Positions 1-64,000 of a stretch of 64,000 nt of DNA are shown piece after piece. This stretch comes from Bacilli bacterium. Its GTDB lineage: Bacteria; Bacillota_I; Bacilli_A; RFN20; CAG-826. The position numbers and the translations under genes were made by a program. The notes under the pieces were generated by a model, which saw nothing but the letters and a program-made list of their open reading frames with translations, ran no database searches and was not told the origin of the DNA. Location of the stretch: assembly GCA_036649855.1 (NCBI GenBank), contig JAVWAV010000003.1, positions 10,286 through 74,285 of the forward strand, given 5' to 3'. How positions within the stretch are numbered: position 1 is the stretch's first letter; each line of letters begins with the position of its first letter.

Positions 1-193
1 AATTATTAATTTGAGTATCAATAGTGAATGGATGATATGTATTGACATATTTTGCAAAAGAAATAGTTCCAGAACTACTTCTTTCACCGATATTAAAAGA
101 TGTAAATGGACTTATTGATTGTCTATTTGCTGAATCTTCTAAAATTTCTGATATAGTTTTGTTATTTACTATATATTGATTATACTCTGCCAT
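1..193 (-). CDS. hypothetical protein, 3' end cut by window edge (gene downstream of tail fibre)
   Basis: ATG at 191-193 preceded by GGAGAG; frame stays open to position 1 (MAEYNQYIVNNKTISEILEDS...). Confidence 0.5.
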   Translation of the reverse strand, partial: MAEYNQYIVNNKTISEILEDSANRQSISPFTSFNIGERSSSGTISFAKYVNTYHPFTIDTQINN

Positions 194-205
194 TTACAAC
201 TCTCC

Positions 206-1252
206 TTATTTATTTTCTAAATCATTAATTCTTCTATTTAACTTCTTAATATACTCCCACAATACATATATAATTCTGTTTTCTTTTACTCTTAAATATC
301 CTTCCTCATCTGCTGATACAAATTTAGAATTTCCTATGGAAATATTTTCAATATCTTGTGCAATTATACCTATATTTTCTTCTTGAGAATTGAGATACTT
401 AAATCTTCTAATTTCTGTTTCTTCAACGAATTGTTTTATAGAATTCTCATCTTCAAATGATAATTCACAGATATCTTTTTTCTTTCTCTTGTCTGAAGTT
501 GCATAAAATGAATTTGCTTGAACATAACTATTAGTTCCGTTTGCAATCATATTTTGAGCATATAATGTTCCTGCTTGTTGATATACTCCTGAATTTACTT
601 TTAGTGCATTATATCCACTTGTTGTATCTGAACCTGTTAAATATATTTTTGAAGTTGATGCTGCGATATTACTTCTCTCTGTATTTGTAACACTATTTCC
701 AGATAATGCAATTTGTAAAGGTCCTATACTATTTGTTTGTGATAATGTTAATGTAATTCCATTTACAGTAGATGTTAACTGAGCACTTCCTAGGATGCTT
801 CCTAATTGTCCAGAAGTGATAGCATAATCTGCAATTTTTGCAGTTGTTACTGCCTTACTATCTATTTTTCTTGTAACTACTTCGTTATCATTTAGAAATT
901 TTCCATTTGCAAATATTTGTGATAGGTTTACAACATGAGTATCTAAATCAGTTTCACCTGTGTATGTTGTTCCAATACCATTTGTTGCCATATAGGTATA
1001 TCCATTATCACTTGTTTTAGAGTTTCTCATTGCAAGAATTTCTGCTAAAACTGTTGACATAAATGTAGACTGTCTTATCGCAGTATTATATATAATACTA
1101 TACGATATTCCTACTTTAGCACCATCACTTCTATCTGTTAAAGACTGCCATGTTGTATCTGGATAATAATATCCAAGTGTAGTGCTATGTTGCTCAGTAA
1201 CAGACTCTGTTGCGTCTTCTGCAAAGATTGATATTTTGTTATTTGAATTCAT
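206..1252 (-). CDS. tail fibre protein with C-terminal intramolecular-chaperone (peptidase S74-like) domain
   Basis: The last ~90 aa (..YATSDKRKKKDI..NIGIIAQDIE..YIKKLNRRINDLENK) resemble the auto-cleaving chaperone domain of phage tail fibres/endosialidases. The gene lies distal to the baseplate genes. Confidence 0.7.
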   Translation of the reverse strand: MNSNNKISIFAEDATESVTEQHSTTLGYYYPDTTWQSLTDRSDGAKVGISYSIIYNTAIRQSTFMSTVLAEILAMRNSKTSDNGYTYMATNGIGTTYTGETDLDTHVVNLSQIFANGKFLNDNEVVTRKIDSKAVTTAKIADYAITSGQLGSILGSAQLTSTVNGITLTLSQTNSIGPLQIALSGNSVTNTERSNIAASTSKIYLTGSDTTSGYNALKVNSGVYQQAGTLYAQNMIANGTNSYVQANSFYATSDKRKKKDICELSFEDENSIKQFVEETEIRRFKYLNSQEENIGIIAQDIENISIGNSKFVSADEEGYLRVKENRIIYVLWEYIKKLNRRINDLENK

Positions 1253-1265
1253 TTCTTATTCCTCC

Positions 1266-2156
1266 CTATTTAATAACAGTGGTATCTGCCCACTTACCTC
1301 TATCCCATCCTTGAATTCCATATCCAATAGATTCATCATAGATATCTTGTCCATTAACAACAGTTCCTTTATTCATCCATCCTGTTGTATTATTGATGTA
1401 ACTCCAACCATTATCTTCTGCATCCGTTATTGTTATTCCTAGAACTAATTCAGAAGAACTGTAACCTAATTCTACTGCTTTTGCATATAATGCTTCTTGA
1501 GTTACATTTAATGTCGCTAAGTTAATTGATCCTATTATATTTATAACATCATGAATATCGTGTCCGAAATACATGTTATTGTTAAGAATATAATTTACTA
1601 CAATTCCTACACCTGTTATATTAGGTAGAACATATTGTTCCAACATTTCTCTTGACCAAATATCGTTTGTTCCTGTGATATCCATTTGGACAGTCATTGG
1701 AGTTTGTGAAACACTTGAATTACTATAATCTGTTATTTCACATTTTATTATTGAACTAAATATATTTACTAATTTAGATAAAGACTCTCTATTTGCTGTA
1801 GATGTTCTTTTTAATCCATTCCCTAATATTGCTATTTTTAATTGTTGTTCGTATAATTCTTGATCCACTGTTCCGTTTTCTTTCAAAGATTTTTCAATAC
1901 ATATGTCTAATCTTTCTGCGATCTTTTTAAGTATGTCTCCTGTTGCATCTGTTATATTTAATTTATTTAAGATATATTCTACAGTGTCTACAGAAGATTG
2001 AATATAGTTACTAAATATCTTCATCAGATCTATAAATTTAGGATACTCTCTTATATATACAGGAATTAGACGAGTATATTTATTTTCTTTTCGATACTTT
2101 TCATCGAAATCAGAATTTTCAAATACATCATTATTCGTGCTTTGATATACTACCAT
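1266..2156 (-). CDS. baseplate/tail-fibre-associated protein (XkdU/DUF2612-like position)
   Basis: Directly follows the baseplate J-like gene, as in PBSX-type tail modules. Similarity is judged by eye only. Confidence 0.4.
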   Translation of the reverse strand: MVVYQSTNNDVFENSDFDEKYRKENKYTRLIPVYIREYPKFIDLMKIFSNYIQSSVDTVEYILNKLNITDATGDILKKIAERLDICIEKSLKENGTVDQELYEQQLKIAILGNGLKRTSTANRESLSKLVNIFSSIIKCEITDYSNSSVSQTPMTVQMDITGTNDIWSREMLEQYVLPNITGVGIVVNYILNNNMYFGHDIHDVINIIGSINLATLNVTQEALYAKAVELGYSSSELVLGITITDAEDNGWSYINNTTGWMNKGTVVNGQDIYDESIGYGIQGWDRGKWADTTVIK

Positions 2157-2171
2157 TTAATTCCTCCTTAC

Positions 2172-3575
2172 TTAACTAATTAAATTCCAAGTTATTGCAA
2201 TATCTGTGCTATCCACTGCAACTGTTGGATATTCATTTTCTGCCACTGTAATTCTCTTTCCAGAAACAGGATTTACTGTTGTATTCACAAATAATGTATC
2301 AATATCAATAACTAAATCTTTATAATCATTACTCTGAACTACTGCAAAAACTGCAGAAGATAGACCACTATTTAATACATCATTTCCAATACCTAAATTA
2401 TTTATATAATTTCCAATATTTTGTCTTATTTGATATTCTATTGAATCTCTTTGTGTTCCAGGTCCAATTGTAGAATCTAGTGTTATTGCTACATAGCAAT
2501 CTTTCTTCGATGCTCTACTAAACTTTATGTCATATGTTGTTGAATCAATAGTTATTTGAACTGCAATTTGTCCTTCTCCTGTTGAAGCATTATAATTTTG
2601 ATATGCTGTTGGAATTGATGTTCCACAACCAAGAGACTTAAAACTCAATATAGTTTGTGCAATTTTAATATCTTCATCGTCTGTGCTGTAAGTTCCTGTT
2701 CCATCCCATGAACTTTGTCCGTCTACTATTGTCCAAATTGAATGTGGAGTCATTCCATTAGCAGCAGTTTCTGATGAATTATTTTCTATTATATGACAAT
2801 AATTCACATCTGCATTGTTTTCTACTTGTGCTATTAGTCCATCTGTAGTTCCAATTGATTCTTTATATAATTCTTTCTTATATCTTGCTCTCAATTGTGC
2901 ATCTGTTTCTTCCTGATTTCCCAATGATGAACCTACTTCATTTATAAAAGTAATTCCAGATGGAATAGATTGTGTGATAATAGTCATATCTGTATTAGTT
3001 CCATTATTATATGGATTTAATACTATATTTGTAGGATCTGTATTTTCATCTGTTGCTACAAATGTTGCAGTTCCTACATAATTTTCTTGATCTGAACCTG
3101 ATTGTATATTCTTATATTTCTCAATAGATAATATAGATGTATTTATCCATTTATTATTATTAGAGTCTTGAAGTGTTATCTCTCCAATTTGAAGAATATA
3201 TGGTCTTTCAATAGCACTATTCTGATCTATGGTTGCCTTTATCAAAACTGTGCTATTTTGTTCTGCCTTTCTTGTAATACCTACAAATGATACAACATTA
3301 TCTAGATTTGTTCCTGCTGCACCTGTAAAGGACAGTGTATTATATAATTTCTGCGTTGCACCTCCAACTTCTGCTAAACTCCCTGCTAACAAGTCTAAAA
3401 ATGAATACCACTCATTTCCTTGTTCTATAACATAATCTTCTCCATATGCTATTTTAGTAAGTGAAATTAAATCTTCTAATATTTCTCCTTTGGATGAAAC
3501 AGTCAATCCCAAAGAATTATCATAATTCATTACACTATTTATAGTTATTTCATCCATCTGATTATACCTCCACAT
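2172..3575 (-). CDS. baseplate J-like wedge protein
   Basis: 467 aa; size, position (after a gp25/W-like gene) and N-terminal region are typical of the Baseplate_J family. Confidence 0.6.
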   Translation of the reverse strand: MWRYNQMDEITINSVMNYDNSLGLTVSSKGEILEDLISLTKIAYGEDYVIEQGNEWYSFLDLLAGSLAEVGGATQKLYNTLSFTGAAGTNLDNVVSFVGITRKAEQNSTVLIKATIDQNSAIERPYILQIGEITLQDSNNNKWINTSILSIEKYKNIQSGSDQENYVGTATFVATDENTDPTNIVLNPYNNGTNTDMTIITQSIPSGITFINEVGSSLGNQEETDAQLRARYKKELYKESIGTTDGLIAQVENNADVNYCHIIENNSSETAANGMTPHSIWTIVDGQSSWDGTGTYSTDDEDIKIAQTILSFKSLGCGTSIPTAYQNYNASTGEGQIAVQITIDSTTYDIKFSRASKKDCYVAITLDSTIGPGTQRDSIEYQIRQNIGNYINNLGIGNDVLNSGLSSAVFAVVQSNDYKDLVIDIDTLFVNTTVNPVSGKRITVAENEYPTVAVDSTDIAITWNLIS

Positions 3576-3900
3576 TTATTACCGAACTTGCAGTAGTTAA
3601 TACTATTGCGTTCGCTATGTATTTTTTATTTACAATTTTGCTACTAAATTTATTTATTTCCCCAACTCCTGTAGTATTATTTATAATATCCATAATTGTT
3701 AAATCTCTCTCTTCTCCACTAGACATCTTTAGAGGAATTCCTAATAAAATATTATACAGAACTTCTCCTCGAATTATACTACATCTTGCTTCTATATTAT
3801 TTCTAACTATTTCTGTTATTTCTGATGTGCAACTAGATATATCAAAATCTTTTTGAATAATTCCATCTACTGTTGTTCTAGTTATATTGTGACTTTTCAA
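3562..3900 (-). CDS. small baseplate wedge protein (gp25/gpW/XkdS-like)
   Basis: 112 aa, TTG start, overlaps the J-like gene. Call rests on synteny with PBSX/P2-type baseplates. Confidence 0.4.
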   Translation of the reverse strand: MKSHNITRTTVDGIIQKDFDISSCTSEITEIVRNNIEARCSIIRGEVLYNILLGIPLKMSSGEERDLTIMDIINNTTGVGEINKFSSKIVNKKYIANAIVLTTASSVINVEV

Positions 3901-3914
3901 AGTGAACTCCTCCC

Positions 3915-3950
3915 CTAATTAGTATAACTGTATAATTTACAAATATTCTT
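3915..3950 (-). promoter_or_regulatory. candidate phage promoter (AGTTATACTAATTAG motif, copy 1)
   Basis: The minus strand reads AGTTATACTAATTAG immediately 5' of GGGAGG and the TTG start at 3900. The identical 15-mer occurs at 25868-25882 and 30576-30590. Confidence 0.45.
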
Positions 3951-4589
3951 CTATCTTGCATACACTAATACAGAACAATTATTTGGAGTGATTGTATATA
4001 CTCCATCTGAATTTACTAAATCTGCATGTCTTACAGTTCCATCATTTACAATTATTCTATACTGTGTGGTAGTTTGTATATCATAAACTACACTGTCCAT
4101 TTGAATTCCTGCATAAATTAATACCATTTTAATTTGTGAATATCCTTCAAATGTTTCTGTTAATGTTGATGTTGCTGAATAAGTTCCTATTAAATCCCAT
4201 TCTTCTTTATTATTAATTAATATTGCAACACAATTAGATATACTGTGTTTTCCTGCATTGGATTCTAAAAATTCATTATTCGATATTGTATTTAAATTTA
4301 TTGAGTCATTAGATCTATCTAAGTGAACACATATAACATAATCATTTATTTTTGGATATTGTCCTAGTATATAGTTGATATTATGTAATTCTGGAAGTTG
4401 TATGAACTTGCTTCCTGTAATAGTGTTTATTTCTTCTGTTATAATTGGTTTTACATTTATAGTTCTATCATTATTTACAGATATAACTCTGCATAATGTT
4501 CCAACTCTTAAATCATTCATAACTTTATTCACAGTATTATTGAATAATACATTAAAGTTTTCTGTTATCACTCCTTGAGATTGTCTCAT
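3951..4589 (-). CDS. baseplate spike/plug-like protein (gpV/XkdR-like position)
   Basis: 212 aa. The N-terminal stretch VGTLCRVISVNNDRTINVKPII looks like an OB-fold plug. Call is mainly by synteny. Confidence 0.35.
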   Translation of the reverse strand: MRQSQGVITENFNVLFNNTVNKVMNDLRVGTLCRVISVNNDRTINVKPIITEEINTITGSKFIQLPELHNINYILGQYPKINDYVICVHLDRSNDSINLNTISNNEFLESNAGKHSISNCVAILINNKEEWDLIGTYSATSTLTETFEGYSQIKMVLIYAGIQMDSVVYDIQTTTQYRIIVNDGTVRHADLVNSDGVYTITPNNCSVLVYAR

Positions 4590-5533
4590 TCTGTATCCTC
4601 CAAATAATACTGTCTAGCAAGTGCTCTAACATTCATTTTTGACTCTTCTGGACCGTTTGTAACATGCGTTTCTATTCTTGTCACAACATATAATCCATTT
4701 TCGTCATATTCTGCACCTGCTGATGCTTTTCCTTCAAATCCTTCTTGTGCATTTCCTATAAATTCATTTGAAATTAAAACAGTGCTGTATATTCTCATGT
4801 TTGGATTAATCAAACATTCAAATGAGAGTCCATCATCTTCTAATGTTGGAAGTCCTATTAATCCAGATGCTGAGGATAACTTGCCCTTTTCATCTACACC
4901 TGACATAACTATTACTTCTGACTCTGCATTTTCAGTGGATGTAATCATATATACTTTTCCCATATTATGCATGAATATTATATTTCCTACACTTTCTGCA
5001 ATTTCTTGAAGTAATGTCATTTGACTTCCATAGAGAGATTTATCATTTTTATATACATAAGATTTCAAAATTTCAGAACAAACTAATGGTATTTGAACTT
5101 CTCCTTCACTTGCAATTCTCATTGCTGTATCATATAATGTTGTTCCTGCAGGAATATACCCACTAAAAAATCCATAATTATATGCGTCTCCTAGTTCGTA
5201 TGCATACATCACTGTTAAAGAAGTTTCTGGAGATGGTCTCTGAGTTATCATTCTTTGTAATGTTCCTTCAAATATCTTTCCTAGAGTTCCTCCATTAAAA
5301 TCTCTGTATCCAAATTCAACTGTTATGTATTTATATTCGTCTGTTTTAATTATATTTCTAGTATATTTATCTAAATTATTTATCTTAAGAACTAAGGATG
5401 TTCTTGTTTGATTTGGCATGCATACAATATCTGCTTCACTGACTAATGCTTTATTTCCCAATGTATGATCTACGAGTGTAATACTTGAACCTGCATCATT
5501 TTTTATTTTAACATCTAATAATCTTCCAAACAT
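4586..5533 (-). CDS. baseplate hub-like protein (XkdQ/gpD-like position)
   Basis: 315 aa, overlapping start/stop with neighbours, located between the tape-measure-distal genes and the spike. Confidence 0.4.
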   Translation of the reverse strand: MFGRLLDVKIKNDAGSSITLVDHTLGNKALVSEADIVCMPNQTRTSLVLKINNLDKYTRNIIKTDEYKYITVEFGYRDFNGGTLGKIFEGTLQRMITQRPSPETSLTVMYAYELGDAYNYGFFSGYIPAGTTLYDTAMRIASEGEVQIPLVCSEILKSYVYKNDKSLYGSQMTLLQEIAESVGNIIFMHNMGKVYMITSTENAESEVIVMSGVDEKGKLSSASGLIGLPTLEDDGLSFECLINPNMRIYSTVLISNEFIGNAQEGFEGKASAGAEYDENGLYVVTRIETHVTNGPEESKMNVRALARQYYLEDTE

Positions 5534-5545
5534 TCTTTTATCCTC

Positions 5546-5869
5546 CTACGAATTAGATGTCCACATCATTATATAATTTTGAATTGTTGATGCAGAAGGA
5601 TCTTTTGAATACAAATCTGTTTTCATTGGAATCACATACAAATAACCTAAATTTAATTCTGGATGTTGTTGTAATATATTTACACCTGTATACAACATCA
5701 CACTATTAATTATTGTTTCATATTTTCCATTAATAAGTCTGTCAATATTAATATAATAATTATCTAAATATGAATTATATCTCACATGAATTCTAACTTG
5801 AGAACCATTTATGCGAGTTACAAAATTATATTGTTTATATGTTCTAAATTGTATTATTTTAATTCTCAT
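5546..5869 (-). CDS. hypothetical tail/baseplate protein
   Basis: 107-aa ORF tightly packed within the tail operon. Confidence 0.5.
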   Translation of the reverse strand: MRIKIIQFRTYKQYNFVTRINGSQVRIHVRYNSYLDNYYINIDRLINGKYETIINSVMLYTGVNILQQHPELNLGYLYVIPMKTDLYSKDPSASTIQNYIMMWTSNS

Positions 5870-5871
5870 AA

Positions 5872-6555
5872 TTATCCTCCAAATACATTCTTAAAGAATC
5901 CTATGATTCCCCCTGCTACTGCTCCTATTCCTGCACCAACTGCTGTTCCAATTCCTGGAATAATACTTCCGACTGCAGCACCAATTCCTGCCCCCATTGC
6001 AACTCCTGCAAGAGTTCCTCCTACAACACTAGCACTTGTTGTTTCTGTTCCACTAGTTTCTCCTGTAGACTCTTCTGTAGAGTAATCTGCTCCTGTTTGA
6101 ACATTTAAAGTATTTACTTTAGTAGTGTATAATGTTGCTATCCTGGTTTCTTTAAATACAAGAGAGGGAGTAAATCTCGACCAATCATGCTCATTTTCTC
6201 TCCAACTAATACTATTTAGAACCATATTCTTGAATTGTCCATGAACAGTTTGTATATCTAATTGAATGGCATTATTCAACCATGTGTTAAATAATTCTTT
6301 TAGAGATTCGTAAGATAAGTTTGTTGTAACTCCATATTGATCTATGTAATAAGATTTTTTCATATTGTTATACCCATCGCTCATCATTGAAAAATTTAAT
6401 GTATCTGGATTTCTATAAGAATGATCTGAGATATATCCTCCTTCTGGTATAGGATATTCTGTTAGTGTTGCAGTCTTGCTAGGAGATATTTCTTTAATTC
6501 CAATTAAATAATATGTTATATTTGAACTATTATCTTTTATAAATACTGTTTCCAT
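5872..6555 (-). CDS. tail protein with C-terminal glycine-zipper membrane segment
   Basis: The C-terminus GGTLAGVAMGAGIGAAVGSIIPGIGTAVGAGIGAVAGGIIGFF is a GxxxG-type glycine zipper. The gene lies immediately after the tape measure gene. Confidence 0.55.
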   Translation of the reverse strand: METVFIKDNSSNITYYLIGIKEISPSKTATLTEYPIPEGGYISDHSYRNPDTLNFSMMSDGYNNMKKSYYIDQYGVTTNLSYESLKELFNTWLNNAIQLDIQTVHGQFKNMVLNSISWRENEHDWSRFTPSLVFKETRIATLYTTKVNTLNVQTGADYSTEESTGETSGTETTSASVVGGTLAGVAMGAGIGAAVGSIIPGIGTAVGAGIGAVAGGIIGFFKNVFGG

Positions 6556-6564
6556 GAATACCTC

Positions 6565-7710
6565 CTATCGTTGTGCTGATGTTTGTTCTAGTGCAATTTG
6601 TCTTGCTAAATCTTGATTTGAACTAGAATTTCCACCATAGATGTAATAAGTGTTTGTAGATTGATTACTTGTGTTATTAGTTGTTCCTGAAGAACTTCCT
6701 GAACCAAAGAATCCTAGTATAGAAGATGCGGTATCTACAATTGAACTTAAAAATTCAATGAATGTATCAAAGAACCATTGAACTGCGTCTGATTCTAAAA
6801 ATTCTATTGATTTTTCAAAGAAATTTTCTAGTGAACCTGTTAACTTCTTAAACGACTCGCTTTCTGAAAACATCTTTAAGATTGTTGTTTGTAAATCAAT
6901 TTTCCATTTTGCTTGTTTTTCTTGATATTCATCAAGAATTGCATAATATTCTTTTAATTTTGTAGAATCAATTTTGTTCATTCCTTGTTCGTAATAATCA
7001 ATTAATTCGTCATACATTTTCTTTTGTGCACTATTCATTCTTCCTGTATCAGATTCTGATAGTCCCATCATGCTTAGTGCCGAACTCATTGCATTTGCTC
7101 TTGTAGAATTTACACCATATCTTGCCATCATATCTCTTGTAGACATGTTTCCAAATGCACCTGTTGCATTTAATTTATTTGCAACTTCTGCTTGTTTTTC
7201 TACAAGTTCCATAGAACCTGTTATTGCCTTTTTCAGAGTTGAATAGAATGCTGTTAGTGATCCTGATACTGCAGATATCTTGCTTGCAAATCCAGACATC
7301 ATTTGTTGCATATTTAATTTAGAACCAACATTTCCTTCTTGTGCTTCTAATTCAATCTGAGATTCTCGTATACTACTAAGTAATTCTTTTTTATCTCCTA
7401 GTAGTCCTTTATTTTTTTCTCCGTCTCCATTAAGCATTTGATTTATTGCATTATATCTTTCTTTATCTACTGGATTAGAAGAACCCTCAAGAGATTTCTG
7501 CATTTTTACTAATGATTCTATTTTAGACTGTAACTTGCCTGCCTCTTCCAATTGTTTCTTAAAAGAATCTTTCTTCTCTTTCCATTCGTCTGTTGATATA
7601 TTAGATGACTTAATTGCTTTACTAATATCTCCAGATGCTTTTTTCCATGCTTGAGTGTCTATATATGGTTTTAATTCATATAAATATGAACCCACTGCTT
7701 TATCTGCCAT
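6565..7710 (-). CDS. tail tape measure protein
   Basis: 381 aa, long helical/coiled-coil composition with a G/S-rich C-terminus. It is preceded by the chaperone gene with a frameshift extension. Confidence 0.7.
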   Translation of the reverse strand: MADKAVGSYLYELKPYIDTQAWKKASGDISKAIKSSNISTDEWKEKKDSFKKQLEEAGKLQSKIESLVKMQKSLEGSSNPVDKERYNAINQMLNGDGEKNKGLLGDKKELLSSIRESQIELEAQEGNVGSKLNMQQMMSGFASKISAVSGSLTAFYSTLKKAITGSMELVEKQAEVANKLNATGAFGNMSTRDMMARYGVNSTRANAMSSALSMMGLSESDTGRMNSAQKKMYDELIDYYEQGMNKIDSTKLKEYYAILDEYQEKQAKWKIDLQTTILKMFSESESFKKLTGSLENFFEKSIEFLESDAVQWFFDTFIEFLSSIVDTASSILGFFGSGSSSGTTNNTSNQSTNTYYIYGGNSSSNQDLARQIALEQTSAQR

Positions 7711-7724
7711 CTAATTATACCTCC

Positions 7725-8287
7725 TTAATTTTTCATATATTGTTCTCTTGCAATATTATTATTACTTTCGTTTACTATCATTATTTCATATAAATCCAAA
7801 ACATCCCAAACATTTAGCAGATATCTAATCTCATATAATGTTGCATATTTCTTCGCCACTAATGAATACTCCCATGCTGCTATATGTTTAGGTTTTTTTA
7901 ATTGCTCTTCATCTATTCTTGAGGAGATTCCTGAATAAAATTCTGGAATGTCTTGGACTCTGTAAAAACTGGAGCAAGCACATCTCTCTTAAAATAATAG
8001 AATAAGTCTAATGCAATAGAAGGATTACTCTCCAATTCTTTTAATTTTGCGTTTCCTTCTGCGTCTACTAATGGACTCCATGTATTATCATCTTTTGTCC
8101 ATATTGTATTTTGTAAACATTTTGTAATAAATGTATTTGCTTTCTCCCCATCAAGTCTTTCAAAGTCTACATTCTTTGTTACAAGTCCTAAATGTTCTAC
8201 TGTATTCATTTTCCTGAACTTAAATTTTATGTTCTCACATAATTTATCATAAATGATTTCCCAATATTTTTTCTTTTCTTCTTCCAT
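7725..8287 (-). CDS. tail assembly chaperone, putative -1 frameshifted long isoform
   Basis: The -1 frame is open from about 7990 to a TAA at 7725-7727, about 60 codons beyond the 0-frame stop. It ends on the tape-measure RBS. T-rich candidate slip sites lie at 7963-7969 and 7937-7940. Confidence 0.4.
7913..8287 (-). CDS. tail assembly chaperone (short isoform)
   Basis: 124-aa ORF directly upstream of the tape measure gene, with an overlapping -1 ORF. Confidence 0.6.
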   Translation of the reverse strand: MEEEKKKYWEIIYDKLCENIKFKFRKMNTVEHLGLVTKNVDFERLDGEKANTFITKCLQNTIWTKDDNTWSPLVDAEGNAKLKELESNPSIALDLFYYFKRDVLAPVFTESKTFQNFIQESPQE

Positions 8288-8302
8288 AAATATTCTCCTT
8301 AT

Positions 8303-8335
8303 TAAAAATAGTCTACACTATTTTGTGCAGACTAT
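8303..8335 (-). terminator. rho-independent terminator
   Basis: 11-bp stem (ATAGTCTGCAC/GTGTAGACTAT, one mismatch) followed by a T-run on the minus strand, after the 8368-8805 ORF. Confidence 0.55.
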
Positions 8336-8367
8336 ATTTTCTCAATAGTCGTGCACATTATATTTGA

Positions 8368-8805
8368 TTAATGATTTACCCACGCACCACTATTAATTAT
8401 CTTTCTTATTGAATTAATTCTAACAGCAACAGCAGTGCTTACTCCATATTCTCTCATATCATTTATACTTTCAACTCTTAACTCTCCATAAAATGGATGT
8501 GTTATGATATCTTCAGTTTGTAAATAATCTGGATAGATATATGAAATCATAAAACTTTCTGCTGTCCAACTACCTTGTTCTGTTCTTTTGGATTTATAAT
8601 CTCCATTTGGAACGATTGCCATTTCAAAATACACTTGTGATTCTTTTGAATTTGGACGACCCTTTTCATCAAAGTGATTTGTAATTTGTCTCTTAACACA
8701 ATATAATGCAGATGTAAGACTGAGTGCTTGTCGTAAGGACTGTAAATCTGGTTTACTATATAAATTATTTGTTGGACTATTAATTGGCATTTTCGTTACC
8801 TCCAT
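8368..8805 (-). CDS. hypothetical neck/tail-completion protein
   Basis: 145-aa ORF in the connector block between capsid and chaperone genes. Confidence 0.45.
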   Translation of the reverse strand: MEVTKMPINSPTNNLYSKPDLQSLRQALSLTSALYCVKRQITNHFDEKGRPNSKESQVYFEMAIVPNGDYKSKRTEQGSWTAESFMISYIYPDYLQTEDIITHPFYGELRVESINDMREYGVSTAVAVRINSIRKIINSGAWVNH

Positions 8806-9385
8806 TTATCCTAATTCTTGGAGTATCGCCACTTTCATATCCTATTGCAGTTTCAACTCTGTCTTCATTTGCAGGTGTTATTACCACTCTTGTATTAAAA
8901 TGAAATGTCACATCATATCTATCCCACCATTCTCCATTAATGTCTTCTGGAACATATTTTATATCACCTTCATTTAATTGATAATAACCATTCAAATTTA
9001 TATAACTTTGTGCTCTAGTCGTTCTCATAAGTGATTTTAATATTAAAGCATTATTTTGAGATTGCTCTCCATATATGTATACTGTTAATTCAATTGTTCT
9101 AATAAATGATGCTGTGTCGTCTGCTTCAACTTCAGACTGTGAGTCATTGTTAGGATCACAGACTACCTTAAAATAAATAAAATTGTCTGTGTTTGTAAAT
9201 CCTACTAATCCACTTGTTTCGCCATTCTGTGATATAAAATTGCGTCCTGTAGGATTATTTTTCTTTGTTGTTTGAAATGCAGGTCTTATATCTGATTTAT
9301 TGATATGTGGCAGTAATAATGCAATTAAATCATGCATAAAATCTTCTGTTTGAACTTTGTTCTGTATTTCTATTTTATTTGTCAT
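8780..9385 (-). CDS. hypothetical neck/tail-terminator-like protein
   Basis: 201-aa ORF in the connector block. Confidence 0.45.
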   Translation of the reverse strand: MTNKIEIQNKVQTEDFMHDLIALLLPHINKSDIRPAFQTTKKNNPTGRNFISQNGETSGLVGFTNTDNFIYFKVVCDPNNDSQSEVEADDTASFIRTIELTVYIYGEQSQNNALILKSLMRTTRAQSYINLNGYYQLNEGDIKYVPEDINGEWWDRYDVTFHFNTRVVITPANEDRVETAIGYESGDTPRIRINGGNENAN

Positions 9386-9394
9386 TATTACCTC

Positions 9395-9895
9395 CTATTT
9401 CTTAATATAGATTCCCCGAATACTAGATCTCAAAGAACCTGTATCAATCAATGGAGTCACAGGTGAATCCAAAGGTTTTCCTGCTCTTCTATTCTTAGCA
9501 TGTTGTGTTGATTTTGTATTAGGATCCCAACCATTATCTTCTCTAAAAAATGATTTCGTCCACATTTCCATTCTCTGTGCTAATGTTTCCATCAATTTGT
9601 CTACTTTACTCTCTTCTCCTGCAACAAGTGCATCGTAGATTTGATTAAATATTTCTCTGATTTTATCTATATGTCTTATTACTACAGGTTCTAATAATTT
9701 TCTTGATGGTATATTTTTTACAGGACTCCCTGCTTCCATAATTGCTAAAATTTGTGCATTATTTATAGATGCTTTTCCATCTTTACTCCTTAAATTTGCA
9801 GTTTCTTCTGGAACTCCAAACATTATTTTACCACTAAATTTCAGAATATTTTCTATTAATTCTTCATCTCCTGAGTGTTTTAATTCTAGTTCCAT
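9395..9895 (-). CDS. hypothetical head-tail joining protein
   Basis: 166-aa ORF in the connector block. Confidence 0.45.
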   Translation of the reverse strand: MELELKHSGDEELIENILKFSGKIMFGVPEETANLRSKDGKASINNAQILAIMEAGSPVKNIPSRKLLEPVVIRHIDKIREIFNQIYDALVAGEESKVDKLMETLAQRMEMWTKSFFREDNGWDPNTKSTQHAKNRRAGKPLDSPVTPLIDTGSLRSSIRGIYIKK

Positions 9896-9905
9896 TTCTT
9901 ATCTC

Positions 9906-10337
9906 CTAAGATGTAAATATTCCAATCCAACCTCTGGCATTAGCAAGAGCAATCAATCTTCTTCCATATCCTGTTGTATTGAAGTATCCGTATCCAACAT
10001 TTTTCTCGAGATAATATTCTATATCATAATCGTAACTTACTCCTGCAACACTTCTTGATTTCATAACTCCACCTGCCGTAGCATCTGAGTCTGTTGATTG
10101 TGCAAATCTAGGATCTGTGATTATAATAAAATGTGCGACTGCTAATGACATTGCTTCTTCCCACTCTTCTTGCCAATAACTATAATTCAGTCTGAGTCTC
10201 ATTTTTTCAACTGCTAAATTATATAAATCAAGATTTGCATTGTCTTCTACCCACCACTTTAATTTTGGTATATATAACTTAAATTTAGTTACATCAAATG
10301 ATGGTGGAGTTGTAGGATCTGGTATTCCATTTAACAT
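9906..10337 (-). CDS. head-tail adaptor-like protein (DUF4054-like position)
   Basis: 143 aa; second gene after the capsid gene. Confidence 0.4.
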   Translation of the reverse strand: MLNGIPDPTTPPSFDVTKFKLYIPKLKWWVEDNANLDLYNLAVEKMRLRLNYSYWQEEWEEAMSLAVAHFIIITDPRFAQSTDSDATAGGVMKSRSVAGVSYDYDIEYYLEKNVGYGYFNTTGYGRRLIALANARGWIGIFTS

Positions 10338-10355
10338 TAACAGTCACCTCCTTTA

Positions 10356-10676
10356 TTATCTTAATGTTCTATAAACTTTTCCTGAGTCGATTAATTGTCT
10401 TAATGACTCATTTTTCAAATCTTCTTCATTCAATTCTACTGATTCATTTGGACTGAAATAAAAGAAATTATCTGGTTTTGCCCATGTTCCATAAGTTCTT
10501 GCAATAGTTCCATCAGAATTCTTTCTATCCATTGATGTAAGTTTTTTAAGAACTCTCACAGGAGTAACAGATTTATATTTACCTGCTACATATCTTGGAT
10601 CTTTTTCTTCTACTTTTTTATTTGAAACACGAGGAGTTTCTTCAACTACCTCGCCAATTTTTGTTTGTTCTGGCAT
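10356..10676 (-). CDS. hypothetical protein
   Basis: 106-aa ORF with a GGAGGG RBS. Confidence 0.55.
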   Translation of the reverse strand: MPEQTKIGEVVEETPRVSNKKVEEKDPRYVAGKYKSVTPVRVLKKLTSMDRKNSDGTIARTYGTWAKPDNFFYFSPNESVELNEEDLKNESLRQLIDSGKVYRTLR

Positions 10677-10734
10677 AGTTTTGCCCTCCTATAAATATTA
10701 AATTATTAAAATTAAAATTATAAATATGTATTCA

Positions 10735-10777
10735 GCAGAGAGTATTTCATCTCTGCCGACCATGTTGTAAAACATGG
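10735..10777 (-). terminator. tandem hairpins downstream of the capsid gene (putative terminator/stabiliser)
   Basis: Two 7-bp stems are present: CCATGTT/AACATGG and GCAGAGA/TCTCTGC. T-runs are weak. Confidence 0.4.
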
Positions 10778-10794
10778 ATTTTAGTTTAATTAGA

Positions 10795-11916
10795 TTATAC
10801 TTGTGCTGCAGTGAAATCCCAATATGTTACTGCACCAAGATCAGTTGAATTAACATTATACATTAATTGAATATCTGATACTTGACCTACAAAATAAGTT
10901 GTATAACACAATTTATCTGTATTAGGACCTGTGTAGTATACTTGAACTGGATAAGGGATATCCATTCTTACATAGTCTTCATTGAACTTGTAAGCAACAA
11001 TACGACCTGCACTGTTTGTTCCTGCACCATTCAATCTTGAACGACCTCTGATTTTCAACTTGTAGTTATCCATACCTGCTGCTCTTGCTTCATCCAATCC
11101 AACATTGAATTCCATTAAGAAATTACGAAGTGTATTAGAGTAAAGAGTAGAGAATCTGCTTGACAATTCAGTTGCATCATTTGTAGGAAGCAAGAATGTA
11201 TCTGGTAACAAATCAATGTTATTGTTTGTATTAATTAAATAGAATGATAAAATTCCGTTTAATGTAGATACAATTTCTGCATCTGTCATTTGTGCGAATC
11301 CTGTTGCAGTTGCATCTGCAGTTCCACGAGGAATAACAGTTGTTACAACATTTGTTGAAGTGAACAATCCATCATTTCCGTTTGTTCCTTCGTATGCAAT
11401 TTTATCACAGAATAGATCCCAACCTGCTAAGATTGCATCTTTATAAATTGCTTCAATTGATTTTGCAAAGTTAACTTTTTCAAGTTTATCAACTTCTATG
11501 AATTTGATTTCGTAAGCAATTTCAAAATTGTGAACATTTACTTTCTTGTGATTTAGTTTAGCATTTACTTTTGGTATTAAGTTGACATTGTTACCTGTCA
11601 AGTTTGCATCTGTTGGCATACCAATCCAATCTACAGTGAAGAAGTCAACATAGTCAACCATTCCACCACCAACTTTAATAGGAACATCTTGTGCGTATGT
11701 TGTATTAAATTTTGGTTCGTAAACTTTTTCATGAAGTTTACTCAATTCTGTCATAACGAAAGCGAAGTTTGCGTCATGAATGTTTGTTTTACCTAGACTT
11801 TTATATAGTCCTGGATTTGCGTCTCTTAATGAGATACCTTTCTTGCATTCTGCTGCATCGTGAGCAATAGAATTAGCAGAATCTCTAAGAGATATTTTTG
11901 TCATTATATTTTCCAT
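10795..11916 (-). CDS. major capsid protein (HK97-fold, DUF2184-like)
   Basis: 373 aa. It follows a DUF2213-like protease/scaffold gene and a small decoration-like gene, and is followed by hairpins. Confidence 0.75.
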   Translation of the reverse strand: MENIMTKISLRDSANSIAHDAAECKKGISLRDANPGLYKSLGKTNIHDANFAFVMTELSKLHEKVYEPKFNTTYAQDVPIKVGGGMVDYVDFFTVDWIGMPTDANLTGNNVNLIPKVNAKLNHKKVNVHNFEIAYEIKFIEVDKLEKVNFAKSIEAIYKDAILAGWDLFCDKIAYEGTNGNDGLFTSTNVVTTVIPRGTADATATGFAQMTDAEIVSTLNGILSFYLINTNNNIDLLPDTFLLPTNDATELSSRFSTLYSNTLRNFLMEFNVGLDEARAAGMDNYKLKIRGRSRLNGAGTNSAGRIVAYKFNEDYVRMDIPYPVQVYYTGPNTDKLCYTTYFVGQVSDIQLMYNVNSTDLGAVTYWDFTAAQV

Positions 11917-11930
11917 TATTCTATTCCTCC

Positions 11931-12407
11931 TTAAATATATTGAACGAAGATAACTGTTACATTACCATTTGTTCTTCCCATGAATCTTGCACCTGGAATT
12001 TGTGTATTATTTGTTGATGTTGCTGTGAATGCTTTGTTTGTGAAGTCATAATATACTGGAGCACCCTCTGCTGGAGCAGATCCATGTAATTTGACTGCGA
12101 TTTCACCATAAATCAATGCACCTGCATTGTCTCCTGACATGAATTTAACCTCTGTAGCACTTTGTGGAAATACTGTGTCTACTTTGATGTTTGTTGCAAG
12201 TGCAATACCTGCGAATTTTTCTGAACTTGCTGCATATTCTTTATACACTTGTGTATTAGCAGTGCATGCTACTGGAGTTCCTGGAACGATACCACTAGTT
12301 TCTGTTGAAGCAACTTTGAATGCTCTAACTTCAATTTGACTGGCATTTGTTTCATAACCTAGTGCAATTTGGTCAAATCCAGATTGTCCTAAAATTAATT
12401 TTGACAT
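11931..12407 (-). CDS. head decoration/cement-like protein
   Basis: 158 aa, beta-rich and A/G/T-rich, sited between the scaffold and capsid genes. Confidence 0.45.
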   Translation of the reverse strand: MSKLILGQSGFDQIALGYETNASQIEVRAFKVASTETSGIVPGTPVACTANTQVYKEYAASSEKFAGIALATNIKVDTVFPQSATEVKFMSGDNAGALIYGEIAVKLHGSAPAEGAPVYYDFTNKAFTATSTNNTQIPGARFMGRTNGNVTVIFVQYI

Positions 12408-12422
12408 TTTCTACTTTCCTCC

Positions 12423-13493
12423 TTATTTACTTGCTGCTCTATTATATCTATCTTGAAAACTCTTTTCAATTGAAGATGCTGTATTTACTTTTTGAGCATC
12501 TGTCATTTTAGCGAATTTTGAATAGACAGTTTTAGAGTCCTTTGTTGTTACTGTGGTTTCCTCAGAAATTTCATCTGCGTCTAAGAGTTCACCACCACAA
12601 TCTTCTGTTTCTGTTGCAACTTCTTCAGTGATATCTTCATCACCAACAACCTCTTCTTCAGTTTTCACTTCTATTGGTTGTTCTGGAGCAACTTCTTCTT
12701 TAACTGCTGGTTCCTCGTCTGCCTCTTTAACAGTCAACATGTCGATAACTTGCATTAATAGTGTTTTAATTTCTGCTAATGTAGGTTCTTCATCTTGTTC
12801 TGCTACAGGAGCATCTTCAGATGCTTGAGGAATGTCTTCTTTAACTTCAACATCTTCAGGAATTTCTTCCACTTCAAAGATATCTTCGTCAAATAATCTT
12901 ACTTTTTTCTTTGACATTTTTGTTCCTCCTAACTTATTGATCTTTTCTGCACTATCTCTTATGGTAGCACATCCTGCTCGACCATCTTCTACCAATGCCA
13001 AATGATTTCCACGAATTTTAGTCATATAGTATTTGCCACCCTTATCAACAATTACAGTGTCATATCCTAATGATAATTCTCGTTTGTCACCTGATAGAAT
13101 TTCTTCAATGGTGTCTGCATCTGTTACAACAAGATCACAAATCAAACAATCTTTCGTGTTATCATCTTCACCTCGTCTAACATTATACATGTATCCCTTA
13201 GCAAGATCTTTGTAGTTAACTAGAGATACATTTTCTTGAGGATGGTCATCAACAAATGGTTTGTTCTCAAACGATGCAATTGATGTTGGATCAAATACTT
13301 CGTCGTCAGTCCTGAAGACTTTAACTATTTTATTTCTGTCGCCACCCTCAATTATTTCGCTTTCCAAGTAATCATAAATACCTGTTCTCGCTATAATACA
13401 ATCACGACAAATAAGTTGACCATTACTATCTTTCCATATTCTGTCAGATATTTTAATACCATATGTCGTTCTTGTGCTATCTAATAATCGCAT
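12423..13493 (-). CDS. prohead protease/scaffold protein (DUF2213-like) with acidic C-terminal half
   Basis: The N-terminal half (..ELSLGYD..IRGNHLALVEDGRAGCATIRDS) resembles the DUF2213 family. The C-terminal half is E/D/V-rich. Confidence 0.6.
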   Translation of the reverse strand: MRLLDSTRTTYGIKISDRIWKDSNGQLICRDCIIARTGIYDYLESEIIEGGDRNKIVKVFRTDDEVFDPTSIASFENKPFVDDHPQENVSLVNYKDLAKGYMYNVRRGEDDNTKDCLICDLVVTDADTIEEILSGDKRELSLGYDTVIVDKGGKYYMTKIRGNHLALVEDGRAGCATIRDSAEKINKLGGTKMSKKKVRLFDEDIFEVEEIPEDVEVKEDIPQASEDAPVAEQDEEPTLAEIKTLLMQVIDMLTVKEADEEPAVKEEVAPEQPIEVKTEEEVVGDEDITEEVATETEDCGGELLDADEISEETTVTTKDSKTVYSKFAKMTDAQKVNTASSIEKSFQDRYNRAASK

Positions 13494-13523
13494 GAGTCTT
13501 TAACCTCCCTCTATTTAGTATTA

Positions 13524-14171
13524 CTATTTTAGATTTATAATGTTGTCTTTTTCTTGCTCCAAAGTAAAATTCTTTTTAGTTATTCCGAATTTTTCTTCTA
13601 AAACATTTCGAATAATCCACAACCTATTATTTATTGTTGCATAACTCATTCCAAGTTCTTTTCGAATTTCTTTTAATGAATATCCTTTATACAGTAATAC
13701 TAATTCTTGAATATAAGGTTCTGAGAGAACTTCTGATAAATCTTTGAATAATTTTTGAACAGCCATTTCACTAGATAACATCTCATCAAATGATATATTA
13801 TTGTCTGGAATGTTTTCCTCTAGTGATGACTCAGAATCTTCTTCTGTATCAAAAGCACTAAATGGAATACTAACTATTTCTTTCTTATGTGTTAAATCAT
13901 AATTTTCATTTTTAACTGCCATTTTGAAATAACTGAATAATTGATTATCAGATTGAAAAAGAGGTTGAATATCTGACTTTATAATTTTATTGAAAAATTT
14001 TCTAACTAACAAATATACATCTCCATCGCTTTCAATATATTTGAAAACATTGATATATATTGGTTTAAATCTTTCCCAATATTTATTTACAAAATCTGTT
14101 AATTCGACCTCTTTATTGCACAGTTTTAATAAATCAGTTACAATAGTTACATCCCATTTTTCATTATTCAT
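13524..14171 (-). CDS. sigma-70-like transcription factor (region 4 HTH)
   Basis: The C-terminus LVLLYKGYSLKEIRKELGMSYATINNRLWIIRNVL is a sigma region-4/LuxR-type HTH. Confidence 0.55.
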   Translation of the reverse strand: MNNEKWDVTIVTDLLKLCNKEVELTDFVNKYWERFKPIYINVFKYIESDGDVYLLVRKFFNKIIKSDIQPLFQSDNQLFSYFKMAVKNENYDLTHKKEIVSIPFSAFDTEEDSESSLEENIPDNNISFDEMLSSEMAVQKLFKDLSEVLSEPYIQELVLLYKGYSLKEIRKELGMSYATINNRLWIIRNVLEEKFGITKKNFTLEQEKDNIINLK

Positions 14172-14261
14172 ACTTATTGATTTTCTCTCCTAAATCCTGT
14201 ATTCATTAATTATTATACAGGAAGTTTCAAGAATTTTTTATGAGATGAAGAAAAATTTATT

Positions 14262-15230
14262 TTATCCCAACAATTTTATTAATTCTGTCTCGTCGGAAAT
14301 AAATAATTTTCCATATTGTTTAAGAAATGCTGTTTTGGTATATGTTGCTATTCTTCCAGATTGAATATTCACAAGTTCTTTTCCGTTCTTTGATTTAGTA
14401 TTTATAATTAAATCTTCCGCAACTCTTACTGGAAAATGAATATCATCTAGATCAAAAATTGCAAGAGGAATACATCTACAATTTGGAAATTCTCCACAAT
14501 GTCCATGCATACTAGATACACTTCCCTGTTGTGTTGTATAATTAAATGTTACAGCATCATTCCAAAATACTAAAACATTATCTAACATTTGATGAGAGTC
14601 TCTCACTCTTGCATCTCCACTAGTTGACCACATATATGCTTTCACTCCAACTGATCTGGATCTTACTTCTGTGATTGCCGTATTTACTTTTGCACTTTCA
14701 GTTCTTACAATTAGTTTTGCTCTGTTTCCAAGTCTTTCATATAACTCACTTTCAATTTCTGTTCCCCTGAATGCTTTTCCTTCCATATATCCTTTACGGA
14801 GAAGTTTATATACATCCTTAGGTAAATTTTTTATTAATGACATATTATATTCAAACTTATCTAATAATGGATCTACAAGTTTTTGTGATTTTATTAGATT
14901 TGTCATTGCTTTATTAAATTTTTTATTATCTTCTTTCTTCTTTTTTAATTGATCTAACCCTGATGTAACTGCTTTAATTATTTCAGTAAATCCTTCATTG
15001 TTTCGTTTCAATACTTTACTTCTAAGACTTTTTATATATTTCGATAATTCTTTTGTATTTATGTTTTCAATTATTTCATCAACTTCATTAATAGTCATAG
15101 CATTTCTTATTTTTTTACCAATACTATTTTTTACATCAGAAATAAACATGTTTACAAATACATCTTCTGCTGAAGATTTTAATTTCATCTTTTTTCTCAA
15201 TTTCTTTTCTTGACTTTTGGTTAGTTTCAT
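14262..15230 (-). CDS. head morphogenesis protein, MuF/SPP1 gp7 family
   Basis: Motif GDARVRDSHQMLDN...FPNCRCIPL. The start is moved to the ATG at 15230 (MKLTKSQ), which has a terminator, TATAAT and RBS just upstream. Confidence 0.8.
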   Translation of the reverse strand: MKLTKSQEKKLRKKMKLKSSAEDVFVNMFISDVKNSIGKKIRNAMTINEVDEIIENINTKELSKYIKSLRSKVLKRNNEGFTEIIKAVTSGLDQLKKKKEDNKKFNKAMTNLIKSQKLVDPLLDKFEYNMSLIKNLPKDVYKLLRKGYMEGKAFRGTEIESELYERLGNRAKLIVRTESAKVNTAITEVRSRSVGVKAYMWSTSGDARVRDSHQMLDNVLVFWNDAVTFNYTTQQGSVSSMHGHCGEFPNCRCIPLAIFDLDDIHFPVRVAEDLIINTKSKNGKELVNIQSGRIATYTKTAFLKQYGKLFISDETELIKLLG

Positions 15231-15261
15231 TAAATAAAGTCTCCTATCATAATTTATTATA

Positions 15262-15297
15262 CAAAAATTCCTCTCGTTTTTTACAGTGAGAGGAATT
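15262..15297 (-). terminator. rho-independent terminator
   Basis: 10-bp stem AATTCCTCTC/GAGAGGAATT followed by TTTT on the minus strand, then a TATAAT-like box. Confidence 0.6.
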
Positions 15298-15301
15298 TTG
15301 A

Positions 15302-16891
15302 TCATTTTAATATATTTATAACTTTTTGTTTTAATTCTTCGATATCTTTTGAATACACCTTTTCATGAACTTCTTGTTTTTTAAGGTCTACATTAGGATT
15401 TTCATGTCTTCCTGTTAAAGTTTTATCGATAAATCCATAATAATTGTATTTACTTCCCAATGTTACAACAGTTGTAAAATACCAAATTCTATCCCATGGT
15501 TTATAAAAATATGTTATATTTTCTCCATTCCAATTTCTTATCTTTGAAACAAGTTCGTCAACTGAATTTACTTTAATACTTTCATCATGTAATTCTTCTC
15601 TGGATTCTTTCATTTCTTCAAAATCTTGTTCTATTCCATTCTGAATTGAATTTAATGTTTCTTTTGAAAATACTGATTTGTCTTCTATTTCAACATAATA
15701 TTTATATCCATTGGTGTTATACTGATATTTATTTTTAACTAACCAATCTTCAAATTTTTCTGCATCATTGGTATTTCTAAATGTAAATCCTATATATCCC
15801 TGAGAATCTTTATTTTCAGAACCATTACAATTCTTTGCAACATTTCTAAGTTCTATTGGATCGAAGTCTTTAACTATTTTATTAGTAGTTTCTTTTATAA
15901 TTTCTCCATCGTATCCAAGTCCTCTATTATTTTTCAATAAATATTCTGCTCTTTCTTTTGTTAGATTATCAACTTTGAAATCACCTGTCGTTCCATGCAT
16001 TATATATGTCCAATTATTTTCTTCACTAGAATCTTTTATTGTTTGTTTTGTCTTAGATAGTAATTCTCTTAATGCTTGTATACCTTTTTCTGCTGTATCT
16101 GCTGTTCTAGAACCTATTCTAGTAAACTTGCCGTCTCTAAATACAATATTACATTCAATAATATACCAACCTTGTTTTACATTATCAAAATCTGGTTCGA
16201 AGTTTAGATTGATATGAATTTTAGCAAGTTCTGATTTTCCTGTTGAACTATTAATGTAAGTTGACTGTTTTAACGGAGTTTCGAATTCGACAAATACTGC
16301 TTTATCACTTCTATTTTTATCAATATTTCTCATTAATTCTGAACATTTAACAAGAATTTCATCTCTGCTTGCAAGATTGTCGTTTATGTCCTTATCATTT
16401 ACCACTATCTTCCAAACTTTCATCACTCCTAGATTTCCTCTATTATTTTTATAGATTTCATCTGAACCTGACATATCATAAAAATTATCTAAGTTATTAA
16501 CATAATTGTCTAATTGACTTCTACTTGAAAATTTCTTTGTTTCTAACAATGCTCCAGATTTATTATATATCTTTGCAACTAATACAGGTTCTAAATCTTT
16601 TACTTTTGTATCTATTATACCTGTTGAATCTGCTCCAAAATAATTTTCAAGAACACTCTTTAATTTATTCTTAGATCCTCTCAATACTAATTGATATTCA
16701 TTCCCTACTTTTTCTGCTACTGCACTTACTCCATATGCTCTTGCTTCTGCTATATCTTGTTTCAACATCTTATCGTCTTTCGAAGGATATCCTCCTAAAA
16801 TGTAGTGAGCATCTTTAACTTTGGTAACTGCATCAATAAACGATATTGAGTCAACAATAAATACTTTGTTTTTATAACTTACCTTAAACAT
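15302..16891 (-). CDS. head-module protein of unknown function carrying the N-terminal shared module
   Basis: The N-terminus MFKVSYKNKVFIVDSISFIDAVTKVKDA matches the module seen in five other ORFs. Confidence 0.6.
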   Translation of the reverse strand: MFKVSYKNKVFIVDSISFIDAVTKVKDAHYILGGYPSKDDKMLKQDIAEARAYGVSAVAEKVGNEYQLVLRGSKNKLKSVLENYFGADSTGIIDTKVKDLEPVLVAKIYNKSGALLETKKFSSRSQLDNYVNNLDNFYDMSGSDEIYKNNRGNLGVMKVWKIVVNDKDINDNLASRDEILVKCSELMRNIDKNRSDKAVFVEFETPLKQSTYINSSTGKSELAKIHINLNFEPDFDNVKQGWYIIECNIVFRDGKFTRIGSRTADTAEKGIQALRELLSKTKQTIKDSSEENNWTYIMHGTTGDFKVDNLTKERAEYLLKNNRGLGYDGEIIKETTNKIVKDFDPIELRNVAKNCNGSENKDSQGYIGFTFRNTNDAEKFEDWLVKNKYQYNTNGYKYYVEIEDKSVFSKETLNSIQNGIEQDFEEMKESREELHDESIKVNSVDELVSKIRNWNGENITYFYKPWDRIWYFTTVVTLGSKYNYYGFIDKTLTGRHENPNVDLKKQEVHEKVYSKDIEELKQKVINILK

Positions 16892-16895
16892 TAAT

Positions 16896-17495
16896 TTATT
16901 CTCCTATATCGAATATTTCTGGATGATCCTTTGCGAATTTCTTTGCTAATAAAACTGTTGCTGCACATAATTGAACGCATTCTACAAATGTGTTCTTTGT
17001 AGGAGTTTTTCCCTCAAATTCATCATTTATTTCATGAACAATTTCACCCAATTCTTCTGTTAAAACTGCTACCCATCTATCATAAGTATTATTTACTGTT
17101 TCTGGATGTGCTTTTGTAACGATTCTCTTTATTTCCTCAAGAATTGCATTAAAGATGTCAGAAACAGTAATAATATTATCATTATCTGAGTCAACTGCTT
17201 TTACATACTGTTTATCAAAAAATTGATTTAACTTTGTTTCTGCATCCTCTTGAGAAGTTGCAATTACATTGTATTTTTTACCGTCTTTTTTAATCTTAAA
17301 CTTACGATATTTTATTTCTTTAGTATTTTGTTTAGGTTCGTCTAAATCGCTCTCTAAAGGTAAATCTAATGGTTTTTCAACCACTTCTGCAACTTCTTCT
17401 ACAGGAGTTTCTGTTTCTTCTAATTTAGTTTCTGACACATCTTCTTGTGTGTCTTTTACATCTTCTTTGAATACCTTTCTATCAAATATATTCAT
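16896..17495 (-). CDS. acidic N-terminus + shared module + MazG-like (all-alpha NTP pyrophosphohydrolase-like) C-terminal domain
   Basis: Module KYRKFKIKKDGKKYNVIATSQEDAETKLNQF. The C-terminal LTEELGEIVHEINDE resembles the MazG EExxE motif; the second acidic motif is degenerate. Confidence 0.4.
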   Translation of the reverse strand: MNIFDRKVFKEDVKDTQEDVSETKLEETETPVEEVAEVVEKPLDLPLESDLDEPKQNTKEIKYRKFKIKKDGKKYNVIATSQEDAETKLNQFFDKQYVKAVDSDNDNIITVSDIFNAILEEIKRIVTKAHPETVNNTYDRWVAVLTEELGEIVHEINDEFEGKTPTKNTFVECVQLCAATVLLAKKFAKDHPEIFDIGE

Positions 17496-17511
17496 TATTA
17501 TTTATATCCTC

Positions 17512-18984
17512 CTATTTGATTATGTTTCTAACTTTATTTTCAGCATCTTGTTTAGATGTTGCCTTAACTATAAACTTTCTATCTCCTACTTTAACATTGT
17601 AGTTCTTAACAGTTTTTACTCTGTCATATTCAGAAATATTTAATGTTGAAGTTGATGTTATTGTTGCATCTGATAACATTTTTTCTAATTTTTCTAGTGG
17701 TAAGATAAGATTTGTTGTTCCGTTGTCAAGTGAAAGTGTAACATCGCCTTTCTTAATTTTAACAACAGTTAATTGTGCATTACCATACTTTTCTTCCCAT
17801 CTTAGTTTACTTCCTAAAACTACTTTCCCAATATCGTTTACAGAGTCTGAGTCTTTTATTGCTGAGTCTCTGACTGATATTCCCATTTCTTTAAGTGCTT
17901 TTCTTCCTGCTGAAGTAATATGGTCGTCATCAACATCGTATTTATCATACCAACTTGAGATTTCTCCTGAATTTGTTGTAATCCTTAATAAGTCCCATAT
18001 AAGTCTTGTCTCAAGAACTTTATATCCACCTTTGGATTTTAATTGACTCACATAATCATTAATTTTATCCTTCCCAAGTTTATTGAATTTTTCACTGACA
18101 ACTTTATTTAAATCTTCTGATTTATAGTCTCTTATCGCTGAGTCGTTAACATTCCAAATTATTTTTCCATTCTTGTAAATCAATTTAGGATTTGTAAAGT
18201 ATTCAAAAACACTGTCTTTAGCGTCTTTATCTGAAGTGACATTCATTTGTTTTACATCACCCTCTTCAGACTCTATCTCATAAGTACTGTCTTTAACATT
18301 AGATGGACTTGCTGTTGCTTTATCATCTACATATAAATAATTATTATGAGGATATTGATGGAAAGTAGGACCAATCTTTTGTCCTTCTTTTGCAAGTTCT
18401 TCAAGTGAACCAATAGTTACAGATGGAGTAATTAAAAATTTCCATTTTCCATTCTCTTGTCCTGCATATTGAAGTCCTTTCTCTCTTGCCTTTGCAATAA
18501 ATTCTTTAATTTGAGGATACTGTATTGTATCTTCTACTTTCTTTGAATCTGTTGTTGCTGTTGCCATTTTATTCACTCCTCCTAACATATCTAATCCTTT
18601 ATTTAATATGTTCTCTAAAATTCCATCATTCTCTTTAATATCACATACAGAGCATAAAGGATCATTTACTGTTGCATTGTTTGCAGGAATAACATCAGAA
18701 TCTTCTGTATTATTCTTTGCAAGTGTATTATCAGATTCTATTGCTCCTGTTGTCGTAGTTTTGAATATTGAATTTAATATATCAATATGTTCTATTTCAT
18801 CATTTCGTATTCTTTCGAGTTTAGATCTATCTTCTTCAGATAGATCTGCTCTCTTTAATGCTTTATCATAACCATCAATTGCTTCTATTTCATCTGAAAT
18901 TAAAAATCCAAGATCATCTCTCTTTTCAGTAATTTGAGGAGTTTCTTCCTTACCTGTTTCTAAAACTTTTTCGTCTTTTAACAT
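17512..18984 (-). CDS. head-module protein with N-terminal encapsulated-ferritin-like domain and C-terminal shared module
   Basis: aa 25-75, LISDEIEAIDGYDKAL..IRNDEIEHIDIL, resemble the EncFtn/rubrerythrin-like ExxEA...EExEH pattern. The C-terminus is YNVKVGDRKFIVKATSKQDAENKVRNIIK. Confidence 0.5.
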   Translation of the reverse strand: MLKDEKVLETGKEETPQITEKRDDLGFLISDEIEAIDGYDKALKRADLSEEDRSKLERIRNDEIEHIDILNSIFKTTTTGAIESDNTLAKNNTEDSDVIPANNATVNDPLCSVCDIKENDGILENILNKGLDMLGGVNKMATATTDSKKVEDTIQYPQIKEFIAKAREKGLQYAGQENGKWKFLITPSVTIGSLEELAKEGQKIGPTFHQYPHNNYLYVDDKATASPSNVKDSTYEIESEEGDVKQMNVTSDKDAKDSVFEYFTNPKLIYKNGKIIWNVNDSAIRDYKSEDLNKVVSEKFNKLGKDKINDYVSQLKSKGGYKVLETRLIWDLLRITTNSGEISSWYDKYDVDDDHITSAGRKALKEMGISVRDSAIKDSDSVNDIGKVVLGSKLRWEEKYGNAQLTVVKIKKGDVTLSLDNGTTNLILPLEKLEKMLSDATITSTSTLNISEYDRVKTVKNYNVKVGDRKFIVKATSKQDAENKVRNIIK

Positions 18985-18996
18985 TTAGTAATCTCC

Positions 18997-19569
18997 TTAT
19001 TTCTTTCCAAATTTAAATACTGGACTATTCTGAACATCGTTAACTATCTTTACATCTTCAATTTTTGCTGTATTTGTTTTCACTTGCTTTACTTTTGCAT
19101 GTTTCTTTACATTATGCTTTCTATTCTTTATATTTAGTATAACTTCAATAAATTCGAATATAAATGACAATGCTGTAAATAAAGAAATAACAAACATGTA
19201 TATAATTACTTTAGAACTTCCAATAGTTACAAGTTCTACTGGATTAAATACTGTAATAAATATATAAGTTATTGCAGCAATAATTAATGATACTGTCAAT
19301 AATCTAATTAATGATTTCATGATAGGATGTTTACACTCTGCATTTGTATATCTCTTATAATTATTTATTGCAAATATAAATGTTAATAGTGCAACAATCT
19401 CGACTGCTGCAGTTATTAGTATTCCCTTCAATCCTACAGTATTATAAAGATTTACTGCAGTTAATTCAAGTGAACCTCCAAATACTGCTAATACTTGTAT
19501 TCCTGTATACGCCAATAAAATTGCCATTGTTGAATACATTATTCCTCTGAATATATTAAGTTTTTTCAT
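18997..19569 (-). CDS. multi-pass membrane protein
   Basis: Four to five hydrophobic helices and a basic C-terminal tail. Confidence 0.6.
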   Translation of the reverse strand: MKKLNIFRGIMYSTMAILLAYTGIQVLAVFGGSLELTAVNLYNTVGLKGILITAAVEIVALLTFIFAINNYKRYTNAECKHPIMKSLIRLLTVSLIIAAITYIFITVFNPVELVTIGSSKVIIYMFVISLFTALSFIFEFIEVILNIKNRKHNVKKHAKVKQVKTNTAKIEDVKIVNDVQNSPVFKFGKK

Positions 19570-19585
19570 TTTCTAATTCCTCCTA

Positions 19586-20677
19586 TTAATTTTGTGTCCA
19601 TTGTGCATACAATGTTGTATCTGCTGTAACTGTTATTGTTTCTTCAGGATTATAATCTGTTCCTGTTCCATCAGCAAGAGTATTCCATTTACTAAATGTA
19701 TATCCCTCTATTAAAAATGCGTTTGTTGCAACTGATGTAGAATAACCACTTCCTAAAACTACGCTTGACATTGTTCCTGTTGCAGTTGTTCCTTGTGGAG
19801 CATTAGAATCATATGTCAATGTTCTAGCATCTACACTTGTTGCAGTTACTGCAATATTTGCATTAGCATTCGAGGTTATTTGAATTGTATCAGATTCTAA
19901 TCCCACATTTGTGGTATCATCACCTATTGTAACTGCATCTATACATTTTCCTTGAATTGCAGTTAGTATTACATTTACTGTTGCACCTTTAGAGATAACA
20001 TCAGTTCCTGGTGTTATTGTATTGCCTGCCCCATCTGTAAATCTCACTGTAACTGTTTCGTCTTCGTTAATATAAGAAATATTATACTTAGAAACATCAA
20101 CTGCTGTTATAGAAATGTCCTCTGTTGTGTGGTCTTCATACGCGATAGTTCTTGAAATTGTTGTTCCGATAGCATCTTCTGCAGCAACCCACCATGCTAT
20201 ATCTCCTGCTTCACCACCTAAATTAGTTGCTTCATCAACATCTGCTTGTGTCAATGGAGTTCCTTCCCATTTCATTCCAATAATTGATTTAAAATTTGTA
20301 TGAATAAGCATACATACATATTTTTTAGTTAATCCAGTTGCTGGAGATGTTAATGTATTCAATTTATCTAAATCTACATGGATAGTACAAGCATTACCTA
20401 CTTGTGTAACAGTCTTAATATTACTTTGGTTTGCTAAGAATTTCTCTAGTATTTCTGGTGTTATTGATGTGTCAGTATATTCTGTTGACTTTTCAAATAT
20501 GAAATCAGAATCTGTAAACTTTTGAAATTCTCTACCCATCCTTGCTAAAACTCTACAAAACTCTATAGGTGCTTTTATTGCAAATCCATCTGCATCTTCT
20601 TGTATTATTTTAAATTCACCACCCATTCTGTCTAATATTCTTGCATATTCTTTTGGAACTTTAATTAAATTATCCAT
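19586..20677 (-). CDS. virion surface/decoration-like protein with C-terminal Listeria-Bacteroides repeat (Flg_new) domain
   Basis: The C-terminus GYTFSKWNTLADGTGTDYNPEETITVTADTTLYAQW is the Flg_new signature. There is an N-terminal tandem repeat VPKEYARILDRMGGEF / APIEFCRVLARMGREF. Confidence 0.55.
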   Translation of the reverse strand: MDNLIKVPKEYARILDRMGGEFKIIQEDADGFAIKAPIEFCRVLARMGREFQKFTDSDFIFEKSTEYTDTSITPEILEKFLANQSNIKTVTQVGNACTIHVDLDKLNTLTSPATGLTKKYVCMLIHTNFKSIIGMKWEGTPLTQADVDEATNLGGEAGDIAWWVAAEDAIGTTISRTIAYEDHTTEDISITAVDVSKYNISYINEDETVTVRFTDGAGNTITPGTDVISKGATVNVILTAIQGKCIDAVTIGDDTTNVGLESDTIQITSNANANIAVTATSVDARTLTYDSNAPQGTTATGTMSSVVLGSGYSTSVATNAFLIEGYTFSKWNTLADGTGTDYNPEETITVTADTTLYAQWTQN

Positions 20678-20720
20678 CTATATTGTCCTCCTTATTAATT
20701 ATAACTTAATAATTTACATA

Positions 20721-22394
20721 TTATTTTCTTTTCTTCGAGTCTCTTAGTGCTGCTCTAATTATATTTTCTTTAATCTCGTTGTAATCGTCCTGTTTTATCT
20801 CTTTCTTTATAGGTTTGACAGTGGTTTCTATTTCTTCTGGTTGTTGTTCGAATTCCTCATTAAAGTCCTCTGTAAGACTGTTTTCGTCCTCTCCTGGACT
20901 CTCTGCTGCTAATTTATCTGCTTGTTTTGCTTTATCTTCATCTAACTTAGATATTTTAGTTCCAAATCCTGTTTTCTTTACTGCTGATTGAATTTCTTGT
21001 AATGCTGTTTCATGTGTTATTAATTCATTATCTAATAATGTTGATATATTATTTACTAAATTTGTTAAATAACTTTGTCTGTTTTCATCTGTATCATCAA
21101 GCATACTTACAAATTCGTAAGATAAATCTTGAGGAACTTCTAATCCACAACATTTAAATATTACAGGGAGTAATTTATCTAAAACAGGTCTAATTTCTTC
21201 ATCCTGCTTGCCTTGAATGTTATTGTCATATATTTTTAATTCAATAGGTTTATCTCCATTAAGTCCTGCTCTATTTGTTCCAAATAATATTACTTCTGGC
21301 ATTTCTGCTGCACCTGAAACAATATCCTTTTGACCTGTTAAGATATCTGACAATCCACTGAATGAATATTCTTGTTTTTCGTATTCATCTTGCTTATCCA
21401 TAAATACTAATTTATTTGAAGTTCTATAATTATTTAATGCTGCCATTTGTGCTGCAAACATTTGAGATGATTGAGGATTTCCAGCACTTAATCCACTCAT
21501 AGTATTTCGCATTCCGTCTAATTTTACAATTTCTAGTAATGCTTTATTTAATAAGGATGCTATTGCATTTTTAGTATTCTCATGATTCATTAAATCTTGC
21601 AAAACATGCTCTAATTCACTTATTCCCCAACCTTGTAATCTTTGTTCTGTAATTCTAGGAGATTTTCTATTTGTAAATCTCAATACTCTTGAATAATGAA
21701 CTTTTTGTGCTGAGTCTTCTGTTCCATCTATAAAAAATGAATAATATTTTGGTAATCCAAATTCTGCACTTCTATAGTCTGTTACAACTTCACTTGACCA
21801 ACTTAATCCATACCACCTATCTGTTGTTAAGAAATTAATCTTAGAACCTGCCTTTATGTTTTTAAGTTTCAATGGTTTAGACAAATCTTCTTCTCCGTCA
21901 TCAACCATTATCAAAGATGCTGCTCCACCGAATATTCTTGCTTGTTTTGTAGCATATATTAATCTACTCTTTAATCTGTTATATAATGTGTAAATCTTAG
22001 TTAAGTCTGCATCAACTAGCGAGTCACAATTAATATCTATACCATTTGACCACATATCTCTTGCTGGAATATCTACTATTTTTCTAAATACCCAACAACC
22101 ATTATATATCGCCATTAATTCATTTCTTCTAAATGTTATAAGATCATTATCGAAATATGCTCCATTAAGCATAACATTAGATACACCTGTTTGCATTTCT
22201 GGATTATTAAATGAGCCATCTTTAATTCTTCTTGATCCAAATCCTTCTTGAACTGCAGAATCAAATAATCTTGCTTTTTCTCCTATACTTTTAGAATCCT
22301 GAGAAGAACCTATAAATGCAGATACTCCAACATTATCGTTATTTGACTTAAAACTTCCATCTATAAATGATTGTAATGTTGTATCATAATTCAT
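20721..22394 (-). CDS. portal protein (DUF1073-like)
   Basis: 557 aa with an acidic C-terminus; the N-terminal region is typical of DUF1073 portals. Confidence 0.75.
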   Translation of the reverse strand: MNYDTTLQSFIDGSFKSNNDNVGVSAFIGSSQDSKSIGEKARLFDSAVQEGFGSRRIKDGSFNNPEMQTGVSNVMLNGAYFDNDLITFRRNELMAIYNGCWVFRKIVDIPARDMWSNGIDINCDSLVDADLTKIYTLYNRLKSRLIYATKQARIFGGAASLIMVDDGEEDLSKPLKLKNIKAGSKINFLTTDRWYGLSWSSEVVTDYRSAEFGLPKYYSFFIDGTEDSAQKVHYSRVLRFTNRKSPRITEQRLQGWGISELEHVLQDLMNHENTKNAIASLLNKALLEIVKLDGMRNTMSGLSAGNPQSSQMFAAQMAALNNYRTSNKLVFMDKQDEYEKQEYSFSGLSDILTGQKDIVSGAAEMPEVILFGTNRAGLNGDKPIELKIYDNNIQGKQDEEIRPVLDKLLPVIFKCCGLEVPQDLSYEFVSMLDDTDENRQSYLTNLVNNISTLLDNELITHETALQEIQSAVKKTGFGTKISKLDEDKAKQADKLAAESPGEDENSLTEDFNEEFEQQPEEIETTVKPIKKEIKQDDYNEIKENIIRAALRDSKKRK

Positions 22395-22402
22395 TTATTG
22401 TT

Positions 22403-22741
22403 CTACCTCCTATTTGTTATGTCTGAATTCCTTTTTGCTATACTAGTAATTTCTGAACCTATACCAATTAAATCTGCTCCAATGACTCCTAATGTCTTTA
22501 GAGAACTTTCTAAAACAGAAGGATTTCTTGAAGTTTGTAACATTTTCTTTTGCTCAAGAATGTTTAATGCTATCCCTCCAAGAATTCCTGCTAAATCTCC
22601 CACTCCATCTTGAATATCACTTTCAAATATAGAATCTTTATTCTCTAGATATACTTTTAATTTTGCTATTGCTGCATCTTCACATTCTGCTCTTACTTTA
22701 TAACATTTTTCTTTATATTTTACTTTATAAAAACTATACAT
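22403..22741 (-). CDS. small protein with N-terminal shared module and G-rich hydrophobic C-terminal half
   Basis: Start placed at the ATG at 22741 (MYSFYKVKYKEKCYKVRAECEDAAIAKLK), directly after the stop of the upstream small ORF. Confidence 0.55.
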   Translation of the reverse strand: MYSFYKVKYKEKCYKVRAECEDAAIAKLKVYLENKDSIFESDIQDGVGDLAGILGGIALNILEQKKMLQTSRNPSVLESSLKTLGVIGADLIGIGSEITSIAKRNSDITNRR

Positions 22742-22742
22742 A

Positions 22743-22904
22743 TTATTCTCCAATCTTTCCACTTTCTGTAGTGATTGAGGTGATAGCAACTTTAGTAGCA
22801 GGAATTTCTATTTCAGTTATCGCATTTGATAACTCGATACTTTCTGTAGATGTTGTTATACCTGCTACTTTCATTTTTGCTATTCTGAATTCTGGATTAA
22901 TCAT
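22743..22904 (-). CDS. hypothetical small protein (53 aa, below the ORF-track cutoff)
   Basis: AGGAGG RBS, then ATG at 22904 (MINPEFRIAKMKVAGITT...); fills the gap after the sheath-like gene. Confidence 0.45.
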   Translation of the reverse strand: MINPEFRIAKMKVAGITTSTESIELSNAITEIEIPATKVAITSITTESGKIGE

Positions 22905-22915
22905 TTATAATCCTC

Positions 22916-24094
22916 CTATCTTACTTCACCTGTAATCTCGACAACTCTTGCACCATCTTGTGTTTCTAGTATAACATAAATAGGAGTAAATTTTCTTGCC
23001 TGTTTATCTGCTACTGAAATATTTGATACTGGAACAGAGAATACATAAAATCCTTGTGGCAATGTTTCTCCTGACTTAATTACATTATATTTTACACCAT
23101 TATATGTGATTGACAAGTCTTCTCCACTATACTGTGCTACAAGATTTAAATATCCATTAGTTTTATATCTTTGTAATTGACTATTTATTGCTGCCTTAAT
23201 GTTACTGATTCCTTGTTCTGTCAAGTATTGTTTTCCTAACATCCTTTGTAGCACTGAATATGTTATATCTCTTTCAACTGCGATTGCACCGAAATCTGTA
23301 TGAATTGATATATTTTCTATTGTTGCTAGGTTTCCACCTAGGTTTACAACTTGACTTCCTACTGAGTCAATTAAGTTATAATATCCTTCATCATTTGGAT
23401 TATTTACTAAATTATTAAAGACTGATTGTGTTACATCTTCAGAAGCACTATCTTCTGTTATACCTGTTAAATTTTCACTTGTGAAAGCATAATCTTTAAT
23501 TGTATCCGTTCCATCCAAATTTATTTGTGAAAAATATGCACCAACTAATAGTGCTGCATCAATTAACACTGTATTATATGTTTTTGTGCAATATTTTATT
23601 ATTGCCATTGCATCTGTCATACTATTATCTTCCAAAAATGTTGTTGAATTTGTAGTCAACAGTAATCTTACTTTTTCTGGAGATGTTGTCTCATTACAAT
23701 ATTCTGAAATTGATTGTAAAACTTCTGATGTATAACCTGATACTCCAATTAATTGATTAGAAATTGCAACATAAATAAAATCATCTGATATATTTCTACA
23801 CTCTCCTATAAGAGTTGTAAAAGAAGCAAGAGTGTATGTTTGAGGACTAACTACAAGTAATTTAGAACCTCCGTTGTAAAAATAATTTTTCATACTTACA
23901 ACTGCTGCATCATTTCCAGATACTTGTGTATCAATTTGTGCTACATCTGTAATTAACAATTTTGAAACAGATGCTGCTGATTCATCCACCAAAGTTACTG
24001 GTGCAAAGTATACTGTTGTTTCAAAGTCTCCTAAAACTTTTCCAGAACTCTTAATATCAAAATCAACTGTTACTATATTTCTTACTGATATCAT
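22916..24094 (-). CDS. tail sheath-like protein (DUF3383-like)
   Basis: 392 aa, with N- and C-terminal beta-rich ends resembling small sheath proteins. It is paired with a 146-aa tube-like gene. Confidence 0.5.
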   Translation of the reverse strand: MISVRNIVTVDFDIKSSGKVLGDFETTVYFAPVTLVDESAASVSKLLITDVAQIDTQVSGNDAAVVSMKNYFYNGGSKLLVVSPQTYTLASFTTLIGECRNISDDFIYVAISNQLIGVSGYTSEVLQSISEYCNETTSPEKVRLLLTTNSTTFLEDNSMTDAMAIIKYCTKTYNTVLIDAALLVGAYFSQINLDGTDTIKDYAFTSENLTGITEDSASEDVTQSVFNNLVNNPNDEGYYNLIDSVGSQVVNLGGNLATIENISIHTDFGAIAVERDITYSVLQRMLGKQYLTEQGISNIKAAINSQLQRYKTNGYLNLVAQYSGEDLSITYNGVKYNVIKSGETLPQGFYVFSVPVSNISVADKQARKFTPIYVILETQDGARVVEITGEVR

Positions 24095-24108
24095 TTTCTA
24101 TATTCCTC

Positions 24109-24549
24109 CTATACATTCTTCTCTTCTGAGATAATTTCACCTGAAACAAATTCAAATTCTCTTGTTCCTGCTGTCTCACCTACAGTATTTGCTGGAATTC
24201 TTACTGGTAGACATCCATTACATGTTGCTGCAATATTTCCAAGTGAATCTGTTATTGTGATTTTGGATAATGCCAATGATGGATTTGCCCTTGCCCACAA
24301 ACAAAATTCAGTAAGTTCTGCAATATGAAAAGATGTTTGCTTAAATAATACTTTTACTTTTCCTTGTTTTGAACCATTGAAGTTTCCAACATATCCACCA
24401 TCTGGAGAAGAATCCATTGAATACATATCCTTTTCGTATTCATACCCTACTGAACCTAGTAACTTTCCTGCTCCTCCAATTGTAATCATTGGATGATTGT
24501 CGTTCTCGATTACTACTGTTACTGTGGTTAAACTAAATACTTTTGCCAT
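24109..24549 (-). CDS. tail tube-like protein (DUF3277-like)
   Basis: 146 aa, adjacent to the sheath-like gene. Confidence 0.45.
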   Translation of the reverse strand: MAKVFSLTTVTVVIENDNHPMITIGGAGKLLGSVGYEYEKDMYSMDSSPDGGYVGNFNGSKQGKVKVLFKQTSFHIAELTEFCLWARANPSLALSKITITDSLGNIAATCNGCLPVRIPANTVGETAGTREFEFVSGEIISEEKNV

Positions 24550-24562
24550 TTTAATATTCCTC

Positions 24563-25276
24563 CTACATCTTTATAGAATTAAATTCTTTTTCTGCCTCTT
24601 GAACATACTTGCTTATTGCATTTGTATACTGAGGTAAACCTGCTACTGATTTCTTTCTTTCCGATAAAAGTCTTTTAAAATCTTCTGCTAATCTTTCTGC
24701 TCTACTTTTATCACCTTTTGATAACGAGTCTTTTATCCAACGAATATAATCAAATAAATCTTCTATACCTATTGCGATAATGTTTGTTCCTGGAACTGCT
24801 ATGTCTATTCCATAATCTTTTATTGCTGAATCATGTATACCTAATTTTCTTTTCATATCTAATATGAGACCATACATTCCTGCTATAGCAGTAGAACTCT
24901 TCACTTCATCATAATGTTGTTCAAAGAATTTAATTGCTTCTTGAAGTTCTTTTTCATTTCTTGCTGCTCTCATTTTATTTCTAATATCATCAGCAATGTT
25001 ATCATTTATTGCTGAATCATTATATGATTGTGCAAATTTTTCATATTCACCTTTATTGTATAGAACTTTTTCTAATGGAATACCTGTCTTCTTGCAATAT
25101 TCATCGATTGCCTTCCATTTCTTTTCTCCCATCTCTCTTCTTATGTCATCAAATTCTGACATGATTGAATCTGCAAGTTTTCTTGTTTTCGCATTCTTTA
25201 ATTTCTTAACTGCTTCTACTTCTGAACTAGCATCTACAAGAAATAATTTATTTTCTGACTTTACTTTATATTTCAT
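24563..25276 (-). CDS. head-module protein of unknown function with N-terminal shared module
   Basis: N-terminus MKYKVKSENKLFLVDASSEVEAVKKLKNA; contains a DSAIKD motif. Confidence 0.6.
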   Translation of the reverse strand: MKYKVKSENKLFLVDASSEVEAVKKLKNAKTRKLADSIMSEFDDIRREMGEKKWKAIDEYCKKTGIPLEKVLYNKGEYEKFAQSYNDSAINDNIADDIRNKMRAARNEKELQEAIKFFEQHYDEVKSSTAIAGMYGLILDMKRKLGIHDSAIKDYGIDIAVPGTNIIAIGIEDLFDYIRWIKDSLSKGDKSRAERLAEDFKRLLSERKKSVAGLPQYTNAISKYVQEAEKEFNSIKM

Positions 25277-25282
25277 TTTGTT

Positions 25283-25612
25283 TTATATCTCCTTATCAAT
25301 TTTTACCATACTTCCTATTAATTTAGATTGTTCTACTCCTGTGGTAACTAGTGACTCTATTATTTTATGTGTTCTATTGTATGCACTATCCCAATCTAAA
25401 TCTTTTGAAAATCTTCTAATTTCTGAAACATTTTTCTCTAATTCTTTAGATAATTTTAACAAAGAATTTATAGCATTGTTTACTATTTCTGTATTTATAT
25501 CATTTGGTAATTGTCCAAATTTATGTCTAGCAATACTTGCTGCATTTTCTAAATTCAATGCTTCAATTACTTCAATTGTTCCATCTGCCTTTGTTACTCT
25601 AAATTTCTTCAT
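25283..25612 (-). CDS. small protein with N-terminal shared module
   Basis: MKKFRVTKADGTIEVIEALNLENAASIARHKF. The start is moved to the ATG at 25612, which has GGAG 8 nt upstream. Confidence 0.55.
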   Translation of the reverse strand: MKKFRVTKADGTIEVIEALNLENAASIARHKFGQLPNDINTEIVNNAINSLLKLSKELEKNVSEIRRFSKDLDWDSAYNRTHKIIESLVTTGVEQSKLIGSMVKIDKEI

Positions 25613-25630
25613 TATATTCTCCAAATTATT

Positions 25631-25849
25631 TTATTCTGCTTCAACATCTTGAATTGTTTCTGTCTTCTCTTCTTTTTGAACTTTCTTTACATTTTTCTTT
25701 GATCTATATGCTTCTACATAATTATTAATCTTTTCTTTAAATAACATTGTATGAGCAATAATTAATGCAATTAGTTCTGTGCCAAGAGTGTATAGTGCCA
25801 ATAAAATGCAAATACCTCCTATAACACCTAATGTAATTAATAATGACAT
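25631..25849 (-). CDS. small two-helix membrane protein
   Basis: 72 aa, hydrophobic N-terminal 40 aa, charged tail. Confidence 0.55.
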   Translation of the reverse strand: MSLLITLGVIGGICILLALYTLGTELIALIIAHTMLFKEKINNYVEAYRSKKNVKKVQKEEKTETIQDVEAE

Positions 25850-25867
25850 ATTCTCCGTGCCTCCTCT

Positions 25868-25903
25868 CTAATTAGTATAACTTTTAGTTAATAAATAAAT
25901 TGT
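25868..25903 (-). promoter_or_regulatory. candidate phage promoter (motif copy 2)
   Basis: The minus strand reads GACAAT-N16-AGTTATACTAATTAG, then GAGGAGG and ATG. Confidence 0.45.
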
Positions 25904-25909
25904 CTTGTT

Positions 25910-28900
25910 TTAATACCATTGTTGTGAATATCCTTTAACATAAGTTACAACACATCTTAAACAACCTGCCATACCTTCGTCTAAGGTATTTGTTTGGTCT
26001 ACACCTCTCTCACGACTCTGTTCTGTAATTCTTAATTTAGCAATATCATTTATTGTTTGCTTACATTCTTTAGATACTTTTATTTTTTTCTTAAATAATC
26101 CTGTCTTCATTATATTTATCGATACATCTCTATCTCTTTCATCATATTTTATAACATTGTAAACATTTGTTAATAACATTGATAATCTATTTTGTGGAGA
26201 AGTATCTAGTATTGTGTTTCCTGGTAAAACTTCATTTCTGCTGAATTCTTCGAATGCCTGTATTCCTCTGAATACTCTTTCTCCTACTACAATAAATTCA
26301 TCTGTAAAATTATCTTGCATTATTTCTGTTACTTTTATTATCTCTCCAGATACTGTTGCTCCATAAATTAAGAAATTAGTTTTATTTATTTCTTCACTGC
26401 TTATAATATTTTGAGAACTGAATGCACCTGTATATACTCCGAGTTGTCTCTGAGTGAAATGATATATAACTAATTGTGCAAAAGCATCTGTAATATCATC
26501 ATGAGCAATTAATGGAAATTTCTTTAATTGCTGAATTAAATACATAACTTTATCTGTTCTAGCAAATCTAACTAATCCTTTTTCCATATATACTGATGCT
26601 AATTCTAGTCTCTGCATTTTACTTCGTGTTCCTGGATTAAATGCTACAAGTCCTGCAACATCCTTCGCTAAGTCCTGTATTAATGCTGATCCATTCGCTT
26701 TGTCTTCTACTACTTGAATTATTGAAGGATCTATAATTTGCATTCTTGTAAATAATTCTTTTTCAGCAACATATCCCAAGTGTTCTTCAAATGCGTCTGT
26801 TATTACTAATTCATTATCTTTACTATATGCTTCTGTAAATCCATGATAATCTGATGTTTCTTTATCTTTTACAGGACAGTCATGAGATGCATAATGGAAC
26901 TCTGCTAATGCTGTAAATTCTTCTAATTCTTTATCTTCGATATAATGTATCATATTTTCTTTGATAACATTTAATCTACTCTCTCCTGGATTTTGGTTAT
27001 ACTGTGTTTCAAAATCTTCAGATCCAATTTCCATCTTTAACTGAGTATAATCTCCAAATCTTTCTGCCCATAGTAAATCACCTTTCTTAATTTGCTTAAC
27101 CATTCCAGAACATGGATAAATAAATGTTTGATCATGACTCGCTACTGCTTGTATTTCAGTGTGACTGTAAATTAGTCGAAGTCCTTTATCCTCTGCAATT
27201 AAATCAGAAATATCACCATTTCCAATTCTTTGCATAATATGCCAAATTACACCTGTTGTCTTATTATTAAGACGAGATGGCATTGTTGTTTTGTAATAAT
27301 CTCTTGCATGTAATAATACTGCTCCATCCATTCTTGCATCTGCTACTGATATCAAATCATCGTTAATAATAATATCAGAACCAAATCCTGTAAACTTATC
27401 CATAGCAACTGAGTATGTCTTACCACCATTTCTTAATTCAAGACAATCTGCTGTATTCTTAGATAATCCAAGATTAATCTCATTTCCAAAATAATATTTA
27501 TATTTTTCGCTATTGAATAATTTCTGTTTCTTTATAATCATTTCTCCAGACAAGTTCTTACTGTGAGAAACAGATGTAACTGTAACTGGAGTATTTATAA
27601 TAGTCCATGATGGTCCTAAAATATTCATTATTGTTGAATTATGTGTCTGAATTAATGTTCTACCTGCTAGATACATTCCTCCCTCTACAGTTATACAGTT
27701 TCCTTCTTCTGGAATATCTAATTTATTTATTGATGTGATAGATATTCTTCTCTGTTTTGAAAAAATATTTAATTGTTTTCTTGGTATTCTACATGGTATT
27801 TCAAATGTAGGATTAAACCCAATATAATAACCGTCCTTTTTTGATATAATACCGTCCGCTTTTTGAATAGTTATTGAGGTCTTCCAACCAAATGATGCAA
27901 TCAGTGTTAAGATATCATCTTTTAATCTCTCGGAAGTAGTTATGAAGAAGTACCTGTGCTCATCTTTAATTAGACTGCCATCTGTGTCTATAAGTCCTGC
28001 CAACAAATCAAGTCTTTGTTCTACAGATGCTGTTAAGTACTCTTGAGGTATATGTTTTGTATCTTTATCTTTTGGAAAGCATAGACTTAATTTTTGTAAG
28101 TCTAGTCTCATAATTTTATCGAACTCATATTGAATACTTTTTCCCCACCCGCAGTCGTTTATCCATTTATTATGTATTCTATAATGTTTCTCTACTTCAT
28201 TTATTACTTCCATATCATCTATTCCAGCAGTGATTAATTGATGATTTGTGTTCCCATCTCCCAGCCATGCTCCTAGAACATATGGATTTACAGGTAAGAC
28301 TTTATCTTCCCCTAAAACTGCTGTTCTATTCTCCAAATGAAATCTATAACCATTTCCTCGAACATTTCCCATTTTTGGACTTATTCTTAATTTATTAACA
28401 AGATACTCTGTTTCTACTGTTTTTACTTTATTTGCAAAATTATCATGAACTTTCCACAAATGCTTTGAATTGCACTTAATCGTCTCGCCATTGCTGAATA
28501 CGACCTCTAAATCAGCAACATCTTTAGGATGAACTTTTATAACTTTCACAAATCTTCCGCCATCAGAAATTACCTCATCTCCTACAACTAAATCTCCATG
28601 ATTCTTCCACCCATTTCTTGTCAGAATTGGTGTATTATTTGCTAGGAGTTTCATATGCCGTGGTGCGATGTTCAAGTCGTGGTTACGAGTATGTGTTCCA
28701 TCTGGCAATAAATGATCTCTTACATCACAGTGTCCACCTGATTCTTTTTGTATCTTTTCATATTCTTCATCACTTATCCATTCTCCCCAAATATATTGAG
28801 GTAGAAAATGTTTAATAGAATATTGATAACATTCACATAAATATTGTATCAACCAACAATCACTAAATGGACTGGTCTCATAAGAATCCCACATCTCTTT

Positions 28901-28969
28901 TACAAATTCATATAGATTCTTTTTAATTAACCATGTCTTTAATAATTTAATATTTACTATTGTTGACAT
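25910..28969 (-). CDS. terminase large subunit interrupted by an intein
   Basis: Exteins carry ..IAPRHMK|..|STIMN (Walker A region), IIINDDLIS (Walker B) and C-terminal HDDITDAF (nuclease). The 337-aa insert has intein and LAGLIDADG blocks. Confidence 0.85.
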   Translation of the reverse strand: MSTIVNIKLLKTWLIKKNLYEFVKEMWDSYETSPFSDCWLIQYLCECYQYSIKHFLPQYIWGEWISDEEYEKIQKESGGHCDVRDHLLPDGTHTRNHDLNIAPRHMKLLANNTPILTRNGWKNHGDLVVGDEVISDGGRFVKVIKVHPKDVADLEVVFSNGETIKCNSKHLWKVHDNFANKVKTVETEYLVNKLRISPKMGNVRGNGYRFHLENRTAVLGEDKVLPVNPYVLGAWLGDGNTNHQLITAGIDDMEVINEVEKHYRIHNKWINDCGWGKSIQYEFDKIMRLDLQKLSLCFPKDKDTKHIPQEYLTASVEQRLDLLAGLIDTDGSLIKDEHRYFFITTSERLKDDILTLIASFGWKTSITIQKADGIISKKDGYYIGFNPTFEIPCRIPRKQLNIFSKQRRISITSINKLDIPEEGNCITVEGGMYLAGRTLIQTHNSTIMNILGPSWTIINTPVTVTSVSHSKNLSGEMIIKKQKLFNSEKYKYYFGNEINLGLSKNTADCLELRNGGKTYSVAMDKFTGFGSDIIINDDLISVADARMDGAVLLHARDYYKTTMPSRLNNKTTGVIWHIMQRIGNGDISDLIAEDKGLRLIYSHTEIQAVASHDQTFIYPCSGMVKQIKKGDLLWAERFGDYTQLKMEIGSEDFETQYNQNPGESRLNVIKENMIHYIEDKELEEFTALAEFHYASHDCPVKDKETSDYHGFTEAYSKDNELVITDAFEEHLGYVAEKELFTRMQIIDPSIIQVVEDKANGSALIQDLAKDVAGLVAFNPGTRSKMQRLELASVYMEKGLVRFARTDKVMYLIQQLKKFPLIAHDDITDAFAQLVIYHFTQRQLGVYTGAFSSQNIISSEEINKTNFLIYGATVSGEIIKVTEIMQDNFTDEFIVVGERVFRGIQAFEEFSRNEVLPGNTILDTSPQNRLSMLLTNVYNVIKYDERDRDVSINIMKTGLFKKKIKVSKECKQTINDIAKLRITEQSRERGVDQTNTLDEGMAGCLRCVVTYVKGYSQQWY
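27638..28648 (-). mobile_element. intein with LAGLIDADG homing endonuclease domain (class-3-like WCT pattern)
   Basis: Two LAGLIDADG motifs are present: LGAWLGDGN and LLAGLIDTDGS. The element ends ..LIQTHN|S. There is no Cys/Ser at position 1, but SKHLW, NCITV and QTHN are present. The N-junction is approximate. Confidence 0.75.
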
Positions 28970-28971
28970 AA

Positions 28972-29211
28972 TTATTTCTTTCCCTCCATCAATTCTCTAA
29001 AGGTAGATGCTAATTTCTTATATTCTTCACTTTCTTCCATATTCATACAAGTATTGAATTCTTTTCTCCCTTCCCACACTGTTACTATACTATTTTGTGA
29101 TAAATTTATTTCTTTTAATAAACAAATTCCATCACTTCTTCTATATTTACATCTTAAATCTGCACAATATACTTTTGTCATAATTCCTCCAATAAAAAAT
29201 ACTGTATACAA
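28972..29211 (-). CDS. hypothetical protein
   Basis: 79-aa ORF abutting the terminase start. Confidence 0.5.
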   Translation of the reverse strand: MYTVFFIGGIMTKVYCADLRCKYRRSDGICLLKEINLSQNSIVTVWEGRKEFNTCMNMEESEEYKKLASTFRELMEGKK

Positions 29212-29262
29212 CTATTATACAGTATTCTTTTAGAATTTTTGTTTAGATAAAGAAAAATTATA

Positions 29263-29448
29263 TTAGAATTCTAATTCTGGTTCTTTAGAATTATGTTTTT
29301 GAATACCTTTATATAATGTTCTTAATTTTAACAAGTCTTCAATTTTAGAAGAAATATAATCTCTTTCTGCCACTGAACATTCTTCTGATTGAAGTTGTTG
29401 TGCATAACTAGTTATTTTCTTCTCCACATCTTTAATAAATTCGTCCAC
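29263..29448 (-). CDS. hypothetical protein
   Basis: 61-aa ORF, GTG start with an AAGGAG RBS. Confidence 0.45.
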   Translation of the reverse strand: MDEFIKDVEKKITSYAQQLQSEECSVAERDYISSKIEDLLKLRTLYKGIQKHNSKEPELEF

Positions 29449-29602
29449 TACTAAATATCTCCTTTATTAGATTTTATTATGGAAGATGTCCATGTTGATT
29501 TGTCACTGCAGAATTATTTCATCTTTCAATACCTTTAGTATACTCTATTCTTTTTCAAAAAGCAACTGATTTTACCTATTTTCGTAATTTATTTTTAATA
29601 AA

Positions 29603-29628
29603 TTAAAAAGATGGAGTTTTCCATCTTT
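29603..29628 (-). terminator. rho-independent terminator
   Basis: 9-bp stem AAAGATGGA/TCCATCTTT followed by a T-run on the minus strand, beginning at the stop of the 29627-29953 ORF. Confidence 0.6.
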
Positions 29629-29953
29629 ATTTCTTTTTATTTGGACAAATATATTCAGAAAGTTGTAAATATATGGAGTGAACAAGTATGCTATACTTTG
29701 CTGTAAATTCACATAAATCTTCTTCTGTATAGACTGTTTTTAATTCTACCTGAGTGTCATACAAAATTGCATGTGTTAATTCATGAAGAAGTATTCTAGT
29801 TCTATCTTTCATAGAAGTGTCTGAATAAATATAAATACATGACTCTTTGTAATGTATTGCACCCTTACAGAATTTCCCATCTACAATTAGATCTTCTTTA
29901 TTATCTGTTAAAGTTACTTTCCACAAATTGTCATATATTCTAAATTCTTTCAT
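29627..29953 (-). CDS. small zinc metallopeptidase-like protein (HExxH)
   Basis: LLHELTHAILYD motif in a 108-aa protein. Confidence 0.5.
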   Translation of the reverse strand: MKEFRIYDNLWKVTLTDNKEDLIVDGKFCKGAIHYKESCIYIYSDTSMKDRTRILLHELTHAILYDTQVELKTVYTEEDLCEFTAKYSILVHSIYLQLSEYICPNKKK

Positions 29954-30552
29954 TAAAAGAACCTCTTAATTGCATCTAGAATATCAATAACAGTTTTCTT
30001 AGAATTTTGCTCCACAATATTGTGTATTTCTTCTGCTAATTCTGGTTTAACTTCAAATTCTTTACAATTATTATCTGAGTTTACCAATTCAATATTATCT
30101 TCTAATTCTGTAACTGCTTCTTCTACTATTGGTTCTTCTATGATAGGATCACTTTTATGTGCTTCAAAATATTCATCAATAACTGTTTTTATTTCAGGTT
30201 CTTCAATGAATTCTTCTTTAACTTCATCAATAACAGGAATATCTTCCACGGATTCTTCTACTGTGTTCTCAATTACAGGTTCTAGTGAACCATCTTCTTC
30301 AAGTGCTTTCTCTATACCATTATCAATAAATGTTGGTTCTTCTTCAACAGTTTCTTTAACATCTTCAGTATGAATGTCTTCTTTAACTTCCAAATTTATA
30401 GGTTCTGATACTACAACATCTTCAGTAGTATTTTCTATAATGTCTTCAGAAGGTTTATTTTCTACTACATTTTCGACCTCTACTGCTTTCTCTGCAATAT
30501 CCTCTGGTAATTTATTTTCTTCAATCTTTTTGAAAAATACATTTTTTAACAT
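29953..30552 (-). CDS. highly acidic repetitive protein
   Basis: 199 aa dominated by E/D/V/I with repeated (V/I)EEP and EDI(P/H) units. Confidence 0.6.
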   Translation of the reverse strand: MLKNVFFKKIEENKLPEDIAEKAVEVENVVENKPSEDIIENTTEDVVVSEPINLEVKEDIHTEDVKETVEEEPTFIDNGIEKALEEDGSLEPVIENTVEESVEDIPVIDEVKEEFIEEPEIKTVIDEYFEAHKSDPIIEEPIVEEAVTELEDNIELVNSDNNCKEFEVKPELAEEIHNIVEQNSKKTVIDILDAIKRFF

Positions 30553-30575
30553 AATTCTAAATCTCCTTTATGCAT

Positions 30576-30612
30576 CTAATTAGTATAACTTTACTTTAAT
30601 TTCAATATTGTC
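30576..30612 (-). promoter_or_regulatory. candidate phage promoter (motif copy 3)
   Basis: The minus strand reads GACAAT-N16-AGTTATACTAATTAG upstream of AAGGAG and ATG at 30552. Confidence 0.45.
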
Positions 30613-30613
30613 T

Positions 30614-30802
30614 TTATACTATATCGAATAATCTCACCAATCTCTCTTGTCTGTGTATATTACCTATTTTAATTATGTTAATTATATTATCTAATTTATT
30701 CTTAGTAATATACTCACCATTTTCTGTCATAAATTCTTTACTATTTACATTCAAATAATATTTATTTTCTTTATCATCATATAATACATCTAATAATTCC
30801 AT
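30614..30802 (-). CDS. hypothetical protein
   Basis: 62-aa ORF. Confidence 0.45.
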   Translation of the reverse strand: MELLDVLYDDKENKYYLNVNSKEFMTENGEYITKNKLDNIINIIKIGNIHRQERLVRLFDIV

Positions 30803-30847
30803 GTTTTCTTCTCCTTACAAAATAAAATTCCCACAATGTGAGAATAT

Positions 30848-31204
30848 TGGTGGACATGACGAGAGTCGAACTCGTGTCCATATCATGAATTTATTAGAAT
30901 ATTTTGCTACTATAATCTTTTAGACCGTCCATTTATGATGTTTGAGTGGACATTTCTTATTTACCTCGTCTCATCATAATTCGTTTTTAACTCTTGAATT
31001 ATAGAGTCTCTGATTTCTCAGAATAGTGCTTTATTTTAATCCTCAAATACTAAGCAGCACATTGACTGTATTGTTTTGGAGCAAGAGCATTAATTATTCT
31101 TGCAAATATATTTTGTTTTGCATTTATATTTAGTTGTAGTCTATTCCTACTGTCATATAGAATTCTAATAATTTCAATTGAAATGTCGATACCATTTCAT
31201 GCCC
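30848..31204 (-). ncRNA. ssrA: transfer-messenger RNA (tmRNA)
   Basis: The 5' GGGCATG pairs with the 3' CATGTCC-A-CCA, including G3:U70. GGTATCGAC matches the tmRNA GGAUUCGAC box. The 3' end reads GGAC-ACGAG-TTCGACT-CTCGT. A ~13-bp P2-like helix joins GAAATTATTAGAAT and ATTCTAATAAATTC. An internal frame ends ..GCT GCT TAG. Confidence 0.75.
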
Positions 31205-31371
31205 ATAGATATATTCTTTTGCTGTCAGGTAAATATATTGAGCGAGCATTACGCAACCTGCTGGTATAGTGTGTCTCAGTGATTTGTTCAGGATCATAGA
31301 CTACAAAACACACTTATTAGTGTTAGGCAGTGTTTTGTATGATAGCGACACTACTCTACTATCAACACTAT

Positions 31372-31446
31372 TGGTGGAACGATAGAGATTCGAACTCTAA
31401 CTTCTTGGATGCAAACCAAGTGTGCTACCATTGACACCATCACCCC
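31372..31446 (-). tRNA. tRNA-Ala (anticodon UGC)
   Basis: Full cloverleaf with encoded CCA. Anticodon loop TTTGCAT, T-loop TTCGAAT. The acceptor stem has the G3:U70 Ala identity pair plus G4:U69 and U5:G68. Confidence 0.85.
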
Positions 31447-31680
31447 AAAATGCAAAGATGGTAGGAATTTAACCTCCTCAACCACTCCGAAAGTGCATCT
31501 TTGCATCCTGTTTCTTCTTGAAACATAGTCACCTAAGTTATATATCTTAGTATTCAAGTCCTGCGAACTAATCTCCACTGCCTGTTCCGTGGACGAACTG
31601 CTTACATTTTTCGACTCATGAGGTCGCTATTCAATAGAATTAAGCAGTCAAGTTGTTTTAAATCTACTTGCCAAAGACCA

Positions 31681-31755
31681 TGGTTGCGAGAGATGGATTT
31701 GAACCATCGATCTCTAGGTTATGAACCTAGCGAGATTCCACTTCTCTATCTCGCG
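31681..31755 (-). tRNA. tRNA-Met (anticodon CAU), initiator-like
   Basis: Full cloverleaf with encoded CCA. Anticodon loop TTCATAA. The C1:A72 mismatch is typical of bacterial initiator tRNA. Confidence 0.85.
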
Positions 31756-31927
31756 ATAAAAACATAACATGAATATTTTCAGTGGATCATTGTTATGTTG
31801 CTCAGATATTCCACATTCTCTGCCGTCACCTAGAACGGATCATTATTTGTTGACATCAATCTGAACCATAGCCCTGAATAAAGGAGTTATTTCAGATGCC
31901 CTTCTTTTAGTCAACTTTATTATATTC

Positions 31928-31997
31928 TGCAGTATTGCGGACTTGAACCACACAAGCGAGATTTGGAAATTTCTCTTGCTCTCCTATTTAATACTGC
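31928..31997 (-). ncRNA. non-canonical tRNA-like element (no D-arm, oversized anticodon-arm loop)
   Basis: It has a perfect 7-bp acceptor stem (GCAGTAT/ATACTGC) and a good T-arm (TGTGG-TTCAAGT-CCGCA). The remainder folds only as an 8-bp bulged stem with the 10-nt loop AATTTCCAAA. Confidence 0.3.
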
Positions 31998-32510
31998 ATA
32001 TTGCGGGAGATACATTTTACCAAGTATCCCAAGTCAATTATAACATCATATCTTCAACCACGCAGAATTATTGATCAAATAATTCTATTTTATCGAGAAG
32101 AATCTTTCGTCTTCTATGTTCGAGACTGACTGGTATAAATATCAGAATTATTATTCTGTCTGTTTAAAGAATGCAGATTTGTCCCAAACAACTAATAACC
32201 AAAGTCTTATATTCTCTCACGAGAAATCAACTGCATTAGGATAGCAACTATAGGATTATTCTTCCGTTGAGATAGAGTTCCTATTATCCCGACTCGTTAT
32301 TATGTTTTTATGAAATTATAATTAAGTTCTACCACTATCTTGTTTGTTCTCATCAAAACTCAACAGATATTTCAATCTCCAAGATAATGTGCCTTTCTGC
32401 CGTCAAGCAGGATTCAGCCACCGCATTTGTTTATAAGTTCTTTCGTTCTTATGTGTTAGTATAATGTATTTACTTGCTTCCTCAATTAATATTACTAATT
32501 TTGATTAATA

Positions 32511-33389
32511 TTATTGTCTTATAATGTGTATCGCATCCACTAATAGAGTGTGTATTGGTTTTGATAAATCAGTTGAAATATACTTCTTATTGTCATCTGG
32601 AAATACAGTAAATGATATATGCTCCTTAGATAAAACTGCTCCCAAGAAATTTGCTCCACCACTTATACCTACTGGATATCCTGCTTTATTTAATTTCTGT
32701 GTCATTGCTATAGCATCTTCATCTGTTACTTCTATTATACAATCCACTAATTTTGAATTATAGTTCTTTGGAACATCATTACTATTTAATCCTTGTATTT
32801 TATGATTACCTTTTGGAACACCATTTGTTAATAAAAGTGTTGAATATGGATCTATTGCAGTTATTACTGCACTATATTTTTCTTTTAATCTTGTTCCCAC
32901 TCCTGTGAGTGTTCCACCACTACCTACACCTGATGCAAATCCAAATATTTTATCATCAATTGAATTTTCATCAATAAATTTACATATTTCTTCTGCTGTT
33001 CCATAATAATGTGCAGCAACATTTGATTTATTTTCAAATTGTTTTGTTAAAAATGCATTATGTTCTCTTGCATATTCTTCTGATATCTTAAATGCTTCAT
33101 TAAAATCTTCTACAAGAATTAAATTCGCTCCAAGTAATTCCAATAGTTTTATTCTTTCTGAACTCATGTTCTTTGGCATGAATATTGTAACTTTATGTCC
33201 AAAATGTTTCCCAACTGCTGCAAGAGATAATCCCATATTCCCACTAGTCACTTCAACTATCTCTTGTTCTTTTAATAACTTATTAGATAAAAATGCATTT
33301 GCGATCATTCTATATGCAACTCTGTCTTTTATACTTCCTGATAAATTATACCATTCGCATTTTGAATACACTACACAATCTCTGTTCAA
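32511..33389 (-). CDS. cysK: cysteine synthase / O-acetylserine sulfhydrylase-like PLP enzyme (main frame; N-terminus lies in another frame)
   Basis: SGSIKDR (PLP lysine), TSGNMGLSLA and GVGSGGTLTG motifs. Confidence 0.8.
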   Translation of the reverse strand: MNRDCVVYSKCEWYNLSGSIKDRVAYRMIANAFLSNKLLKEQEIVEVTSGNMGLSLAAVGKHFGHKVTIFMPKNMSSERIKLLELLGANLILVEDFNEAFKISEEYAREHNAFLTKQFENKSNVAAHYYGTAEEICKFIDENSIDDKIFGFASGVGSGGTLTGVGTRLKEKYSAVITAIDPYSTLLLTNGVPKGNHKIQGLNSNDVPKNYNSKLVDCIIEVTDEDAIAMTQKLNKAGYPVGISGGANFLGAVLSKEHISFTVFPDDNKKYISTDLSKPIHTLLVDAIHIIRQ

Positions 33390-33397
33390 CTTTCCCT

Positions 33398-33520
33398 CTA
33401 ATTTTTTATGACACTTGCAGTCCTTTCACTATTATGTTGAACAATACTTTCTTTGAATGTATCCACTACAGTGTAATGTATTTCTGCCATAGGAGTATTT
33501 CCAATTAAGTTTGTTATCAT
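33398..33520 (-). other. frame-shifted N-terminal segment of the cysK-like gene
   Basis: ATG at 33520 gives MITNLIGNTPMAE..., the canonical CysK LIGNTP start. It stops at a TAG just after an A6 run (33402-33407). The main frame is -1 relative to it. Confidence 0.65.
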
Positions 33521-33726
33521 ATTTTTAACTCCTCAATTCTAACTTTATTTATTAAATATTTTAGTGTATCTAATTTATCTAATTTCTGTTCTCGCATTGT
33601 TTTACTTATGAGATTTCTTAATTTATCTTCCTTGATAAAATCATAGACTCCTCTTTCAAGTCTCTTTTTATTTATTAAAGACTCTAAAACTTCTCTCTCA
33701 TAATCTACGAACCATTGTTGTGCCAT
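33517..33726 (-). CDS. hypothetical protein
   Basis: 69-aa ORF with an ATGA stop/start overlap with the next gene. Confidence 0.5.
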   Translation of the reverse strand: MAQQWFVDYEREVLESLINKKRLERGVYDFIKEDKLRNLISKTMREQKLDKLDTLKYLINKVRIEELKI

Positions 33727-33728
33727 AT

Positions 33729-34010
33729 TTACCTCTGCATCAATCTGTGTAACAACTCTCTTCTTCTTGCTACATACTTATCTCTAATGTTTTGTATGTC
33801 CTCTTCAGTTAGTTTTTTATTATTAAAAATTACATTTGAAAATAACTCTATGTCTTCTATATCTAATTTTGTATCTTCATATCTCTTTAATATATCTATT
33901 GATTTACCATAATATGTAGGAGTTCTTCCTGGTTTTACTGAAATGTATTTCTTTCCTCGCACAATGAACACTTTTTCATTATTAATTCTAGTTTTATGCT
34001 TTACGATCAT
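33729..34010 (-). CDS. hypothetical protein
   Basis: 93-aa basic ORF. Confidence 0.5.
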   Translation of the reverse strand: MIVKHKTRINNEKVFIVRGKKYISVKPGRTPTYYGKSIDILKRYEDTKLDIEDIELFSNVIFNNKKLTEEDIQNIRDKYVARRRELLHRLMQR

Positions 34011-34173
34011 ATTTCTTATATACTCTCAAAGTTATAATAACATCAACTTGAAAGTCTCCTTCTAATTTTAATTTTTTACATAATTTTCTTGTAATCTTTT
34101 GTGCTCGCCAATTTAATATTTTATCTGTTATAATTAATGAATTTGTCTTAGCATTATATTTCAAATCATTCAT
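33994..34173 (-). CDS. hypothetical small protein (59 aa, below the ORF-track cutoff)
   Basis: ATG at 34173 directly after the upstream stop (MNDLKYNAKTNSLIITDK...); fills the 34011-34174 gap. Confidence 0.45.
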   Translation of the reverse strand: MNDLKYNAKTNSLIITDKILNWRAQKITRKLCKKLKLEGDFQVDVIITLRVYKKYDRKA

Positions 34174-34174
34174 A

Positions 34175-34465
34175 CTATTCTATACCCTGAACTTCACATT
34201 CTTCTATGAGAACTCTGAGTTCTTCTTCATCTATTAAAAGAAACACATAGTAGTTATCTTCAATTCTATATGCTTTAAATGAAACAAATTCTGTCTCTGA
34301 TAACAGTCTGACCATTCCTTCATCACTTGTCCAAACAACTGTAGAATTATTATCAGAAATTATAGTGTCGTCTTCATATTTGGATTCAAAGAAATCCTGC
34401 AAACTACATCCCGAAAAACATCCCACTACAATAATTAATAAAAATGCTATAATAAATTTTTTCAT
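34175..34465 (-). CDS. lipoprotein
   Basis: Signal peptide with a lipobox-like segment: MKKFIIAFLLIIVVGCFSGCS. Confidence 0.6.
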   Translation of the reverse strand: MKKFIIAFLLIIVVGCFSGCSLQDFFESKYEDDTIISDNNSTVVWTSDEGMVRLLSETEFVSFKAYRIEDNYYVFLLIDEEELRVLIEECEVQGIE

Positions 34466-34468
34466 CTT

Positions 34469-34699
34469 TTATACCTCCGTAAATCTCTTTGTTCCTTTTT
34501 CATCTATAATTTCATTCCACATGCTGTAAGGTCTCACCCATATTCTACCATCAACTAATCCTTTGTATACAACACTTAATTCTTCTGTCTCTGTATTATT
34601 TGCAATACAAACAACTTTGTATAAATTTCCCTTAAAATGTCTATATATGTGATCTTTCATAGAATTATTCATAGTTTGAACCAACTCATCTTCAATCAT
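34469..34699 (-). CDS. DUF1653-like protein
   Basis: YRHFKGNLYKV...VVYKGL..GRIWVRPYSMWNE matches the DUF1653 signature. Confidence 0.6.
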   Translation of the reverse strand: MIEDELVQTMNNSMKDHIYRHFKGNLYKVVCIANNTETEELSVVYKGLVDGRIWVRPYSMWNEIIDEKGTKRFTEV

Positions 34700-34709
34700 A
34701 ACTTTCTCC

Positions 34710-35078
34710 CTACTTGTTCTCTGTATACTCCAAGTCTCCTAAATTTTGACAGCACATAATATCGTCTGCTCTGAATGCTATTTCAGAAAATGGAAATTTC
34801 AAGTCAAATTCTTTATTCATGTTTACTGCTCGTGCAGTTACAAGAACCCATTTATCATATTTAACATCTTCTTTATGTTCTATACCTAATACAAAATTAA
34901 AGAATGCTTCTGGTTCTTTATCAATTATAACTATAAATGGTCCTAATTCTTTTACACTAATCCCTATCTGGATTACTTTTCCACTTTTCTTAACTCTGAA
35001 ATCTAAATCTGTTGTTAACATATTACTCTCCAAATAATGTTGTCTTATATTTTGGTTCTTCAATGTATCCATCTGCAA
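34710..35078 (-). CDS. hypothetical protein
   Basis: 122-aa ORF. Confidence 0.5.
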   Translation of the reverse strand: MQMDTLKNQNIRQHYLESNMLTTDLDFRVKKSGKVIQIGISVKELGPFIVIIDKEPEAFFNFVLGIEHKEDVKYDKWVLVTARAVNMNKEFDLKFPFSEIAFRADDIMCCQNLGDLEYTENK

Positions 35079-35781
35079 ATTTTACTGTTCTATAATTTAC
35101 TTTGAATGCTCCATTTCTATTTTTACTAAATTTTCCTAATCCTAGTCTCTGATACATCCCATAATATCTACGAATACTCTTTTCACCTAATCTTGCAACT
35201 CTGTATATTTCTGGATATCCTGCATTCTCTCTTGCTAAATTCATCATTATTTCTATTGAATCTGCAGAATGGACTAATTTTAAGTCTCCTTTATTTTTAC
35301 CTGTCTTCTTTGCAGTTTCTCTGTATTCGTCTAATTTAGCAACTATTTCGTTTATGTTAGAGACTTTTACAGGAATATACTGAATGCCCTGCAAATGCTC
35401 TGTGATGCCCTTAAATCCTAGTTCTTTCTCCCCTTTCTCCATTCTGTTTACTAATTTACTTTGTTCGAAATCTAGAAACATTGCATTTACATTATTTTCT
35501 ACTTTTGCTTCTACTTCTGGTTTTACCTTTCCATAAGGTAATCTATGTTTTTTACAAATTGCTTTAAGTAAACTTATAAAATCTGGTTGATTATACACTG
35601 CTTCAAAATTAAATACATCACAACTTAATGCAGACTCTACATCTATACTTAATTTTTTGTATTTAGGAACAATCATATCTTCTAAAAACGATTTAGTCAT
35701 TCCTTTTTCTTCCCATAGTGGTAAATGTGACTTTATATATTTAACACTTTCCCACGCATTTGATTTATTTTTACCTGTCAT
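35023..35781 (-). CDS. hypothetical protein
   Basis: 252-aa ORF; possible C-terminal HTH. Confidence 0.55.
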   Translation of the reverse strand: MTGKNKSNAWESVKYIKSHLPLWEEKGMTKSFLEDMIVPKYKKLSIDVESALSCDVFNFEAVYNQPDFISLLKAICKKHRLPYGKVKPEVEAKVENNVNAMFLDFEQSKLVNRMEKGEKELGFKGITEHLQGIQYIPVKVSNINEIVAKLDEYRETAKKTGKNKGDLKLVHSADSIEIMMNLARENAGYPEIYRVARLGEKSIRRYYGMYQRLGLGKFSKNRNGAFKVNYRTVKFADGYIEEPKYKTTLFGE

Positions 35782-35836
35782 CTTACTTTTCTCCTTATTT
35801 AATTATAATGAAAAATTGAGAAAACTCATTTGCGAA

Positions 35837-36271
35837 TTATCTCAATTTATTTCTTTTAACCTTATTTTTATTCTCATACATTCTTTCATCTGCTTTCTTC
35901 ATAGCACTTGAAATCTCTTCTTTAGAGTCTTTTACTGCAAATCCATATGCAAAATTCTTTTGACTCTCACAATATTCTTTTAATCTCTCATATTTATTCT
36001 TCTTTGAACAAATTATTAAAAATTCGTCTCCTCCAAGTCTAATTGTAATTCCAAATTCTTTTAATATGTTTGCAACATCTACAATTCTCTTATCTCCTTC
36101 AAGATGTCCATAAGTATCATTTATTTTCTTCAAATTATTAATATCTACTAAGGTTATAATACAATATTTATTTCTAAATGTTTCTTTTATCTCATAATCT
36201 AAGTAATTTCTATTATAGCAATCTGTGAGACTGTCATGGTATGCTATATATTTGTATTTCTTCCTTTCCAA
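35837..36271 (-). CDS. stand-alone GGDEF-domain protein (diguanylate cyclase-like)
   Basis: YHDSLTDCYNRNYL..VDINNLKKINDTYGHLEGDK..RLGGDEFLI.. The GGDEF motif is intact, there is no sensory domain, and no RxxD I-site precedes GGDEF. Confidence 0.8.
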   Translation of the reverse strand: MERKKYKYIAYHDSLTDCYNRNYLDYEIKETFRNKYCIITLVDINNLKKINDTYGHLEGDKRIVDVANILKEFGITIRLGGDEFLIICSKKNKYERLKEYCESQKNFAYGFAVKDSKEEISSAMKKADERMYENKNKVKRNKLR

Positions 36272-36293
36272 ATTCTCAATTTATCTTCCTTTT

Positions 36294-36599
36294 TTAATTT
36301 CTCTTATTTCTAGGTTTTGTTGGAAGTTTCATCCAATGTGTTACAATAGGTTTTTCATAATAACTCCATCCCCATACAGTCCATTCACACTCATCTGTCT
36401 TTCTTCCGAAAATATTACTTGACCCATTATCTGCTTCTACTTTATTTAGTTTACCTAAATATATACCACTCTCCTGATGATAGTTTTTAGGAGATTTTAC
36501 ATAAACTAATACATTGAATTTATATGTGTTTTTATTATCTGTTTTTGGTAACGCATCTTTTACACTTATCCACTTATTATTCATTTCTCTTCTCCTCAT
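36294..36599 (-). CDS. DUF551-like protein
   Basis: WISVKDALPK...VTHWMKLPTKP matches the DUF551 pattern. Confidence 0.6.
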   Translation of the reverse strand: MRRREMNNKWISVKDALPKTDNKNTYKFNVLVYVKSPKNYHQESGIYLGKLNKVEADNGSSNIFGRKTDECEWTVWGWSYYEKPIVTHWMKLPTKPRNKRN

Positions 36600-37185
36600 A
36601 CTGTTTTAGAATAAATTTTTTATAATCCTCAAAGTCAGTAAATAATTTATGTTCTCCACTTACAACATCATAACATTGCATATTATGTATTAATCCATAA
36701 TTATTTGCAGTTATTAAGATATAAGTTTCTTTGCCTTCTCTTTCAGACATTATAATATTGAAAATTGATTTTATTTGTTCTATTCCCTCAATGTCTAATC
36801 CACTGTCTAGAGCATCTAATAAAATAAATATCTTTTCCAAGTCTTTATTCTGTTCTACAAATGCACCCATCTTTTTAACAATCTTTCCAAAGTTGTAAAA
36901 GATTTGTTCTCCCTCACTATGAAATGATGTTGCTGCAAGTGATGCAAAATCTCCTGTAAATCCATAATGTTCTTTTGCTGCAGATCCTCCATCTCCATAA
37001 TTGTCATATTTAATAAATGGTATAGTATTATCTTTACAATAAGTTTCTATTTGTCTCAATAGTGTTGTTTTACCACTTCCATTATGTCCTATAATAACTG
37101 TTGCACCATTTGATAAATCAATAAAACTACTTTTATATAAATATTTTCTTTTATCATATGGATCTCTTATTATTTTAATCTTCAT
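36577..37185 (-). CDS. small ABC/AAA-type ATPase
   Basis: Walker A GHNGSGKTT, signature-like HSEGEQ, Walker B IFILLDALDSGLD. Confidence 0.65.
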   Translation of the reverse strand: MKIKIIRDPYDKRKYLYKSSFIDLSNGATVIIGHNGSGKTTLLRQIETYCKDNTIPFIKYDNYGDGGSAAKEHYGFTGDFASLAATSFHSEGEQIFYNFGKIVKKMGAFVEQNKDLEKIFILLDALDSGLDIEGIEQIKSIFNIIMSEREGKETYILITANNYGLIHNMQCYDVVSGEHKLFTDFEDYKKFILKQYEEKRNE

Positions 37186-37886
37186 CTTGATTTCTCCTTA
37201 TTCTCAAATATATTTCCGTCCATTCTTACTACTGAATTTGCATCAATAGACTTTGTAACAAATGCATTTCCTCCAATTACTGTATTGTCTCCAATAACTG
37301 TTTCTCCACCAAGAATTGTTGCATTAGCATATATTATAACATTATTTCCAATGGTTGGATGTCTCTTTGTTTGTTCTCTATTTGTAACAGACTTTGCTCC
37401 TAGTGTACCTTGATATATCTTTACACTGTCTCCGATAATTGTTGTTTCTCCAATAACTATTCCTGTTCCATGATCTATCATACAGTTCTTGCCTATTTTC
37501 GCTCCTGGATTTATATCTATTCCTGTTTCTCTATGTATCATCTCAGACATTATTCTCGCAATTTGTTTTGCTCCATTATTATAAAATAGATGTGCTACTC
37601 TGTGAACTGCTAATGCTCGAACTCCTGGATAACACATTCTTATTGTTTGTTCTGAGTCTGCAGCAGGATCTCCATTGAATGTTGCAGTTACATCTGAGTC
37701 AATAAGTTGTCTAACTGTATAATCATCAAATAACTCCTTATTTAATTTCTCATTACCTGATTGATATAAGAAAGTTTTAATAGTGGCTAGGTATATATAT
37801 TTATTATACAAGAAATAATCTAATATATCTCTTGTAAATGTCTCTGTTTCTTTAACTAAATCATATGTCATCTTCGTCATCTCCAT
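37182..37886 (-). CDS. cysE: serine O-acetyltransferase
   Basis: Hexapeptide-repeat core GIDINPGAKIGKNCMIDHGTGIVIGETTIIGDSVKIYQG. Confidence 0.8.
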   Translation of the reverse strand: MEMTKMTYDLVKETETFTRDILDYFLYNKYIYLATIKTFLYQSGNEKLNKELFDDYTVRQLIDSDVTATFNGDPAADSEQTIRMCYPGVRALAVHRVAHLFYNNGAKQIARIMSEMIHRETGIDINPGAKIGKNCMIDHGTGIVIGETTIIGDSVKIYQGTLGAKSVTNREQTKRHPTIGNNVIIYANATILGGETVIGDNTVIGGNAFVTKSIDANSVVRMDGNIFENKEKSR

Positions 37887-38103
37887 CCTCTGTGAAATAT
37901 TGATTTATCATACTCCACAATTCTTTATCTGTTTCTGGTAAAAATAACCATCCTGCACAATAACTGTCAGACACATCTTGCCATATCTCTTGTGCTTCAT
38001 ATAGTGTTATATTCTCTGAATGTTTTGCACATACATCTTTTATTCTTTGACAATCATTTCTTTCATATATCTTTCCGTCTCCAAACTTACTTCTATTTAA
38101 CAT
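37861..38103 (-). CDS. hypothetical acidic protein
   Basis: 80-aa ORF. Confidence 0.5.
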   Translation of the reverse strand: MLNRSKFGDGKIYERNDCQRIKDVCAKHSENITLYEAQEIWQDVSDSYCAGWLFLPETDKELWSMINQYFTEDGDDEDDI

Positions 38104-38129
38104 ATTTTATCCTCTGATTTATTATAATG

Positions 38130-38163
38130 AAAAATATCCATAACTCAGTGTCACGGATATTTT
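38130..38163 (-). terminator. rho-independent terminator followed by a TATAAA/T -10-like box
   Basis: 9-bp stem AAAATATCC/GGATATTTT with a T-run on the minus strand, then CATTATAAAT. Confidence 0.5.
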
Positions 38164-38175
38164 ATAAATATTTAA

Positions 38176-38358
38176 TTAAAATTTCAAATCATCTGCACGA
38201 GTTGCTTTGCTGTGTAAATCTTTTCCATATCTTACGAATACATAACTATCATTTACACTAGTTATTGTTCCATATTCTATCTGACTCTTTGGACAGTCTT
38301 TATAAGGAATATACACTACTCCTCTGCCTACATTATTTCTTGCCTGTTCTAATGTCAT
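38176..38358 (-). CDS. hypothetical protein
   Basis: 60-aa ORF. Confidence 0.45.
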   Translation of the reverse strand: MTLEQARNNVGRGVVYIPYKDCPKSQIEYGTITSVNDSYVFVRYGKDLHSKATRADDLKF

Positions 38359-38618
38359 TTCGATTTCCTCTCTCGTATAATATCTGCAGGTTTACTTATA
38401 ATGACTTTATAATTATCAAAGAAATTCTCTGGATATAAATCTTTTTCTTCTACTACATTTCCATTATCTAGTGTATATCTCTCATTTCCATCTACTGTTT
38501 TATAAATACTTTTTACTACAACTGGTTCTATATTTAGAAATCTATATAATGTGCATGGTTCGATTAGTTCCCCTATAATTATGTATCCTTTATCTCCAAC
38601 CTTTATATTTTTCATCAT
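38355..38618 (-). CDS. hypothetical protein
   Basis: 87-aa ORF with overlapping stop/start codons. Confidence 0.5.
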   Translation of the reverse strand: MMKNIKVGDKGYIIIGELIEPCTLYRFLNIEPVVVKSIYKTVDGNERYTLDNGNVVEEKDLYPENFFDNYKVIISKPADIIRERKSK

Positions 38619-38875
38619 ACAGGATCTCCCTCATCTTCAAAATATTCATTATCTATTCCTGCAATATTTTCTTCGTCTGGACCTTCATAATCGTCTAGTT
38701 GTAATGTCGCATCCACAAGTCTTGCATCTCTCTTTATGTCTTCTTTTGCTACAAAGAACTCTAAAATTGCGTCCGATAATCCTTCTGCAATTTCATCTGC
38801 AAGTTTTAGTAATTGTTCTTTATCTGTTACTAATACCTTTTGTATTTTTGGTTTTACTACTTTAACTAATGCCAT
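38615..38875 (-). CDS. hypothetical acidic protein
   Basis: 86-aa ORF. Confidence 0.5.
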   Translation of the reverse strand: MALVKVVKPKIQKVLVTDKEQLLKLADEIAEGLSDAILEFFVAKEDIKRDARLVDATLQLDDYEGPDEENIAGIDNEYFEDEGDPV

Positions 38876-38893
38876 AATCTTCCTCCAAATTTA

Positions 38894-39361
38894 TTATTCG
38901 TCAAATAAACATATATTATATTTTTCCGTCTGCTTACCTTCATAATTGAAATAACATACCCATTCATCTCTTACTACAGTTACTGGATTTGACTTACTTA
39001 CTACCACCTGTTGTTGTTTCACAAATTTCCAATCATACTCTGGAAACATCTCTGGAGCAGATTGTCCATATGTAAATATAATTGGAACACCTGTCTTCCT
39101 CAATTCTTCTATATATGTTTTTAATCTTTCTGTCTGTGAATCTTTTATTCCATATAAAACTGTAGAAGACTCGTAAGGAGGATCTATAAATACTAAATCT
39201 CCTTCTCTAACATCTTTTGCAGTATATTTATCAAAACAACTTCCTAATTCTACCTCTATACTCTTTGCAGTCTTGAGAACATACATAGATGAGTATACAC
39301 ATGGTCTAATTGGTTTTTCTTTTGCATACATTATATGCTTATCAAGACTTCCTGTCATCAT
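38894..39361 (-). CDS. dam: DNA adenine methyltransferase (D12 class), C-terminal fragment
   Basis: Catalytic DPPY motif in LVFIDPPYESS. Confidence 0.75.
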   Translation of the reverse strand: MMTGSLDKHIMYAKEKPIRPCVYSSMYVLKTAKSIEVELGSCFDKYTAKDVREGDLVFIDPPYESSTVLYGIKDSQTERLKTYIEELRKTGVPIIFTYGQSAPEMFPEYDWKFVKQQQVVVSKSNPVTVVRDEWVCYFNYEGKQTEKYNICLFDE

Positions 39362-39378
39362 ACTTCCAGAATTAAGAA

Positions 39379-39681
39379 TTATATACTCTCTCTCTCTCCA
39401 TCAATAAATTCAGTAGCATTTCGAATATCAAAATTTTCTGTATATTTCTCGAATTTTTCAATAGTATTATCTAAATCTGGTTTATTTAATAACCATTTAT
39501 ACACTCCATAAAGTTGTTTATTAATTTCTATTCCTAGCACATCATATTTCTTTCTATAACTTAATGCGTAACACATAGAACCTGCAAATACTTCTACAAT
39601 TCGTTTTGTGTCTAATGGAGGTTTCTTATAACTATCTACAAGTTTATGTTTACTTCCTGTATATCTAAATAACTTTGCCAA
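39379..39681 (-). CDS. dam: DNA adenine methyltransferase (D12 class), N-terminal fragment
   Basis: FRYTGSKHKL...VEVFAGSM is the SAM-binding motif I region. The fragment stops just after a (GA)6 tract. Confidence 0.75.
   Translation of the reverse strand: MAKLFRYTGSKHKLVDSYKKPPLDTKRIVEVFAGSMCYALSYRKKYDVLGIEINKQLYGVYKWLLNKPDLDNTIEKFEKYTENFDIRNATEFIDGERESI
39386..39399 (-). repeat. dinucleotide repeat, (GA)6 on the coding strand, at the dam frameshift
   Basis: The plus strand reads CTCTCTCTCTCTCC. Removing one GA unit fuses the two dam ORFs with no intervening stop. Confidence 0.8.
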
Positions 39682-39706
39682 TCTTTTTCCTCCAACCTTA
39701 TTGTAA

Positions 39707-40351
39707 TTATCTCTCTTCGATATTCATTACTTCTATTAATTTATCTGCATACCATTTACATGCAGTTTCCATGTTACAGTCGTATTGTTGTGATTGAATT
39801 CCTGAACCAATTACATCTGTAACTGACTTAACTAATTCAAATTCTACTCCATTTCTTGTGCAAACACTTGCTACTGCAAATCCTTCCATATCGAAATATC
39901 CTTCTCTTCCTGTATTTGTCTCAAAATGATCTTGAGTGTATAAAGGATGTGTGTAACTATATTTATGATCTAATCCTTGATTAACTATGAATGGTTGTAT
40001 TGTGTTTTCTCCATCTACTGGAGCAATATTAAAGTCTCCATTTATTACTCTGTCTATTGACATAGATTTACATTTATTAAATGCTTCTACTGTTGCTCCA
40101 CATACTCCGACATTTATTATTCTGTCTGCATAATATTTATCAATTAAATACTGTGTGGCACATGCTGCGTCAACTTTTCCTACTCCACTAAGAACCAACA
40201 CTGCTCCTGGATCTGAATTCTTGTTTATATTCTTTAATTTTACTAAATATGTTCTATATGAAGATTTGTGTGTTACATCAATAACTTTTTCAAAAGCATC
40301 TCCCCAAATATTCTTAAATTCTGTCTCTGTTGCTATAACTATTCCTATCAT
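39707..40351 (-). CDS. mtnN: MTA/SAH nucleosidase-like nucleoside phosphorylase
   Basis: IGIVIATETEF..SGVGKVDAACATQ..INVGVCGA..FDMEGFAVASVC matches the PNP_UDP_1/Pfs pattern. Confidence 0.7.
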   Translation of the reverse strand: MIGIVIATETEFKNIWGDAFEKVIDVTHKSSYRTYLVKLKNINKNSDPGAVLVLSGVGKVDAACATQYLIDKYYADRIINVGVCGATVEAFNKCKSMSIDRVINGDFNIAPVDGENTIQPFIVNQGLDHKYSYTHPLYTQDHFETNTGREGYFDMEGFAVASVCTRNGVEFELVKSVTDVIGSGIQSQQYDCNMETACKWYADKLIEVMNIEER

Positions 40352-40635
40352 TTATTAACCTCCACTACTGGCAGATCTTTATATTCTTCTGGAATCTCTG
40401 AAGAAAATATAAATTTATCTGTTTTATATCTATCACAATATTTACATTTATTACCTAATGAAATAAACACATAATTTCCAATTGTTTCTCTTACAATACA
40501 TCTTTCATAATAGTGCTTATGATCTGAGCGAGGTTTTCCCGAATAGTTTGATTTCTTTTTATAACTAGGTTCTCTATCTTCCCATTCTCTTTTTCTTGGT
40601 GCTTTCAATCTTGCATCTTTCATATATTTTGGCAT
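40348..40635 (-). CDS. hypothetical basic protein
   Basis: 95-aa ORF. Confidence 0.5.
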   Translation of the reverse strand: MPKYMKDARLKAPRKREWEDREPSYKKKSNYSGKPRSDHKHYYERCIVRETIGNYVFISLGNKCKYCDRYKTDKFIFSSEIPEEYKDLPVVEVNK

Positions 40636-40667
40636 TTTTCTTTTCTCCTTACTTCTATTGTAATATT

Positions 40668-41627
40668 TTAGTCTACGAATTCAACTGTTGTGTCACATCT
40701 TCTTCTCATTGAGTTATAAAGTTCTTTTAATTTTTCAGCATCTTTATCTGATAATGTTTCATTTACTCTACTATATTGCATTAATTTTATTTTATATTGA
40801 TTTGAATTTGGAAAATTTCCTGAACAATGATGTTTATTATATTGTTCATCTAGTTGCTGGAACATCTTATCTAAATCAAATTCAATGTGTCCTGTAATCT
40901 TTCGTCTTGGTTTTGAATTTCTTAATTCAGTATAATAATATCTACCCTCTGGTATAATGCCTTCATCACTATAATCTATAAATAGATGCTGTTCCCGTGC
41001 GTTCTTATATACTTTTAACTGAGTTTTATCATAAGCACTCCATGAAGATACCACTCCAAAAGTCTTATATATTGTTCCTAAATAAACTTCTTTAATTGTT
41101 AGTGTTTCTACTATATCTCCAACTTTATATTTATCTGTAGAATTCTTCTTAAATGATTTCTTTAAATCATCACATTCTTTTGCTCTCTGTATTTCTGACA
41201 TATTCTTTGTATATGCTCCTACATTTGAATTTGTTCTACCAAGATATACATCTTCCATGCATTCTCCATTTACTAATGTATTATTCTTTATGAAGTTGCA
41301 TAATAACTCTGAATTTATGCCGATTAAATAGGTTTTTCCGTCCTCTGCTGTAATACTACAATTCCAAAATGAAAGTTTCCCACCCTGACTAGAACCACCT
41401 GCAGATGCCTTTATTTGTAGTCTAAACTTACCATTAGTATATCTATTTACTAATTTATTTGTATATGGATCATAATTTGGAGTTACTCTTTGATTATAAT
41501 ATTCAGAACTATCTGCCCAATATAATGCACTGTCTAATTGTTTCTTATTGTTTGGATCTACTATATATCCCTGACCTGATTTATTTTCTACTATGATTAC
41601 TTCATCATAAATATTTACAGTATTCAT
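40668..41627 (-). CDS. hypothetical protein
   Basis: 319-aa ORF. Confidence 0.6.
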   Translation of the reverse strand: MNTVNIYDEVIIVENKSGQGYIVDPNNKKQLDSALYWADSSEYYNQRVTPNYDPYTNKLVNRYTNGKFRLQIKASAGGSSQGGKLSFWNCSITAEDGKTYLIGINSELLCNFIKNNTLVNGECMEDVYLGRTNSNVGAYTKNMSEIQRAKECDDLKKSFKKNSTDKYKVGDIVETLTIKEVYLGTIYKTFGVVSSWSAYDKTQLKVYKNAREQHLFIDYSDEGIIPEGRYYYTELRNSKPRRKITGHIEFDLDKMFQQLDEQYNKHHCSGNFPNSNQYKIKLMQYSRVNETLSDKDAEKLKELYNSMRRRCDTTVEFVD

Positions 41628-41818
41628 TACATTTCCCTCAATTTGTTTTCTATTTTATTGATTAATTGTTCTTCGTGTTCCATTCTTTTATTATGAGTAT
41701 CAAACATAAATTTTTCTGCTTCTCTCTTATCATAGAATGCTCCTACAATTGGAACACCATCTAATTCAGTTTTAATTACAAAATGATATTTAGGATGATC
41801 TTTTATTAGTTTATACAC
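41627..41818 (-). CDS. hypothetical protein
   Basis: 63-aa ORF. Confidence 0.45.
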   Translation of the reverse strand: MYKLIKDHPKYHFVIKTELDGVPIVGAFYDKREAEKFMFDTHNKRMEHEEQLINKIENKLREM

Positions 41819-41820
41819 TA

Positions 41821-42411
41821 TTATTCCTCCACTCTCTCGAATTTTATCATAACTGCACCCAAGTCATCTGTTCCTATATGATCTGGTTTAATTGGACATA
41901 CTCCTGCATATCCATTTTCTCCAATTAAATATACCATAGATAGTTTATCAAGATATTCTGTTCCTTTATTCACATATACCTTTGGTTTCTCTAATGTTTC
42001 ATATACTGGCATGAATATTTGGAAGTCTACTATTGTTCCACCTAAGTCTATATATCCTTTGCGTTCTTTATTTTCTTTTCTATGTGCAGTATATGCATCA
42101 TATGTTTTAGATGGTTTGAAATCTACTCTTACTTTCTTAGATAAATCTCTGAATTCTGGTGTAAATATTCTGTGTAAATCTATTAAATTTTCTGTGTTTT
42201 CTACCTTTGTTACTATTTCATAATCATTGTAGATTACTCCTACATAACCTGTGCATATCATTTGTTCTTCTCCAATTAGATATGCTCCTGCTAATGCTGG
42301 TCTCTCATCCTTTTGTAGATTGTATGCTATCTTTGCTAATCTTTCTCTTGCTGCTAATTTACTCATTTCTTTTCTCCTTATAAATCTTCTATTATGAATT
42401 TGTATGGACAA
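41821..42411 (-). CDS. hypothetical protein
   Basis: 196-aa ORF. Confidence 0.55.
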   Translation of the reverse strand: MSIQIHNRRFIRRKEMSKLAARERLAKIAYNLQKDERPALAGAYLIGEEQMICTGYVGVIYNDYEIVTKVENTENLIDLHRIFTPEFRDLSKKVRVDFKPSKTYDAYTAHRKENKERKGYIDLGGTIVDFQIFMPVYETLEKPKVYVNKGTEYLDKLSMVYLIGENGYAGVCPIKPDHIGTDDLGAVMIKFERVEE

Positions 42412-42824
42412 TCATTCTTTCTACAATTACATTTTGCTGTCCCTGTAAAATTATGTATTGTATACCACGGACATTTCTTATAATCTTTTCTATCACATAA
42501 TGAACATTCCATCGTATCTCTAGTTACTTCTTTTATTGCATTCTTTAATATATCAGGTTCGAATGTTCCAGATAAATCTAATTCTTCGTCTTTCTTCAAT
42601 ATTGCAAATTTATATTTGCTACTTTCTTCTAAAATTGAATTAAGAGCAGTTTCTCCTTCCTTCTTGCGATATTGAACTAACATTGCAATTATCATGTCTG
42701 TGATTATTTTTAATTTGGTTCTATCTTTTCCGTCTATCTCACTATCTTCACTATCTTTCCATGTTGTAAGTTTATCATGAAACACCATCAGTGAAAAATA
42801 ATTATCTCTATCTTTTTCAGTCAT
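42378..42824 (-). CDS. hypothetical protein with Cys-rich C-terminus
   Basis: CSLCDRKDYKKCPWY...KCNCRKNDCPY. Confidence 0.5.
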   Translation of the reverse strand: MTEKDRDNYFSLMVFHDKLTTWKDSEDSEIDGKDRTKLKIITDMIIAMLVQYRKKEGETALNSILEESSKYKFAILKKDEELDLSGTFEPDILKNAIKEVTRDTMECSLCDRKDYKKCPWYTIHNFTGTAKCNCRKNDCPYKFIIEDL

Positions 42825-42836
42825 TATGATTCTCCA

Positions 42837-43142
42837 CTATTTTAATTTAGGTATTAACTCTAAATTAAATTTGTATTCAGGATAACTACAGAATCCACTG
42901 TATCCTATTCTTCCTGTTGGTTCTGCAAGTTTATTTTCTGTTAAAAACTTTTCTGCCCATGGACAATTATTTACATCTACAAATGCACAATCTTTCTTGC
43001 ATGTATCACTTATGTCAATACATACTGTTATTACTGCAAATGGTTCTAAACTGGTAGTTTCCAAAGACACTGCTAATGAATTATTATATGTGTATTTTGT
43101 TCTACCGATTGTTACTTCATATCCTCTAACTTCGTAAGTCAT
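42837..43142 (-). CDS. hypothetical protein
   Basis: 101-aa ORF. Confidence 0.5.
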   Translation of the reverse strand: MTYEVRGYEVTIGRTKYTYNNSLAVSLETTSLEPFAVITVCIDISDTCKKDCAFVDVNNCPWAEKFLTENKLAEPTGRIGYSGFCSYPEYKFNLELIPKLK

Positions 43143-43161
43143 TTTAATCCTCCATTAATAA

Positions 43162-43192
43162 AATAAAGTGTAAGATTTTCTTCCTACACTTT
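43162..43192 (-). terminator. rho-independent terminator
   Basis: 10-bp stem AAAGTGTAGG/CTTACACTTT (one mismatch) followed by ATTTT on the minus strand. Confidence 0.5.
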
Positions 43193-43216
43193 ATTATAAT
43201 TAGTTTTTATAATGCC

Positions 43217-43759
43217 TCAATAACTTTTTATATCGAAGACACCTTTCTTCACAAGTTTTCTAAACTTTCTATCACTACAGTAATCAGCAATTTTATATTT
43301 AAGTCTTCGGATTGTAGTATAACAACCATCTGCATAACATCTAGAATGTATAATTAAATTATCCAATCTCTTTTTATATTCTTTTAATTGCTCTGTTGTA
43401 ATATTAAATGGATTTGTTGTTCCGTCCAATAATTTATCCAACCATCCATCTTTTGACATATACATAGTATATAATTCATTTCTAGGAATTGATTTTACTT
43501 TCTCTATAAATTGATATGCATCTGAATATAGATCTTCATCTTCATTTCTTTCTGCTCTGATGATACCTACTACTTCACTCATTACACTTTCTAATTGTTC
43601 CTTGATCTTTTTCTTGACTGGACTACCATATGAACATAGTGCATCATTAACAGAGTCTGTAACTAACTCCTTTACTGCTGTCTCTAATATGTCATGTATA
43701 GTTCCATCCATCTCCATTCTCTTTAATTCGTTTTGTATCATTATCTCTAGATCTAACAT
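43217..43759 (-). CDS. hypothetical protein
   Basis: 180-aa ORF. Confidence 0.55.
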   Translation of the reverse strand: MLDLEIMIQNELKRMEMDGTIHDILETAVKELVTDSVNDALCSYGSPVKKKIKEQLESVMSEVVGIIRAERNEDEDLYSDAYQFIEKVKSIPRNELYTMYMSKDGWLDKLLDGTTNPFNITTEQLKEYKKRLDNLIIHSRCYADGCYTTIRRLKYKIADYCSDRKFRKLVKKGVFDIKSY

Positions 43760-43876
43760 TTTCTTATTTCTCCTTAAACTTATTTCAGGGATGGTCCCCT
43801 AGGTGTTTTTTCTTGCGATGAAGTAATTTTCATAATTTTCTCTAATTATTGTAATTATATATAATATAATTACATA

Positions 43877-44182
43877 TTAATTATTGTGAGTATCTTGTTT
43901 AAATATATCTGGAGTGTTATCTATGTCTAATACAAAGTCTTCTAATATGTCTTGTAATAGTGTATAATCTCCTAGATAGTATGCTAATGTTATTTGTTTT
44001 GCTATGAATCTTCTTTTCTTGCCTGCGACATTTGGATTTCCTTTTCTGTCATATTCTAGACATTCTTCATATGTCCTATTGAACATTATTGCTGCTATTG
44101 TTGAATAAATATCTTTCTTTTCTTTGTGTGCCTTTGCTATTATTGGATCTCTTGTTAAGAAGTTTACTAATTTCTTATCCAC
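43877..44182 (-). CDS. orphan fragment resembling the family-A DNA polymerase fingers region
   Basis: DIYSTIAAIMFNRTYEECL...KKRRFIAKQITLAYYLG parallels the PolA pattern DIH..TA..F....V....R..AK..NFG..YG. It is only 101 aa. Confidence 0.4.
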   Translation of the reverse strand: MDKKLVNFLTRDPIIAKAHKEKKDIYSTIAAIMFNRTYEECLEYDRKGNPNVAGKKRRFIAKQITLAYYLGDYTLLQDILEDFVLDIDNTPDIFKQDTHNN

Positions 44183-44186
44183 TTAC

Positions 44187-44486
44187 TTAATCCTCCAATT
44201 CTTCGTGTAATTGTTGATGTAATTCTTCATTTAGATATATGTTATCTTTTATTTGATCTTTATCTAAATCTAATTCATCTATGTTCCATGTTCCTACTAA
44301 AATATAATATGGTTCTTCTTCTACTCCATATTCTACTTGATTTTCATATTCTCGTATGAAGAAATTATCTGCTTCTAAATCTTTTGTTACTATGTAGATG
44401 TTCTCATATTCGAATACATCTCCTACTCGGATGTCTTTTCCTGTGCGATCTTTCTTTCCGATGAGTTCTAACTCTTCTCTCTTCAT
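44187..44486 (-). CDS. hypothetical protein (YopX-like?)
   Basis: 99-aa ORF; DRTGKDIRVGDVFEY is weakly YopX-like. Confidence 0.4.
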   Translation of the reverse strand: MKREELELIGKKDRTGKDIRVGDVFEYENIYIVTKDLEADNFFIREYENQVEYGVEEEPYYILVGTWNIDELDLDKDQIKDNIYLNEELHQQLHEELED

Positions 44487-44488
44487 AT

Positions 44489-45070
44489 CTACTTATCCTC
44501 CTTTGTTGATTTGATTACAATATTATTGTTTATATATAGATCTTTTTCTGAACATAAGATTATTGCTTCTTTTATTCTCTCTTCTGGAGATTTTGATTTA
44601 TTCTTTTCTAGAACTCCGATTGCTATCTTTTCTCCGCATCCTAAAACTAAATAATCTTCTATTGGCAATACACATAAATCATTCTCTATTTTATATGCTT
44701 TATCTTTATATGCAATTATAAATCTACTTAACATATAATTCTCATCATTTCCATTTGCGTCTTTTAGAATTCTCTTGTTTGCTAATAAGATTGAGTAAAT
44801 CTTCCCTGATAAATTTGTTACTACATATTCATAGTCTACTGAATTCTTTAATTGGAATATCTCTTCTATGATGTTATTTTGACATTGAACTAATTGTCCA
44901 TCTCTTAAATGTCCTACAACTCCCATTATTCCTTGTTTGCAATTCTTTATTTCCCATATCTTACAAACAGAGTTATTATCACAGTTCTCTTTTAGTCCAT
45001 TACTTGTGATTTGACTATCACATCCAATTACTATTCTATCATTGTCTTTTATTGCTACAATTAAACTCAA
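44489..45070 (-). CDS. Ntn-hydrolase / HslV-proteasome-beta-like protein
   Basis: MSLIVAIKDNDRIVIGCDSQITSN aligns by eye with HslV TTIVAVRRNGKVVIAGDGQVT. A Ser replaces the nucleophile Thr after Met1. Confidence 0.45.
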   Translation of the reverse strand: MSLIVAIKDNDRIVIGCDSQITSNGLKENCDNNSVCKIWEIKNCKQGIMGVVGHLRDGQLVQCQNNIIEEIFQLKNSVDYEYVVTNLSGKIYSILLANKRILKDANGNDENYMLSRFIIAYKDKAYKIENDLCVLPIEDYLVLGCGEKIAIGVLEKNKSKSPEERIKEAIILCSEKDLYINNNIVIKSTKEDK

Positions 45071-45073
45071 TGT

Positions 45074-45268
45074 CTATTCCTCCTCAATAAAATCTATTTT
45101 TGGATATTGACATGGTGTTGTCTTTCTAAATCCGCAAACTGGACATACATGTTCGTATTGGATTGTTGCCAATTGAAAGATGTGTCCTGTTGGTTTCATC
45201 TCTCCTTTCTTACAACTGTCACAGATATAAACTACTCTTACTGGTTTTACTGGTTTTTGTTTTTCCAT
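45074..45268 (-). CDS. zinc-ribbon protein
   Basis: CDSC...CPVC. Confidence 0.5.
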   Translation of the reverse strand: MEKQKPVKPVRVVYICDSCKKGEMKPTGHIFQLATIQYEHVCPVCGFRKTTPCQYPKIDFIEEE

Positions 45269-45493
45269 TTAATTTTCCTCCATATATTTATTTGCTTCTT
45301 CTCTCGTCCTAAATATCTTATTGCTTTCTATATTTATATAAACTCTATCTGAACAAGTGAATTTATCTACATAAAACTTTCCATCTGGTCTGATTGCTAT
45401 CTCATCAACTATATATTCTTCTATGTATTGATGAAGTTTATCATCTCCTACTATAACAAATATTGCATCTCCAAAATTAAATTTCTCTTCCAT
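45269..45493 (-). CDS. hypothetical protein
   Basis: 74-aa ORF. Confidence 0.5.
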   Translation of the reverse strand: MEEKFNFGDAIFVIVGDDKLHQYIEEYIVDEIAIRPDGKFYVDKFTCSDRVYINIESNKIFRTREEANKYMEEN

Positions 45494-45774
45494 TAATCCA
45501 TACTCCCATAACTATCATTATAGCAGTTTCCACTTCTGCCAAAATTATTTCTTTCTTCTAAATTTTGCCTTATTCTGCTTTGAACTTGTTTATATAAATC
45601 ATAAGATACACATTCTCTTGCGTATGTTGTAAGATATCTGTGTATGGAAGTCTTGCTACATCTATATAATCCTGCTAAAGATTTCATTGTTCTTCCTGTT
45701 TCAATATATGTTGTGCATATTCTTTCACAAATATATTCCTTACTTCCATTCAATATTCTTTTAATTTCTCGCAT
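45493..45774 (-). CDS. HTH DNA-binding protein
   Basis: MKSLAGLYRCSKTSIHRYL is a helix-turn-helix. Confidence 0.5.
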   Translation of the reverse strand: MREIKRILNGSKEYICERICTTYIETGRTMKSLAGLYRCSKTSIHRYLTTYARECVSYDLYKQVQSRIRQNLEERNNFGRSGNCYNDSYGSMD

Positions 45775-45821
45775 TAAATTTTTCCTCTGTATTATTGTAA
45801 TGAATTTTCAGTATTACTCAT

Positions 45822-46742
45822 TTAATACATTGATATTTCATCTTTTTCCGATCTTATTCTGTCTATCCATGTTGGAAATCTCATTGAATATTTTCCATCT
45901 GCATCTTGAGATATTTCAAAATACTTTATCTCAACTATTTTCCCTAATAGTAGTTCTTTATTATTCCAATATAATTCTCTCTGAGTATCTGTAAATCCAG
46001 AACCTACATCACATTTATATAAGTTTCCTCTATGTTCAAATTCTACTGTTATTCCACCTAATGTGTTTGTAAATCTACCTGTTCCAGAATACATATCTAA
46101 TACTTTTACATCTGCCGTCTTGAATTTTTTAACCTTCAACAAGTTCTTTGTTCTCTTACATTCGTAAGGTGAGTCTGCTATGTTTATCATAACTCCCTCT
46201 CCACCTACTGATGTTATTTTTTCCAAATAATATTCTATTTGTGATTTATCTGAACCTTGATATAGAACCTCAACTTCTTTTATCCATCTTAATTTTGGAC
46301 ACATTCCTTTTATTGAAAGATGTAACATAGACTTTCTACTCGTTGTGTCTGCTATAGATGTTCCTTTCCAGAATTCTTCTGCCTTTACCATGTCAAATAT
46401 ATGGAATATTACTCCTGTTTTTATTCCGTCTCTTCTTACTGCACTTGTAGTTGCTCTAAATAATTCTTCAGTGTCTTCAATATTTGCATCTGCTATTAAT
46501 TCTCCATCATAGAAATATCCATGAGGAAGTCTCTTCAACTCATTTTCAATGTCTAACATATCCTTATATAATTGACCTTGACGAGTATAAAGTATTACAT
46601 TTCCATCTTCTTCAACTAATGCACACATTCTACAATTATGTTTTAGAATTCCATTACAGAAAAAGTTATGATTACCTTCAACTGTTAATTCATAAGTATG
46701 TTCTTTCTGTATTTGTTTCATTCTTTTAATTCTTTCAAACAT
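45822..46742 (-). CDS. ATP-dependent DNA ligase C-terminal fragment preceded by a 36-aa C-intein
   Basis: MFERIKRMKQIQKEHTYELTVEGNHNFFCNGILKHN|CRMCALV.. Ligase motifs FYDGEL, GGEGVMI and LLKVKK follow. Confidence 0.8.
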   Translation of the reverse strand: MFERIKRMKQIQKEHTYELTVEGNHNFFCNGILKHNCRMCALVEEDGNVILYTRQGQLYKDMLDIENELKRLPHGYFYDGELIADANIEDTEELFRATTSAVRRDGIKTGVIFHIFDMVKAEEFWKGTSIADTTSRKSMLHLSIKGMCPKLRWIKEVEVLYQGSDKSQIEYYLEKITSVGGEGVMINIADSPYECKRTKNLLKVKKFKTADVKVLDMYSGTGRFTNTLGGITVEFEHRGNLYKCDVGSGFTDTQRELYWNNKELLLGKIVEIKYFEISQDADGKYSMRFPTWIDRIRSEKDEISMY

Positions 46743-48020
46743 TTATTTAATATCTCCTTATATTCTCCATTTAATATTTCTCTTTCCCAAATATTTATAA
46801 ATTTATATCCAAAACTCTTTATAAAACTTTCTCTTGCTGAGTCCCTTTCCCAAATTTGTTCAGCAGTCATTTTACCCTCGTATGTTGAAATAATATCTGA
46901 CCTTGAATATTCTCTTGGATCTGCATGACAATATCCACCATATATCTCAATCACTAATTTATATTTAGGCAATGTTATATCAGGTATTGCAAATTTAACT
47001 CTCCCATCTGCTGTTTTTATTCTAAATGGACTTCCACATTCGTCAATCACCTCTTCACCTATAGATCTTAAATAATTAGATACAGTATCATGAATTGTGC
47101 TATGACTGCATCCAGGTTTCAATCTACAACTTCCCCAAGCATTTCCGTATTTCTTTATTTTTGTAAGTTGTATTTTCTGTATTATTCCAGGTATATGATC
47201 TGGATTTTCAACTCCATATCGTTCTAAAAATGTTTGTTTTGTTTTAGGAGATTGAAAAGTATTCTTACAACCATACTTATCTATACAAGACTTCTCATAA
47301 TTAGTTCTTGTGAACTCAGTTTTTGCTGCCTCAGAATTATTTCTTAATTTAATATTTCTTTTCTTTAATTCACTTATAAAATAACATAATCTATTTATAT
47401 TTAATGATTTCTCTAAATTATATATTGACTCACCATTTTTATATCTTTTACAGAATTCATTAAGTAAAGTTTCATTTGGTTTATCTAATTCATAGCATTT
47501 TTTACAAATACCTAGATGACCAATATAACTATCTTTATATTTAAATCTTATACCACAACTTGAGATGTATTCAAATTTACTGTATTCTTTTTTTATAAAT
47601 TCAAATTCTTCTTCTGTAATGATATATCTATTTGATTTATTCTTTGTTAAATTAAAATTCAAATCTTTCAATATTCTATAAAGACATGTCTCTGATACAT
47701 TTAATTTAGTTGCAACTTCCTTCAATTTCATCTACAAACACCTCATCTTCAGAGGTTAAATATCTTACTTCTTTCCAACCATTTCTTGTCATTACTAAGT
47801 CGTTTCCTGTTATCTTTAATTTTCTTCCTGTAACTGTTTCAATTTCATACCACTCAGCATTTTTAGACAGTCCCCTCATAAAATTCTCAACTTTCTTAAA
47901 TTCTATCCGTCCAGTTTTCTCGTTATAAGATTTTACCTCTATATTAGAATAACTGTTTTCTAACGAGGATATTGTCTTTAATCCTATATTTGTTTCAACT
48001 AAAGTATCACCTGATACACA
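46635..48020 (-). mobile_element. split intein (IntN 104 aa, IntC 36 aa) with intervening free-standing homing endonuclease gene
   Basis: IntN starts CVSGDTLVETN right after ligase motif I (STKLDG). IntC ends ILKHN|C. The HEG ORF overlaps both flanking ORFs by about 25 nt. Confidence 0.75.
46718..47731 (-). CDS. free-standing homing endonuclease, Vsr/PD-(D/E)XK-like C-terminal domain with N-terminal HTH
   Basis: N-terminal KLNVSETCLYRILKDL HTH. The C-terminal FAIPDITLPKYKLVIEIYGGYCHADPR...KSFGYKFINIWE resembles Vsr/DUF559-type nucleases. Confidence 0.6.
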   Translation of the reverse strand: MKLKEVATKLNVSETCLYRILKDLNFNLTKNKSNRYIITEEEFEFIKKEYSKFEYISSCGIRFKYKDSYIGHLGICKKCYELDKPNETLLNEFCKRYKNGESIYNLEKSLNINRLCYFISELKKRNIKLRNNSEAAKTEFTRTNYEKSCIDKYGCKNTFQSPKTKQTFLERYGVENPDHIPGIIQKIQLTKIKKYGNAWGSCRLKPGCSHSTIHDTVSNYLRSIGEEVIDECGSPFRIKTADGRVKFAIPDITLPKYKLVIEIYGGYCHADPREYSRSDIISTYEGKMTAEQIWERDSARESFIKSFGYKFINIWEREILNGEYKEILNKCLKELKE

Positions 48021-48581
48021 TCCATCTAATTTGGTAGACAATATAAATTCTTTATCATTTATATAATCCGTATTTTCAAAATAATTATCTGCAAGCATTA
48101 CATTAAATACTTTTACAAATCCTTCTCCCATAACTTTATTTAATGTTGTTGCATCCATACCTAGTTTTAATTCTTTTGTAAATATCTTCTTCAACAACTC
48201 TGAATATTCTTTATGTTCGTTAATATAGTCATTTACATATCTAATATCCACATCTCTACCTGTGTTGTTTACTTTCAAATATTCTAATACATCTATATAA
48301 GTTACAATTATCTTCTCTGCAAATAAATCATTAAAAGAATAATTAGAAAAACAGGACTCTTTTTCAATCTTCTTTGAACTGAGTCCTGTTACTATTAAAC
48401 TATCATACAAGAATTTACAGGTCTCTATAAAATAATGATTGTTCGAATTTTCTCTAATTATATTTTCTTTTTCTATCCTAGATGTTGTATTAGATATATT
48501 GTTTATTATTTTATTCAGTTCTTGTAATTTCTCCTGCATTAGTTTCTCCCATATATTTATACACACTAATTCTCTGTGCAT
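47706..48581 (-). CDS. ATP-dependent DNA ligase N-terminal fragment fused to a 104-aa N-intein
   Basis: ..FILSTKLDG|CVSGDTLVETN.. (adenylation motif KxDG, then intein block A). The real start is probably the ATG at 48539 (MQEKLQEL). Confidence 0.8.
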   Translation of the reverse strand: MHRELVCINIWEKLMQEKLQELNKIINNISNTTSRIEKENIIRENSNNHYFIETCKFLYDSLIVTGLSSKKIEKESCFSNYSFNDLFAEKIIVTYIDVLEYLKVNNTGRDVDIRYVNDYINEHKEYSELLKKIFTKELKLGMDATTLNKVMGEGFVKVFNVMLADNYFENTDYINDKEFILSTKLDGCVSGDTLVETNIGLKTISSLENSYSNIEVKSYNEKTGRIEFKKVENFMRGLSKNAEWYEIETVTGRKLKITGNDLVMTRNGWKEVRYLTSEDEVFVDEIEGSCN

Positions 48582-48864
48582 ATTTTATTGAATTCAATAT
48601 TGTTTTTATAAAGAGTTTTCTCTTACTTACTGTTAACTTTTTATTAGGACATATTATAAATTGTTTCATATGTTTTTGATTACTATAATGATCAGATATT
48701 CTTAAATTTACAGTTATTCCTTTTCTATAAGTTAATCTTAAATATGTTGAATTTGTTGTAATACTTCTCTCTACATGATAATGTAATTCTCTGTATTTAG
48801 AAATTATAAATGTGTCCAAGATATTTGCTAAATAACTTCTCTCTAGAAGTGCTATCTGCTTCAA
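48511..48864 (-). CDS. hypothetical protein
   Basis: 117-aa ORF. Confidence 0.5.
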   Translation of the reverse strand: MKQIALLERSYLANILDTFIISKYRELHYHVERSITTNSTYLRLTYRKGITVNLRISDHYSNQKHMKQFIICPNKKLTVSKRKLFIKTILNSIKYAQRISVYKYMGETNAGEITRTE

Positions 48865-48867
48865 TTC

Positions 48868-49047
48868 TTACCATTCTGTGTATTGGCAATTTTGACAAAC
48901 TACTCTTGAACTTAATTTATTATTTTCAGAATATTTTTCAACTATTGGATTCTTGCTTCTACACCCATTTACAATTTTATATTTTACTTCTATTTTATGA
49001 GTATCTATGATAATCATTTCAGAATTACATATTGGACATCTTTTCAT
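48868..49047 (-). CDS. small zinc-ribbon protein (59 aa, below the ORF-track cutoff)
   Basis: AGGAGG RBS and ATG at 49047: MKRCPICNSEM...VVCQNCQYTEW. Confidence 0.5.
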   Translation of the reverse strand: MKRCPICNSEMIIIDTHKIEVKYKIVNGCRSKNPIVEKYSENNKLSSRVVCQNCQYTEW

Positions 49048-49071
49048 ATAATCCTCCTAGTTGATTTTTTA

Positions 49072-49335
49072 CTAAACTAACTTAATAGCATCAGTTAATA
49101 GTTCTTTCAACTTTTCAAAGTTATCTTTATCTACTCTTATCTTCTCTTTATGTTCTACTTTTCGCATCAATTCAACTTTCTGTTTACTTAATTTCTTCTT
49201 TTCATTTATTTTATTAAGTTCTTCATCTTCTTTCTTTAATCTTAATGCAGATTGAACACTATATGATGTTCTTCCTTCTGATAAATCATTTAAGAGTTTC
49301 CTTACAGCAACCATCCATTCTTTTCTAGTCATCAA
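49072..49335 (-). CDS. hypothetical protein
   Basis: 87-aa basic helical ORF. Confidence 0.5.
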   Translation of the reverse strand: MMTRKEWMVAVRKLLNDLSEGRTSYSVQSALRLKKEDEELNKINEKKKLSKQKVELMRKVEHKEKIRVDKDNFEKLKELLTDAIKLV

Positions 49336-49684
49336 TCTTCCCTCCTAAACAAACTGTTATAGAATCAAATAAATCATTTAATTGATGTGCGATTTCCTTT
49401 CTAGTATCTGTTGCAGGTAAAGCATTTATTTCTTTTGCTTTTAATTCAAAGATATTTTTCATCTTCTTGTAAACTTCTTCTGAATTCTCTACTGTATATT
49501 TATTTAATTCAATAATATTTTTACAAATAGGACATTTACATGATACACATATATTAGACTCATCGTCTTCAGGACCATAAACATGTAATATGTCATTTTT
49601 ATAGTCCTTATCTGTCAATTTGAATTCAGATAAACAGTATGGACATTTAATATCTCTATATTTTGGATATTTTTTAATGATCAT
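49325..49684 (-). CDS. zinc-ribbon protein
   Basis: CPYC...CKCPICKN. Confidence 0.5.
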   Translation of the reverse strand: MIIKKYPKYRDIKCPYCLSEFKLTDKDYKNDILHVYGPEDDESNICVSCKCPICKNIIELNKYTVENSEEVYKKMKNIFELKAKEINALPATDTRKEIAHQLNDLFDSITVCLGGKIDD

Positions 49685-49696
49685 ATTTATATCCTC

Positions 49697-49894
49697 CTAC
49701 TTCTTTACAATATCTTTCAATGCTTTATCTTCCATTTTTGGATTCATCTGTTCTAACATATATACTCTTACAACATCAAGTGCTTTATCTGCACCTGTAT
49801 AGAATCCATCAATTCTTGCCATTTCTATTTTTCTATTTACTGCAGTTTCAGTTCTTTGTTTTTCAATAAATTCAAGTAATTCTTTTTCTTTCAT
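49697..49894 (-). CDS. hypothetical protein
   Basis: 65-aa ORF. Confidence 0.45.
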   Translation of the reverse strand: MKEKELLEFIEKQRTETAVNRKIEMARIDGFYTGADKALDVVRVYMLEQMNPKMEDKALKDIVKK

Positions 49895-50562
49895 TATTTA
49901 TCTCCTCCAATAACTTTAGATTTTAATGAATTAGAATATTCTTCGTAGTCTGCTAATCCTAATGGATTTCCTAAAAATCTATTCATTCTTGAAACAAATT
50001 CATAGTTTTTAATAATTTCATCTACAAATTCTTTTTCTTCTACTCTTTCTTTCATTGAAGTTACTGCAATTTTTAATTTTACAATATTCTCTTCAATTTG
50101 TCTGATATTTTCTGCATACATTGGTTCTTCAGATGCTGGTGTATGTGCTTTCAATGTTATTAATACTTCTTCTTGAACTGCAATACCTTTTTCTAATTCA
50201 ACAATTTTTGCAATATTATTGTTAATATATGTTCCTAATTTATATTTGAAGTCTTCTGCACTTGTTAATTTCTTGTCTGCTCTATCTCCTTCAATTTTTG
50301 TTCCATTTTCAACTTCTGCGTTATTTTTAATTTTCTTTGCCATTTGATTTATAATCTCCTCTTCTTTTTTTGTTCTTTTGAATGGTTTACTTGCATTCTC
50401 AAGTTGTTTTTCCAAGTTTGCGATTTTCATTCTGTAGAATGGTTTTTCGCTATCACTTGCATGTTTCCAATTACTCTTTGTTTCTACGATTGTTTTCTTT
50501 ATCTGTTCAATCATAAATTTCTGAGTATCTGTTAGTTCTACGGATTTCTTTTTACTACTCAT
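49894..50562 (-). CDS. hypothetical coiled-coil protein
   Basis: 222-aa ORF that overlaps the MazF-like gene by 8 nt. Confidence 0.55.
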   Translation of the reverse strand: MSSKKKSVELTDTQKFMIEQIKKTIVETKSNWKHASDSEKPFYRMKIANLEKQLENASKPFKRTKKEEEIINQMAKKIKNNAEVENGTKIEGDRADKKLTSAEDFKYKLGTYINNNIAKIVELEKGIAVQEEVLITLKAHTPASEEPMYAENIRQIEENIVKLKIAVTSMKERVEEKEFVDEIIKNYEFVSRMNRFLGNPLGLADYEEYSNSLKSKVIGGDK

Positions 50563-51022
50563 TTGTTTCCTCCTTATTTATTGTAGTGTTTTTATCTCCT
50601 AATTCATCTATTCCAACTGTAATCTTTTCAAAATGTGTTGGTTTTATTATTCCAAGTGCTATTTGAAAACATTTTTCTACAACACTTAACTCTTGATCAT
50701 CCAATGAAATTAAATAAGTTTTCAAATCACTTTTATTTACTGTCCTAATCTGTTCGCATAAAAATGTATTTTTTATTTTATCTATATAAAATGAACAATG
50801 CGTAGGTAATGAATTCTTCTCAGCACTTGTGCAAGGAACAACTTGAACAGTTTCTGAAAACTTATTTCCCGTATCATTTGATATTATTAAAACTGGTCTC
50901 ATTCCTTTCTGTATATGATCGAATACTTTTTGATTGTCTCCTAATTTTATATCTCTATCAGAAGAATTTACATCATATACACAATTACACCACCATATTT
51001 GACCTCTTAAATACTTTTGCAT
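50555..51022 (-). CDS. MazF/PemK-like endoribonuclease toxin homologue
   Basis: LRGQIWWCN...GMRPVLIISND...VQVVPCTS...LCEQIRTVNKSDL follows the PemK/MazF pattern. It has an extra ~40-aa C-terminal tail. Confidence 0.65.
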   Translation of the reverse strand: MQKYLRGQIWWCNCVYDVNSSDRDIKLGDNQKVFDHIQKGMRPVLIISNDTGNKFSETVQVVPCTSAEKNSLPTHCSFYIDKIKNTFLCEQIRTVNKSDLKTYLISLDDQELSVVEKCFQIALGIIKPTHFEKITVGIDELGDKNTTINKEETNE

Positions 51023-51029
51023 ATGCGAT

Positions 51030-51884
51030 TTATTCCTCCTTATGATATCGTTTCTTCATTGCTTCTGATATCTTCCTCCTAGTTTCTTCTGACATCACTC
51101 TTTTTGTAACAACTACATTCTTTTCAACAGAAGTTTTCTTAGGTTTTGGTTCTTCTTTCTTTTTCTTTTCATTTCTAATTTCCAATGCCTTCTTTCCTTG
51201 CTCTCCTAGAAATCTAACAGATTCTCCTTCCGGAGTTTTATTTACTTCATCATTATGTGGCAATTTGTTACTTGCTAATAATTCTTTTATTGTTTCTGTT
51301 GAAAGTGTTCTATAATCTACATTTATATTAATATCTTCTGCTACATTCAAGGTTTTATTTACATTAACATCAATTATCGATTTAGGAGTATATGATGGAT
51401 CTAATTTTTTCAAGAGTGTTAAAATAGCATTGGCATCTGGTGGAACTTGCTTTTTAGTTATTGTAACTTTTCTATATGGATCTTTTATATTACCATCTTC
51501 ATCTACAGAACCTGCTTCTTCTGTTCTCTTTTCTTCTATCTCTAATCCTAATGCAAGTGACAGTAAAGATCCCTCTAAATCAGATAACTTTGCTTTTCTA
51601 CTATCATATAATCCTATTTGGATTGCTGCTGCAAAATCTGGATATTTCTCCATATAATACTGAAATGATAAACTATCTAGTTTTAATTCTTTTCGAATTG
51701 ATGCATAAGTTCCTGTTGGTGAATTTCTTGCTGCAATATATGCCTGTGCTAGAAATCCATCACCATATTTATCTTTTTCAGGTATTTTATAATTCAAGAG
51801 TTTCTCTCTAAATTTACTCACATTTTCTGGCAATGCTTGAGATAGAATATCATCATTATTAATAATTATCTCATCATCTTTCAT
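51030..51884 (-). CDS. terminase small subunit-like DNA-binding protein
   Basis: FQYYMEKYPDFAAAIQIG...LEGSLLSLALG...PPDANAILTLLKKLDP resembles TerS families. It lies far from the large subunit gene. Confidence 0.35.
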   Translation of the reverse strand: MKDDEIIINNDDILSQALPENVSKFREKLLNYKIPEKDKYGDGFLAQAYIAARNSPTGTYASIRKELKLDSLSFQYYMEKYPDFAAAIQIGLYDSRKAKLSDLEGSLLSLALGLEIEEKRTEEAGSVDEDGNIKDPYRKVTITKKQVPPDANAILTLLKKLDPSYTPKSIIDVNVNKTLNVAEDININVDYRTLSTETIKELLASNKLPHNDEVNKTPEGESVRFLGEQGKKALEIRNEKKKKEEPKPKKTSVEKNVVVTKRVMSEETRRKISEAMKKRYHKEE

Positions 51885-51888
51885 AGCA

Positions 51889-52569
51889 TTACCCTCTTCT
51901 ATTTTTCAAATCACACAATTCAATACACTCATCTATAGTAGAACATACATCTTCTTCATCAAACATTGAACCTGCTTTATTTTTTAATTTATATCTAACG
52001 CATTTTACTCCAGATTCTTTTGTGATAAATATCTTTTCAATTTCTCCAGAAACAGGAACAAACTTAAATTGATTCTCTAATCGAGTATATCCCATTGTTT
52101 CTCTTACATTTTTGAATTCTGCAACATATACAACATCATCTGGTTCGAAATTATGAGCAGTTTGATGCTTAATCTTATTCGTAATTCTTTGTTTTACAAT
52201 TATTACTTCATCCAATTTCTCTTCTGGAATTACTTCTTCAATGACTGGTTCTTCTACTTTCAATTTTTCAGGTTGTTCTGTAGTAGATTCTTCAATCTTT
52301 GGTTTTACCTTTTCTTCAACTGTCTGTTGTAAATTTTTTGGTTTTGGTCCTGGTTTTTTCTTAACTGGTTCGACTTTTACCTCTAAATTACCTTCTAGAC
52401 GGTCTAAATTGGTGTTCTCTGCCTTTTCAACTTCTTCTTGAACAACAACCCCATCTGAAATATCGTTGGTTTTAGAGTCCTTTTCAGTGGTATTCAAACC
52501 ATCTTTAACTTCTTCTAATTCTTCCATATTAATCTCCTCTTGATTATTATTTTGATTGATTTCGCTCAT
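51889..52569 (-). CDS. hypothetical protein with acidic N-terminal half
   Basis: 226-aa ORF. Confidence 0.55.
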   Translation of the reverse strand: MSEINQNNNQEEINMEELEEVKDGLNTTEKDSKTNDISDGVVVQEEVEKAENTNLDRLEGNLEVKVEPVKKKPGPKPKNLQQTVEEKVKPKIEESTTEQPEKLKVEEPVIEEVIPEEKLDEVIIVKQRITNKIKHQTAHNFEPDDVVYVAEFKNVRETMGYTRLENQFKFVPVSGEIEKIFITKESGVKCVRYKLKNKAGSMFDEEDVCSTIDECIELCDLKNRRG

Positions 52570-53038
52570 CCAATATATCCTCCCTAAATTTTGAAATCCA
52601 TGTGCTAATAGTTGACTGACTTTTATTAATTATCTCAGACACTTCTTTACGAGAATATCCATATAACAATAACTTGAATATAATTTGTAATTTTGGTTTT
52701 GCTTTTGAAATTACTTCTTCTAGTTCTTCTTTACCATCAGAATTATCCTCTACACTAATATAACTCAAAACATCCTCATCAACAAAATTACCTTCTTGCA
52801 TTTGTTTATATAATTTGATATCTGAATATGTTCCTGCTAACCAATTTGATATATATGGATAAGCATATGTAGAAAACTTAGTTCCTCTGGACTCATCAAA
52901 ATTATCTGCTGCTTTACATAGTCCTAAAAATCCATACTGCAGTGCATCTTCATCATCTATGTATCCTAACTTTCTTGCTATATAGTATACTAAATTCATA
53001 TTATCTAATACCAACTTCTGTTTATTCTCATCAAGCAT
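52547..53038 (-). CDS. RNA polymerase sigma factor (sigma-70 regions 2 and 4)
   Basis: LVYYIARKL..DALQYGFLGLCKAADNFDESRGTKFSTYAYPYI (region 2); YSRKEVSEIINKSQSTISTWI (region 4). Confidence 0.75.
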   Translation of the reverse strand: MLDENKQKLVLDNMNLVYYIARKLGYIDDEDALQYGFLGLCKAADNFDESRGTKFSTYAYPYISNWLAGTYSDIKLYKQMQEGNFVDEDVLSYISVEDNSDGKEELEEVISKAKPKLQIIFKLLLYGYSRKEVSEIINKSQSTISTWISKFREDILDERNQSK

Positions 53039-53040
53039 AT

Positions 53041-53337
53041 TTAATCTCCTTCAAATATATTTGTATATTTTCCTGTTATATATTTCCTATAACATTCTTC
53101 TCCGTATCCTCTTTGTATAGATAATGGATCTTTCAACATTCTACCACAGTGTTTACATTTACATTTACTACTATCTGAATCTCCTGGTAGTGATAGAATA
53201 TAATTTTTAATTGCTTCAACATTTTTCCCACATGCTTCTATTGCATCTCTTGCAATATTATTTGGAACTCCAAATGTTTCAGATATAGCAATTACTTCTT
53301 CATCTTCCATATATTCCTCCCATATTAATGACATCAT
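53041..53337 (-). CDS. DUF6011-like zinc-binding protein
   Basis: CKHCGRMLKDPLSIQRGYGEEC. Confidence 0.5.
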   Translation of the reverse strand: MMSLIWEEYMEDEEVIAISETFGVPNNIARDAIEACGKNVEAIKNYILSLPGDSDSSKCKCKHCGRMLKDPLSIQRGYGEECYRKYITGKYTNIFEGD

Positions 53338-54260
53338 AATATTAACTCCGACAAAAAATGATCAATAATTTGAGATTCTTCAAATATACCACTCTTTACA
53401 CCTTGTTCTAATTTTAATAATAATTTTAATGCATATCTTAAATCTGCTTGACTATAAATGCCTTTTCTTCTTTGACATTGTCCTATTATAAATGGTGCTA
53501 GTCCTGTTGAATCTGTTGTTGGAGATACCACGGTTTCTACTATAAATTGACTTCTAAATGCTGTATAAAGTAATGAGATTAATTTGATATTACTTTCTTG
53601 TTGTAATTTTAATATGTTATATAATTCATACATTTTATTATTTGCAGTAAGAACTTTATCAATAAATTGAAATATTACATCTCTGTTTCCTGTATAAATT
53701 ACTCCTGTTGATATCAATTTTTGTAATGCTTCATCTTCTGAGATATTATTAGAACTAGATAATTGTTTTACTTTATCTAATTCTAATAAAAACTTTCCAT
53801 AATTATACCCACAAATTTCACCTAATTCTTTTATATGTTCTGGAGTTAACTTTGTGCTTGGAGCAACCATTTCTTTAAATGTCTTAAATTCCTGAGGATT
53901 ACATTCAACTATAAATTCTTTATTTTGAGTATAAAACTTTGTTCTTTTATCTACTTCATTCAAAACTACAACTAAAACATTATCTCCAATAATCTCATCA
54001 ATGTTTTCAAATATTTTTTCACAACTGGATAAATCTTTTGAATACTTCAAAATAAATATTCTATTACTAGAAAATATTGCATCACCTCTGCATAATGGAA
54101 TAAAATTACTTAAATCATTAAGAGGATATTTTTCTAAGTTAAAGAATTTTGAAATGTTATCTATGTATATATTTGCAATAGCATAGTCAGAACCTACAAA
54201 CACTAATAATTTAGGTTTTTCTTTTCGCTTTATCATATTCTGTATTTCAAATAGTTCCAT
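53334..54260 (-). CDS. clamp-loader delta-like subunit
   Basis: 308 aa, translationally coupled downstream of the delta'-like and DnaX genes. Call is mostly positional. Confidence 0.45.
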   Translation of the reverse strand: MELFEIQNMIKRKEKPKLLVFVGSDYAIANIYIDNISKFFNLEKYPLNDLSNFIPLCRGDAIFSSNRIFILKYSKDLSSCEKIFENIDEIIGDNVLVVVLNEVDKRTKFYTQNKEFIVECNPQEFKTFKEMVAPSTKLTPEHIKELGEICGYNYGKFLLELDKVKQLSSSNNISEDEALQKLISTGVIYTGNRDVIFQFIDKVLTANNKMYELYNILKLQQESNIKLISLLYTAFRSQFIVETVVSPTTDSTGLAPFIIGQCQRRKGIYSQADLRYALKLLLKLEQGVKSGIFEESQIIDHFLSELIL

Positions 54261-55044
54261 TCTTTATACCTCTTATATTTAATAGCAAATTGTCTAAAAT
54301 ATAATTCTTATTGTATTTTAATTGAATACTTCTCTTTGCTTCCATAATTTCATAATATATCTTTAATTTTTCATGACTAGTTTCTGAATCTCCATTTAAT
54401 TTCATTAAATAATTTATAAATAAATCTAAGTCATATCCGTTGGATTCTTCTTTTAATTTAATTTTATTTGTGACTTTTAATAAATTACCTGCAGAAGCAT
54501 TCTTTATATTTTCCCAAACTCTTTTAGTAAATTCTTTGAATTCTTCAATATTCAAATTCTCAGACTTTTCGATATCACCTGGAACATTACAAAATTCTAA
54601 ACAAGAACTATCCACATTCATCTCTTTTGATATTTCTAATAACTCTGCTTCTGAATAATCAGATAATTCGATGACTGTTCCTCTACCTAATATTGTTGGC
54701 AATATCACATCTCTTGTGCATGCTGTTAATATTATTCTTGCATTCCTAGGTGGTTCTTCACAAATTTTTAGAATTGAATTTTTTGCTCCAATTGACATTG
54801 CTTCAAATTCTGGAATACAGTATATAATTTCTTTATCTTGAGATTCCATTATAACTTTCAAATCTCTTATGTCATCAATTTTATTTCCCCAAATTAGACA
54901 TTGACACTTTAATTTATTTGCTATTTGTTTAGAAGCAGTCTTCTTTCCTATACCTACCTTACCGATCAATATCAAAAAAAGAGGTAATCTGTTATTTGAA
55001 ATAAATTCATCTATCTTTTTATTAAATTTATCTTGTCCTATCAT
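54247..55044 (-). CDS. clamp-loader delta'-like AAA+ subunit
   Basis: LILIGKVGIGKKT (P-loop-like) and SILKICEEPPRNARIILTA. Confidence 0.6.
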   Translation of the reverse strand: MIGQDKFNKKIDEFISNNRLPLFLILIGKVGIGKKTASKQIANKLKCQCLIWGNKIDDIRDLKVIMESQDKEIIYCIPEFEAMSIGAKNSILKICEEPPRNARIILTACTRDVILPTILGRGTVIELSDYSEAELLEISKEMNVDSSCLEFCNVPGDIEKSENLNIEEFKEFTKRVWENIKNASAGNLLKVTNKIKLKEESNGYDLDLFINYLMKLNGDSETSHEKLKIYYEIMEAKRSIQLKYNKNYILDNLLLNIRGIKNGTI

Positions 55045-55066
55045 CGTGATCTCCTCTTTTATTTTC

Positions 55067-57130
55067 TTACTCTCTACTTAATAATAATAGTTCTGTTTCT
55101 ACTACTGGTAATACCGAACTCTCGTATTTTATTTTACTATTTAACTCATTTATCTTCTCAAGTAAATTCTTTAATACAGCATTATCAGAACCATTTGTTC
55201 TATTTAACTGTTCTGAATATATTTTTGGAATTGATATATAATCAAAGTTATTAAATAATTTATATTTACATAAATCTGATAGAAAATTAGTAAAACTCCT
55301 AATAAATAATTTTAAGTCTTTTCCTGCTTGATATAATTCTTCAATAATTTGAATTACTTTTTCTTCTTCACAGTTATATATTGCAAAGAATAAATTAAAT
55401 AATACATCATAATCTACACTTCCTAAAATCTTAACTGCGTCTTCTAATGTTACATTATGCTTTAGACTTAAACATTTATCTAACATAGATACTGCATCTC
55501 TCATTCCACCACTTGCTAATTTTGCAATATAATCAGAAACATCTGTTGGAACAGAAATATCTGGATTCAATTCTACTTCTTTATTAATAATATAATTTAT
55601 TCTATTGAATATTCCAGAATAGGATATTCTAGTTAAATCAAATCTCTGAACTCTATTAATTATAGTTGCAGGAATCTTTTGTGGATCTGTTGTGCAAAAT
55701 ATGAATATTGACTTTGCAGGTGGTTCTTCTAATGTTTTTAACATTGCATTCCAAGCATTAATACTCAGCATATGACAATTATGAACTAAGATATTATTAG
55801 CAAAATATGAGTTATGTCCCTCAACTTCTAAATCGTATAAGTAAGTAAATCCTTCTCTACTGTCTGTATCTGAGATATAACTTGAGAACAATTCATCATT
55901 ATATCCTCGTTTGTAAATCTCAACACTGTCCACCCTATACTCTTCAAAAATTCCGTCTTCTTTGTATCCTGCTGCAAACGATCTCTCAATTTGTGGGAAG
56001 CACCATCCACCTCTATCGCCAACTTTATCTCTCTCCATCCTAGGTCTACTTTGTAATTGGTAGGATACCCCGAGTCTCTGCTCATTTTCGTTGGTATTGC
56101 TAACTCTAATTCGTATTTCTGGTTCAACATCTTCCAAAGAGTTAACTGAGGTTTTGTATAACTCCCATTTCCACCTCTCACTGTAAAATAATGATTCCCA
56201 TTCTCCTTCCGAGTATTCTTCATTTTTTCCATTGTTTCTAGGTTGCTCATTGGATTCTTTAATTTCATTCGTTCTGATGTTTTCTTCCAAAAATCTCTCA
56301 TTTTCTGCGATGGTTCTCTCGTCCTTGATAATTCCAAACTTTGATTTCTCAATAATTGAGCGCATTCCTTTGAACAAGTCTGAACTGAAGAACTTATAGT
56401 AGTCTGGAATTCCTTTCCACAAATTTTGCAATTCTTCATCAATCTTCTCTTCATAGCATTTCTTGCTAATCTGATCTTTGCACATTCCTTTGAGCAACAT
56501 CTCTTTCCTGTGAACCAATAAAACACTTTTCCACAGTTTGTGCATATATTCTTTACTGTATACTTTTTCTCCATTTCTTAAATGTTGAGCCTCAACCCAA
56601 CCCTCCTCTGTAAAATATAACTCATCTACAGTAGTCAGAGTTGCCTTTCCATTAATTGTAACAATGCACAGTCTGGATATATCTACCTTGTTCTTAAAAG
56701 TATTATTTACTCTGCCTAATCCACACAGATTTTCAACATAGTCTCCCACTTTGATTTCAGATATTTTTTTATATCCCTTATCTGTTGATATTAGAGTATC
56801 TTTATGAAAACATTCATCTACAATGAATACCTTATACTCTGCTTCAATTGACTGATAATTTGCTTTATCTATGATTGATCTCATATCTTCAACACCATTA
56901 TTTGATGCTGCATCCAATTCTGTTAATCCACCCTCACCATGATTTATTTCCTTCGTTAGAATTCTTCCTAGTGTCGTCTTTCCTGTTCCACTAGGACCAA
57001 CAAATAAATAACAATTTCTTATAGTGTTTGTTGCAATTTGATTTTTTAGTATTTCTACAACTTCCTTCTGCTCACTAACATCCTCAAATGAATGTGGTCT
57101 ATATTTTGTATATAATGGAATTACTGCCAT
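55067..57130 (-). CDS. dnaX: DNA polymerase III gamma/tau-like clamp loader ATPase interrupted by a 345-aa intein
   Basis: YRPHSFEDV..LFVGPSGTGKTT..VFIVDE|CFHKDTLIST ... NNILVHN|CHMLSINAWNAMLKTLEEPP. Confidence 0.85.
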   Translation of the reverse strand: MAVIPLYTKYRPHSFEDVSEQKEVVEILKNQIATNTIRNCYLFVGPSGTGKTTLGRILTKEINHGEGGLTELDAASNNGVEDMRSIIDKANYQSIEAEYKVFIVDECFHKDTLISTDKGYKKISEIKVGDYVENLCGLGRVNNTFKNKVDISRLCIVTINGKATLTTVDELYFTEEGWVEAQHLRNGEKVYSKEYMHKLWKSVLLVHRKEMLLKGMCKDQISKKCYEEKIDEELQNLWKGIPDYYKFFSSDLFKGMRSIIEKSKFGIIKDERTIAENERFLEENIRTNEIKESNEQPRNNGKNEEYSEGEWESLFYSERWKWELYKTSVNSLEDVEPEIRIRVSNTNENEQRLGVSYQLQSRPRMERDKVGDRGGWCFPQIERSFAAGYKEDGIFEEYRVDSVEIYKRGYNDELFSSYISDTDSREGFTYLYDLEVEGHNSYFANNILVHNCHMLSINAWNAMLKTLEEPPAKSIFIFCTTDPQKIPATIINRVQRFDLTRISYSGIFNRINYIINKEVELNPDISVPTDVSDYIAKLASGGMRDAVSMLDKCLSLKHNVTLEDAVKILGSVDYDVLFNLFFAIYNCEEEKVIQIIEELYQAGKDLKLFIRSFTNFLSDLCKYKLFNNFDYISIPKIYSEQLNRTNGSDNAVLKNLLEKINELNSKIKYESSVLPVVETELLLLSRE
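55778..56812 (-). mobile_element. intein in the DnaX Walker B/sensor region
   Basis: Starts with Cys after IVDE and ends with HN before Cys+1. The splicing blocks occupy only the first ~85 and last ~26 aa; the interior is E/K/R-rich. Confidence 0.8.
55828..56574 (-). CDS. Vsr/DUF559-like homing endonuclease ORF nested out of frame inside the DnaX intein
   Basis: Two zinc-ribbon units are present (CTNCGKVF..CSKECA; CKICGKEF..CSKECA). The C-terminal YKVDLGWREIKLAIEVDGASHK...LKSIGWTVLRFTNEDI is the DUF559/Vsr-type signature. Confidence 0.7.
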   Translation of the reverse strand: MEKKYTVKNICTNCGKVFYWFTGKRCCSKECAKIRLARNAMKRRLMKNCKICGKEFQTTISSSVQTCSKECAQLLRNQSLELSRTREPSQKMRDFWKKTSERMKLKNPMSNLETMEKMKNTRKENGNHYFTVRGGNGSYTKPQLTLWKMLNQKYELELAIPTKMSRDSGYPTNYKVDLGWREIKLAIEVDGASHKLRDRLQQDTKKTEFLKSIGWTVLRFTNEDIMMNCSQVISQIQTVEKDLLTYTI

Positions 57131-57159
57131 CTCTTTATTTCCTCCTAATTTATTGTTAT

Positions 57160-57510
57160 TTAATTATTATAATCCTCATTTATTTTATCACATAAATATT
57201 TCATTGTTTCCTTATCTATAACATAAAAATTATCTGTTCCTGGACCAAAATTAAATGCAAGTGAATAAAATAATTTATGCATTATTCTTGATTCTTTTTC
57301 TATCTTTTCTAAAACTTCTTTTTTAACTGAATATGAACTTTTCTCTGTTACACTTGTTTTGCATTCCACAAGTATTTTATTTAGTCTAACATCTCCCAAT
57401 GAAAATTGAGATGCTCCCGAACCACCTACTTGTTTCCCTCCAAGTTCTTTTGCTACTTTTCTTTCCTGAGCATTTGAATAATATTTTGTAGAATTCTTAT
57501 TTTGCGTCAT
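57160..57510 (-). CDS. PD-(D/E)XK nuclease-like protein (resolvase-like)
   Basis: ERKVAKELGG..GGSGAS..LGDV..ILVECKTS. Confidence 0.5.
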   Translation of the reverse strand: MTQNKNSTKYYSNAQERKVAKELGGKQVGGSGASQFSLGDVRLNKILVECKTSVTEKSSYSVKKEVLEKIEKESRIMHKLFYSLAFNFGPGTDNFYVIDKETMKYLCDKINEDYNN

Positions 57511-57760
57511 TTAATATTTCCTCTAAAACTTTCTTACATTCACTACATAGAACCACTTCTGTGTTATCTTTAGATGTATATCTCTTCACATCATTATGAA
57601 TTCCACATAAATTACATCTTATAGTAGGAACAGAAATTATTACTTTGCCATCTATTACTTCTGCAGTAACATCTATTCCACCCTGTAATTTCAATTCGTT
57701 TCTAATTTCTCTAGGTAAAGTTATTCTACCGTCACTTGAATACTTTAATAAGAATTTCAT
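57497..57760 (-). CDS. AbrB/SpoVT-domain protein with C-terminal zinc ribbon
   Basis: GRITLPREIRNELKLQGGIDV is SpoVT-AbrB-like; CNLCG...CSEC. Confidence 0.55.
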   Translation of the reverse strand: MKFLLKYSSDGRITLPREIRNELKLQGGIDVTAEVIDGKVIISVPTIRCNLCGIHNDVKRYTSKDNTEVVLCSECKKVLEEILNDAK

Positions 57761-58464
57761 TTTAATATCTCCTCTCTTTTGTTTTTCTTTTTCATACCTC
57801 TTGTATATCCTAATTTCAAATAAAATTCAAATTCACACTCCTGAACCATCTTGTCTACATTCCCATTATTGATGTGAATTCTTCCCTTAAGAGCATAATT
57901 TGTCTTTCCTGTGAGCGGATGGTTAATGCTTTGAAGTTGTCTAGAATGTCTAGAATGTTTCTTTCCATAAAATGGATTACCGAATATTTTAATTTGAATC
58001 TTGGTTGCAATACTGTTTTTTATTCTCTGCTCTTTTGAAATAATTTTACCCTTTTCAGAATTTGATATTTTTGTTTTCAATTCGTCTGATAAGTGCCCGC
58101 CTAATGCTGCGTCTCTTAAATTATAATTTTGATTTGAATTCACACCCCCGTAATAGTCTATCCAATATTGTTCTCGTTTCATCAAGTCTTCATCATTCAC
58201 ATTATCACATGTTTCTATTATTCTAAAGGCAAAATTCTCAATACCGTATTTGTTAAAAGCACTTTGTAAGTGTTTATTACAGTGACTGTTACTAAATAAC
58301 TCTTTTTGATGAGTATCTAGTCTTCTCGCAACATTTACACTCTGTCCTATGTATCGATTGCCATTTTTTAGATTACATATTTCATATATTCCTCTATGGC
58401 AATTCTTCTCAGAATAATTATAATTATCTTCTAATACGAACCATTCCATTAAATTCTTCCTCAC
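57757..58464 (-). CDS. GIY-YIG homing endonuclease with NUMOD3-like repeats
   Basis: GIYEICNLKNGNRYIGQSVNVARRLDTHQ...ENFAFRIIE; repeats GKIISKEQRIKNS and GKKHSRHSRQLQS. Confidence 0.8.
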   Translation of the reverse strand: MRKNLMEWFVLEDNYNYSEKNCHRGIYEICNLKNGNRYIGQSVNVARRLDTHQKELFSNSHCNKHLQSAFNKYGIENFAFRIIETCDNVNDEDLMKREQYWIDYYGGVNSNQNYNLRDAALGGHLSDELKTKISNSEKGKIISKEQRIKNSIATKIQIKIFGNPFYGKKHSRHSRQLQSINHPLTGKTNYALKGRIHINNGNVDKMVQECEFEFYLKLGYTRGMKKKNKREEILK

Positions 58465-58840
58465 TTATTTCTGTTAAATCGATTGTGGCTGATTTACTCA
58501 CATAACCTGTCCAGTGTTGTTTTCCGTCTATTGTATATAAGTTCATTTTTCGCATTCCTGGGGTCTCTGCTAGAATTTCTCCAGTCATATCTCTCTCAGG
58601 CATTGCTACTCCATTATTCCATCTCTGATGAAAATCTAAATTTCCAGAATCATTTGACATCCATGCTTTTACATAAATTCTAAACTTTGTCTGCTCACTT
58701 AAACATTTAGGTATTAATTCAATTTCAACCTCTTCAAAATTCATTTCTTCAATTTTATCAATATCTTCAGATGTTGCAGTTTTTCCATTTATGAATATTT
58801 TTCCCTCATAATTCTTTAGAAATTCAAATGTTCCCGACAT
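58424..58840 (-). CDS. hypothetical protein
   Basis: 138-aa ORF. Confidence 0.5.
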   Translation of the reverse strand: MSGTFEFLKNYEGKIFINGKTATSEDIDKIEEMNFEEVEIELIPKCLSEQTKFRIYVKAWMSNDSGNLDFHQRWNNGVAMPERDMTGEILAETPGMRKMNLYTIDGKQHWTGYVSKSATIDLTEISEEEFNGMVRIRR

Positions 58841-59508
58841 TATTTTTCCTCTCTTCTTTCATCTAAAAATGTTGCTTCCATATCTGCAATATTAGTAAAC
58901 ATAACAATTGGAAGAGATTCCATACACTGTAATGCTGTATCATCTTTCAATGGAGAATTTGGACACCCTGATGCTCCCATGTGATATACAATGGAACTAC
59001 AAACATTTAGTGATAATCCTGTTATAAATTGTTGAACTATAAACAATGATTTTTGTCCATGTCCTCCCATTTCAAACTTTGGAGAATATTTGTAATAAGG
59101 TTCTTTAATCCAATTTCCACTTGCATCTTTCGTATTTCTCATTTCTACTGTATATGTTTCTGCCTTACATAAATCATGACATAGTGCAATTAATGCTAAG
59201 TCTGCATTATCTACTCCTAAATTCTCTTCAACTTTATCTTTGTATTCGAAATCAACTATCTTCATTAATCTATCATACACATTAAGACTATGTTTTAATA
59301 ATCCATATTTACAACTTAAATGATACATTGTTGATGCAGGTGCAACAAAGAAGTCTGAATTTTCTATCCACTTCAGTAAATTATCTGCACCATTATACGC
59401 AGGGACTACTAATTCCTTAAATATTTTTATAAATCTATTCTTTAGTTCTATTCCTTCTGCATCTGTTATAATTGGTTTTTTATATTCCATTTTAATTCTC
59501 CTTAACAC
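58840..59508 (-). CDS. HD-domain phosphohydrolase
   Basis: YHLSCKYGLLKHSL...ALCHDLCK. Confidence 0.6.
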   Translation of the reverse strand: MLRRIKMEYKKPIITDAEGIELKNRFIKIFKELVVPAYNGADNLLKWIENSDFFVAPASTMYHLSCKYGLLKHSLNVYDRLMKIVDFEYKDKVEENLGVDNADLALIALCHDLCKAETYTVEMRNTKDASGNWIKEPYYKYSPKFEMGGHGQKSLFIVQQFITGLSLNVCSSIVYHMGASGCPNSPLKDDTALQCMESLPIVMFTNIADMEATFLDERREEK

Positions 59509-60523
59509 TCTCTAACATCTTATTATAAAGACTTTTATACTGATCCTCATTGTTCTTATAATATTCATATACCTTTGCAATACCATTCAATTTTGGAGTA
59601 ATCAGTTCTCCTGTTGAATAATCTATTAATTCATACCATGCTCCTGCACCTTTTATAAATCCGTGAGACACTGCAAAATCAATATTATCTTGAAAACTAT
59701 CAAATCCTGAAGCATATCTAAATGTCAAATCTGTTCTCTTCCTGTCATTAGTAGTTACTTTATTCTTTTCAACAATCACAATAATATGATGTCCTGCTGC
59801 ATCTGAATATCTACTGCATGTTGATCCTTTGTAATCAAAATATTCACATGTAGATAAATTAAGTCGAATACCACAATGATGCTTGAATGCTTTTCCACCT
59901 GGAGAATTTCCCTTTGAATATGAGTCATTAAAATCTTCTCTTAATTGGTTTATTGCTACGAATGTTATATTATTTTTACATCTCACTGAATTAAAATCAT
60001 TTACAAAATCTGTAAGAGGTGCTGCGATTCCACCCATAAGTTTTTCTTCAAATGAGTTCTTATCTTTTCTTGCTTTTGGAACAAGTGAACCAACTGAATC
60101 AAGAATTTCAAATCCAATTTCTCCTGTTTCTGAAAACTTCATAATAATATCAAATAATTTTTCAGCACATTCGTTTGACATAGGACGCCAAATAATTACT
60201 TTCGACATGTCTACTCCAAGAATTGTTGCCCATCTATCATCATGAGAAGTTTCATAATCAAATATAACTGCTTTTCGATCTTTGTTCTCTGGTTTCTTCT
60301 GCCAACAAGCAAGCATCTTATACGCTAATGCCGACTTCCCGCAAGATGGAGAACCATACAACTCATACATTACATTTTCTGGCATACCTCCTCTGAATAA
60401 ATATTCAAGATTTATATTATCCATAGGTATTCTAGATATATCTGAAAAATCAGGTTCTCCAAATCTTACTGAACCTTTACTCTCTTTACTTAAATCTGCA
60501 ATTACTTTTTCTAAATTACTCAT
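59492..60523 (-). CDS. RecA-family recombinase
   Basis: Walker A LYGSPSCGKSALA, Walker B FEILDSVGSLVP, and overall RecA/UvsX-like layout. Confidence 0.7.
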   Translation of the reverse strand: MSNLEKVIADLSKESKGSVRFGEPDFSDISRIPMDNINLEYLFRGGMPENVMYELYGSPSCGKSALAYKMLACWQKKPENKDRKAVIFDYETSHDDRWATILGVDMSKVIIWRPMSNECAEKLFDIIMKFSETGEIGFEILDSVGSLVPKARKDKNSFEEKLMGGIAAPLTDFVNDFNSVRCKNNITFVAINQLREDFNDSYSKGNSPGGKAFKHHCGIRLNLSTCEYFDYKGSTCSRYSDAAGHHIIVIVEKNKVTTNDRKRTDLTFRYASGFDSFQDNIDFAVSHGFIKGAGAWYELIDYSTGELITPKLNGIAKVYEYYKNNEDQYKSLYNKMLESVKEN

Positions 60524-61280
60524 TTACAATAATCCCCTTTATAGCATTAGTTGCCAACCTTAGTCCCTTATTCCAAGGTGCTTTTCCTAATTTTGGTTTA
60601 CGGATCTTTTCTTTTGTTTCTTCACTATGCTTATAATTACGAGGTATTGTTAATCTCCCTTTTACCCAACCTTCAGGAATTATATCAAATTTATAAATAT
60701 ACTTATTTATAAAACCATTGTTTATAACAATTTTATCTAAAACATTCTTCATATTTCTAGATAGTGCAGAATTTGTCATCTTTAATTTAGTTTCTTCAGT
60801 GTGATTCCATCCCTTATGTCTTCTACAAACTTCAGGGAATTTTGGATGTTTACCCTTACCTGAAATACCGATTTTTCTCTTATGGTCTTCTGTAAGCACT
60901 CTTCCTAACATCTTTTCTCTTAATTTTTGTTTAGTTTCTTCAGATAAATGTTTCCCCTTAAGTGATGATGGTCTCCCTGTAAGTGCAATTGAATTTAATT
61001 TTCTAGATCTAATATCTGCATTATTCCACTCTTCTTCAGTAAAATCTTCTCTTGCACATAATTTAGTCATCATAAATTGAGGAGTAGTTAGACATTTACC
61101 TGTTTCTTCTGCGTAAATTAAATGTGCTAAAAAATGATCTCTTACTGATAATTCTATTAAATTTGAAGCATCATCAGAACCTCCATCACATTTAGGTATT
61201 ATATGATGTATATGTGTATTCAAATTACTATAGTCTCGTTTACGACAATTTTCTAAGAATTCATAGTATTTACTAATCAT
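60516..61280 (-). CDS. HNH homing endonuclease with NUMOD3-like repeats
   Basis: HIHHIIPKCDGGSDDASNLIELSVRDHFLAH; repeats GRPSSLKGKHLSEETKQKL. Confidence 0.8.
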   Translation of the reverse strand: MISKYYEFLENCRKRDYSNLNTHIHHIIPKCDGGSDDASNLIELSVRDHFLAHLIYAEETGKCLTTPQFMMTKLCAREDFTEEEWNNADIRSRKLNSIALTGRPSSLKGKHLSEETKQKLREKMLGRVLTEDHKRKIGISGKGKHPKFPEVCRRHKGWNHTEETKLKMTNSALSRNMKNVLDKIVINNGFINKYIYKFDIIPEGWVKGRLTIPRNYKHSEETKEKIRKPKLGKAPWNKGLRLATNAIKGIIVNE

Positions 61281-61710
61281 TTACATCAACTCCCTTTATA
61301 GCATTGACGGCTAATTTATCTGCTATCTCATTATAATAATTTCCATGATGACCTCTTATATGTTTTGCTGTTACTTCATGAATCTGTTTTAATTTTATAA
61401 ATTCGTCCCATAAATCTATATTTGCTTTTTGAGAATACATTCCAGTATTAATCCAATCTGTCAACCACTCATTTATAGTTCTAACAACATATAAACTATC
61501 TGAAACAATTTCTACCTTACATGGTTCTTTAAGTCTTTTTAGAGCCTCTAATACTGCCTGTATTTCCATTCTACTATTAGTTGTATTATATTCTCTTCCA
61601 GATATTTTCTTAAAATGTCTGTTCTCGTAAATTAAAATTGCTCCCCATCCACCTGTCCAAGTATGATTTTGTGAACATGCTCCATCTGTGTATATTGTTA
61701 CTTCTTTCAT
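61273..61710 (-). CDS. rnhA: ribonuclease HI
   Basis: IYTDGAC...NSRMEIQAVLEAL...VSDSLYV...HIRGHHGNYYNEIADKLA. Confidence 0.85.
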   Translation of the reverse strand: MKEVTIYTDGACSQNHTWTGGWGAILIYENRHFKKISGREYNTTNSRMEIQAVLEALKRLKEPCKVEIVSDSLYVVRTINEWLTDWINTGMYSQKANIDLWDEFIKLKQIHEVTAKHIRGHHGNYYNEIADKLAVNAIKGVDVND

Positions 61711-62279
61711 CTACTGTCCTTCCTACTTAATTCCTTATCACTTATTCTGTTTGTAATAACTTTCTTTAGACTTTCCAATGTTGCAGAAGCATACTCCAAT
61801 CTTGCCTTTATCTTTCTATATGCCCTTGAATTTATTGCAGTAATAATAGACTCTTCTTGACTACCTAACTCTGCTGCACTCTCTTTTTCAAGAACCTTTC
61901 CTTCTGTCTTCATAAGTATATTATTATATTTTTCTTTTTCTGTTCCTCTTGCAATATCTTCTCTTAATCCTAAATCTTCTAGTTTACCTGAAGTAAAATA
62001 CATTCTTAATGGAAGTTGTAATATCATATATTCGATATCAACATCTGGAACATCTTTTGTTTTATCAGATACTAATGTATAAATATTTGTTATAAATTCA
62101 TCCAATTCTTTACAGTATTTATTTACTATAGAAGATACTATAGTGTCCAATTTTCTACTGTTTTCATCAACTCTTCCTACCTTTTTAATTAATTGTTCTA
62201 AATCAAGTTGATCTCCAATTATTAATTCACTCATAACTATTCTCCATATTTTAATTTTGGTAAACTTCCAACTATCCAA
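61707..62279 (-). CDS. hypothetical protein
   Basis: 190-aa ORF; the real start is probably the internal MSELIIG. Confidence 0.5.
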   Translation of the reverse strand: MDSWKFTKIKIWRIVMSELIIGDQLDLEQLIKKVGRVDENSRKLDTIVSSIVNKYCKELDEFITNIYTLVSDKTKDVPDVDIEYMILQLPLRMYFTSGKLEDLGLREDIARGTEKEKYNNILMKTEGKVLEKESAAELGSQEESIITAINSRAYRKIKARLEYASATLESLKKVITNRISDKELSRKDSR

Positions 62280-63106
62280 AATAATGTCTTATTATTTGTT
62301 CTATTAATAGAACTTTCATTTACTAACCATCTATATGTTTTTGCTTCATAATTAGGATGCAATTCAATATCTCCAAGTTTAGCATATGCTCCTTTAGAAT
62401 ATTCAAATCCTTTTCTATGGAATAAATCTATGATTTCATATTCTATATCTAAATCATTTTCTTCAATAGTCTTTTGTATTGACTTCTCTCTACTAGGTGC
62501 TGTTGCTACAAAATAAATCTTTTTAACATGTTTATTAAATTTCTTTATTCCTATTAGAACTCCTGTAGAGGTTATACCACTTCCACAAGTTATTATTAAA
62601 TTATCTAATTCATCTGGAATATTTTTAACTTGATTAGATACTGCGTCTAATATTGCTTCTGGATATTTGCTTAAATTGAATCCATAAGCAATTATAAATT
62701 TATTCTCTTTTGGTGCGTTTTGTTTTGCCAAATAATATAAGTTTACTTGTCTGATATGATTTGGATGAATAGATGGATTTCCACCATAATGTTTAACTAG
62801 TCTTACCATATCTGCCTTTTCTAACATCTCTGGTTTTACTCTTCCATAATATACATCACTAATTAATCCAAAATGTTTTGATACTGCTGCACTTATTGGA
62901 CCTTGAGGACTATGAATGCTACAACAAGTTATTGTTCCCGAATACTCATCTTTAATCTTATCCAACATCATCCAACACTGTCTTAATTTTCCACCATTTA
63001 CTTCTCCTAATCCAAATGGTGCAAATAAATCTTCTCTTTTTACCCACATTCCATTTATATTTTCTACTGGAGTTAGTGCATATGGATCTCTTACTATTTC
63101 TAACAT
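62237..63106 (-). CDS. PLP-dependent enzyme of the ACC deaminase / D-cysteine desulfhydrase family
   Basis: LTPVENINGMWVKREDL....NGGKLRQ resembles the family N-terminal TP..KRDDL..GGNKxRK pattern. Confidence 0.55.
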   Translation of the reverse strand: MLEIVRDPYALTPVENINGMWVKREDLFAPFGLGEVNGGKLRQCWMMLDKIKDEYSGTITCCSIHSPQGPISAAVSKHFGLISDVYYGRVKPEMLEKADMVRLVKHYGGNPSIHPNHIRQVNLYYLAKQNAPKENKFIIAYGFNLSKYPEAILDAVSNQVKNIPDELDNLIITCGSGITSTGVLIGIKKFNKHVKKIYFVATAPSREKSIQKTIEENDLDIEYEIIDLFHRKGFEYSKGAYAKLGDIELHPNYEAKTYRWLVNESSINRTNNKTLFWIVGSLPKLKYGE

Positions 63107-63601
63107 CTAATTCTCCTGTGTTATATATTCAAATAAACTTTTCAAATTCATCTCTGGATTTATTCTAATCGTTTTCTGTTCGACTTCAAATACTCCATAT
63201 ACATTTAATTTAATATATTCTAATAACTTATTTACATTAACTGATTTTATATGTAAAGAGTCATAGAATGCCTGTAGCCATTGTATATCTAACCAAAATA
63301 CTTTCTTTTGAACAACGAACCACAAGAGCATTCCTGCCTTGACTCCTTTATGTTTTGCTTTCTTTATTAATCTCTCATACTGAGGTTGAGTGAAATAACT
63401 AAATGAAGAGTCATGTGTAGACTTACATTCAACATATATTTCATTTGGATATTTATAACATACAAAATCTGCAGGTTGATCTATTGTTTTCTTTCCAATT
63501 ACATCATACAATCTCTGTATATCTACATCAAATCCATCTTTAACATGTGTTAATACTGTATCTTTGAAATTCTTTTCAAATTCTTTTCCACGACTCTTCA
63601 T
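63107..63601 (-). CDS. RecU-like PD-(D/E)XK Holliday junction resolvase
   Basis: QPADFVCYKY..IYVECKSTHD is a D...E.K motif. Confidence 0.5.
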   Translation of the reverse strand: MKSRGKEFEKNFKDTVLTHVKDGFDVDIQRLYDVIGKKTIDQPADFVCYKYPNEIYVECKSTHDSSFSYFTQPQYERLIKKAKHKGVKAGMLLWFVVQKKVFWLDIQWLQAFYDSLHIKSVNVNKLLEYIKLNVYGVFEVEQKTIRINPEMNLKSLFEYITQEN

Positions 63602-63603
63602 AT

Positions 63604-64000
63604 TTAATTACTCCTAGAACATTTTCCTCTATATGAACAATATTGACATGCTTTATCGTTTGTTGTTTTTGGTGGTAATATATTATTCTTCACACAATCA
63701 TCAACATATTCTATTCTCATTACAATATCTTCTCTTTCTTTTTCTGTTACATGTGTATGAAATGTTTGAGGATTACATATATTTCTACTTTCATAAATCC
63801 ACATGATGTCATCAATCTTTAGAGATAATGAATAACACACTGATTGATTTCTATGTTTCTCATCTGCTTCTCTACGATTCATGTTTTTGTAATCTGTTTC
63901 TGTTTTTATTTCAAGTATATAATATTTACCTCTATATCTAATAATACCATCACACAAAAATGATAAATTATATCGAGTATCTAAAAACTTAGTTTCATAT
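63604..64000 (-). CDS. Cas4/RecB-like PD-(D/E)XK exonuclease with C-terminal Cys cluster, 5' end beyond the window
   Basis: ..CDGIIRY..YILEIKTE...CQYCSYRGKC. The frame stays open upstream to position 64000, so the TTG start in the ORF track is not the true start. Confidence 0.6.
   Translation of the reverse strand, partial: YETKFLDTRYNLSFLCDGIIRYRGKYYILEIKTETDYKNMNRREADEKHRNQSVCYSLSLKIDDIMWIYESRNICNPQTFHTHVTEKEREDIVMRIEYVDDCVKNNILPPKTTNDKACQYCSYRGKCSRSN

Follow-up and report, generated by a model that had tools for sequence, protein, structure and literature searches.

Genes for tmRNA (ssrA) have been described in a considerable range of phages. A census found them in 402 of 18,146 phage genomes, with 133 unique sequences (PMC9004378). 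They were also reported in huge phages (PMC7162821), and eight named mycobacteriophages (Bxz1, Catera and others) as well as Bacillus phage G carry them (PMC4131195). The role proposed for these RNAs, namely to support ribosome rescue or to manipulate it (PMC4131195, PMC7162821, PMC9004378), is also the one considered below for a further phage copy. This copy lies in a window of 64,000 nucleotides (the whole stretch of DNA that was analysed) and is a one-piece tmRNA gene of 357 nt with an encoded CCA end, at positions 30848..31204 of the minus strand. A preliminary description had regarded phage tmRNA genes as a rarity known from only a few large phages. This argument was overstated because phage tmRNAs are well documented in the census, the huge phages, the mycobacteriophages and phage G, and the genome of the window phage (approximately 83-110 kb) is outside the range of huge phages. 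Phage tmRNAs being already known, what is new here is one more, very divergent example; taken alone, it is an unusually divergent addition to several hundred catalogued phage tmRNAs. Particular to it are the extreme divergence, an uncatalogued 23-residue tag containing Cys, the mid-sized genome and a clear recent gain.

The window belongs to a myovirus-type phage with terminase, portal, sheath, baseplate and major head genes, a GC content of approximately 30 % and all genes on the minus strand. The non-structural half encodes a sigma factor, clamp-loader subunits (one with an intein), RecA and RNase H, in addition to an intein-interrupted ligase, GIY-YIG and HNH endonucleases, CysE, CysK and a GGDEF protein. 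A MazF/PemK-type toxin gene (50555-51022, 155 aa; Pfam E-value 2.5e-19, PHROG E-value 7e-23) and an HslV-family peptidase gene (44489-45070; PHROG E-value 3e-12, Pfam Proteasome E-value 7e-6) are located 13-20 kb away from the tmRNA. When the window ORFs and approximately 2 kb past each window edge were scanned (all but approximately 15 kb of the 83-kb contig), neither SmpB nor an integrase was found. No HslU-like unfoldase or adaptor was identified in the phage. The genome looks lytic in that the phage has a sigma factor, clamp loader, RecA, ligase and homing endonucleases of its own.

The tmRNA call of ARAGORN with default settings coincides exactly with 30848-31204 of the minus strand, and its coding part is at RNA positions 84-155. 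The Rfam tmRNA model (RF00023) covered the gene from end to end (model positions 1-374; 43.7 bits, E-value 6.4e-16) when alignments of the local region were reported by E-value. The curated gathering score of RF00023 is 47 bits, and the gene falls 3.3 bits short of it. Standard Rfam annotation is silent on the tmRNA because of this shortfall; when Rfam was run at gathering thresholds, the two adjacent tRNAs were the only genes reported. Thus, of the two detectors that the preliminary description had named as a check, ARAGORN supported the gene at its default threshold and Rfam supported it by E-value, with a score that is formally borderline. Calibration on the same model gave 120-165 bits for bacterial tmRNAs and 105-115 bits for the tmRNAs of two metagenomic contigs, L019 and L020 (see below). 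The 3.3-bit shortfall reflects the extreme AT-richness and the divergent body of the gene, without any domain missing. The GC content of the gene (31 %) is in line with the phage composition.

The predicted fold was more stable than those of dinucleotide shuffles (z = -3.2), with 0 of 100 shuffles being equally stable. The ensemble centroid contained P1, P2 and the T-arm, and forcing the canonical P1 and T-arm raised the energy by just 0.6 kcal/mol above the minimum free energy (MFE). The Rfam posterior was low (0.2-0.5) across the central body of the molecule, where helix 5 and PK2-4 are expected by the model. A permuted two-piece tmRNA was also considered. It was rejected as the gene is colinear and the permuted models (RF04321 and the alpha, beta and cyano families) gave only chance-level scores (15 bits, E-value approximately 1). 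The gene is a genuine, structurally intact and highly divergent one-piece tmRNA. That it is a phage-encoded tmRNA had been claimed in the preliminary description for the same coordinates, and structural phage genes are present in the same genome. Among the features that define the RF00023 family, the tRNA-like domain (TLD), P2, PK1 and the tag frame are present, helix 5 and PK2-4 are represented by candidates at low posterior, and the curated score threshold is the single point at which the gene falls short.

RNA positions and window coordinates are related by window coordinate = 31205 - RNA position. The 5' half of the TLD (31178..31204, minus strand) corresponds to the ARAGORN 5' tRNA domain (RNA positions 1-27) and the 3' half (30848..30886, minus strand), with the T-arm, the 3' acceptor strand and ACCA, corresponds to its 3' tRNA domain (319-357); both have Rfam posteriors near 1. 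In the P1 acceptor stem, GGGCAUG (RNA positions 1-7) and CAUGUCC (347-353) are paired at 7 of 7 positions, including the alanine-type G3:U70 pair (G3:U351 in RNA numbering), and are followed by the encoded ACCA. The D-loop analogue GGUAUCGAC (RNA positions 12-20) fits the GGnnUCGAC box and has no D-stem, and the T-arm (A)CGAG-UUCGACU-CUCG(U), with a loop of the GUUCGAnUC type, occupies RNA positions 330-346; the Rfam posterior is near 1 for both. The P2 helix is formed by GAAAUUAUUAGAAU (RNA positions 30-43; 31162..31175, minus strand) and AUUCUAAUAAAUUC (RNA positions 305-318; 30887..30900, minus strand). It has 13 of 14 positions paired and was present in both the unconstrained MFE structure and the centroid. 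Acceptor pairing with G3:U70 and CCA, the conserved box, the T-arm at the 3' end and the long P2-like helix had all been listed in the preliminary description, and each of them was recovered here.

Pseudoknots were predicted from the sequence. The highest-scoring H-type pseudoknot in the PK1 zone spans RNA positions 44-69 (31136..31161, minus strand), with putative stems at 44-48/61-65 and 55-58/66-69. Its position is canonical, directly 3' of P2 and ending 14 nt before the resume codon. A candidate downstream pseudoknot (RNA positions 225-279; 30926..30980, minus strand) combines a stem of 8 bp (225-232/265-272), which is present in the MFE structure, with one of 6 bp (253-258/274-279) that was read from the sequence; the z-score of the hairpin is -1.3. 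Two simple hairpins are predicted in the downstream body in addition to this candidate. In the case of helix 5, there are two possible hairpins. One (RNA positions 102-107/119-124) has UAA triplets in its loop, but these are out of the tag frame, and the other (GUGCU/AGCAC, 145-149/175-179) encloses the actual tag stop. Covariation support for the tmRNA helices consists of one compensatory T-stem pair relative to L019 and L020, the other available copies being 100 % identical.

The tag frame has no start codon and extends from the resume codon GCA at 31119-31121 (RNA position 84) to the stop codon UAG at 31050-31052 (RNA positions 153-155) on the minus strand (31050..31121). It encodes a predicted tag of 23 residues, AKQNIFARIINALAPKQYSQCAA, and ends with GCU GCU UAG (QCAA-UAG). 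This ending, the stop and the in-frame GCA codons at 31119-31121 and 31101-31103 were all found where they had been described before. Of the two candidate tags proposed at that time, the longer one stood and the shorter one did not: ARAGORN and the Rfam alignment, which has a high posterior in the resume region, both choose the upstream GCA. This codon is preceded by UAUAAAU, in which U(-5) and A(-4) match the conserved upstream context. The other two frames, which run through the helix-5-like hairpin, were read manually and rejected. Their ends (QE or NN) are non-hydrophobic and they have no useful resume codon beginning with G. We concluded that the longer candidate is the correct tag because the other frames end in QE or NN without a plausible resume codon; an Ala-Ala-stop ending occurs in one frame only, the same frame that ARAGORN and Rfam choose.

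The tag was returned as 'Tag not identified' by ARAGORN, that is, it is uncatalogued. Cys is found at the antepenultimate position where Leu, Val or Met is usual, and the comparison tmRNA tags end with LMAA, LAA or MAA. The predicted Cys-Ala-Ala ending is therefore unusual, in agreement with the non-canonical tag end that had been noted previously. The N-terminal half of the tag is basic and amphipathic. The terminal Ala-Ala is the main ClpX determinant, and it is kept in the phage tag.

When compared with the bacterial one-piece tmRNA (SsrA, RF00023), the window copy is similar in its size, the G3:U70 alanine-type acceptor, the T-arm, the GGnnUCGAC box, the long P2 and PK1. It also shares the GCA resume codon, U(-5)A(-4), an Ala-Ala-stop tag and the encoded CCA. 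It differs in being phage-encoded, in its score (43.7 versus 120-165 bits), in having a helix 5/PK2-4 region without confident alignment, and in its 23-residue uncatalogued tag with Cys at the antepenultimate position. With the known phage tmRNAs (the Bxz1 group, phage G, the huge phages and the pelagiphage/Melnitz two-piece forms) it shares a complete ssrA near tRNA genes in a phage that does not appear to integrate. Unlike those, it has no DNA similarity to 50,697 GenBank phage records. Unlike the marine permuted phage forms, it is one-piece, and in contrast to the huge phages the genome is approximately 83-110 kb and no SmpB was found, which is co-encoded in some huge phages. Mycobacteriophage DS6A also has a phage-borne ssrA in which the TLD is the best-conserved part. 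However, little of DS6A ssrA exists beyond the TLD, whereas the window gene keeps P2, PK1, the full tag frame and normal length.

Within an RNA island, the tmRNA gene comes last. On the minus strand the order is a CysK-like gene, a structured RNA of approximately 424 nt, tRNA-Met(CAU), tRNA-Ala(UGC), the tmRNA and a terminator-like hairpin. The tRNA-Met gene (31681..31755, minus strand) was called by ARAGORN and by the Rfam tRNA model (64.3 bits), and C1 is opposite A72 in the alignment, an initiator-like mismatch. The tRNA-Ala gene (31372..31446, minus strand; ARAGORN, Rfam tRNA model 54.9 bits), which also has G3:U70, is 167 nt upstream of the tmRNA. A hairpin followed by a U-run was found by a terminator scan (30827..30845, minus strand; -6.9 kcal/mol, z = -2.25) and begins 3 nt past the CCA end. 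A sigma-70 promoter scan detected no site upstream of the tmRNA and no overall excess. This result says little because the phage encodes its own sigma factor.

The distribution of the gene was examined in several collections. No DNA match to the tmRNA region was obtained among 50,697 GenBank phage records using megablast and blastn. In IMG/VR, there was no match to an exact 32-mer from the tmRNA, and searches with flanking and other phage proteins (CysK-like, the 199-aa ORF, TerL and MazF) found no relatives. The same phage turned up in three independent datasets when exact protein matches were looked up (SRR25820365/6, SRR25904991 and JGI 3300076254). Only strains with 99.4-100 % identity were returned (99.4-99.8 % for these datasets), and all of them have a tmRNA that is 100 % identical. 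Around it, the non-coding DNA of the three strains contains 6 + 3 = 9 substitutions versus 0 in the tmRNA; the Poisson P for zero tmRNA substitutions is 0.04-0.08. The test is weak, and so is the evidence for constraint on the tmRNA among strains.

TerL homologs delimit a clade of phages of roughly 80-110 kb. When nine TerL relatives were examined by ARAGORN, Rfam, blastn and nhmmer, no tmRNA was found. The syntenic regions compared were from relatives with 65-80 % TerL identity (L004, L005, L009, L010/11, L012 and L021), and most of the tmRNA-less relatives carry one or two tRNA genes in the corresponding position. ARAGORN with relaxed thresholds gave only implausible 'tmRNAp' calls in the gaps of the relatives, and these were treated as noise. 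Since one lineage has the tmRNA and the relatives with TerL identities of 65-80 % lack it, the gene was gained recently and specifically in that lineage, within an RNA island that is variable.

Homologs were also sought with pattern scans in which the T-loop and the acceptor stem were fixed and the T-stem was free. Scanning a genome collection yielded three tmRNAs from Clostridia/Christensenella MAGs and one Chloroflexota tmRNA with the same acceptor stem. They were rejected as donors, being GC-rich and unrelated in the body. One permuted, unrelated tmRNA was found in IMG/VR. In JGI metagenomes, the scan recovered L019 (a 245-kb contig) and L020, which are related to the window copy in the tRNA-like domain only. 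They share the unusual acceptor stem GGGCAUG/CAUGUCC, with 33 of 35 positions identical at the 3' end and 19 of 22 at the 5' end. The T-stem contains one compensatory pair (A:U versus C:G) and the P2 sequence is partly similar, whereas the body and the tag (AEDYFDEPLAA in L019 and L020) are unrelated. The tmRNA of L019 and L020 is inside an array of 16-18 tRNA genes, compared with two tRNAs beside the window tmRNA. One cow/sheep rumen dataset, JGI 3300033463 (PMC12149495), is the source of L020 and also contains L022, a relative of the window phage. A literature search with the sample accessions placed this related dataset alone, in the rumen. Because L020 and L022 come from one rumen dataset, this habitat is common to relatives of the window phage and to the tRNA-array element, and the two possibly have a common host group or phage gene pool.

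From the sequence of the gene and its neighbours we infer how it would be expressed, charged, used with SmpB, read as a tag and put to the benefit of the phage. We consider it probable that this is a working one-piece tmRNA, recently acquired by one myovirus lineage, which uses host AlaRS, SmpB and EF-Tu, tags proteins through the GCA resume codon and keeps ribosomes free for the phage. The gene would have been inserted into the tRNA island of one lytic-looking myovirus lineage of approximately 30 % GC. It would be transcribed together with tRNA-Met and tRNA-Ala or immediately after them, end at its own terminator, and mature by host RNase P and 3' processing. Host AlaRS would charge it with alanine through the G3:U70 pair. 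The charged RNA would then associate with EF-Tu and with the SmpB of the host (none was found in the phage) and enter ribosomes stalled on truncated mRNAs, where translation would resume at GCA (31119-31121), append AKQNIFARIINALAPKQYSQCAA and stop at UAG. The likely benefit would be ribosome recycling during infection while mRNA cleavage makes many non-stop messages, and the phage's own MazF-type endoribonuclease is a plausible source of such cleavage. Reportedly, tmRNA counteracts MazF-type mRNA cleavage. In favour of a working tmRNA are the agreement of the two detectors, the canonical TLD, P2, PK1 and resume context, the stable fold, the terminator-like hairpin, the neighbouring tRNAs, the identity of the gene in three independent samples, the MazF-like toxin gene and the precedent of complete tmRNA genes in other phages. 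Counted against it are the score below the gathering threshold, the low-posterior body, the absence of SmpB from the scanned ORFs and the fact that relatives with 65-80 % TerL identity manage without the gene.

The same low score could be read as a chance match of tRNA-like or AT-rich sequence to the heuristics of ARAGORN, the more so as the program at relaxed thresholds gives spurious tmRNA calls in neighbouring sequence. The call stands at the default threshold, however, the covariance-model alignment is full length, and P1, P2, PK1, the T-arm, the resume context and Ala-Ala-stop follow each other in the correct order and spacing. A false positive was rejected because two detectors agree and the E-value is 6e-16; its chance is minute and this reading is already close to refuted. 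It is extremely unlikely as well that host ssrA DNA was caught by a temperate phage, through an attP-type site or imprecise excision, and has no phage role. Integration into ssrA is common, and prophages do contain fragments of it (PMC9004378), but attP copies have the 3' end only and the window gene is complete including its 5' half. In addition, the genome looks lytic, the GC content of the gene is that of the phage, and the bacterial tmRNAs that share its acceptor stem have unrelated bodies. A complete gene and the lack of an integrase in the scanned ORFs were the grounds for rejecting such a remnant. A decoy or inhibitor is a less remote alternative, in which only the TLD matters: the RNA would titrate host SmpB (perhaps also AlaRS and EF-Tu) and block host trans-translation, and the tag frame would be a decaying relic. 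The TLD alone has a near-perfect Rfam posterior and alone is common to other tmRNAs, the body is very divergent (43.7 bits), and in the case of DS6A the ssrA is TLD-only and a similar molecule strongly inhibits tmRNA, perhaps via SmpB titration (PMC4131195). Nevertheless, we regard a decoy as unlikely. The full 357 nt, the 13/14-bp P2, the well-placed PK1 and the canonical resume context are retained, a 23-codon frame with Ala-Ala-stop survives in AT-rich sequence, and the invariance among strains covers the whole gene and not the TLD alone.

The preliminary description had also suggested that the phage copy redirects host trans-translation, which is speculation. One form of this idea accepts a working tmRNA and assigns to the long …QCAA tag an altered protein fate, in that tagged proteins might evade host ClpXP or feed the HslV-like peptidase of the phage, in a takeover module that also includes the MazF-like RNase. 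The tag being outside the ARAGORN catalogue, with Cys in the place of the usual Leu, Val or Met, and the presence of both the peptidase and the toxin in the genome are consistent with such rerouting. On the other hand, the link is one of co-residence alone, with the genes 13-20 kb off the tmRNA; the tag still ends in Ala-Ala, on which recognition by ClpX mainly depends; and an HslU-like unfoldase or adaptor was not identified in the phage. We judge rerouting to be quite unlikely. Very unlikely in our estimation is the complete scheme of a private trans-translation branch, in which the MazF-like RNase would truncate host mRNAs, the tmRNA would rescue the ribosomes, and the …QCAA tag would be ignored by ClpXP or fed to the HslV-like peptidase, making up a takeover and amino-acid-recycling module. 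A working tmRNA that depends on the host AlaRS, SmpB and EF-Tu is the reading that we prefer. The MazF-like RNase and the HslV-like peptidase in the same genome provide a concrete hypothesis as to why a phage keeps a ribosome-rescue RNA, an open question in the literature. The recent gain is a clean case, with one lineage having the gene and the sampled relatives lacking it, and offers natural with/without comparisons. For annotation, the locus indicates that Rfam at the gathering threshold overlooks AT-rich phage tmRNAs that ARAGORN detects.

The structured RNA of approximately 424 nt in the same island was also analysed. It is located at 32002-32425 on the minus strand, approximately 800 nt upstream of the tmRNA, and contains no ORF. 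The RNA is conserved across all six clade members, with identities of 67-69 %, and RNAalifold predicted 21 helices comprising 128 pairs, the covariation term being -20.6 kcal/mol. A standard pair was observed in 95.4 % of the alignment cells, versus 41-45 % when the 3' partners were slid by 1-3 columns, and pairs changed on both sides numbered 69 versus 4-17 with the same sliding; in both cases 0 of 500 shuffles reached the observed value. When the window copy and the L010 copy were searched against Rfam, no match was found at E-values up to 5-10. Therefore, the RNA is not ROOL or GOLLD as modelled by Rfam. Two motif scans of IMG/VR gave 48 loci with one true member, L029, which is on the same contig as L004, and among the loci compared the RNA is restricted to this phage clade. 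Compared with the tmRNA, this large, unclassified RNA, which adjoins the tRNA genes and is strongly supported by covariation, is probably more novel and may matter more.

A large, ORF-free structured RNA lies directly upstream of the tRNA and tmRNA genes, on the minus strand at window positions 32002-32425 (possibly reaching 31944; approximately 424-445 nt), and is kept in all members of the clade. Its homologs in the clade relatives were located at 6799-7249 (L004), 6619-7079 (L005), 6672-7131 (L009), 6938-7389 (L010) and 7152-7594 (L012). When the clade alignment was used for structure prediction, 21 helices comprising 128 pairs were obtained, with 95.4 % of the cells paired compared with 41-45 % in controls in which the 3' pairing partners were moved by 1-3 columns. 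Compensatory changes were observed at 69 of these pairs, a level reached by none of 500 shuffles. No Rfam match was found at E-values up to 5-10, and the only member recovered from the IMG/VR virus genome collection was the L004 contig. The RNA is considered a candidate for a new class of large phage non-coding RNA.

A second conserved non-coding block of approximately 250 nt, downstream of the large RNA, is common to L004, L005, L009 and L010. The window retains just approximately 100 nt of it (31573-31678, corresponding to L004 7362-7466), sited between tRNA-Met and tRNA-Ala. This partial retention suggests that the tRNA-Ala/tmRNA segment took the place of part of the block. The tRNA-Met(CAU) gene (31681-31755, minus strand) carries C1 opposite A72, a mismatch typical of bacterial initiator tRNA. 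Because of this feature, the island may supply an initiator tRNA jointly with tRNA-Ala and the tmRNA. In tRNA-Ala, the variants of two strains of the window phage both alter acceptor pair 2/71 (window 31445 and 31376): G2 is changed to A in L001, giving an A:C mismatch, and C71 is changed to U in L027, giving a G:U pair. A tRNA-Ile gene whose anticodon, UAU, is rare was found in relative L005 (6414-6489).

The 3' end of the tmRNA was also encountered in an independent assembly, L026 (SRR17156247), whose contig stops at window position 30847, exactly 1 nt beyond that end. The stop may represent an assembly-graph branch caused by a second sequence in the sample with the same tmRNA 3' end. Such a sequence may be, for example, a host tmRNA or a tmRNA of the type found in the tRNA array of the 245-kb contig L019.

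The large terminase (25910-28969, minus strand) is 1019 aa long in the window compared with approximately 683 aa in relatives, due to a LAGLIDADG-type insertion of approximately 336 aa. In L001, a 99.4 % identical strain, an extra intein of approximately 366 aa extends the protein to 1384 aa (L001 8807-12961), and the terminases of other relatives contain different inteins. The terminase is a hot spot for inteins, and its intein content differs even from strain to strain. On contig L007, the terminase region is duplicated in mirror image (12028-22034), which is probably an assembly artefact. The clamp-loader subunit (55067-57130, minus strand) also contains an intein, at approximately residues 108-450, and the ATP-dependent DNA ligase, read as three successive ORFs (45822-48581, minus strand), appears to be split by a Hint/intein element.

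A MazF/PemK-type toxin of the mRNA endoribonuclease family is encoded at 50555-51022 on the minus strand (Pfam E-value 2.5e-19; PHROG 'MazF-like growth inhibitor', E-value 7e-23), and is a possible source of non-stop mRNAs for the tmRNA to resolve. When this protein was searched against IMG/VR, zero relatives were found. A proteasome/HslV-family peptidase homolog (44489-45070, minus strand; PHROG phrog_1040, E-value 3e-12; Pfam Proteasome, E-value 7e-6) is unusual cargo in a phage with a degradation-tagging RNA.

A CysE-like serine O-acetyltransferase (37182-37886; E-value 7e-49) and a CysK-like cysteine synthase (32511-33389; E-value 1e-66), both on the minus strand, make up an auxiliary pair for cysteine biosynthesis. 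The CysK-like gene of strain L001 has an internal deletion of approximately 481 bp (window positions approximately 32650-33130 are absent), and a weak second PALP match was observed at 62237-63106. The minus strand also codes for a 144-aa protein with a stand-alone GGDEF (diguanylate cyclase) domain, at 35837-36271.

Follow-up and report, generated by a model that had tools for sequence, protein, structure and literature searches.

The closest described counterparts of the locus reported here are the fractured genes of Dassa et al. 2009 (gp41-1, gp41-8, NrdJ-1, IMPDH-1 and one Lake Gatun DNA-ligase locus; PMC2677866), which occur in a phage context and combine an acidic N-intein (IntN), a basic C-intein (IntC) and a Vsr-like endonuclease gene, whose 3′ end overlaps the start of the IntC gene and whose 5′ end follows an intergenic hairpin region. 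The ligase locus among them is a single partial metagenomic read assembly and is closest to the ligase of phage Felix 01. Other systems share parts of this design. The homing endonuclease I-Bth0305I, of the 'EDxHD' family (PMC3239194; structure 3r3p), is found in an intervening sequence within a phage gene for DNA metabolism (it is intron-encoded in recA) and has an N-terminal HTH-type region, two NUMOD-2 motifs and a C-terminal Vsr-fold nuclease domain. The cyanobacterial DnaE inteins (Ssp and Npu) are naturally split class 1 inteins that restore a replication enzyme through trans-splicing, with halves that lie far apart in the genome and no endonuclease. In phage Aeh1, a DNA-metabolism gene, nrdA, is split into two ORFs by a free-standing homing endonuclease gene, mobE (PMC3045599); no intein takes part, and the pieces reassemble non-covalently.

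Within the window, the 64,000-nucleotide stretch of DNA analysed as a whole, we identified a locus that very probably represents a fractured gene for an ATP-dependent DNA ligase in a low-GC phage, with a split intein and a free-standing endonuclease gene, a ligase rebuilt by trans-splicing and a cassette that spreads by homing. The arrangement is already known from Dassa et al. 2009, one DNA-ligase locus included, and the present locus extends a known phenomenon: in contrast to the earlier partial assembly, it is complete, lies in a 64-kb phage context and is accompanied by empty alleles and a documented recent transfer. A first-pass annotation of this DNA had drawn the same parallel, and the citation is apt, given that the paper lists both the ligase locus and the overlap between the endonuclease and IntC genes. 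The size split of the intein (about 100 + 36 aa) is similar to that of DnaE; the halves, however, are adjacent here, with an intact endonuclease gene between them.

The ligase is encoded by two adjacent ORFs on the minus strand that jointly cover the whole enzyme. ORF1 (47706–48581, minus strand; 291 aa) begins with the ligase N-extein (48021–48581; aa 1–187), which covers the DNA-binding domain together with the first part of the adenylation domain and ends in S-T-K-L-D-G, that is, within motif I (K184-L-D-G187); the 104-aa IntN follows. The true start of ORF1 is likely to be M15 (ATG at 48539), where the gene calls of relatives begin (MQEK), with GGGAG upstream. ORF3 (45822–46742, minus strand; 306 aa) opens with the 36-aa IntC ending in NGILKHN and continues with CRMCALV and the remaining ligase. 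This C-extein (45822–46634) has the +1 nucleophile, the Cys of C-R in motif I, as its first residue and contains motifs III (FYDGEL), IV (EGVMI) and V (LLKVKK) and an OB domain; DNA_ligase_A_M (PF01068) and DNA_ligase_OB_2 (PF14743) both exceed the Pfam cut-offs. In profile searches the N-extein covers positions 81–250 of phrog_114 and the C-extein positions 250–504, so the ligase is broken cleanly at one profile position. ORF1 and ORF3 share one frame and are separated by approximately 1 kb of stop-filled sequence; there are no stops within them, and all ligase motifs are intact. Joining the exteins restores motif I (K-L-D-G joined to C-R), and the spliced ligase aligns in one piece, with 100% coverage, to uninterrupted phage ligases. 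Against the solved ligase 6rau, the N-extein aligns from residue 9 to about 170 and the spliced protein over 9–428 (1.8e-40), with KLDGCR falling on KLDGVR and motifs III–V aligned. The first-pass annotation had placed both ORFs, the intein halves and motifs III–V exactly in this way.

The two intein segments together account for a whole intein. IntN (47709–48020, minus strand; 104 aa, CVSGDT...EGSCN, with its stop codon at 47706–47708) starts with block A (CVSGDTLVE), which contains Cys1 (C188 of ORF1), and carries block B as K-I-T-G-N-D, with Asp where the canonical His is expected. IntC (46635–46742, minus strand; 36 aa) carries block F (T-Y-E-L-T-V-E-G-N-H-N-F-F) and block G (N-G-I-L-K-H-N), and its junction with the extein reads K-H-N36 followed by the +1 C37 of ORF3. 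The annotation had named a failure to align with blocks A/B and F/G as grounds against its reading; in the curated profiles, IntN scores 29.5 bits against TIGR01445 intein_Nterm (cut-off, 24.5) and IntC scores 22.3 bits against TIGR01443 intein_Cterm (cut-off, 15.6). IntN aligned to the solved mini-inteins 7cfv, 4o1r and 8ubs, and IntC to the C-terminal strands of 7cfv and 4o1r. When joined, the halves matched over residues 3–140 to Spl DnaX (7cfv, 6.5e-14), DnaB (4o1r, 8e-13) and NrdJ-1 (8ubs, 6e-10)—the last a detectable relative among the fractured genes of Dassa et al.—and also end to end to 1mi8 (3–140). As judged from these alignments, the joined halves make up a complete HINT fold, which is split at the canonical endonuclease-insertion position. 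IntN is acidic (net charge of −4) and IntC is basic (pI 9.0), opposite charges as in known split inteins (PMC2677866). With Cys1 in block A, His-Asn in block G and the +1 Cys, the intein has the residues of class 1, with the exception of block B.

The homing-endonuclease gene (46718–47731, minus strand) is free-standing, occupies its own frame and encodes 337 aa. Its product is predicted to consist of a RacA/MerR-like winged HTH (aa 1–55), a Cys/His-rich segment with a second HTH (aa about 55–125), three K-x-YG-x-N repeats (DUF7487; aa 140–200) and a Vsr-like nuclease domain with D251, E262, H269 and D297 (aa 212–337). In Pfam, DUF7487 exceeded its cut-off, and the matches to HTH_23 (6.5e-4), DUF559 and Vsr were weak; TIGR00632 vsr matched at 5e-5. 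A search of the PDB with the single sequence returned nothing significant, and the structural matches came from a 52-sequence profile and a predicted structure. The profile matches were individually weak (3hrl, 0.007; Vsr (1vsr/1cw0), 0.13; 3r3p, 0.39). Foldseek with the AF2 model (pLDDT of 90) recovered 1cw0 (probability of 1.00), 3r3p (probability of 1.00, TM-score of 0.65), 3hrl, 5i44 and 8csh, and model residues 1–55 matched RacA/Par/MerR winged-HTH domains (TM-score of 0.6–0.8); the viral structural neighbours carry the names VSR endonuclease, NUMOD3 or DUF7487. The matches to Vsr and I-Bth0305I are thus weak one by one (E = 0.007–0.4) but mutually consistent, and they agree with the N-terminal HTH and Vsr-like core that had been read from the sequence at first pass. 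The four residues are invariant or at least 90% conserved in the 52-sequence alignment and align to Vsr D51, F62, H69 and D97. In the model and profile, the protein therefore combines a C-terminal Vsr-type fold, the conserved Glu/Asp/His/Asp positions of the EDxHD family and an N-terminal HTH-type region, and like I-Bth0305I it is encoded in an intervening sequence within a phage gene for DNA metabolism. It is nonetheless remote from I-Bth0305I in sequence (profile E = 0.39), with the RacA/MerR-like winged HTH and three DUF7487 repeats in place of two NUMOD-2 motifs; NUMOD-2 was not specifically detected. The sole tblastn match of the endonuclease in deposited phages was a Tenacibaculum phage 'VSR endonuclease' (26% coverage). 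A DUF559 ORF is nested in a DnaX intein elsewhere in the window; it has no significant pairwise similarity to the ligase-locus endonuclease, and an exact-match look-up of it returned no record.

The endonuclease gene overlaps both neighbours, by 26 nt at its 5′ end with the 3′ end of the IntN gene (47706–47731, minus strand) and by 25 nt at its 3′ end with the 5′ end of the IntC gene (46718–46742, minus strand), in line with the roughly 25 nt noted at first pass. The 5′ overlap replaces the intergenic hairpin region of the loci of Dassa et al. Shine–Dalgarno (SD)-like motifs precede both internal start codons (GAGGTG at 47739–47744 with a 7-nt spacer before the endonuclease ATG; AAGGAG at 46754–46759 with an 11-nt spacer before the ORF3 ATG), and in-frame stops abut both (TAG-ATG and TAA-ATG, respectively). 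With its own frame, ATG, SD motif and upstream stop, the middle ORF is predicted to be translated separately. No terminator was found inside the locus, which also has fewer promoter-like sites than shuffled sequence would lead one to expect.

The shared frame of the ligase halves would also fit two readings in which a contiguous intein exists. In one, the endonuclease ORF sits in a group I or group II intron within the intein coding sequence, and RNA splicing restores a mini-intein; some Vsr-like endonucleases are indeed encoded within group I introns (PMC3239194). We consider this extremely unlikely, given that no Rfam intron family was found over 45500–49000 at the gathering score or even at E ≤ 10, and that the ORF fills the interval and overlaps both neighbours, which leaves no room for an intron structure. 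The other reading, a single continuous intein-containing ligase gene that appears split through two sequencing or assembly frameshifts or is bridged by two programmed ribosomal frameshifts, is hardly credible either. A relative in which the endonuclease is fused in-frame to IntC (L009) indicates that fusion is tolerated, but two compensating indels would be needed, each inside a 25-nt window; in-frame stops stand directly before both internal ATGs, the overlaps show no canonical slippery heptamer, and none of 108 homologues (0/108) is long enough for a contiguous intein. No contiguous (cis) version of the ligase intein was found among these homologues or in IMG/VR ligase loci. L006, L001 and L038/L039, from differing samples and assemblers, share the three-gene layout, and the same stops, starts and SD motifs are present in three to four independent assemblies, one of them (L001, which keeps both overlaps) at 62% protein identity. 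The split layout, which the first-pass annotation had conceded could be an assembly or frameshift error, thus recurs in independent assemblies and diverged relatives and is not such an artefact.

Relatives preserve several states of the same site. The comparison with intein-free ligases that had been proposed at first pass yields an empty allele in a syntenic phage (L004), which reads TKLDG followed directly by NRMCAVV; its sequence is ACTAAATTAGACGGC up to the insertion site and AACAGAATGTGTGCT after it. In addition to empty alleles and free-standing endonucleases, the site holds the endonuclease–IntC fusion, an endonuclease remnant and an IS-invaded locus. In L007/L028 the endonuclease gene has been lost and both intein halves are intact; a 228-nt remnant remains, and in L007 only the 3′ remnant, equivalent to the 25-nt overlap, survives. 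This is the endonuclease-less state known from DnaE, and the ligase of L007/L028 must rely solely on its split intein. One related clade has a frame change at the same motif.

The mobile cassette, comprising IntN, the endonuclease gene and IntC (46635–48020, minus strand; 1,386 nt), is 98.2% identical to that of L038, whereas divergence in the flanking exteins is 31% and 24%. The boundary of identity falls exactly at the Cys1 codon on one side and 14 nt beyond the +1 Cys codon on the other. A near-identical cassette between diverged flanks, with one edge at the Cys1 codon, indicates recent homing of the whole cassette. Intein-bearing alleles are interspersed among empty ones in the extein tree; near-identical DNA was not found in deposited phages. 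The +1 Cys arrives with the element at a place where the empty allele has Asn, and this import makes sense only if the Cys is used as a nucleophile.

Every part of the locus is under purifying selection (dN/dS of 0.07–0.14 for IntN, 0.24–0.29 for the endonuclease and 0.06–0.35 for the exteins, with dS up to 1.5). These values bear on the idea that a selfish element has disrupted the ligase gene, which would now be dead and decaying. The first-pass annotation called the ligase essential, which is an inference; phage ligases are often dispensable, and the clade with a frame change at the insertion motif would suit such a fate. We regard it as very improbable for this locus: the two exteins and the two intein halves all have dN/dS values far below 1, the absence of internal stops and the intact ligase motifs speak against decay, and the arrangement persists in lineages without the endonuclease. 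Given that the phage perhaps has no need of its own ligase, selection on the exteins is not strict proof that the spliced product is the functional form.

The intein departs from those of the fractured genes of Dassa et al. in block B, where Thr is kept and His is replaced by Asp (T-G-N-D in place of T-x-x-H). The first-pass annotation had pointed out this motif and the T-V-D-E of the DnaX intein elsewhere in the window; we find both as it described them. Because the HINT fold and all other blocks are present, we classify the ligase intein as a variant of class 1 and not as a non-member. The Asp variant spans a deep sub-clade of ligase inteins, with sister lineages retaining T-G-N-H. In a sample of only about five Asp-type and two His-type lineages that have both halves, the Asp varies together with a Glu in block F and a Lys in block G. 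No intein residue is better conserved than the block-B His, and many inteins cannot splice without it (PMC6333167); in its absence, splicing would require a compensating mechanism, at which the co-variation hints. A tentative and somewhat doubtful reading is that a co-evolved trio, made up of the Asp at position 10 of block B, the Glu at position 4 of block F and the Lys that lies three residues ahead of the terminal Asn, would replace the canonical His/Asp pair and activate the N-terminal scissile bond beside the small Gly at −1. The orthologues of Tko CDC21-1 (cited in PMC6333167) are likewise class 1 inteins without the block-B His that need another way of activating the N-terminal junction; they differ in being archaeal and cis-splicing, have a bulky Leu at −1 and compensate through another residue.

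The loss of such a residue raises the prospect that the intein halves no longer splice and serve only as non-covalent docking domains that hold the ligase pieces together, for which the fragmented ribonucleotide reductase NrdA of phage Aeh1, assembling without splicing (PMC3045599), offers a precedent. This is improbable, although less so than the other alternatives. With docking alone, motif I would stay severed between G and x-R, and 140 aa of intein would occupy the active site; all of the Asp-bearing loci examined here conserve Cys1, the Thr of block B, the His-Asn of block G and the +1 Cys; the +1 Cys was carried in with the element in place of the Asn of the empty allele; and Tko CDC21-1 demonstrates that natural His-less inteins can splice. 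The conserved splice residues and purifying selection lend indirect support to trans-splicing.

On the basis of these data, we propose that the locus carries a composite selfish element of 1,386 nt, lodged inside the codons of motif I (KxDGxR), directly after the Gly. Co-transcription of the three genes is probable, as is translational coupling by way of the 25–26-nt overlaps, each with its own ribosome-binding site. The acidic N-intein and basic C-intein would associate, and protein trans-splicing would join the ligase pieces, recreating K-L-D-G-C-R and an active ligase. The EDxHD-type endonuclease would use its winged-HTH and repeat modules to bind DNA and would cut intein-less ligase alleles during co-infection—an activity suggested by the sharp edges with which the cassette has passed between diverged ligase genes. 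Repair would then copy the entire cassette into the new gene, along with the +1 Cys codon.

Current understanding is unchanged by this locus; what is modestly new is the replacement of the block-B His by Asp across a clade, with co-variation in blocks F and G, and the natural series of states at one site. We advance only tentatively, and consider somewhat doubtful, the stronger joint claim that the Asp-bearing ligase split inteins are a mechanistically distinct sub-class and that their relatives are the first stepwise record of the birth of a fractured gene, its spread as a unit and its decay. If active, the Asp variant would catalyse protein splicing in a new way and would offer an orthogonal split-intein scaffold ready for use; it may give protein engineering a new orthogonal split intein. 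The locus is a complete and well-supported natural example, in a phage genome, of a gene that would yield its product only by protein trans-splicing, and the movement of an intein–endonuclease–intein cassette as one unit can be read from sequence alone. Together with the empty allele and intermediate states in relatives, which make the gene-breaking model of Dassa et al. testable at one site, the clade-conserved block-B Asp and its accompanying block F and G changes provide a natural experiment on inteins without their most conserved residue.

The ATP-dependent DNA ligase gene lies in a uniformly low-GC region (about 29%) in which all genes share one orientation, and is divided among three overlapping minus-strand ORFs. 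ORF1 (47706–48581, 291 aa) encodes the ligase N-terminal region up to S-T-K-L-D-G, followed by a 104-aa N-intein (IntN; CVSGDTLVE...ITGND...EGSCN-stop); ORF3 (45822–46742, 306 aa) starts with a 36-aa C-intein (IntC; MFERIK...HTYELTVEGNHNFFCNGILKHN) and continues with CRMCALV... through the ligase C terminus. Between them, ORF2 (46718–47731, 337 aa) overlaps ORF1 by 26 nt and ORF3 by 25 nt. ORF1 and ORF3 share one frame, in which the intervening 1 kb is filled with stops, and ORF2 is read in a different frame. A TAG directly precedes the ORF2 ATG (GAGGTG 7 nt upstream) and a TAA directly precedes the ORF3 ATG (AAGGAG 11 nt upstream); gene calls in relatives place the ORF1 start at M15, preceded by GGGAG. 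Rfam searches gave no group I or group II intron match at the locus, even at E ≤ 10, and inside it we found no terminators and no excess of promoter-like sites.

Both halves, annotated as intein in the first pass, score above the cut-offs of curated intein profiles (IntN, TIGR01445, 29.5 bits, cut-off 24.5; IntC, TIGR01443, 22.3 bits, cut-off 15.6). Against the phage ligase profile phrog_114, ORF1 covers positions 81–250 and ORF3 250–504; the ligase gene is therefore cut at one profile position. In silico removal of the intein parts yields a ligase of 443–457 aa, the whole of which (100%) can be aligned in one piece to uninterrupted Clostridioides/Bacillus phage ligases (about 39% identity). 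Residues 9–428 align with a solved 442-aa ligase (6rau; E = 1.8e-40), with the predicted junction K-L-D-G-C-R placed on K-L-D-G-V-R and motifs III, IV and V also aligned. Joined IntN and IntC align end to end (residues 3–140) with the solved mini-inteins Spl DnaX (7cfv; E = 6.5e-14), DnaB (4o1r; E = 8e-13), NrdJ-1 (8ubs; E = 6e-10), which is itself a fractured-gene split intein, and Ssp DnaB (1mi8; E = 3e-9). IntN is acidic (net charge −4, pI 4.9) and IntC basic (pI 9.0; first 16 residues net +3), a polarity that matches reports on natural split inteins (PMC2677866).

An assembly or frameshift error had been considered as an alternative origin of the split, but the three-gene layout recurs with identical overlaps, stops and Shine–Dalgarno motifs in four further assemblies—a nearly identical phage (L006; Logan SRR25904991), two other Logan runs (L038 and L039) and a locus with 62% protein identity (L001; ENA ERZ27287476)—and is no artefact. 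The split ligase with its intein halves and intervening Vsr-like ORF is real, and its initial reading as a fractured gene, whose product would be rebuilt by protein trans-splicing, was correct; the same arrangement is described in PMC2677866. Comparison with intein-free relatives identified a syntenic phage (L004) that shares the upstream gene order and whose 438-aa ligase is uninterrupted, reading TKLDG↓NRMCAVV (arrow, insertion point). This empty allele has N at the position of the first C-extein residue (+1 Cys), which therefore comes in with the element. Nei–Gojobori dN/dS estimates (IntN, 0.07–0.14; endonuclease gene, 0.24–0.29; exteins, 0.06–0.35) show that the parts of the locus are under selection.

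When the window is compared with L038, the IntN–endonuclease–IntC cassette (46635–48020, minus strand, 1,386 nt) shows just 25 differing nucleotides (1.8%), against 161 of 519 nt (31%) in the N-extein and 95 of 392 nt (24%) in the C-extein. Identity starts exactly at the codon of the first intein residue (Cys1). At the other end it runs on for 14 nt beyond the +1 Cys codon (TGTAGAATGTGTGC), and this extension resembles a short co-conversion tract. In the N-extein tree, each of the window's three closest intein-bearing alleles adjoins empty alleles (the ligase homologues P0002 with P0004, and P0003 with P0011/P0014), yet their IntN identity is 87–100%. Comparison with L006 gave the opposite pattern: the exteins are identical and a patch of the endonuclease gene (about 47370–47609; endonuclease residues about 41–120, a Cys/His-rich segment and second HTH) has only 58–78% DNA identity. 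The DNA-binding region of the endonuclease therefore also recombines alone, which suggests module exchange inside that region. These patterns are those that homing predicts, and are no proof that the ORF2 protein is the nuclease responsible.

ORF2 matched DUF7487 above the Pfam cut-off, HTH_23, DUF559 and Vsr weakly, and the NCBIfam profile TIGR00632 (vsr) at 5e-5. Its family is large, given that an exhaustive HMMER search returned 4,936 representative clusters at E ≤ 1e-3. Residues conserved in a 52-sequence alignment include D251, E262, H269, P272, D297 and R300, together with three K-x-YG-x-N repeats. When a profile from this alignment was compared with the PDB, the top matches of the C-terminal domain were all Vsr-fold nucleases: 3hrl (E = 0.007), Vsr (1vsr/1cw0/1odg; E = 0.13, with the entire 87-residue core aligned) and I-Bth0305I (3r3p; E = 0.39), the member of the Vsr-like family characterized by Taylor et al. 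2011 (PMC3239194). D251, H269 and D297 align with Vsr D51, H69 and D97, respectively, and E262 with the position of the homing family's invariant Glu (family defined in PMC2677866 and PMC3239194). An AlphaFold2 model built from the alignment (mean pLDDT 90) retrieved the Vsr–DNA complex 1cw0 (probability 1.00), the I-Bth0305I catalytic domain 3r3p (probability 1.00, TM 0.65) and 3hrl in Foldseek searches of the PDB; viral structural neighbours carry the names VSR endonuclease, NUMOD3 or DUF7487. Residues 1–55 resemble RacA, pSK1 Par and MerR-type winged-HTH domains (TM 0.6–0.8, r.m.s.d. about 2 Å), a DNA-binding front end different from that of I-Bth0305I. Although each E-value is weak, four independent lines concur, and we class ORF2 as a putative Vsr-like/EDxHD-type homing endonuclease.

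Related split inteins occupy the K-x-D-G↓C insertion point in many diverged phage ligases, in several states. A free-standing Vsr-like gene separates the halves in the window and at six related loci (L006, L001, L038, L013, L014 and L030). At L009 (4001–6417), IntN lies on a separate ORF, and endonuclease, IntC and C-extein form a single in-frame fusion protein of 537–543 aa, with a GIY-YIG gene directly downstream; this state is intermediate between a fractured gene and a canonical intein that contains its endonuclease. At L007/L008/L028 (4810–5040; L007 and L028 are a 128-kb contig), only the last 45 or so codons of the endonuclease gene survive: they lie in a 228-nt gap (ESFGYTVYVIWESQVKDGSYKNIVDFILKN...) whose end supplies the ribosome-binding site and ATG for IntC. 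This is a product of decay in which a plain split intein is left. L010 (4893–6546) carries an IS200/IS605 element (TnpB/OrfB on the opposite strand and a Y1 transposase) directly after the ligase N-fragment–IntN gene, at the place expected for the endonuclease gene; the contig stops short of any IntC gene. No contiguous version of the ligase-site intein was found among the ligase homologues and loci examined.

Many phage contigs from IMG/VR (L016–L023, L026, L027, L029, L031, L032 and L034) also carry the IntN family (…W-Y/F-E-I-E…K-I-T-G-N-H), mostly split, at helicase motif II (V-D-E↓C). At most of these loci the N-fragment ORF ends soon past IntN and is followed by an ORF of about 280–340 aa and then an IntC-bearing ORF. 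At L024 the family's insertion site is RNA-ligase-like (K-I-H-G↓C), and the two halves flank a Vsr-like gene.

Separately, four ligase loci have an extra base between the motif I Asp and Gly codons (L011 3556–3570, L012 at the same position, and L036/L037 at about 2996–3010). The clade comprises gut-phage contigs of about 110–120 kb reading AAG YTN GAC-C-GGN ATA MGR, in which the 0-frame codon is the rare Arg CGG. Between L011 and L036, omega is 0.16 for the ligase N-part (frame 0) and 0.10 for the C-part (frame +1) at dS 0.7–1.0, indicating strong purifying selection; the L037 ligase has a second frame break, and intact alleles (P0054 and P0066) are nested within the clade. Programmed +1 frameshifting at a hungry codon is our best guess for this clade, the site lying 3 nt from where the intein inserts; any tie to endonuclease resistance is pure speculation.

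Block B of the window's ligase intein is T-G-N-D, as first annotated, and at least five diverged ligase lineages share the Asp (T-E-N-D in L009); T-G-N-H is kept in the ligase lineages P0065, P0089, L015 and L030 and in all helicase and RNA-ligase members. The block-B His is described as the most conserved intein residue, and natural inteins without it form a very small set (PMC6333167). At every locus with both halves available, Asp co-occurs with block F Y-E-L and block G I-L-K-H-N, and His with Y-D-(L/I) or Y-N-L and I-L-(V/I)-H-N; the sample being small and not tree-corrected, this co-variation counts as a lead rather than as a result.

The window also contains a contiguous intein in a DnaX/clamp-loader ORF (55067–57130, minus strand, 687 aa; FIVDE↓CFHKDTL... 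and ...YFANNILVHN↓CHML), which has Glu at the block-B position (T-V-D-E), again as first annotated, and ordinary F and G blocks. The intein encloses a complete ORF of 248 aa in another frame (55828–56574, minus strand), whose product is a DUF559/Vsr-superfamily nuclease with Zn-ribbon-like motifs (Pfam 7.6e-16, above cut-off). In this 29%-GC genome, neither frame is interrupted over about 750 nt, the DnaX-frame translation of this stretch being a K/E-rich linker. The nested ORF resembles a free-standing endonuclease gene, placed out of frame within an intein that is itself unbroken; this would make the locus a sister state to the fractured ligase. A 1019-aa ORF (25910–28969, minus strand) with LAGLIDADG_3 at residues 318–369 and no further Pfam match is probably the third intein-containing gene of the phage. 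ARAGORN predicted a tmRNA (30848–31204; tag AKQNIFARIINALAPKQYSQCAA) beside tRNA-Ala and tRNA-Met (31372–31446 and 31681–31755; all minus strand); Rfam confirmed both tRNAs, and the tmRNA call is doubtful because the Rfam tmRNA families stay below the gathering score.

The fractured arrangement, its ligase host and the endonuclease family are already known: Dassa et al. 2009 defined the arrangement from 26 metagenomic loci, where DNA ligase (a single Lake Gatun locus) was one of eight host types; their paper also described the family of Vsr-like endonucleases and pointed out that the endonuclease gene overlaps the gene downstream (PMC2677866). To this, the present analysis adds sequence-level proof that the cassette is transferred as a unit, a set of evolutionary states at one site and a clade-wide His-to-Asp variant.

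Follow-up and report, generated by a model that had tools for sequence, protein, structure and literature searches.

The window analysed here, a 64,000-nucleotide stretch of a Bacilli bacterium assembly (contig JAVWAV010000003.1), carries on its minus strand a dnaX-like clamp-loader gene (55067–57130) of 687 codons plus a stop, identified from the open reading frame list and from Pfam and PHROG matches. Its product matches Pfam DNA_pol3_delta2, DNA_pol3_gamma3, AAA and Intein_splicing, and its PHROG match is a clamp loader (E = 1.5e-78). An intein of 345 aa (55778–56812, minus strand) lies within the gene, and the dnaX frame stays open through it, with 0 internal stops across the 687 codons, as a first-pass annotation of this DNA had reported. 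Translation also bore out the limits then assigned to the intein, which runs from CFHKDTLIST to NNILVHN between the flanking IVDE and CHMLS. The part of dnaX 5′ of the intein (56813–57130, minus strand; alignment A1) ends at the Walker-B DE; the nucleophile, Cys107 of DnaX and Cys1 of the intein (CFHKD), directly follows IVDE in the translation and in alignment A1, and insertion directly after the Walker-B DE is common to the window dnaX and all relatives. At the C-terminal junction (ILVHN/CHMLS), His-Asn is followed by a +1 Cys, an arrangement invariant in alignment A1, and the C-extein (55067–55777, minus strand), delimited by translation, Pfam and alignment A1, extends from CHMLS to the stop. 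Near-identical DNA of the gene had no match in GenBank phages and the exact DnaX protein had no record in public assemblies, so the window sequence stands without independent confirmation.

The two ends of the intein form its splicing domain. The N-terminal lobe (56543–56812, minus strand; residues ~1–90, blocks A and B) is modelled by AF2 as beta strands at pLDDT 89–97 and aligns to gp41-1 residues 9–97; the C-terminal lobe (55778–55945, minus strand; residues 290–345, beginning RVDSVEIYKRG, blocks F and G), modelled at pLDDT 92–96, is kept in mini-intein alleles of relatives. The AF2 model has a HINT fold, and Foldseek returned 29 intein or Hint-superfamily matches at E ≤ 1e-3 (inteins, bacterial intein-like domains and hedgehog), with gp41-1 the best match by both structure (Foldseek) and sequence (phmmer). 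The Pfam Intein_splicing match to the host ORF, at 34 bits, is weak and falls below the cut-off of 35.8. The window copy is intact at Cys1, block F/G, the penultimate His, the terminal Asn and the +1 Cys. Its block B reads T61-V-D-E64: the codon at 56621–56623 (minus strand) is GAG, placing Glu64 where the conserved TxxH motif has His. This Glu is unique to the window copy among ~67 relatives, and gp41-1 has His. The block-B His is the most conserved intein residue of all and is essential in many inteins, and a few natural inteins function without it (PMC6333167). Given Glu64, splicing of the window copy may be slow or lost.

A nuclease gene nested out of frame

On the same strand as dnaX, in its +1 frame and offset by 556 nt, lies an ORF of 248 codons plus a stop (55828–56574, minus strand), which confirms the second frame described in the first-pass annotation. 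It carries the two CxxCGKxF...CSKECA units and the YKVDLGWREIKLAIEVDGASH...GWTVLRF core noted there. Zinc ribbon 1 (56482–56544, minus strand; C11, C14 ... C26/27, C31) was located from the translation and from strands E7–10 and E17–20 of the model, and zinc ribbon 2 (56362–56430, minus strand; C49, C52, C67, C71) from alignment A3, in which C67 is invariant and C49, C52 and C71 are conserved at ≥90%; PHROG 1271 matches nuclease residues 4–86, which cover both ribbons. The remainder includes a PD-(D/E)xK Vsr-like nuclease core (55861–56148, minus strand; residues 143–238), assigned by Pfam DUF559 and by structure and profile matches. Within it, alignment A3 reveals a candidate catalytic motif of the EDxHD type, E188-x-D190-x3-H194 ... 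D203 (55966–56013, minus strand), whose four residues are invariant in 30 homologues and align to the cores of I-Bth0305I (3r3p) and 3hrl; all invariant nuclease residues are present in the window copy. A nuclease fold, which the first-pass annotation had proposed to check, is supported: the ORF matches Pfam DUF559 (E = 7.6e-16, 58 bits against a cut-off of 20.6), its AF2 model has a pLDDT of 90.4, Foldseek matches that model to 3hrl and to I-Bth0305I (3r3p) at probability 1.0 (TMt 0.72–0.73), and a nuclease profile matches 3hrl (9e-14) and 3r3p (3e-3) in the PDB. The nested ORF thus encodes a two-zinc-ribbon DUF559/Vsr-like nuclease of the I-Bth0305I (EDxHD) type. The endonuclease associated with the ligase gene of the window (46718–47731) was considered as kin and rejected, being only 22% identical; it matches Pfam DUF7487 and, weakly, DUF559, and belongs to another subfamily.

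The nested reading frame begins at TAA-GAA-ATG (56572–56580, minus strand), where a nuclease-frame stop lies two codons 5′ of the ATG. This ATG has no Shine–Dalgarno sequence (SD) at normal spacing, the only candidate being a GAGG ~15 nt upstream. Many relatives have an AGGAG SD 6–10 nt upstream of the nested start, made from host KGD/EGD codons. In most relatives an internal ATG lies 2–17 codons before the first CxxC; in a minority the first in-frame ATG is far upstream, as many as ~49 codons away, and in two it is absent altogether. Together, the block-B change from His to Glu and the poor SD suggest that the window copy may be weakened.

Two reading frames on one sequence

The nested ORF had been placed exactly between the splicing blocks, but its ends run into both HINT lobes, sharing sequence with the final ~10 residues of the N lobe and with ~39 folded residues of the C lobe. 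In the latter, co-encoded segment (55828–55945, minus strand), nuclease residues 210–248 (GWTVLRFTNEDI...) are written over intein residues 290–328 (RVDSVEIYKRG...); both AF2 models are confident there and both motifs are conserved (alignments A1 and A3), such that ~39 codons encode parts of two folded domains simultaneously. Between the lobes, the host frame reads through a linker (55946–56527, minus strand; intein residues ~96–289) that is open and, in the AF2 model, unstructured (pLDDT 31–61); the first-pass annotation had described it as E/K/R-rich and motif-free.

The longest open run in an alternative frame is 248 codons here, compared with 63 in the 51 other window ORFs of ≥150 aa. When codons were resampled from window codon usage without changing the nuclease protein, 19.0 ± 3.3 stops were expected in the dnaX frame (minimum 6 in 20,000 trials), whereas 0 were observed. 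The double openness is therefore beyond chance, as the first-pass annotation had argued, although its estimate of ~1e-9 was too conservative and a value of 1e-15 or less applies. The bias lies in stop-prone contexts, defined as a codon followed by AA, AG or GA: the codon ends in T in 0 of 91 such contexts in the overlap, compared with 34% in other genes.

The first-pass annotation had also proposed looking for frame-specific substitution patterns, and these were found across 11 close pairs of relatives, none of them close to the window copy. In the extein and splicing domain, host codon position 3 accounts for 60% of differences, and 53–54% of differences leave the host protein unchanged. In the overlap, 53% fall at host position 1, which is nuclease position 3, and 46% are synonymous in the nuclease frame compared with 16% in the host frame. 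By this pattern, purifying selection acts on the nuclease frame in the overlap and the host frame is merely kept open. Because substitutions ignore the host frame, and nuclease sequence plus stop avoidance explain its composition, the host-frame linker is a by-product translation of the nuclease gene. Additional selection for a hydrophilic or disordered linker was considered and rejected: hydropathy, charge and hydrophobic fraction are as in stop-free synonymous resampling (mean z ~0 to 0.7 across 66 loci), which makes the E/K/R richness of the linker a side effect of the nuclease sequence.

The nesting recurs widely. Among loci with full-length nuclease relatives, it is found in 79 of 80 viral (IMG/VR) loci and in 36 of 39 from genomes or metagenome-assembled genomes, giving 115 of 119 loci with 0 host-frame stops and extending the expectation that both frames stay open to relatives; L001 and L003 are nested as in the window. 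The IMG/VR loci, which range from 27 to 66% GC, have 0 stops in the host frame but 9–36 in the third frame. Across 66 unique loci, T occurs in 0 of 4,531 stop-prone contexts, compared with 31.8% in exteins, and a mean of 17.7 stops per linker would be expected. All nested relatives lie in inteins at the Walker-B "DE/C…HN/C" site of clamp loaders and helicases, and the hosts of the nested-intein family, which are phage genes, also include a terminase. Vibrio phage CP-T1 gp10 (NC_019457) has the same arrangement, with its nested ORF unannotated; Nahant Vibrio phages and Pseudomonas phage MR14 are further cultured carriers. All 40 of 40 GenBank phage matches are annotated with the host gene alone, for example as 'helicase' or 'coil containing protein'. 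Matches to the nuclease number 287 in viral sequences and at least 511 in genomes, and annotation systematically overlooks this large family; as a result, intein surveys will misclassify such elements as decaying inteins or mini-inteins.

Other states of the element were also found. The free-standing nuclease relatives L102 and L118 and the fractured L110 have 14–27 stops in the corresponding frame, indicating that host-frame openness is not intrinsic to the nuclease protein. L110 is a fractured form of the same intein plus nuclease gene, in which 14 stops interrupt the frame and the IntC part has a separate ATG; L048 carries a single host-frame stop. In a rough neighbour-joining tree computed from 102 nuclease proteins, which cannot polarise fractured or free-standing against nested forms, the single-stop L048 falls within a clade of nested forms. 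Decay products, in which the nuclease gene is deleted or broken and the host frame is still open, were observed as well. Divergence in some pairs, in which the intein is far more alike than the extein, points to mobility: it is ~2.5% in the intein versus 15% in the extein for L050/L056, and 4–7% versus 23% for L009/L012, indicating recent lateral transfer.

Interpretation and alternatives

We regard it as highly probable that the locus holds a non-canonical intein that is mobile and sits directly behind the Walker-B Asp-Glu of a phage DnaX-type gene, with a homing endonuclease overprinted in its +1 frame. The dnaX frame would be read through as N-extein, HINT N lobe, a junk linker of ~195 residues, HINT C lobe and C-extein, and protein splicing would remove all 345 intein residues to leave a clamp-loader subunit of 342 aa. 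A separate nuclease of 248 aa, with its two zinc ribbons as DNA-binding modules, would be made by internal initiation at its own start in the +1 frame. Presumably it would cleave the Walker-B coding sequence of alleles that lack the intein, whose repair would carry the intein and its nuclease gene across in one homing step. The nuclease frame would be selected for its protein sequence and the host frame against stops only, with stops avoided mainly through the lack of T at the third nuclease codon position before AA, AG or GA.

The window copy could instead be a decaying element of inherited architecture, with poor splicing caused by the block-B Glu and/or an unexpressed nuclease, so that its open frames would be a recent relic. 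Glu64 replaces a conserved His whose role is well documented (PMC6333167), and no relative shares it; the start context of the nested ORF is weak, the homing cycle itself predicts decay, and close relatives include decayed alleles (L165/P0021 and P0007/9/12). We nevertheless consider decay unlikely. All invariant nuclease residues are intact, neither frame has a stop whereas ~19 would be expected once constraint was lost, and the intact splicing positions named above, from Cys1 to the +1 Cys, are preserved; moreover, selection should act strongly against an intein that fails to splice within the Walker-B/sensor region of a clamp-loader ATPase, and the block-B His is dispensable in a few natural inteins (PMC6333167).

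Two further explanations concern how the host frame is read. If the gene were functionally fractured, like the ligase of the window, the linker would go untranslated in the host frame and the N and C halves would be trans-spliced, a notion consistent with the existence of fractured relatives (L110, with 14 stops and its own IntC ATG, and L048, with one) and with the natural split intein gp41-1 being the closest solved intein. Yet IntN and IntC do not lie on separate ORFs in the window dnaX, whose host frame is continuous, and dispensable read-through should have yielded ~18 linker stops, as in L110, L102 and L118, but none occur in 115 of 119 loci, making this reading very improbable. Sequencing or assembly frameshifts, or programmed frameshifting, could likewise have concealed a nuclease that is truly in frame or an IntN–nuclease fusion: metagenomic assemblies can contain indels, and dnaX genes are known for programmed frameshifting. 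However, more than 100 independent assemblies show the same +1 phase, as do isolate genomes, CP-T1 (NC_019457) among them, and indel errors would leave the openness of the host frame unexplained. In addition, the window copy and most relatives have a nuclease-frame stop 2–20 codons before the ATG, leaving little room for a fusion; in a minority of relatives, as many as ~50 codons ahead of the first CxxC are free of stops in the nuclease frame. On the upstream stop position and the conserved phase, both a programmed frameshift fusion and a sequencing frameshift were rejected, and we find this explanation scarcely credible.

How such an element arose can be proposed more tentatively. The first-pass link to fractured genes gains weight, as the ligase of the window is fractured, L110 is a fractured form of the same element and the closest solved intein is gp41-1. 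Its suggestion of an evolutionary intermediate is weak, because the overprinted state is dominant and long-lived (115 of 119 loci) and no in-frame (bifunctional) version was seen. One possibility, which we hold to be somewhat less likely than its alternatives taken together, is a cassette of single origin that is overprinted by default and over long times, always in +1, that hops among Walker-B ATPase genes and that is a source of split inteins. The SD and the nuclease C-terminus would be built into splicing-domain codons, and the cassette would move between unrelated ATPase genes that have the DE-x-H-encoding Walker-B stretch in common. Fractured genes and gp41-1-type split inteins might then result from simple nonsense changes within the junk linker (one stop in L048, then 14 in L110), with change running from nested to fractured rather than the reverse. 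If true, the proposal would offer a concrete and testable route for the birth of split inteins, a class of molecule much used in protein engineering, gp41-1 being one example. That a single element occurs in free-standing, overprinted, single-stop, fully fractured and degenerate states makes the origin of split inteins directly testable.

Comparison with known systems

The first-pass annotation knew of no described intein with an endonuclease in an alternative frame, but published non-canonical inteins contradict this. They date to Gorbalenya 1998, a study cited by preprints of 2026 (10.64898/2026.09.14.751524) and 2025 (10.1101/2025.01.02.630785) that themselves describe out-of-frame or antisense intein endonucleases, and include a DnaX intein of cyanobacteria that occupies the same Walker-B site (PMC4760082) and actinophage inteins with antisense LAGLIDADG, antisense VSR-like and frame-3 EndoVII-like endonucleases (10.1101/2025.01.02.630785). 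The concept of an out-of-frame intein endonuclease is already published, and the present case extends a known layout rather than being the first of its kind.

One close parallel is the cyanobacterial DnaX intein (PMC4760082), which shares the host family and the insertion point directly after Walker B. It too is contiguous, has its endonuclease ORF over a disordered in-frame linker, exhibits purifying selection on the endonuclease frame and coexists with mini-intein alleles. Its endonuclease is a LAGLIDADG enzyme, whereas that of the window is a zinc-ribbon plus Vsr-like/DUF559 (EDxHD-type) protein, and the present family additionally spans helicases and a terminase, in phages. In the Foldseek alignment, the Spirulina DnaX mini-intein 7cfv is only 18% identical to the window splicing domain, and phage gp41-1 is closer, so the window intein is probably an element independent of the cyanobacterial one. 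The actinobacteriophage inteins (10.1101/2025.01.02.630785) are likewise phage inteins with an endonuclease outside the intein frame and an unstructured in-frame segment, and they are proposed to have arisen when a free-standing endonuclease gene invaded an intein. Their VSR-like endonuclease is antisense and their same-strand case is EndoVII-like, whereas here a VSR-like nuclease occupies the same strand in the +1 frame; this layout recurs at more than 100 loci, placed at the Walker-B sites of clamp loaders and helicases in non-actinobacterial phages.

Fractured genes (Dassa et al. 2009, PMC2677866) have the same order of IntN, Vsr-like endonuclease gene and IntC, an endonuclease gene whose 3′ end overlaps the IntC coding region, and hosts in phage DNA metabolism; their host frame is broken and the halves trans-splice, in contrast to the open host frame and contiguous intein described here. 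The gp41-1 split intein (PDB 6qaz), the closest solved relative of the window intein, is itself from a fractured gene. With the I-Bth0305I/EDxHD family (PMC3239194; 3r3p) and DUF559 (3hrl), the nested nuclease shares the catalytic fold and the E-x-D-x3-H...D motif; I-Bth0305I is encoded in a group I intron (PMC3239194), whereas the present enzyme is overprinted on an intein and has two additional N-terminal zinc ribbons. An HNH-nuclease element similarly has an unannotated endonuclease gene nested inside a host ORF that is open in frame, but it has no splicing domain, so that the insert is retained in the protein, and it encodes an HNH rather than a Vsr-like nuclease. Against this background, the window intein extends known biology and does not overturn it: it is a clear-cut case of long same-strand overprinting, in which ~250 codons are common to a selfish nuclease and to a linker that needs only to be free of stops.

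A nuclease gene overprinted on the DnaX intein

The phage-type dnaX gene of the window (55067–57130, minus strand; 687 codons) contains an intein, CFHKDTLIST...NNILVHN (55778–56812, minus strand), between ...FIVDE and CHMLS..., and a 248-codon nuclease ORF (55828–56574, minus strand) begins 556 nt into dnaX and hence lies in its +1 frame. The ORF list and the sequence confirmed these coordinates, and the anatomy described in the first-pass annotation, an open dnaX frame with an intein and an out-of-frame nuclease ORF, is correct. We counted 47 stops in the +1 frame of dnaX with the nested ORF set aside, and 90 in the +2 frame. Domain searches of both frames identified a clamp loader with a weak intein match in the host frame (DNA_pol3_delta2, DNA_pol3_gamma3, AAA and Intein_splicing) and DUF559 in the nested ORF (E=7.6e-16; 58 bits versus a cut-off of 20.6).

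In the AF2 model of the dnaX-frame intein, two HINT lobes are well folded (residues 1 to ~90 and 290–345; pLDDT 92–97) and flank a linker of ~195 residues with pLDDT 31–61. Foldseek returned 29 intein and Hint-superfamily matches at E<=1e-3, the best being gp41-1, also the sole PDB sequence match (E=2.3e-6). This intein is split in nature and belongs to the fractured genes described by Dassa et al. (PMC2677866). A search with the intein recovered DnaX, terminase and helicase proteins whose alignments cover the whole intein at 27–41% identity, including the linker described earlier as motif-free. Two strings conserved in the host frame, LQSRPR and DRGGW, coincide with sequence that encodes the catalytic core of the nuclease in the other frame. 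Nor does the nested ORF sit exactly between the splicing blocks, as had been proposed. It shares its first ~10 codons with the end of the N lobe and its last ~39 codons (GWTVLRFTNEDI...) with the opening strands of the C lobe (RVDSVEIYKRG...), and the two motifs of this 3' overlap are conserved in alignments of DnaX/intein relatives and of 30 nuclease homologues.

The nuclease fold claimed for the nested ORF was detected by structure and profile comparisons as well as by Pfam. Its AF2 model (pLDDT 90.4) comprises two zinc-ribbon hairpins, a helical region and an alpha/beta core, and in Foldseek the core matched 3hrl, a DUF559 protein, and 3r3p, which is the catalytic domain of homing endonuclease I-Bth0305I (probability 1.0, TMt 0.72–0.73). 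A profile of the 30 homologues returned the same two matches from PDB sequences (9e-14 and 3e-3, respectively), and E188, D190, H194 and D203 are invariant in their alignment.

The replication module of the window is dense in selfish nucleases. Just upstream of dnaX are a Holliday-junction-resolvase-like gene (57160–57510, minus strand) and a GIY-YIG-type homing endonuclease gene (57757–58464, minus strand; PHROG 314/7168/5123). A fractured ATP-dependent DNA ligase (45822–48581, minus strand) consists of a ligase-N plus Hint/IntN part (47706–48581, minus strand), a free-standing endonuclease-like ORF with DUF7487, weak DUF559 and HTH matches (46718–47731, minus strand) and an IntC part with the ligase adenylation and OB domains (45822–46742, minus strand); the endonuclease-like ORF shares only 22% identity with the nested nuclease.

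Conservation of two open frames

The overprinted nuclease/intein arrangement is real, highly non-random and conserved. Window GC is 29.6%, and the longest alternative same-strand open run in the 51 other window ORFs of >=150 aa is 63 codons. When the nuclease protein was held fixed and synonymous codons were redrawn from window codon usage in 20,000 trials, 19.0±3.3 dnaX-frame stops were expected (minimum 6), and none was observed. A host-frame stop requires a T-ending nuclease codon followed by a codon beginning AA, AG or GA; T occurred in 0/91 such contexts of the nested ORF versus 34% elsewhere, and G made up 32% of nuclease third positions versus 10% genome-wide. Across 66 unique loci, T was found in 0/4,531 stop-prone contexts, compared with 31.8% in exteins, the host-protein parts flanking the intein.

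Both frames also stay open in related loci. A scan of viral contigs with the nuclease alignment yielded 287 relatives, and in 79 of the best 80 the frame +2 from the nuclease had zero stops; in nested loci this open frame was part of a 650–2248-aa ORF and the remaining frame had 9–36 stops. The GC of these best 80 ranged from 27% to 66%. Among at least 511 matches in 185,579 species genomes, 36/39 full-length relatives had the same nesting. Host genes encode clamp-loader AAA+ proteins and SNF2, ResIII and DEAD helicases, and the junction DE/CF...VHN/C(H), directly after Walker B, is present in clamp-loader hosts and many helicase hosts; in several helicase hosts, one of the junction motifs or both escaped the motif search. 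GenBank phages contributed 40 matching records, including Vibrio phage CP-T1, Nahant Vibrio phages, Pseudomonas phage MR14 and Corynebacterium phage phi673, and in 40/40 the annotation under the match was the host gene only. We checked CP-T1 gp10 (NC_019457, 1549–4530): a +1-frame 249-aa ORF (2432–3181), unannotated, lies within a 993-aa helicase that RefSeq names only 'putative helicase'. One SNF2 helicase (L052, 936–4850) apparently has two inteins: the first, upstream, contains an HNH_3 domain in frame (residues 388–430), and the Walker-B one has an out-of-frame Vsr-like nuclease.

Frame-specific substitution, proposed earlier as a check, was evident in eleven close pairs of relatives. In the extein and single-coded splicing domain, 60% of differences fell at host codon position 3 and 25% at host position 1 (nuclease position 3), and 53–54% were synonymous in the host frame versus 18–19% in the nuclease frame; in the overlap, the corresponding values were 22%, 53%, 16% and 46%. 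This pattern places purifying selection on the nuclease protein, and within the overlap the host frame behaves as if non-coding, barred only from stops. Stop-free synonymous resampling fully matched the linker's hydrophilic, charged composition in the 66 loci, so no further linker selection need be invoked. In several pairs the intein, single-coded lobes included, was far less diverged than the exteins (~2.5% versus 15% in L050/L056; 4–7% versus 23% in L009/L012), which indicates recent lateral transfer and hence an element that is still mobile.

Nested, free-standing, fractured and decayed states

In the DNA of relatives, the nested ORF again occupies the +1 frame in L001 and L003, and L002 has like nesting with one stop within the nuclease frame. 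In L003 (4642–5977) and L002 (4619–6344), a free-standing NUMOD3/GIY-YIG-like endonuclease gene also splits dnaX at a point ~520 aa in, with DnaX domain III on a separate 168–170-aa ORF and no intein visible at the break.

Free-standing nucleases lie directly upstream of an intein-less helicase in L102 (2998–4927) and, with one short ORF between, in L118 (2869–5299). The adjacent helicases have Walker B motifs reading DESHH or DECHH, and these nucleases are possibly intein-independent homing elements aimed at the same site. They have 16 and 27 stops in the frame corresponding to the host frame, and most stand-alone DUF559 genes of bacteria likewise contain stops in it, so the open host frame is not intrinsic to the nuclease family; three loci without such stops (L139, L140 and L153) have GC of 0.67–0.69 and short matches (61–63 codons).

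A Lacinutrix sp. MAG contig (L110, 2298–4577) carries a fractured helicase with the same intein and nuclease family, ordered as helicase-N with IntN, the +1-frame nuclease gene, and IntC with helicase-C. The N and C parts share one frame, 14 stops interrupt what was the linker, and the ATG that belongs to the IntC part falls within the nuclease gene, at its 3' end. The DnaX-type L048 (2238–4379), which a crude tree places in a clade of nested forms, has a single host-frame linker stop, and its IntC part may have an internal ATG; this locus could represent either the onset of gene fracture or a mistake in assembly. Decay is seen in the closest extein relative (L165/P0021, 1299–2891), which has a 189-aa mini-intein, a still-open host frame and a +1-frame nuclease remnant with a deletion, stops and catalytic H194 changed to Y, and in P0007/9/12, whose nuclease gene is missing its N-terminal part.

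Expression, splicing and known systems

Most relatives have an ATG 2–17 codons upstream of the first CxxC, many with an AGGAG 6–10 nt upstream of it that arises from the host KGD/EGD codons closing block B. In ~10 loci the first in-frame ATG is much farther upstream (up to ~49 codons); before the CxxC, one locus has only TTG and another no start codon. The window's nested ATG (56572–56574) occupies the relatives' SD position, with only a GAGG ~15 nt upstream. A frameshift fusion in the window is ruled out by a nuclease-frame TAA two codons upstream of the ATG. The best-supported mechanism, which we regard as likely for the family, is that the read-through precursor would cis-splice and the overprinted homing endonuclease would be translated independently; our confidence that the window copy is active is lower. 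Its block-B TxxH histidine is Glu (GAG, 56621–56623, minus strand), unique among ~67 relatives, which like gp41-1 have His. This His has been described as the single most conserved intein residue and is essential in many inteins; a small group lacking it compensates by other means (PMC6333167). The remaining splice-site residues are all intact; we infer that the window intein can splice, but this is not assured.

In the literature searched, we found no description of a same-strand +1-frame Vsr-like/DUF559 endonuclease in a contiguous intein, of the size and host range of the Walker-B nested-nuclease family, or of one element that exists side by side in free-standing, overprinted, fractured and degenerate forms. 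The suggestion that this is the first alternative-frame intein endonuclease was wrong. Gorbalenya (1998) is cited for an endonuclease outside the intein frame (in 10.64898/2026.09.14.751524 and 10.1101/2025.01.02.630785), and actinophage inteins have antisense LAGLIDADG, antisense VSR-like and frame-3 EndoVII-like enzymes (10.1101/2025.01.02.630785). The out-of-frame HNH of ShiLan is a related case without a splicing domain (PMC11855218), and Vsr-like endonuclease genes occur within split-intein fractured genes (Dassa 2009; PMC2677866). A cyanobacterial DnaX intein, with an enzyme in an overlapping ORF and the same frame-dependent selection (10.64898/2026.09.14.751524), is inserted immediately after Walker B (PMC4760082), the same point as the window intein, but its endonuclease is of the LAGLIDADG type.
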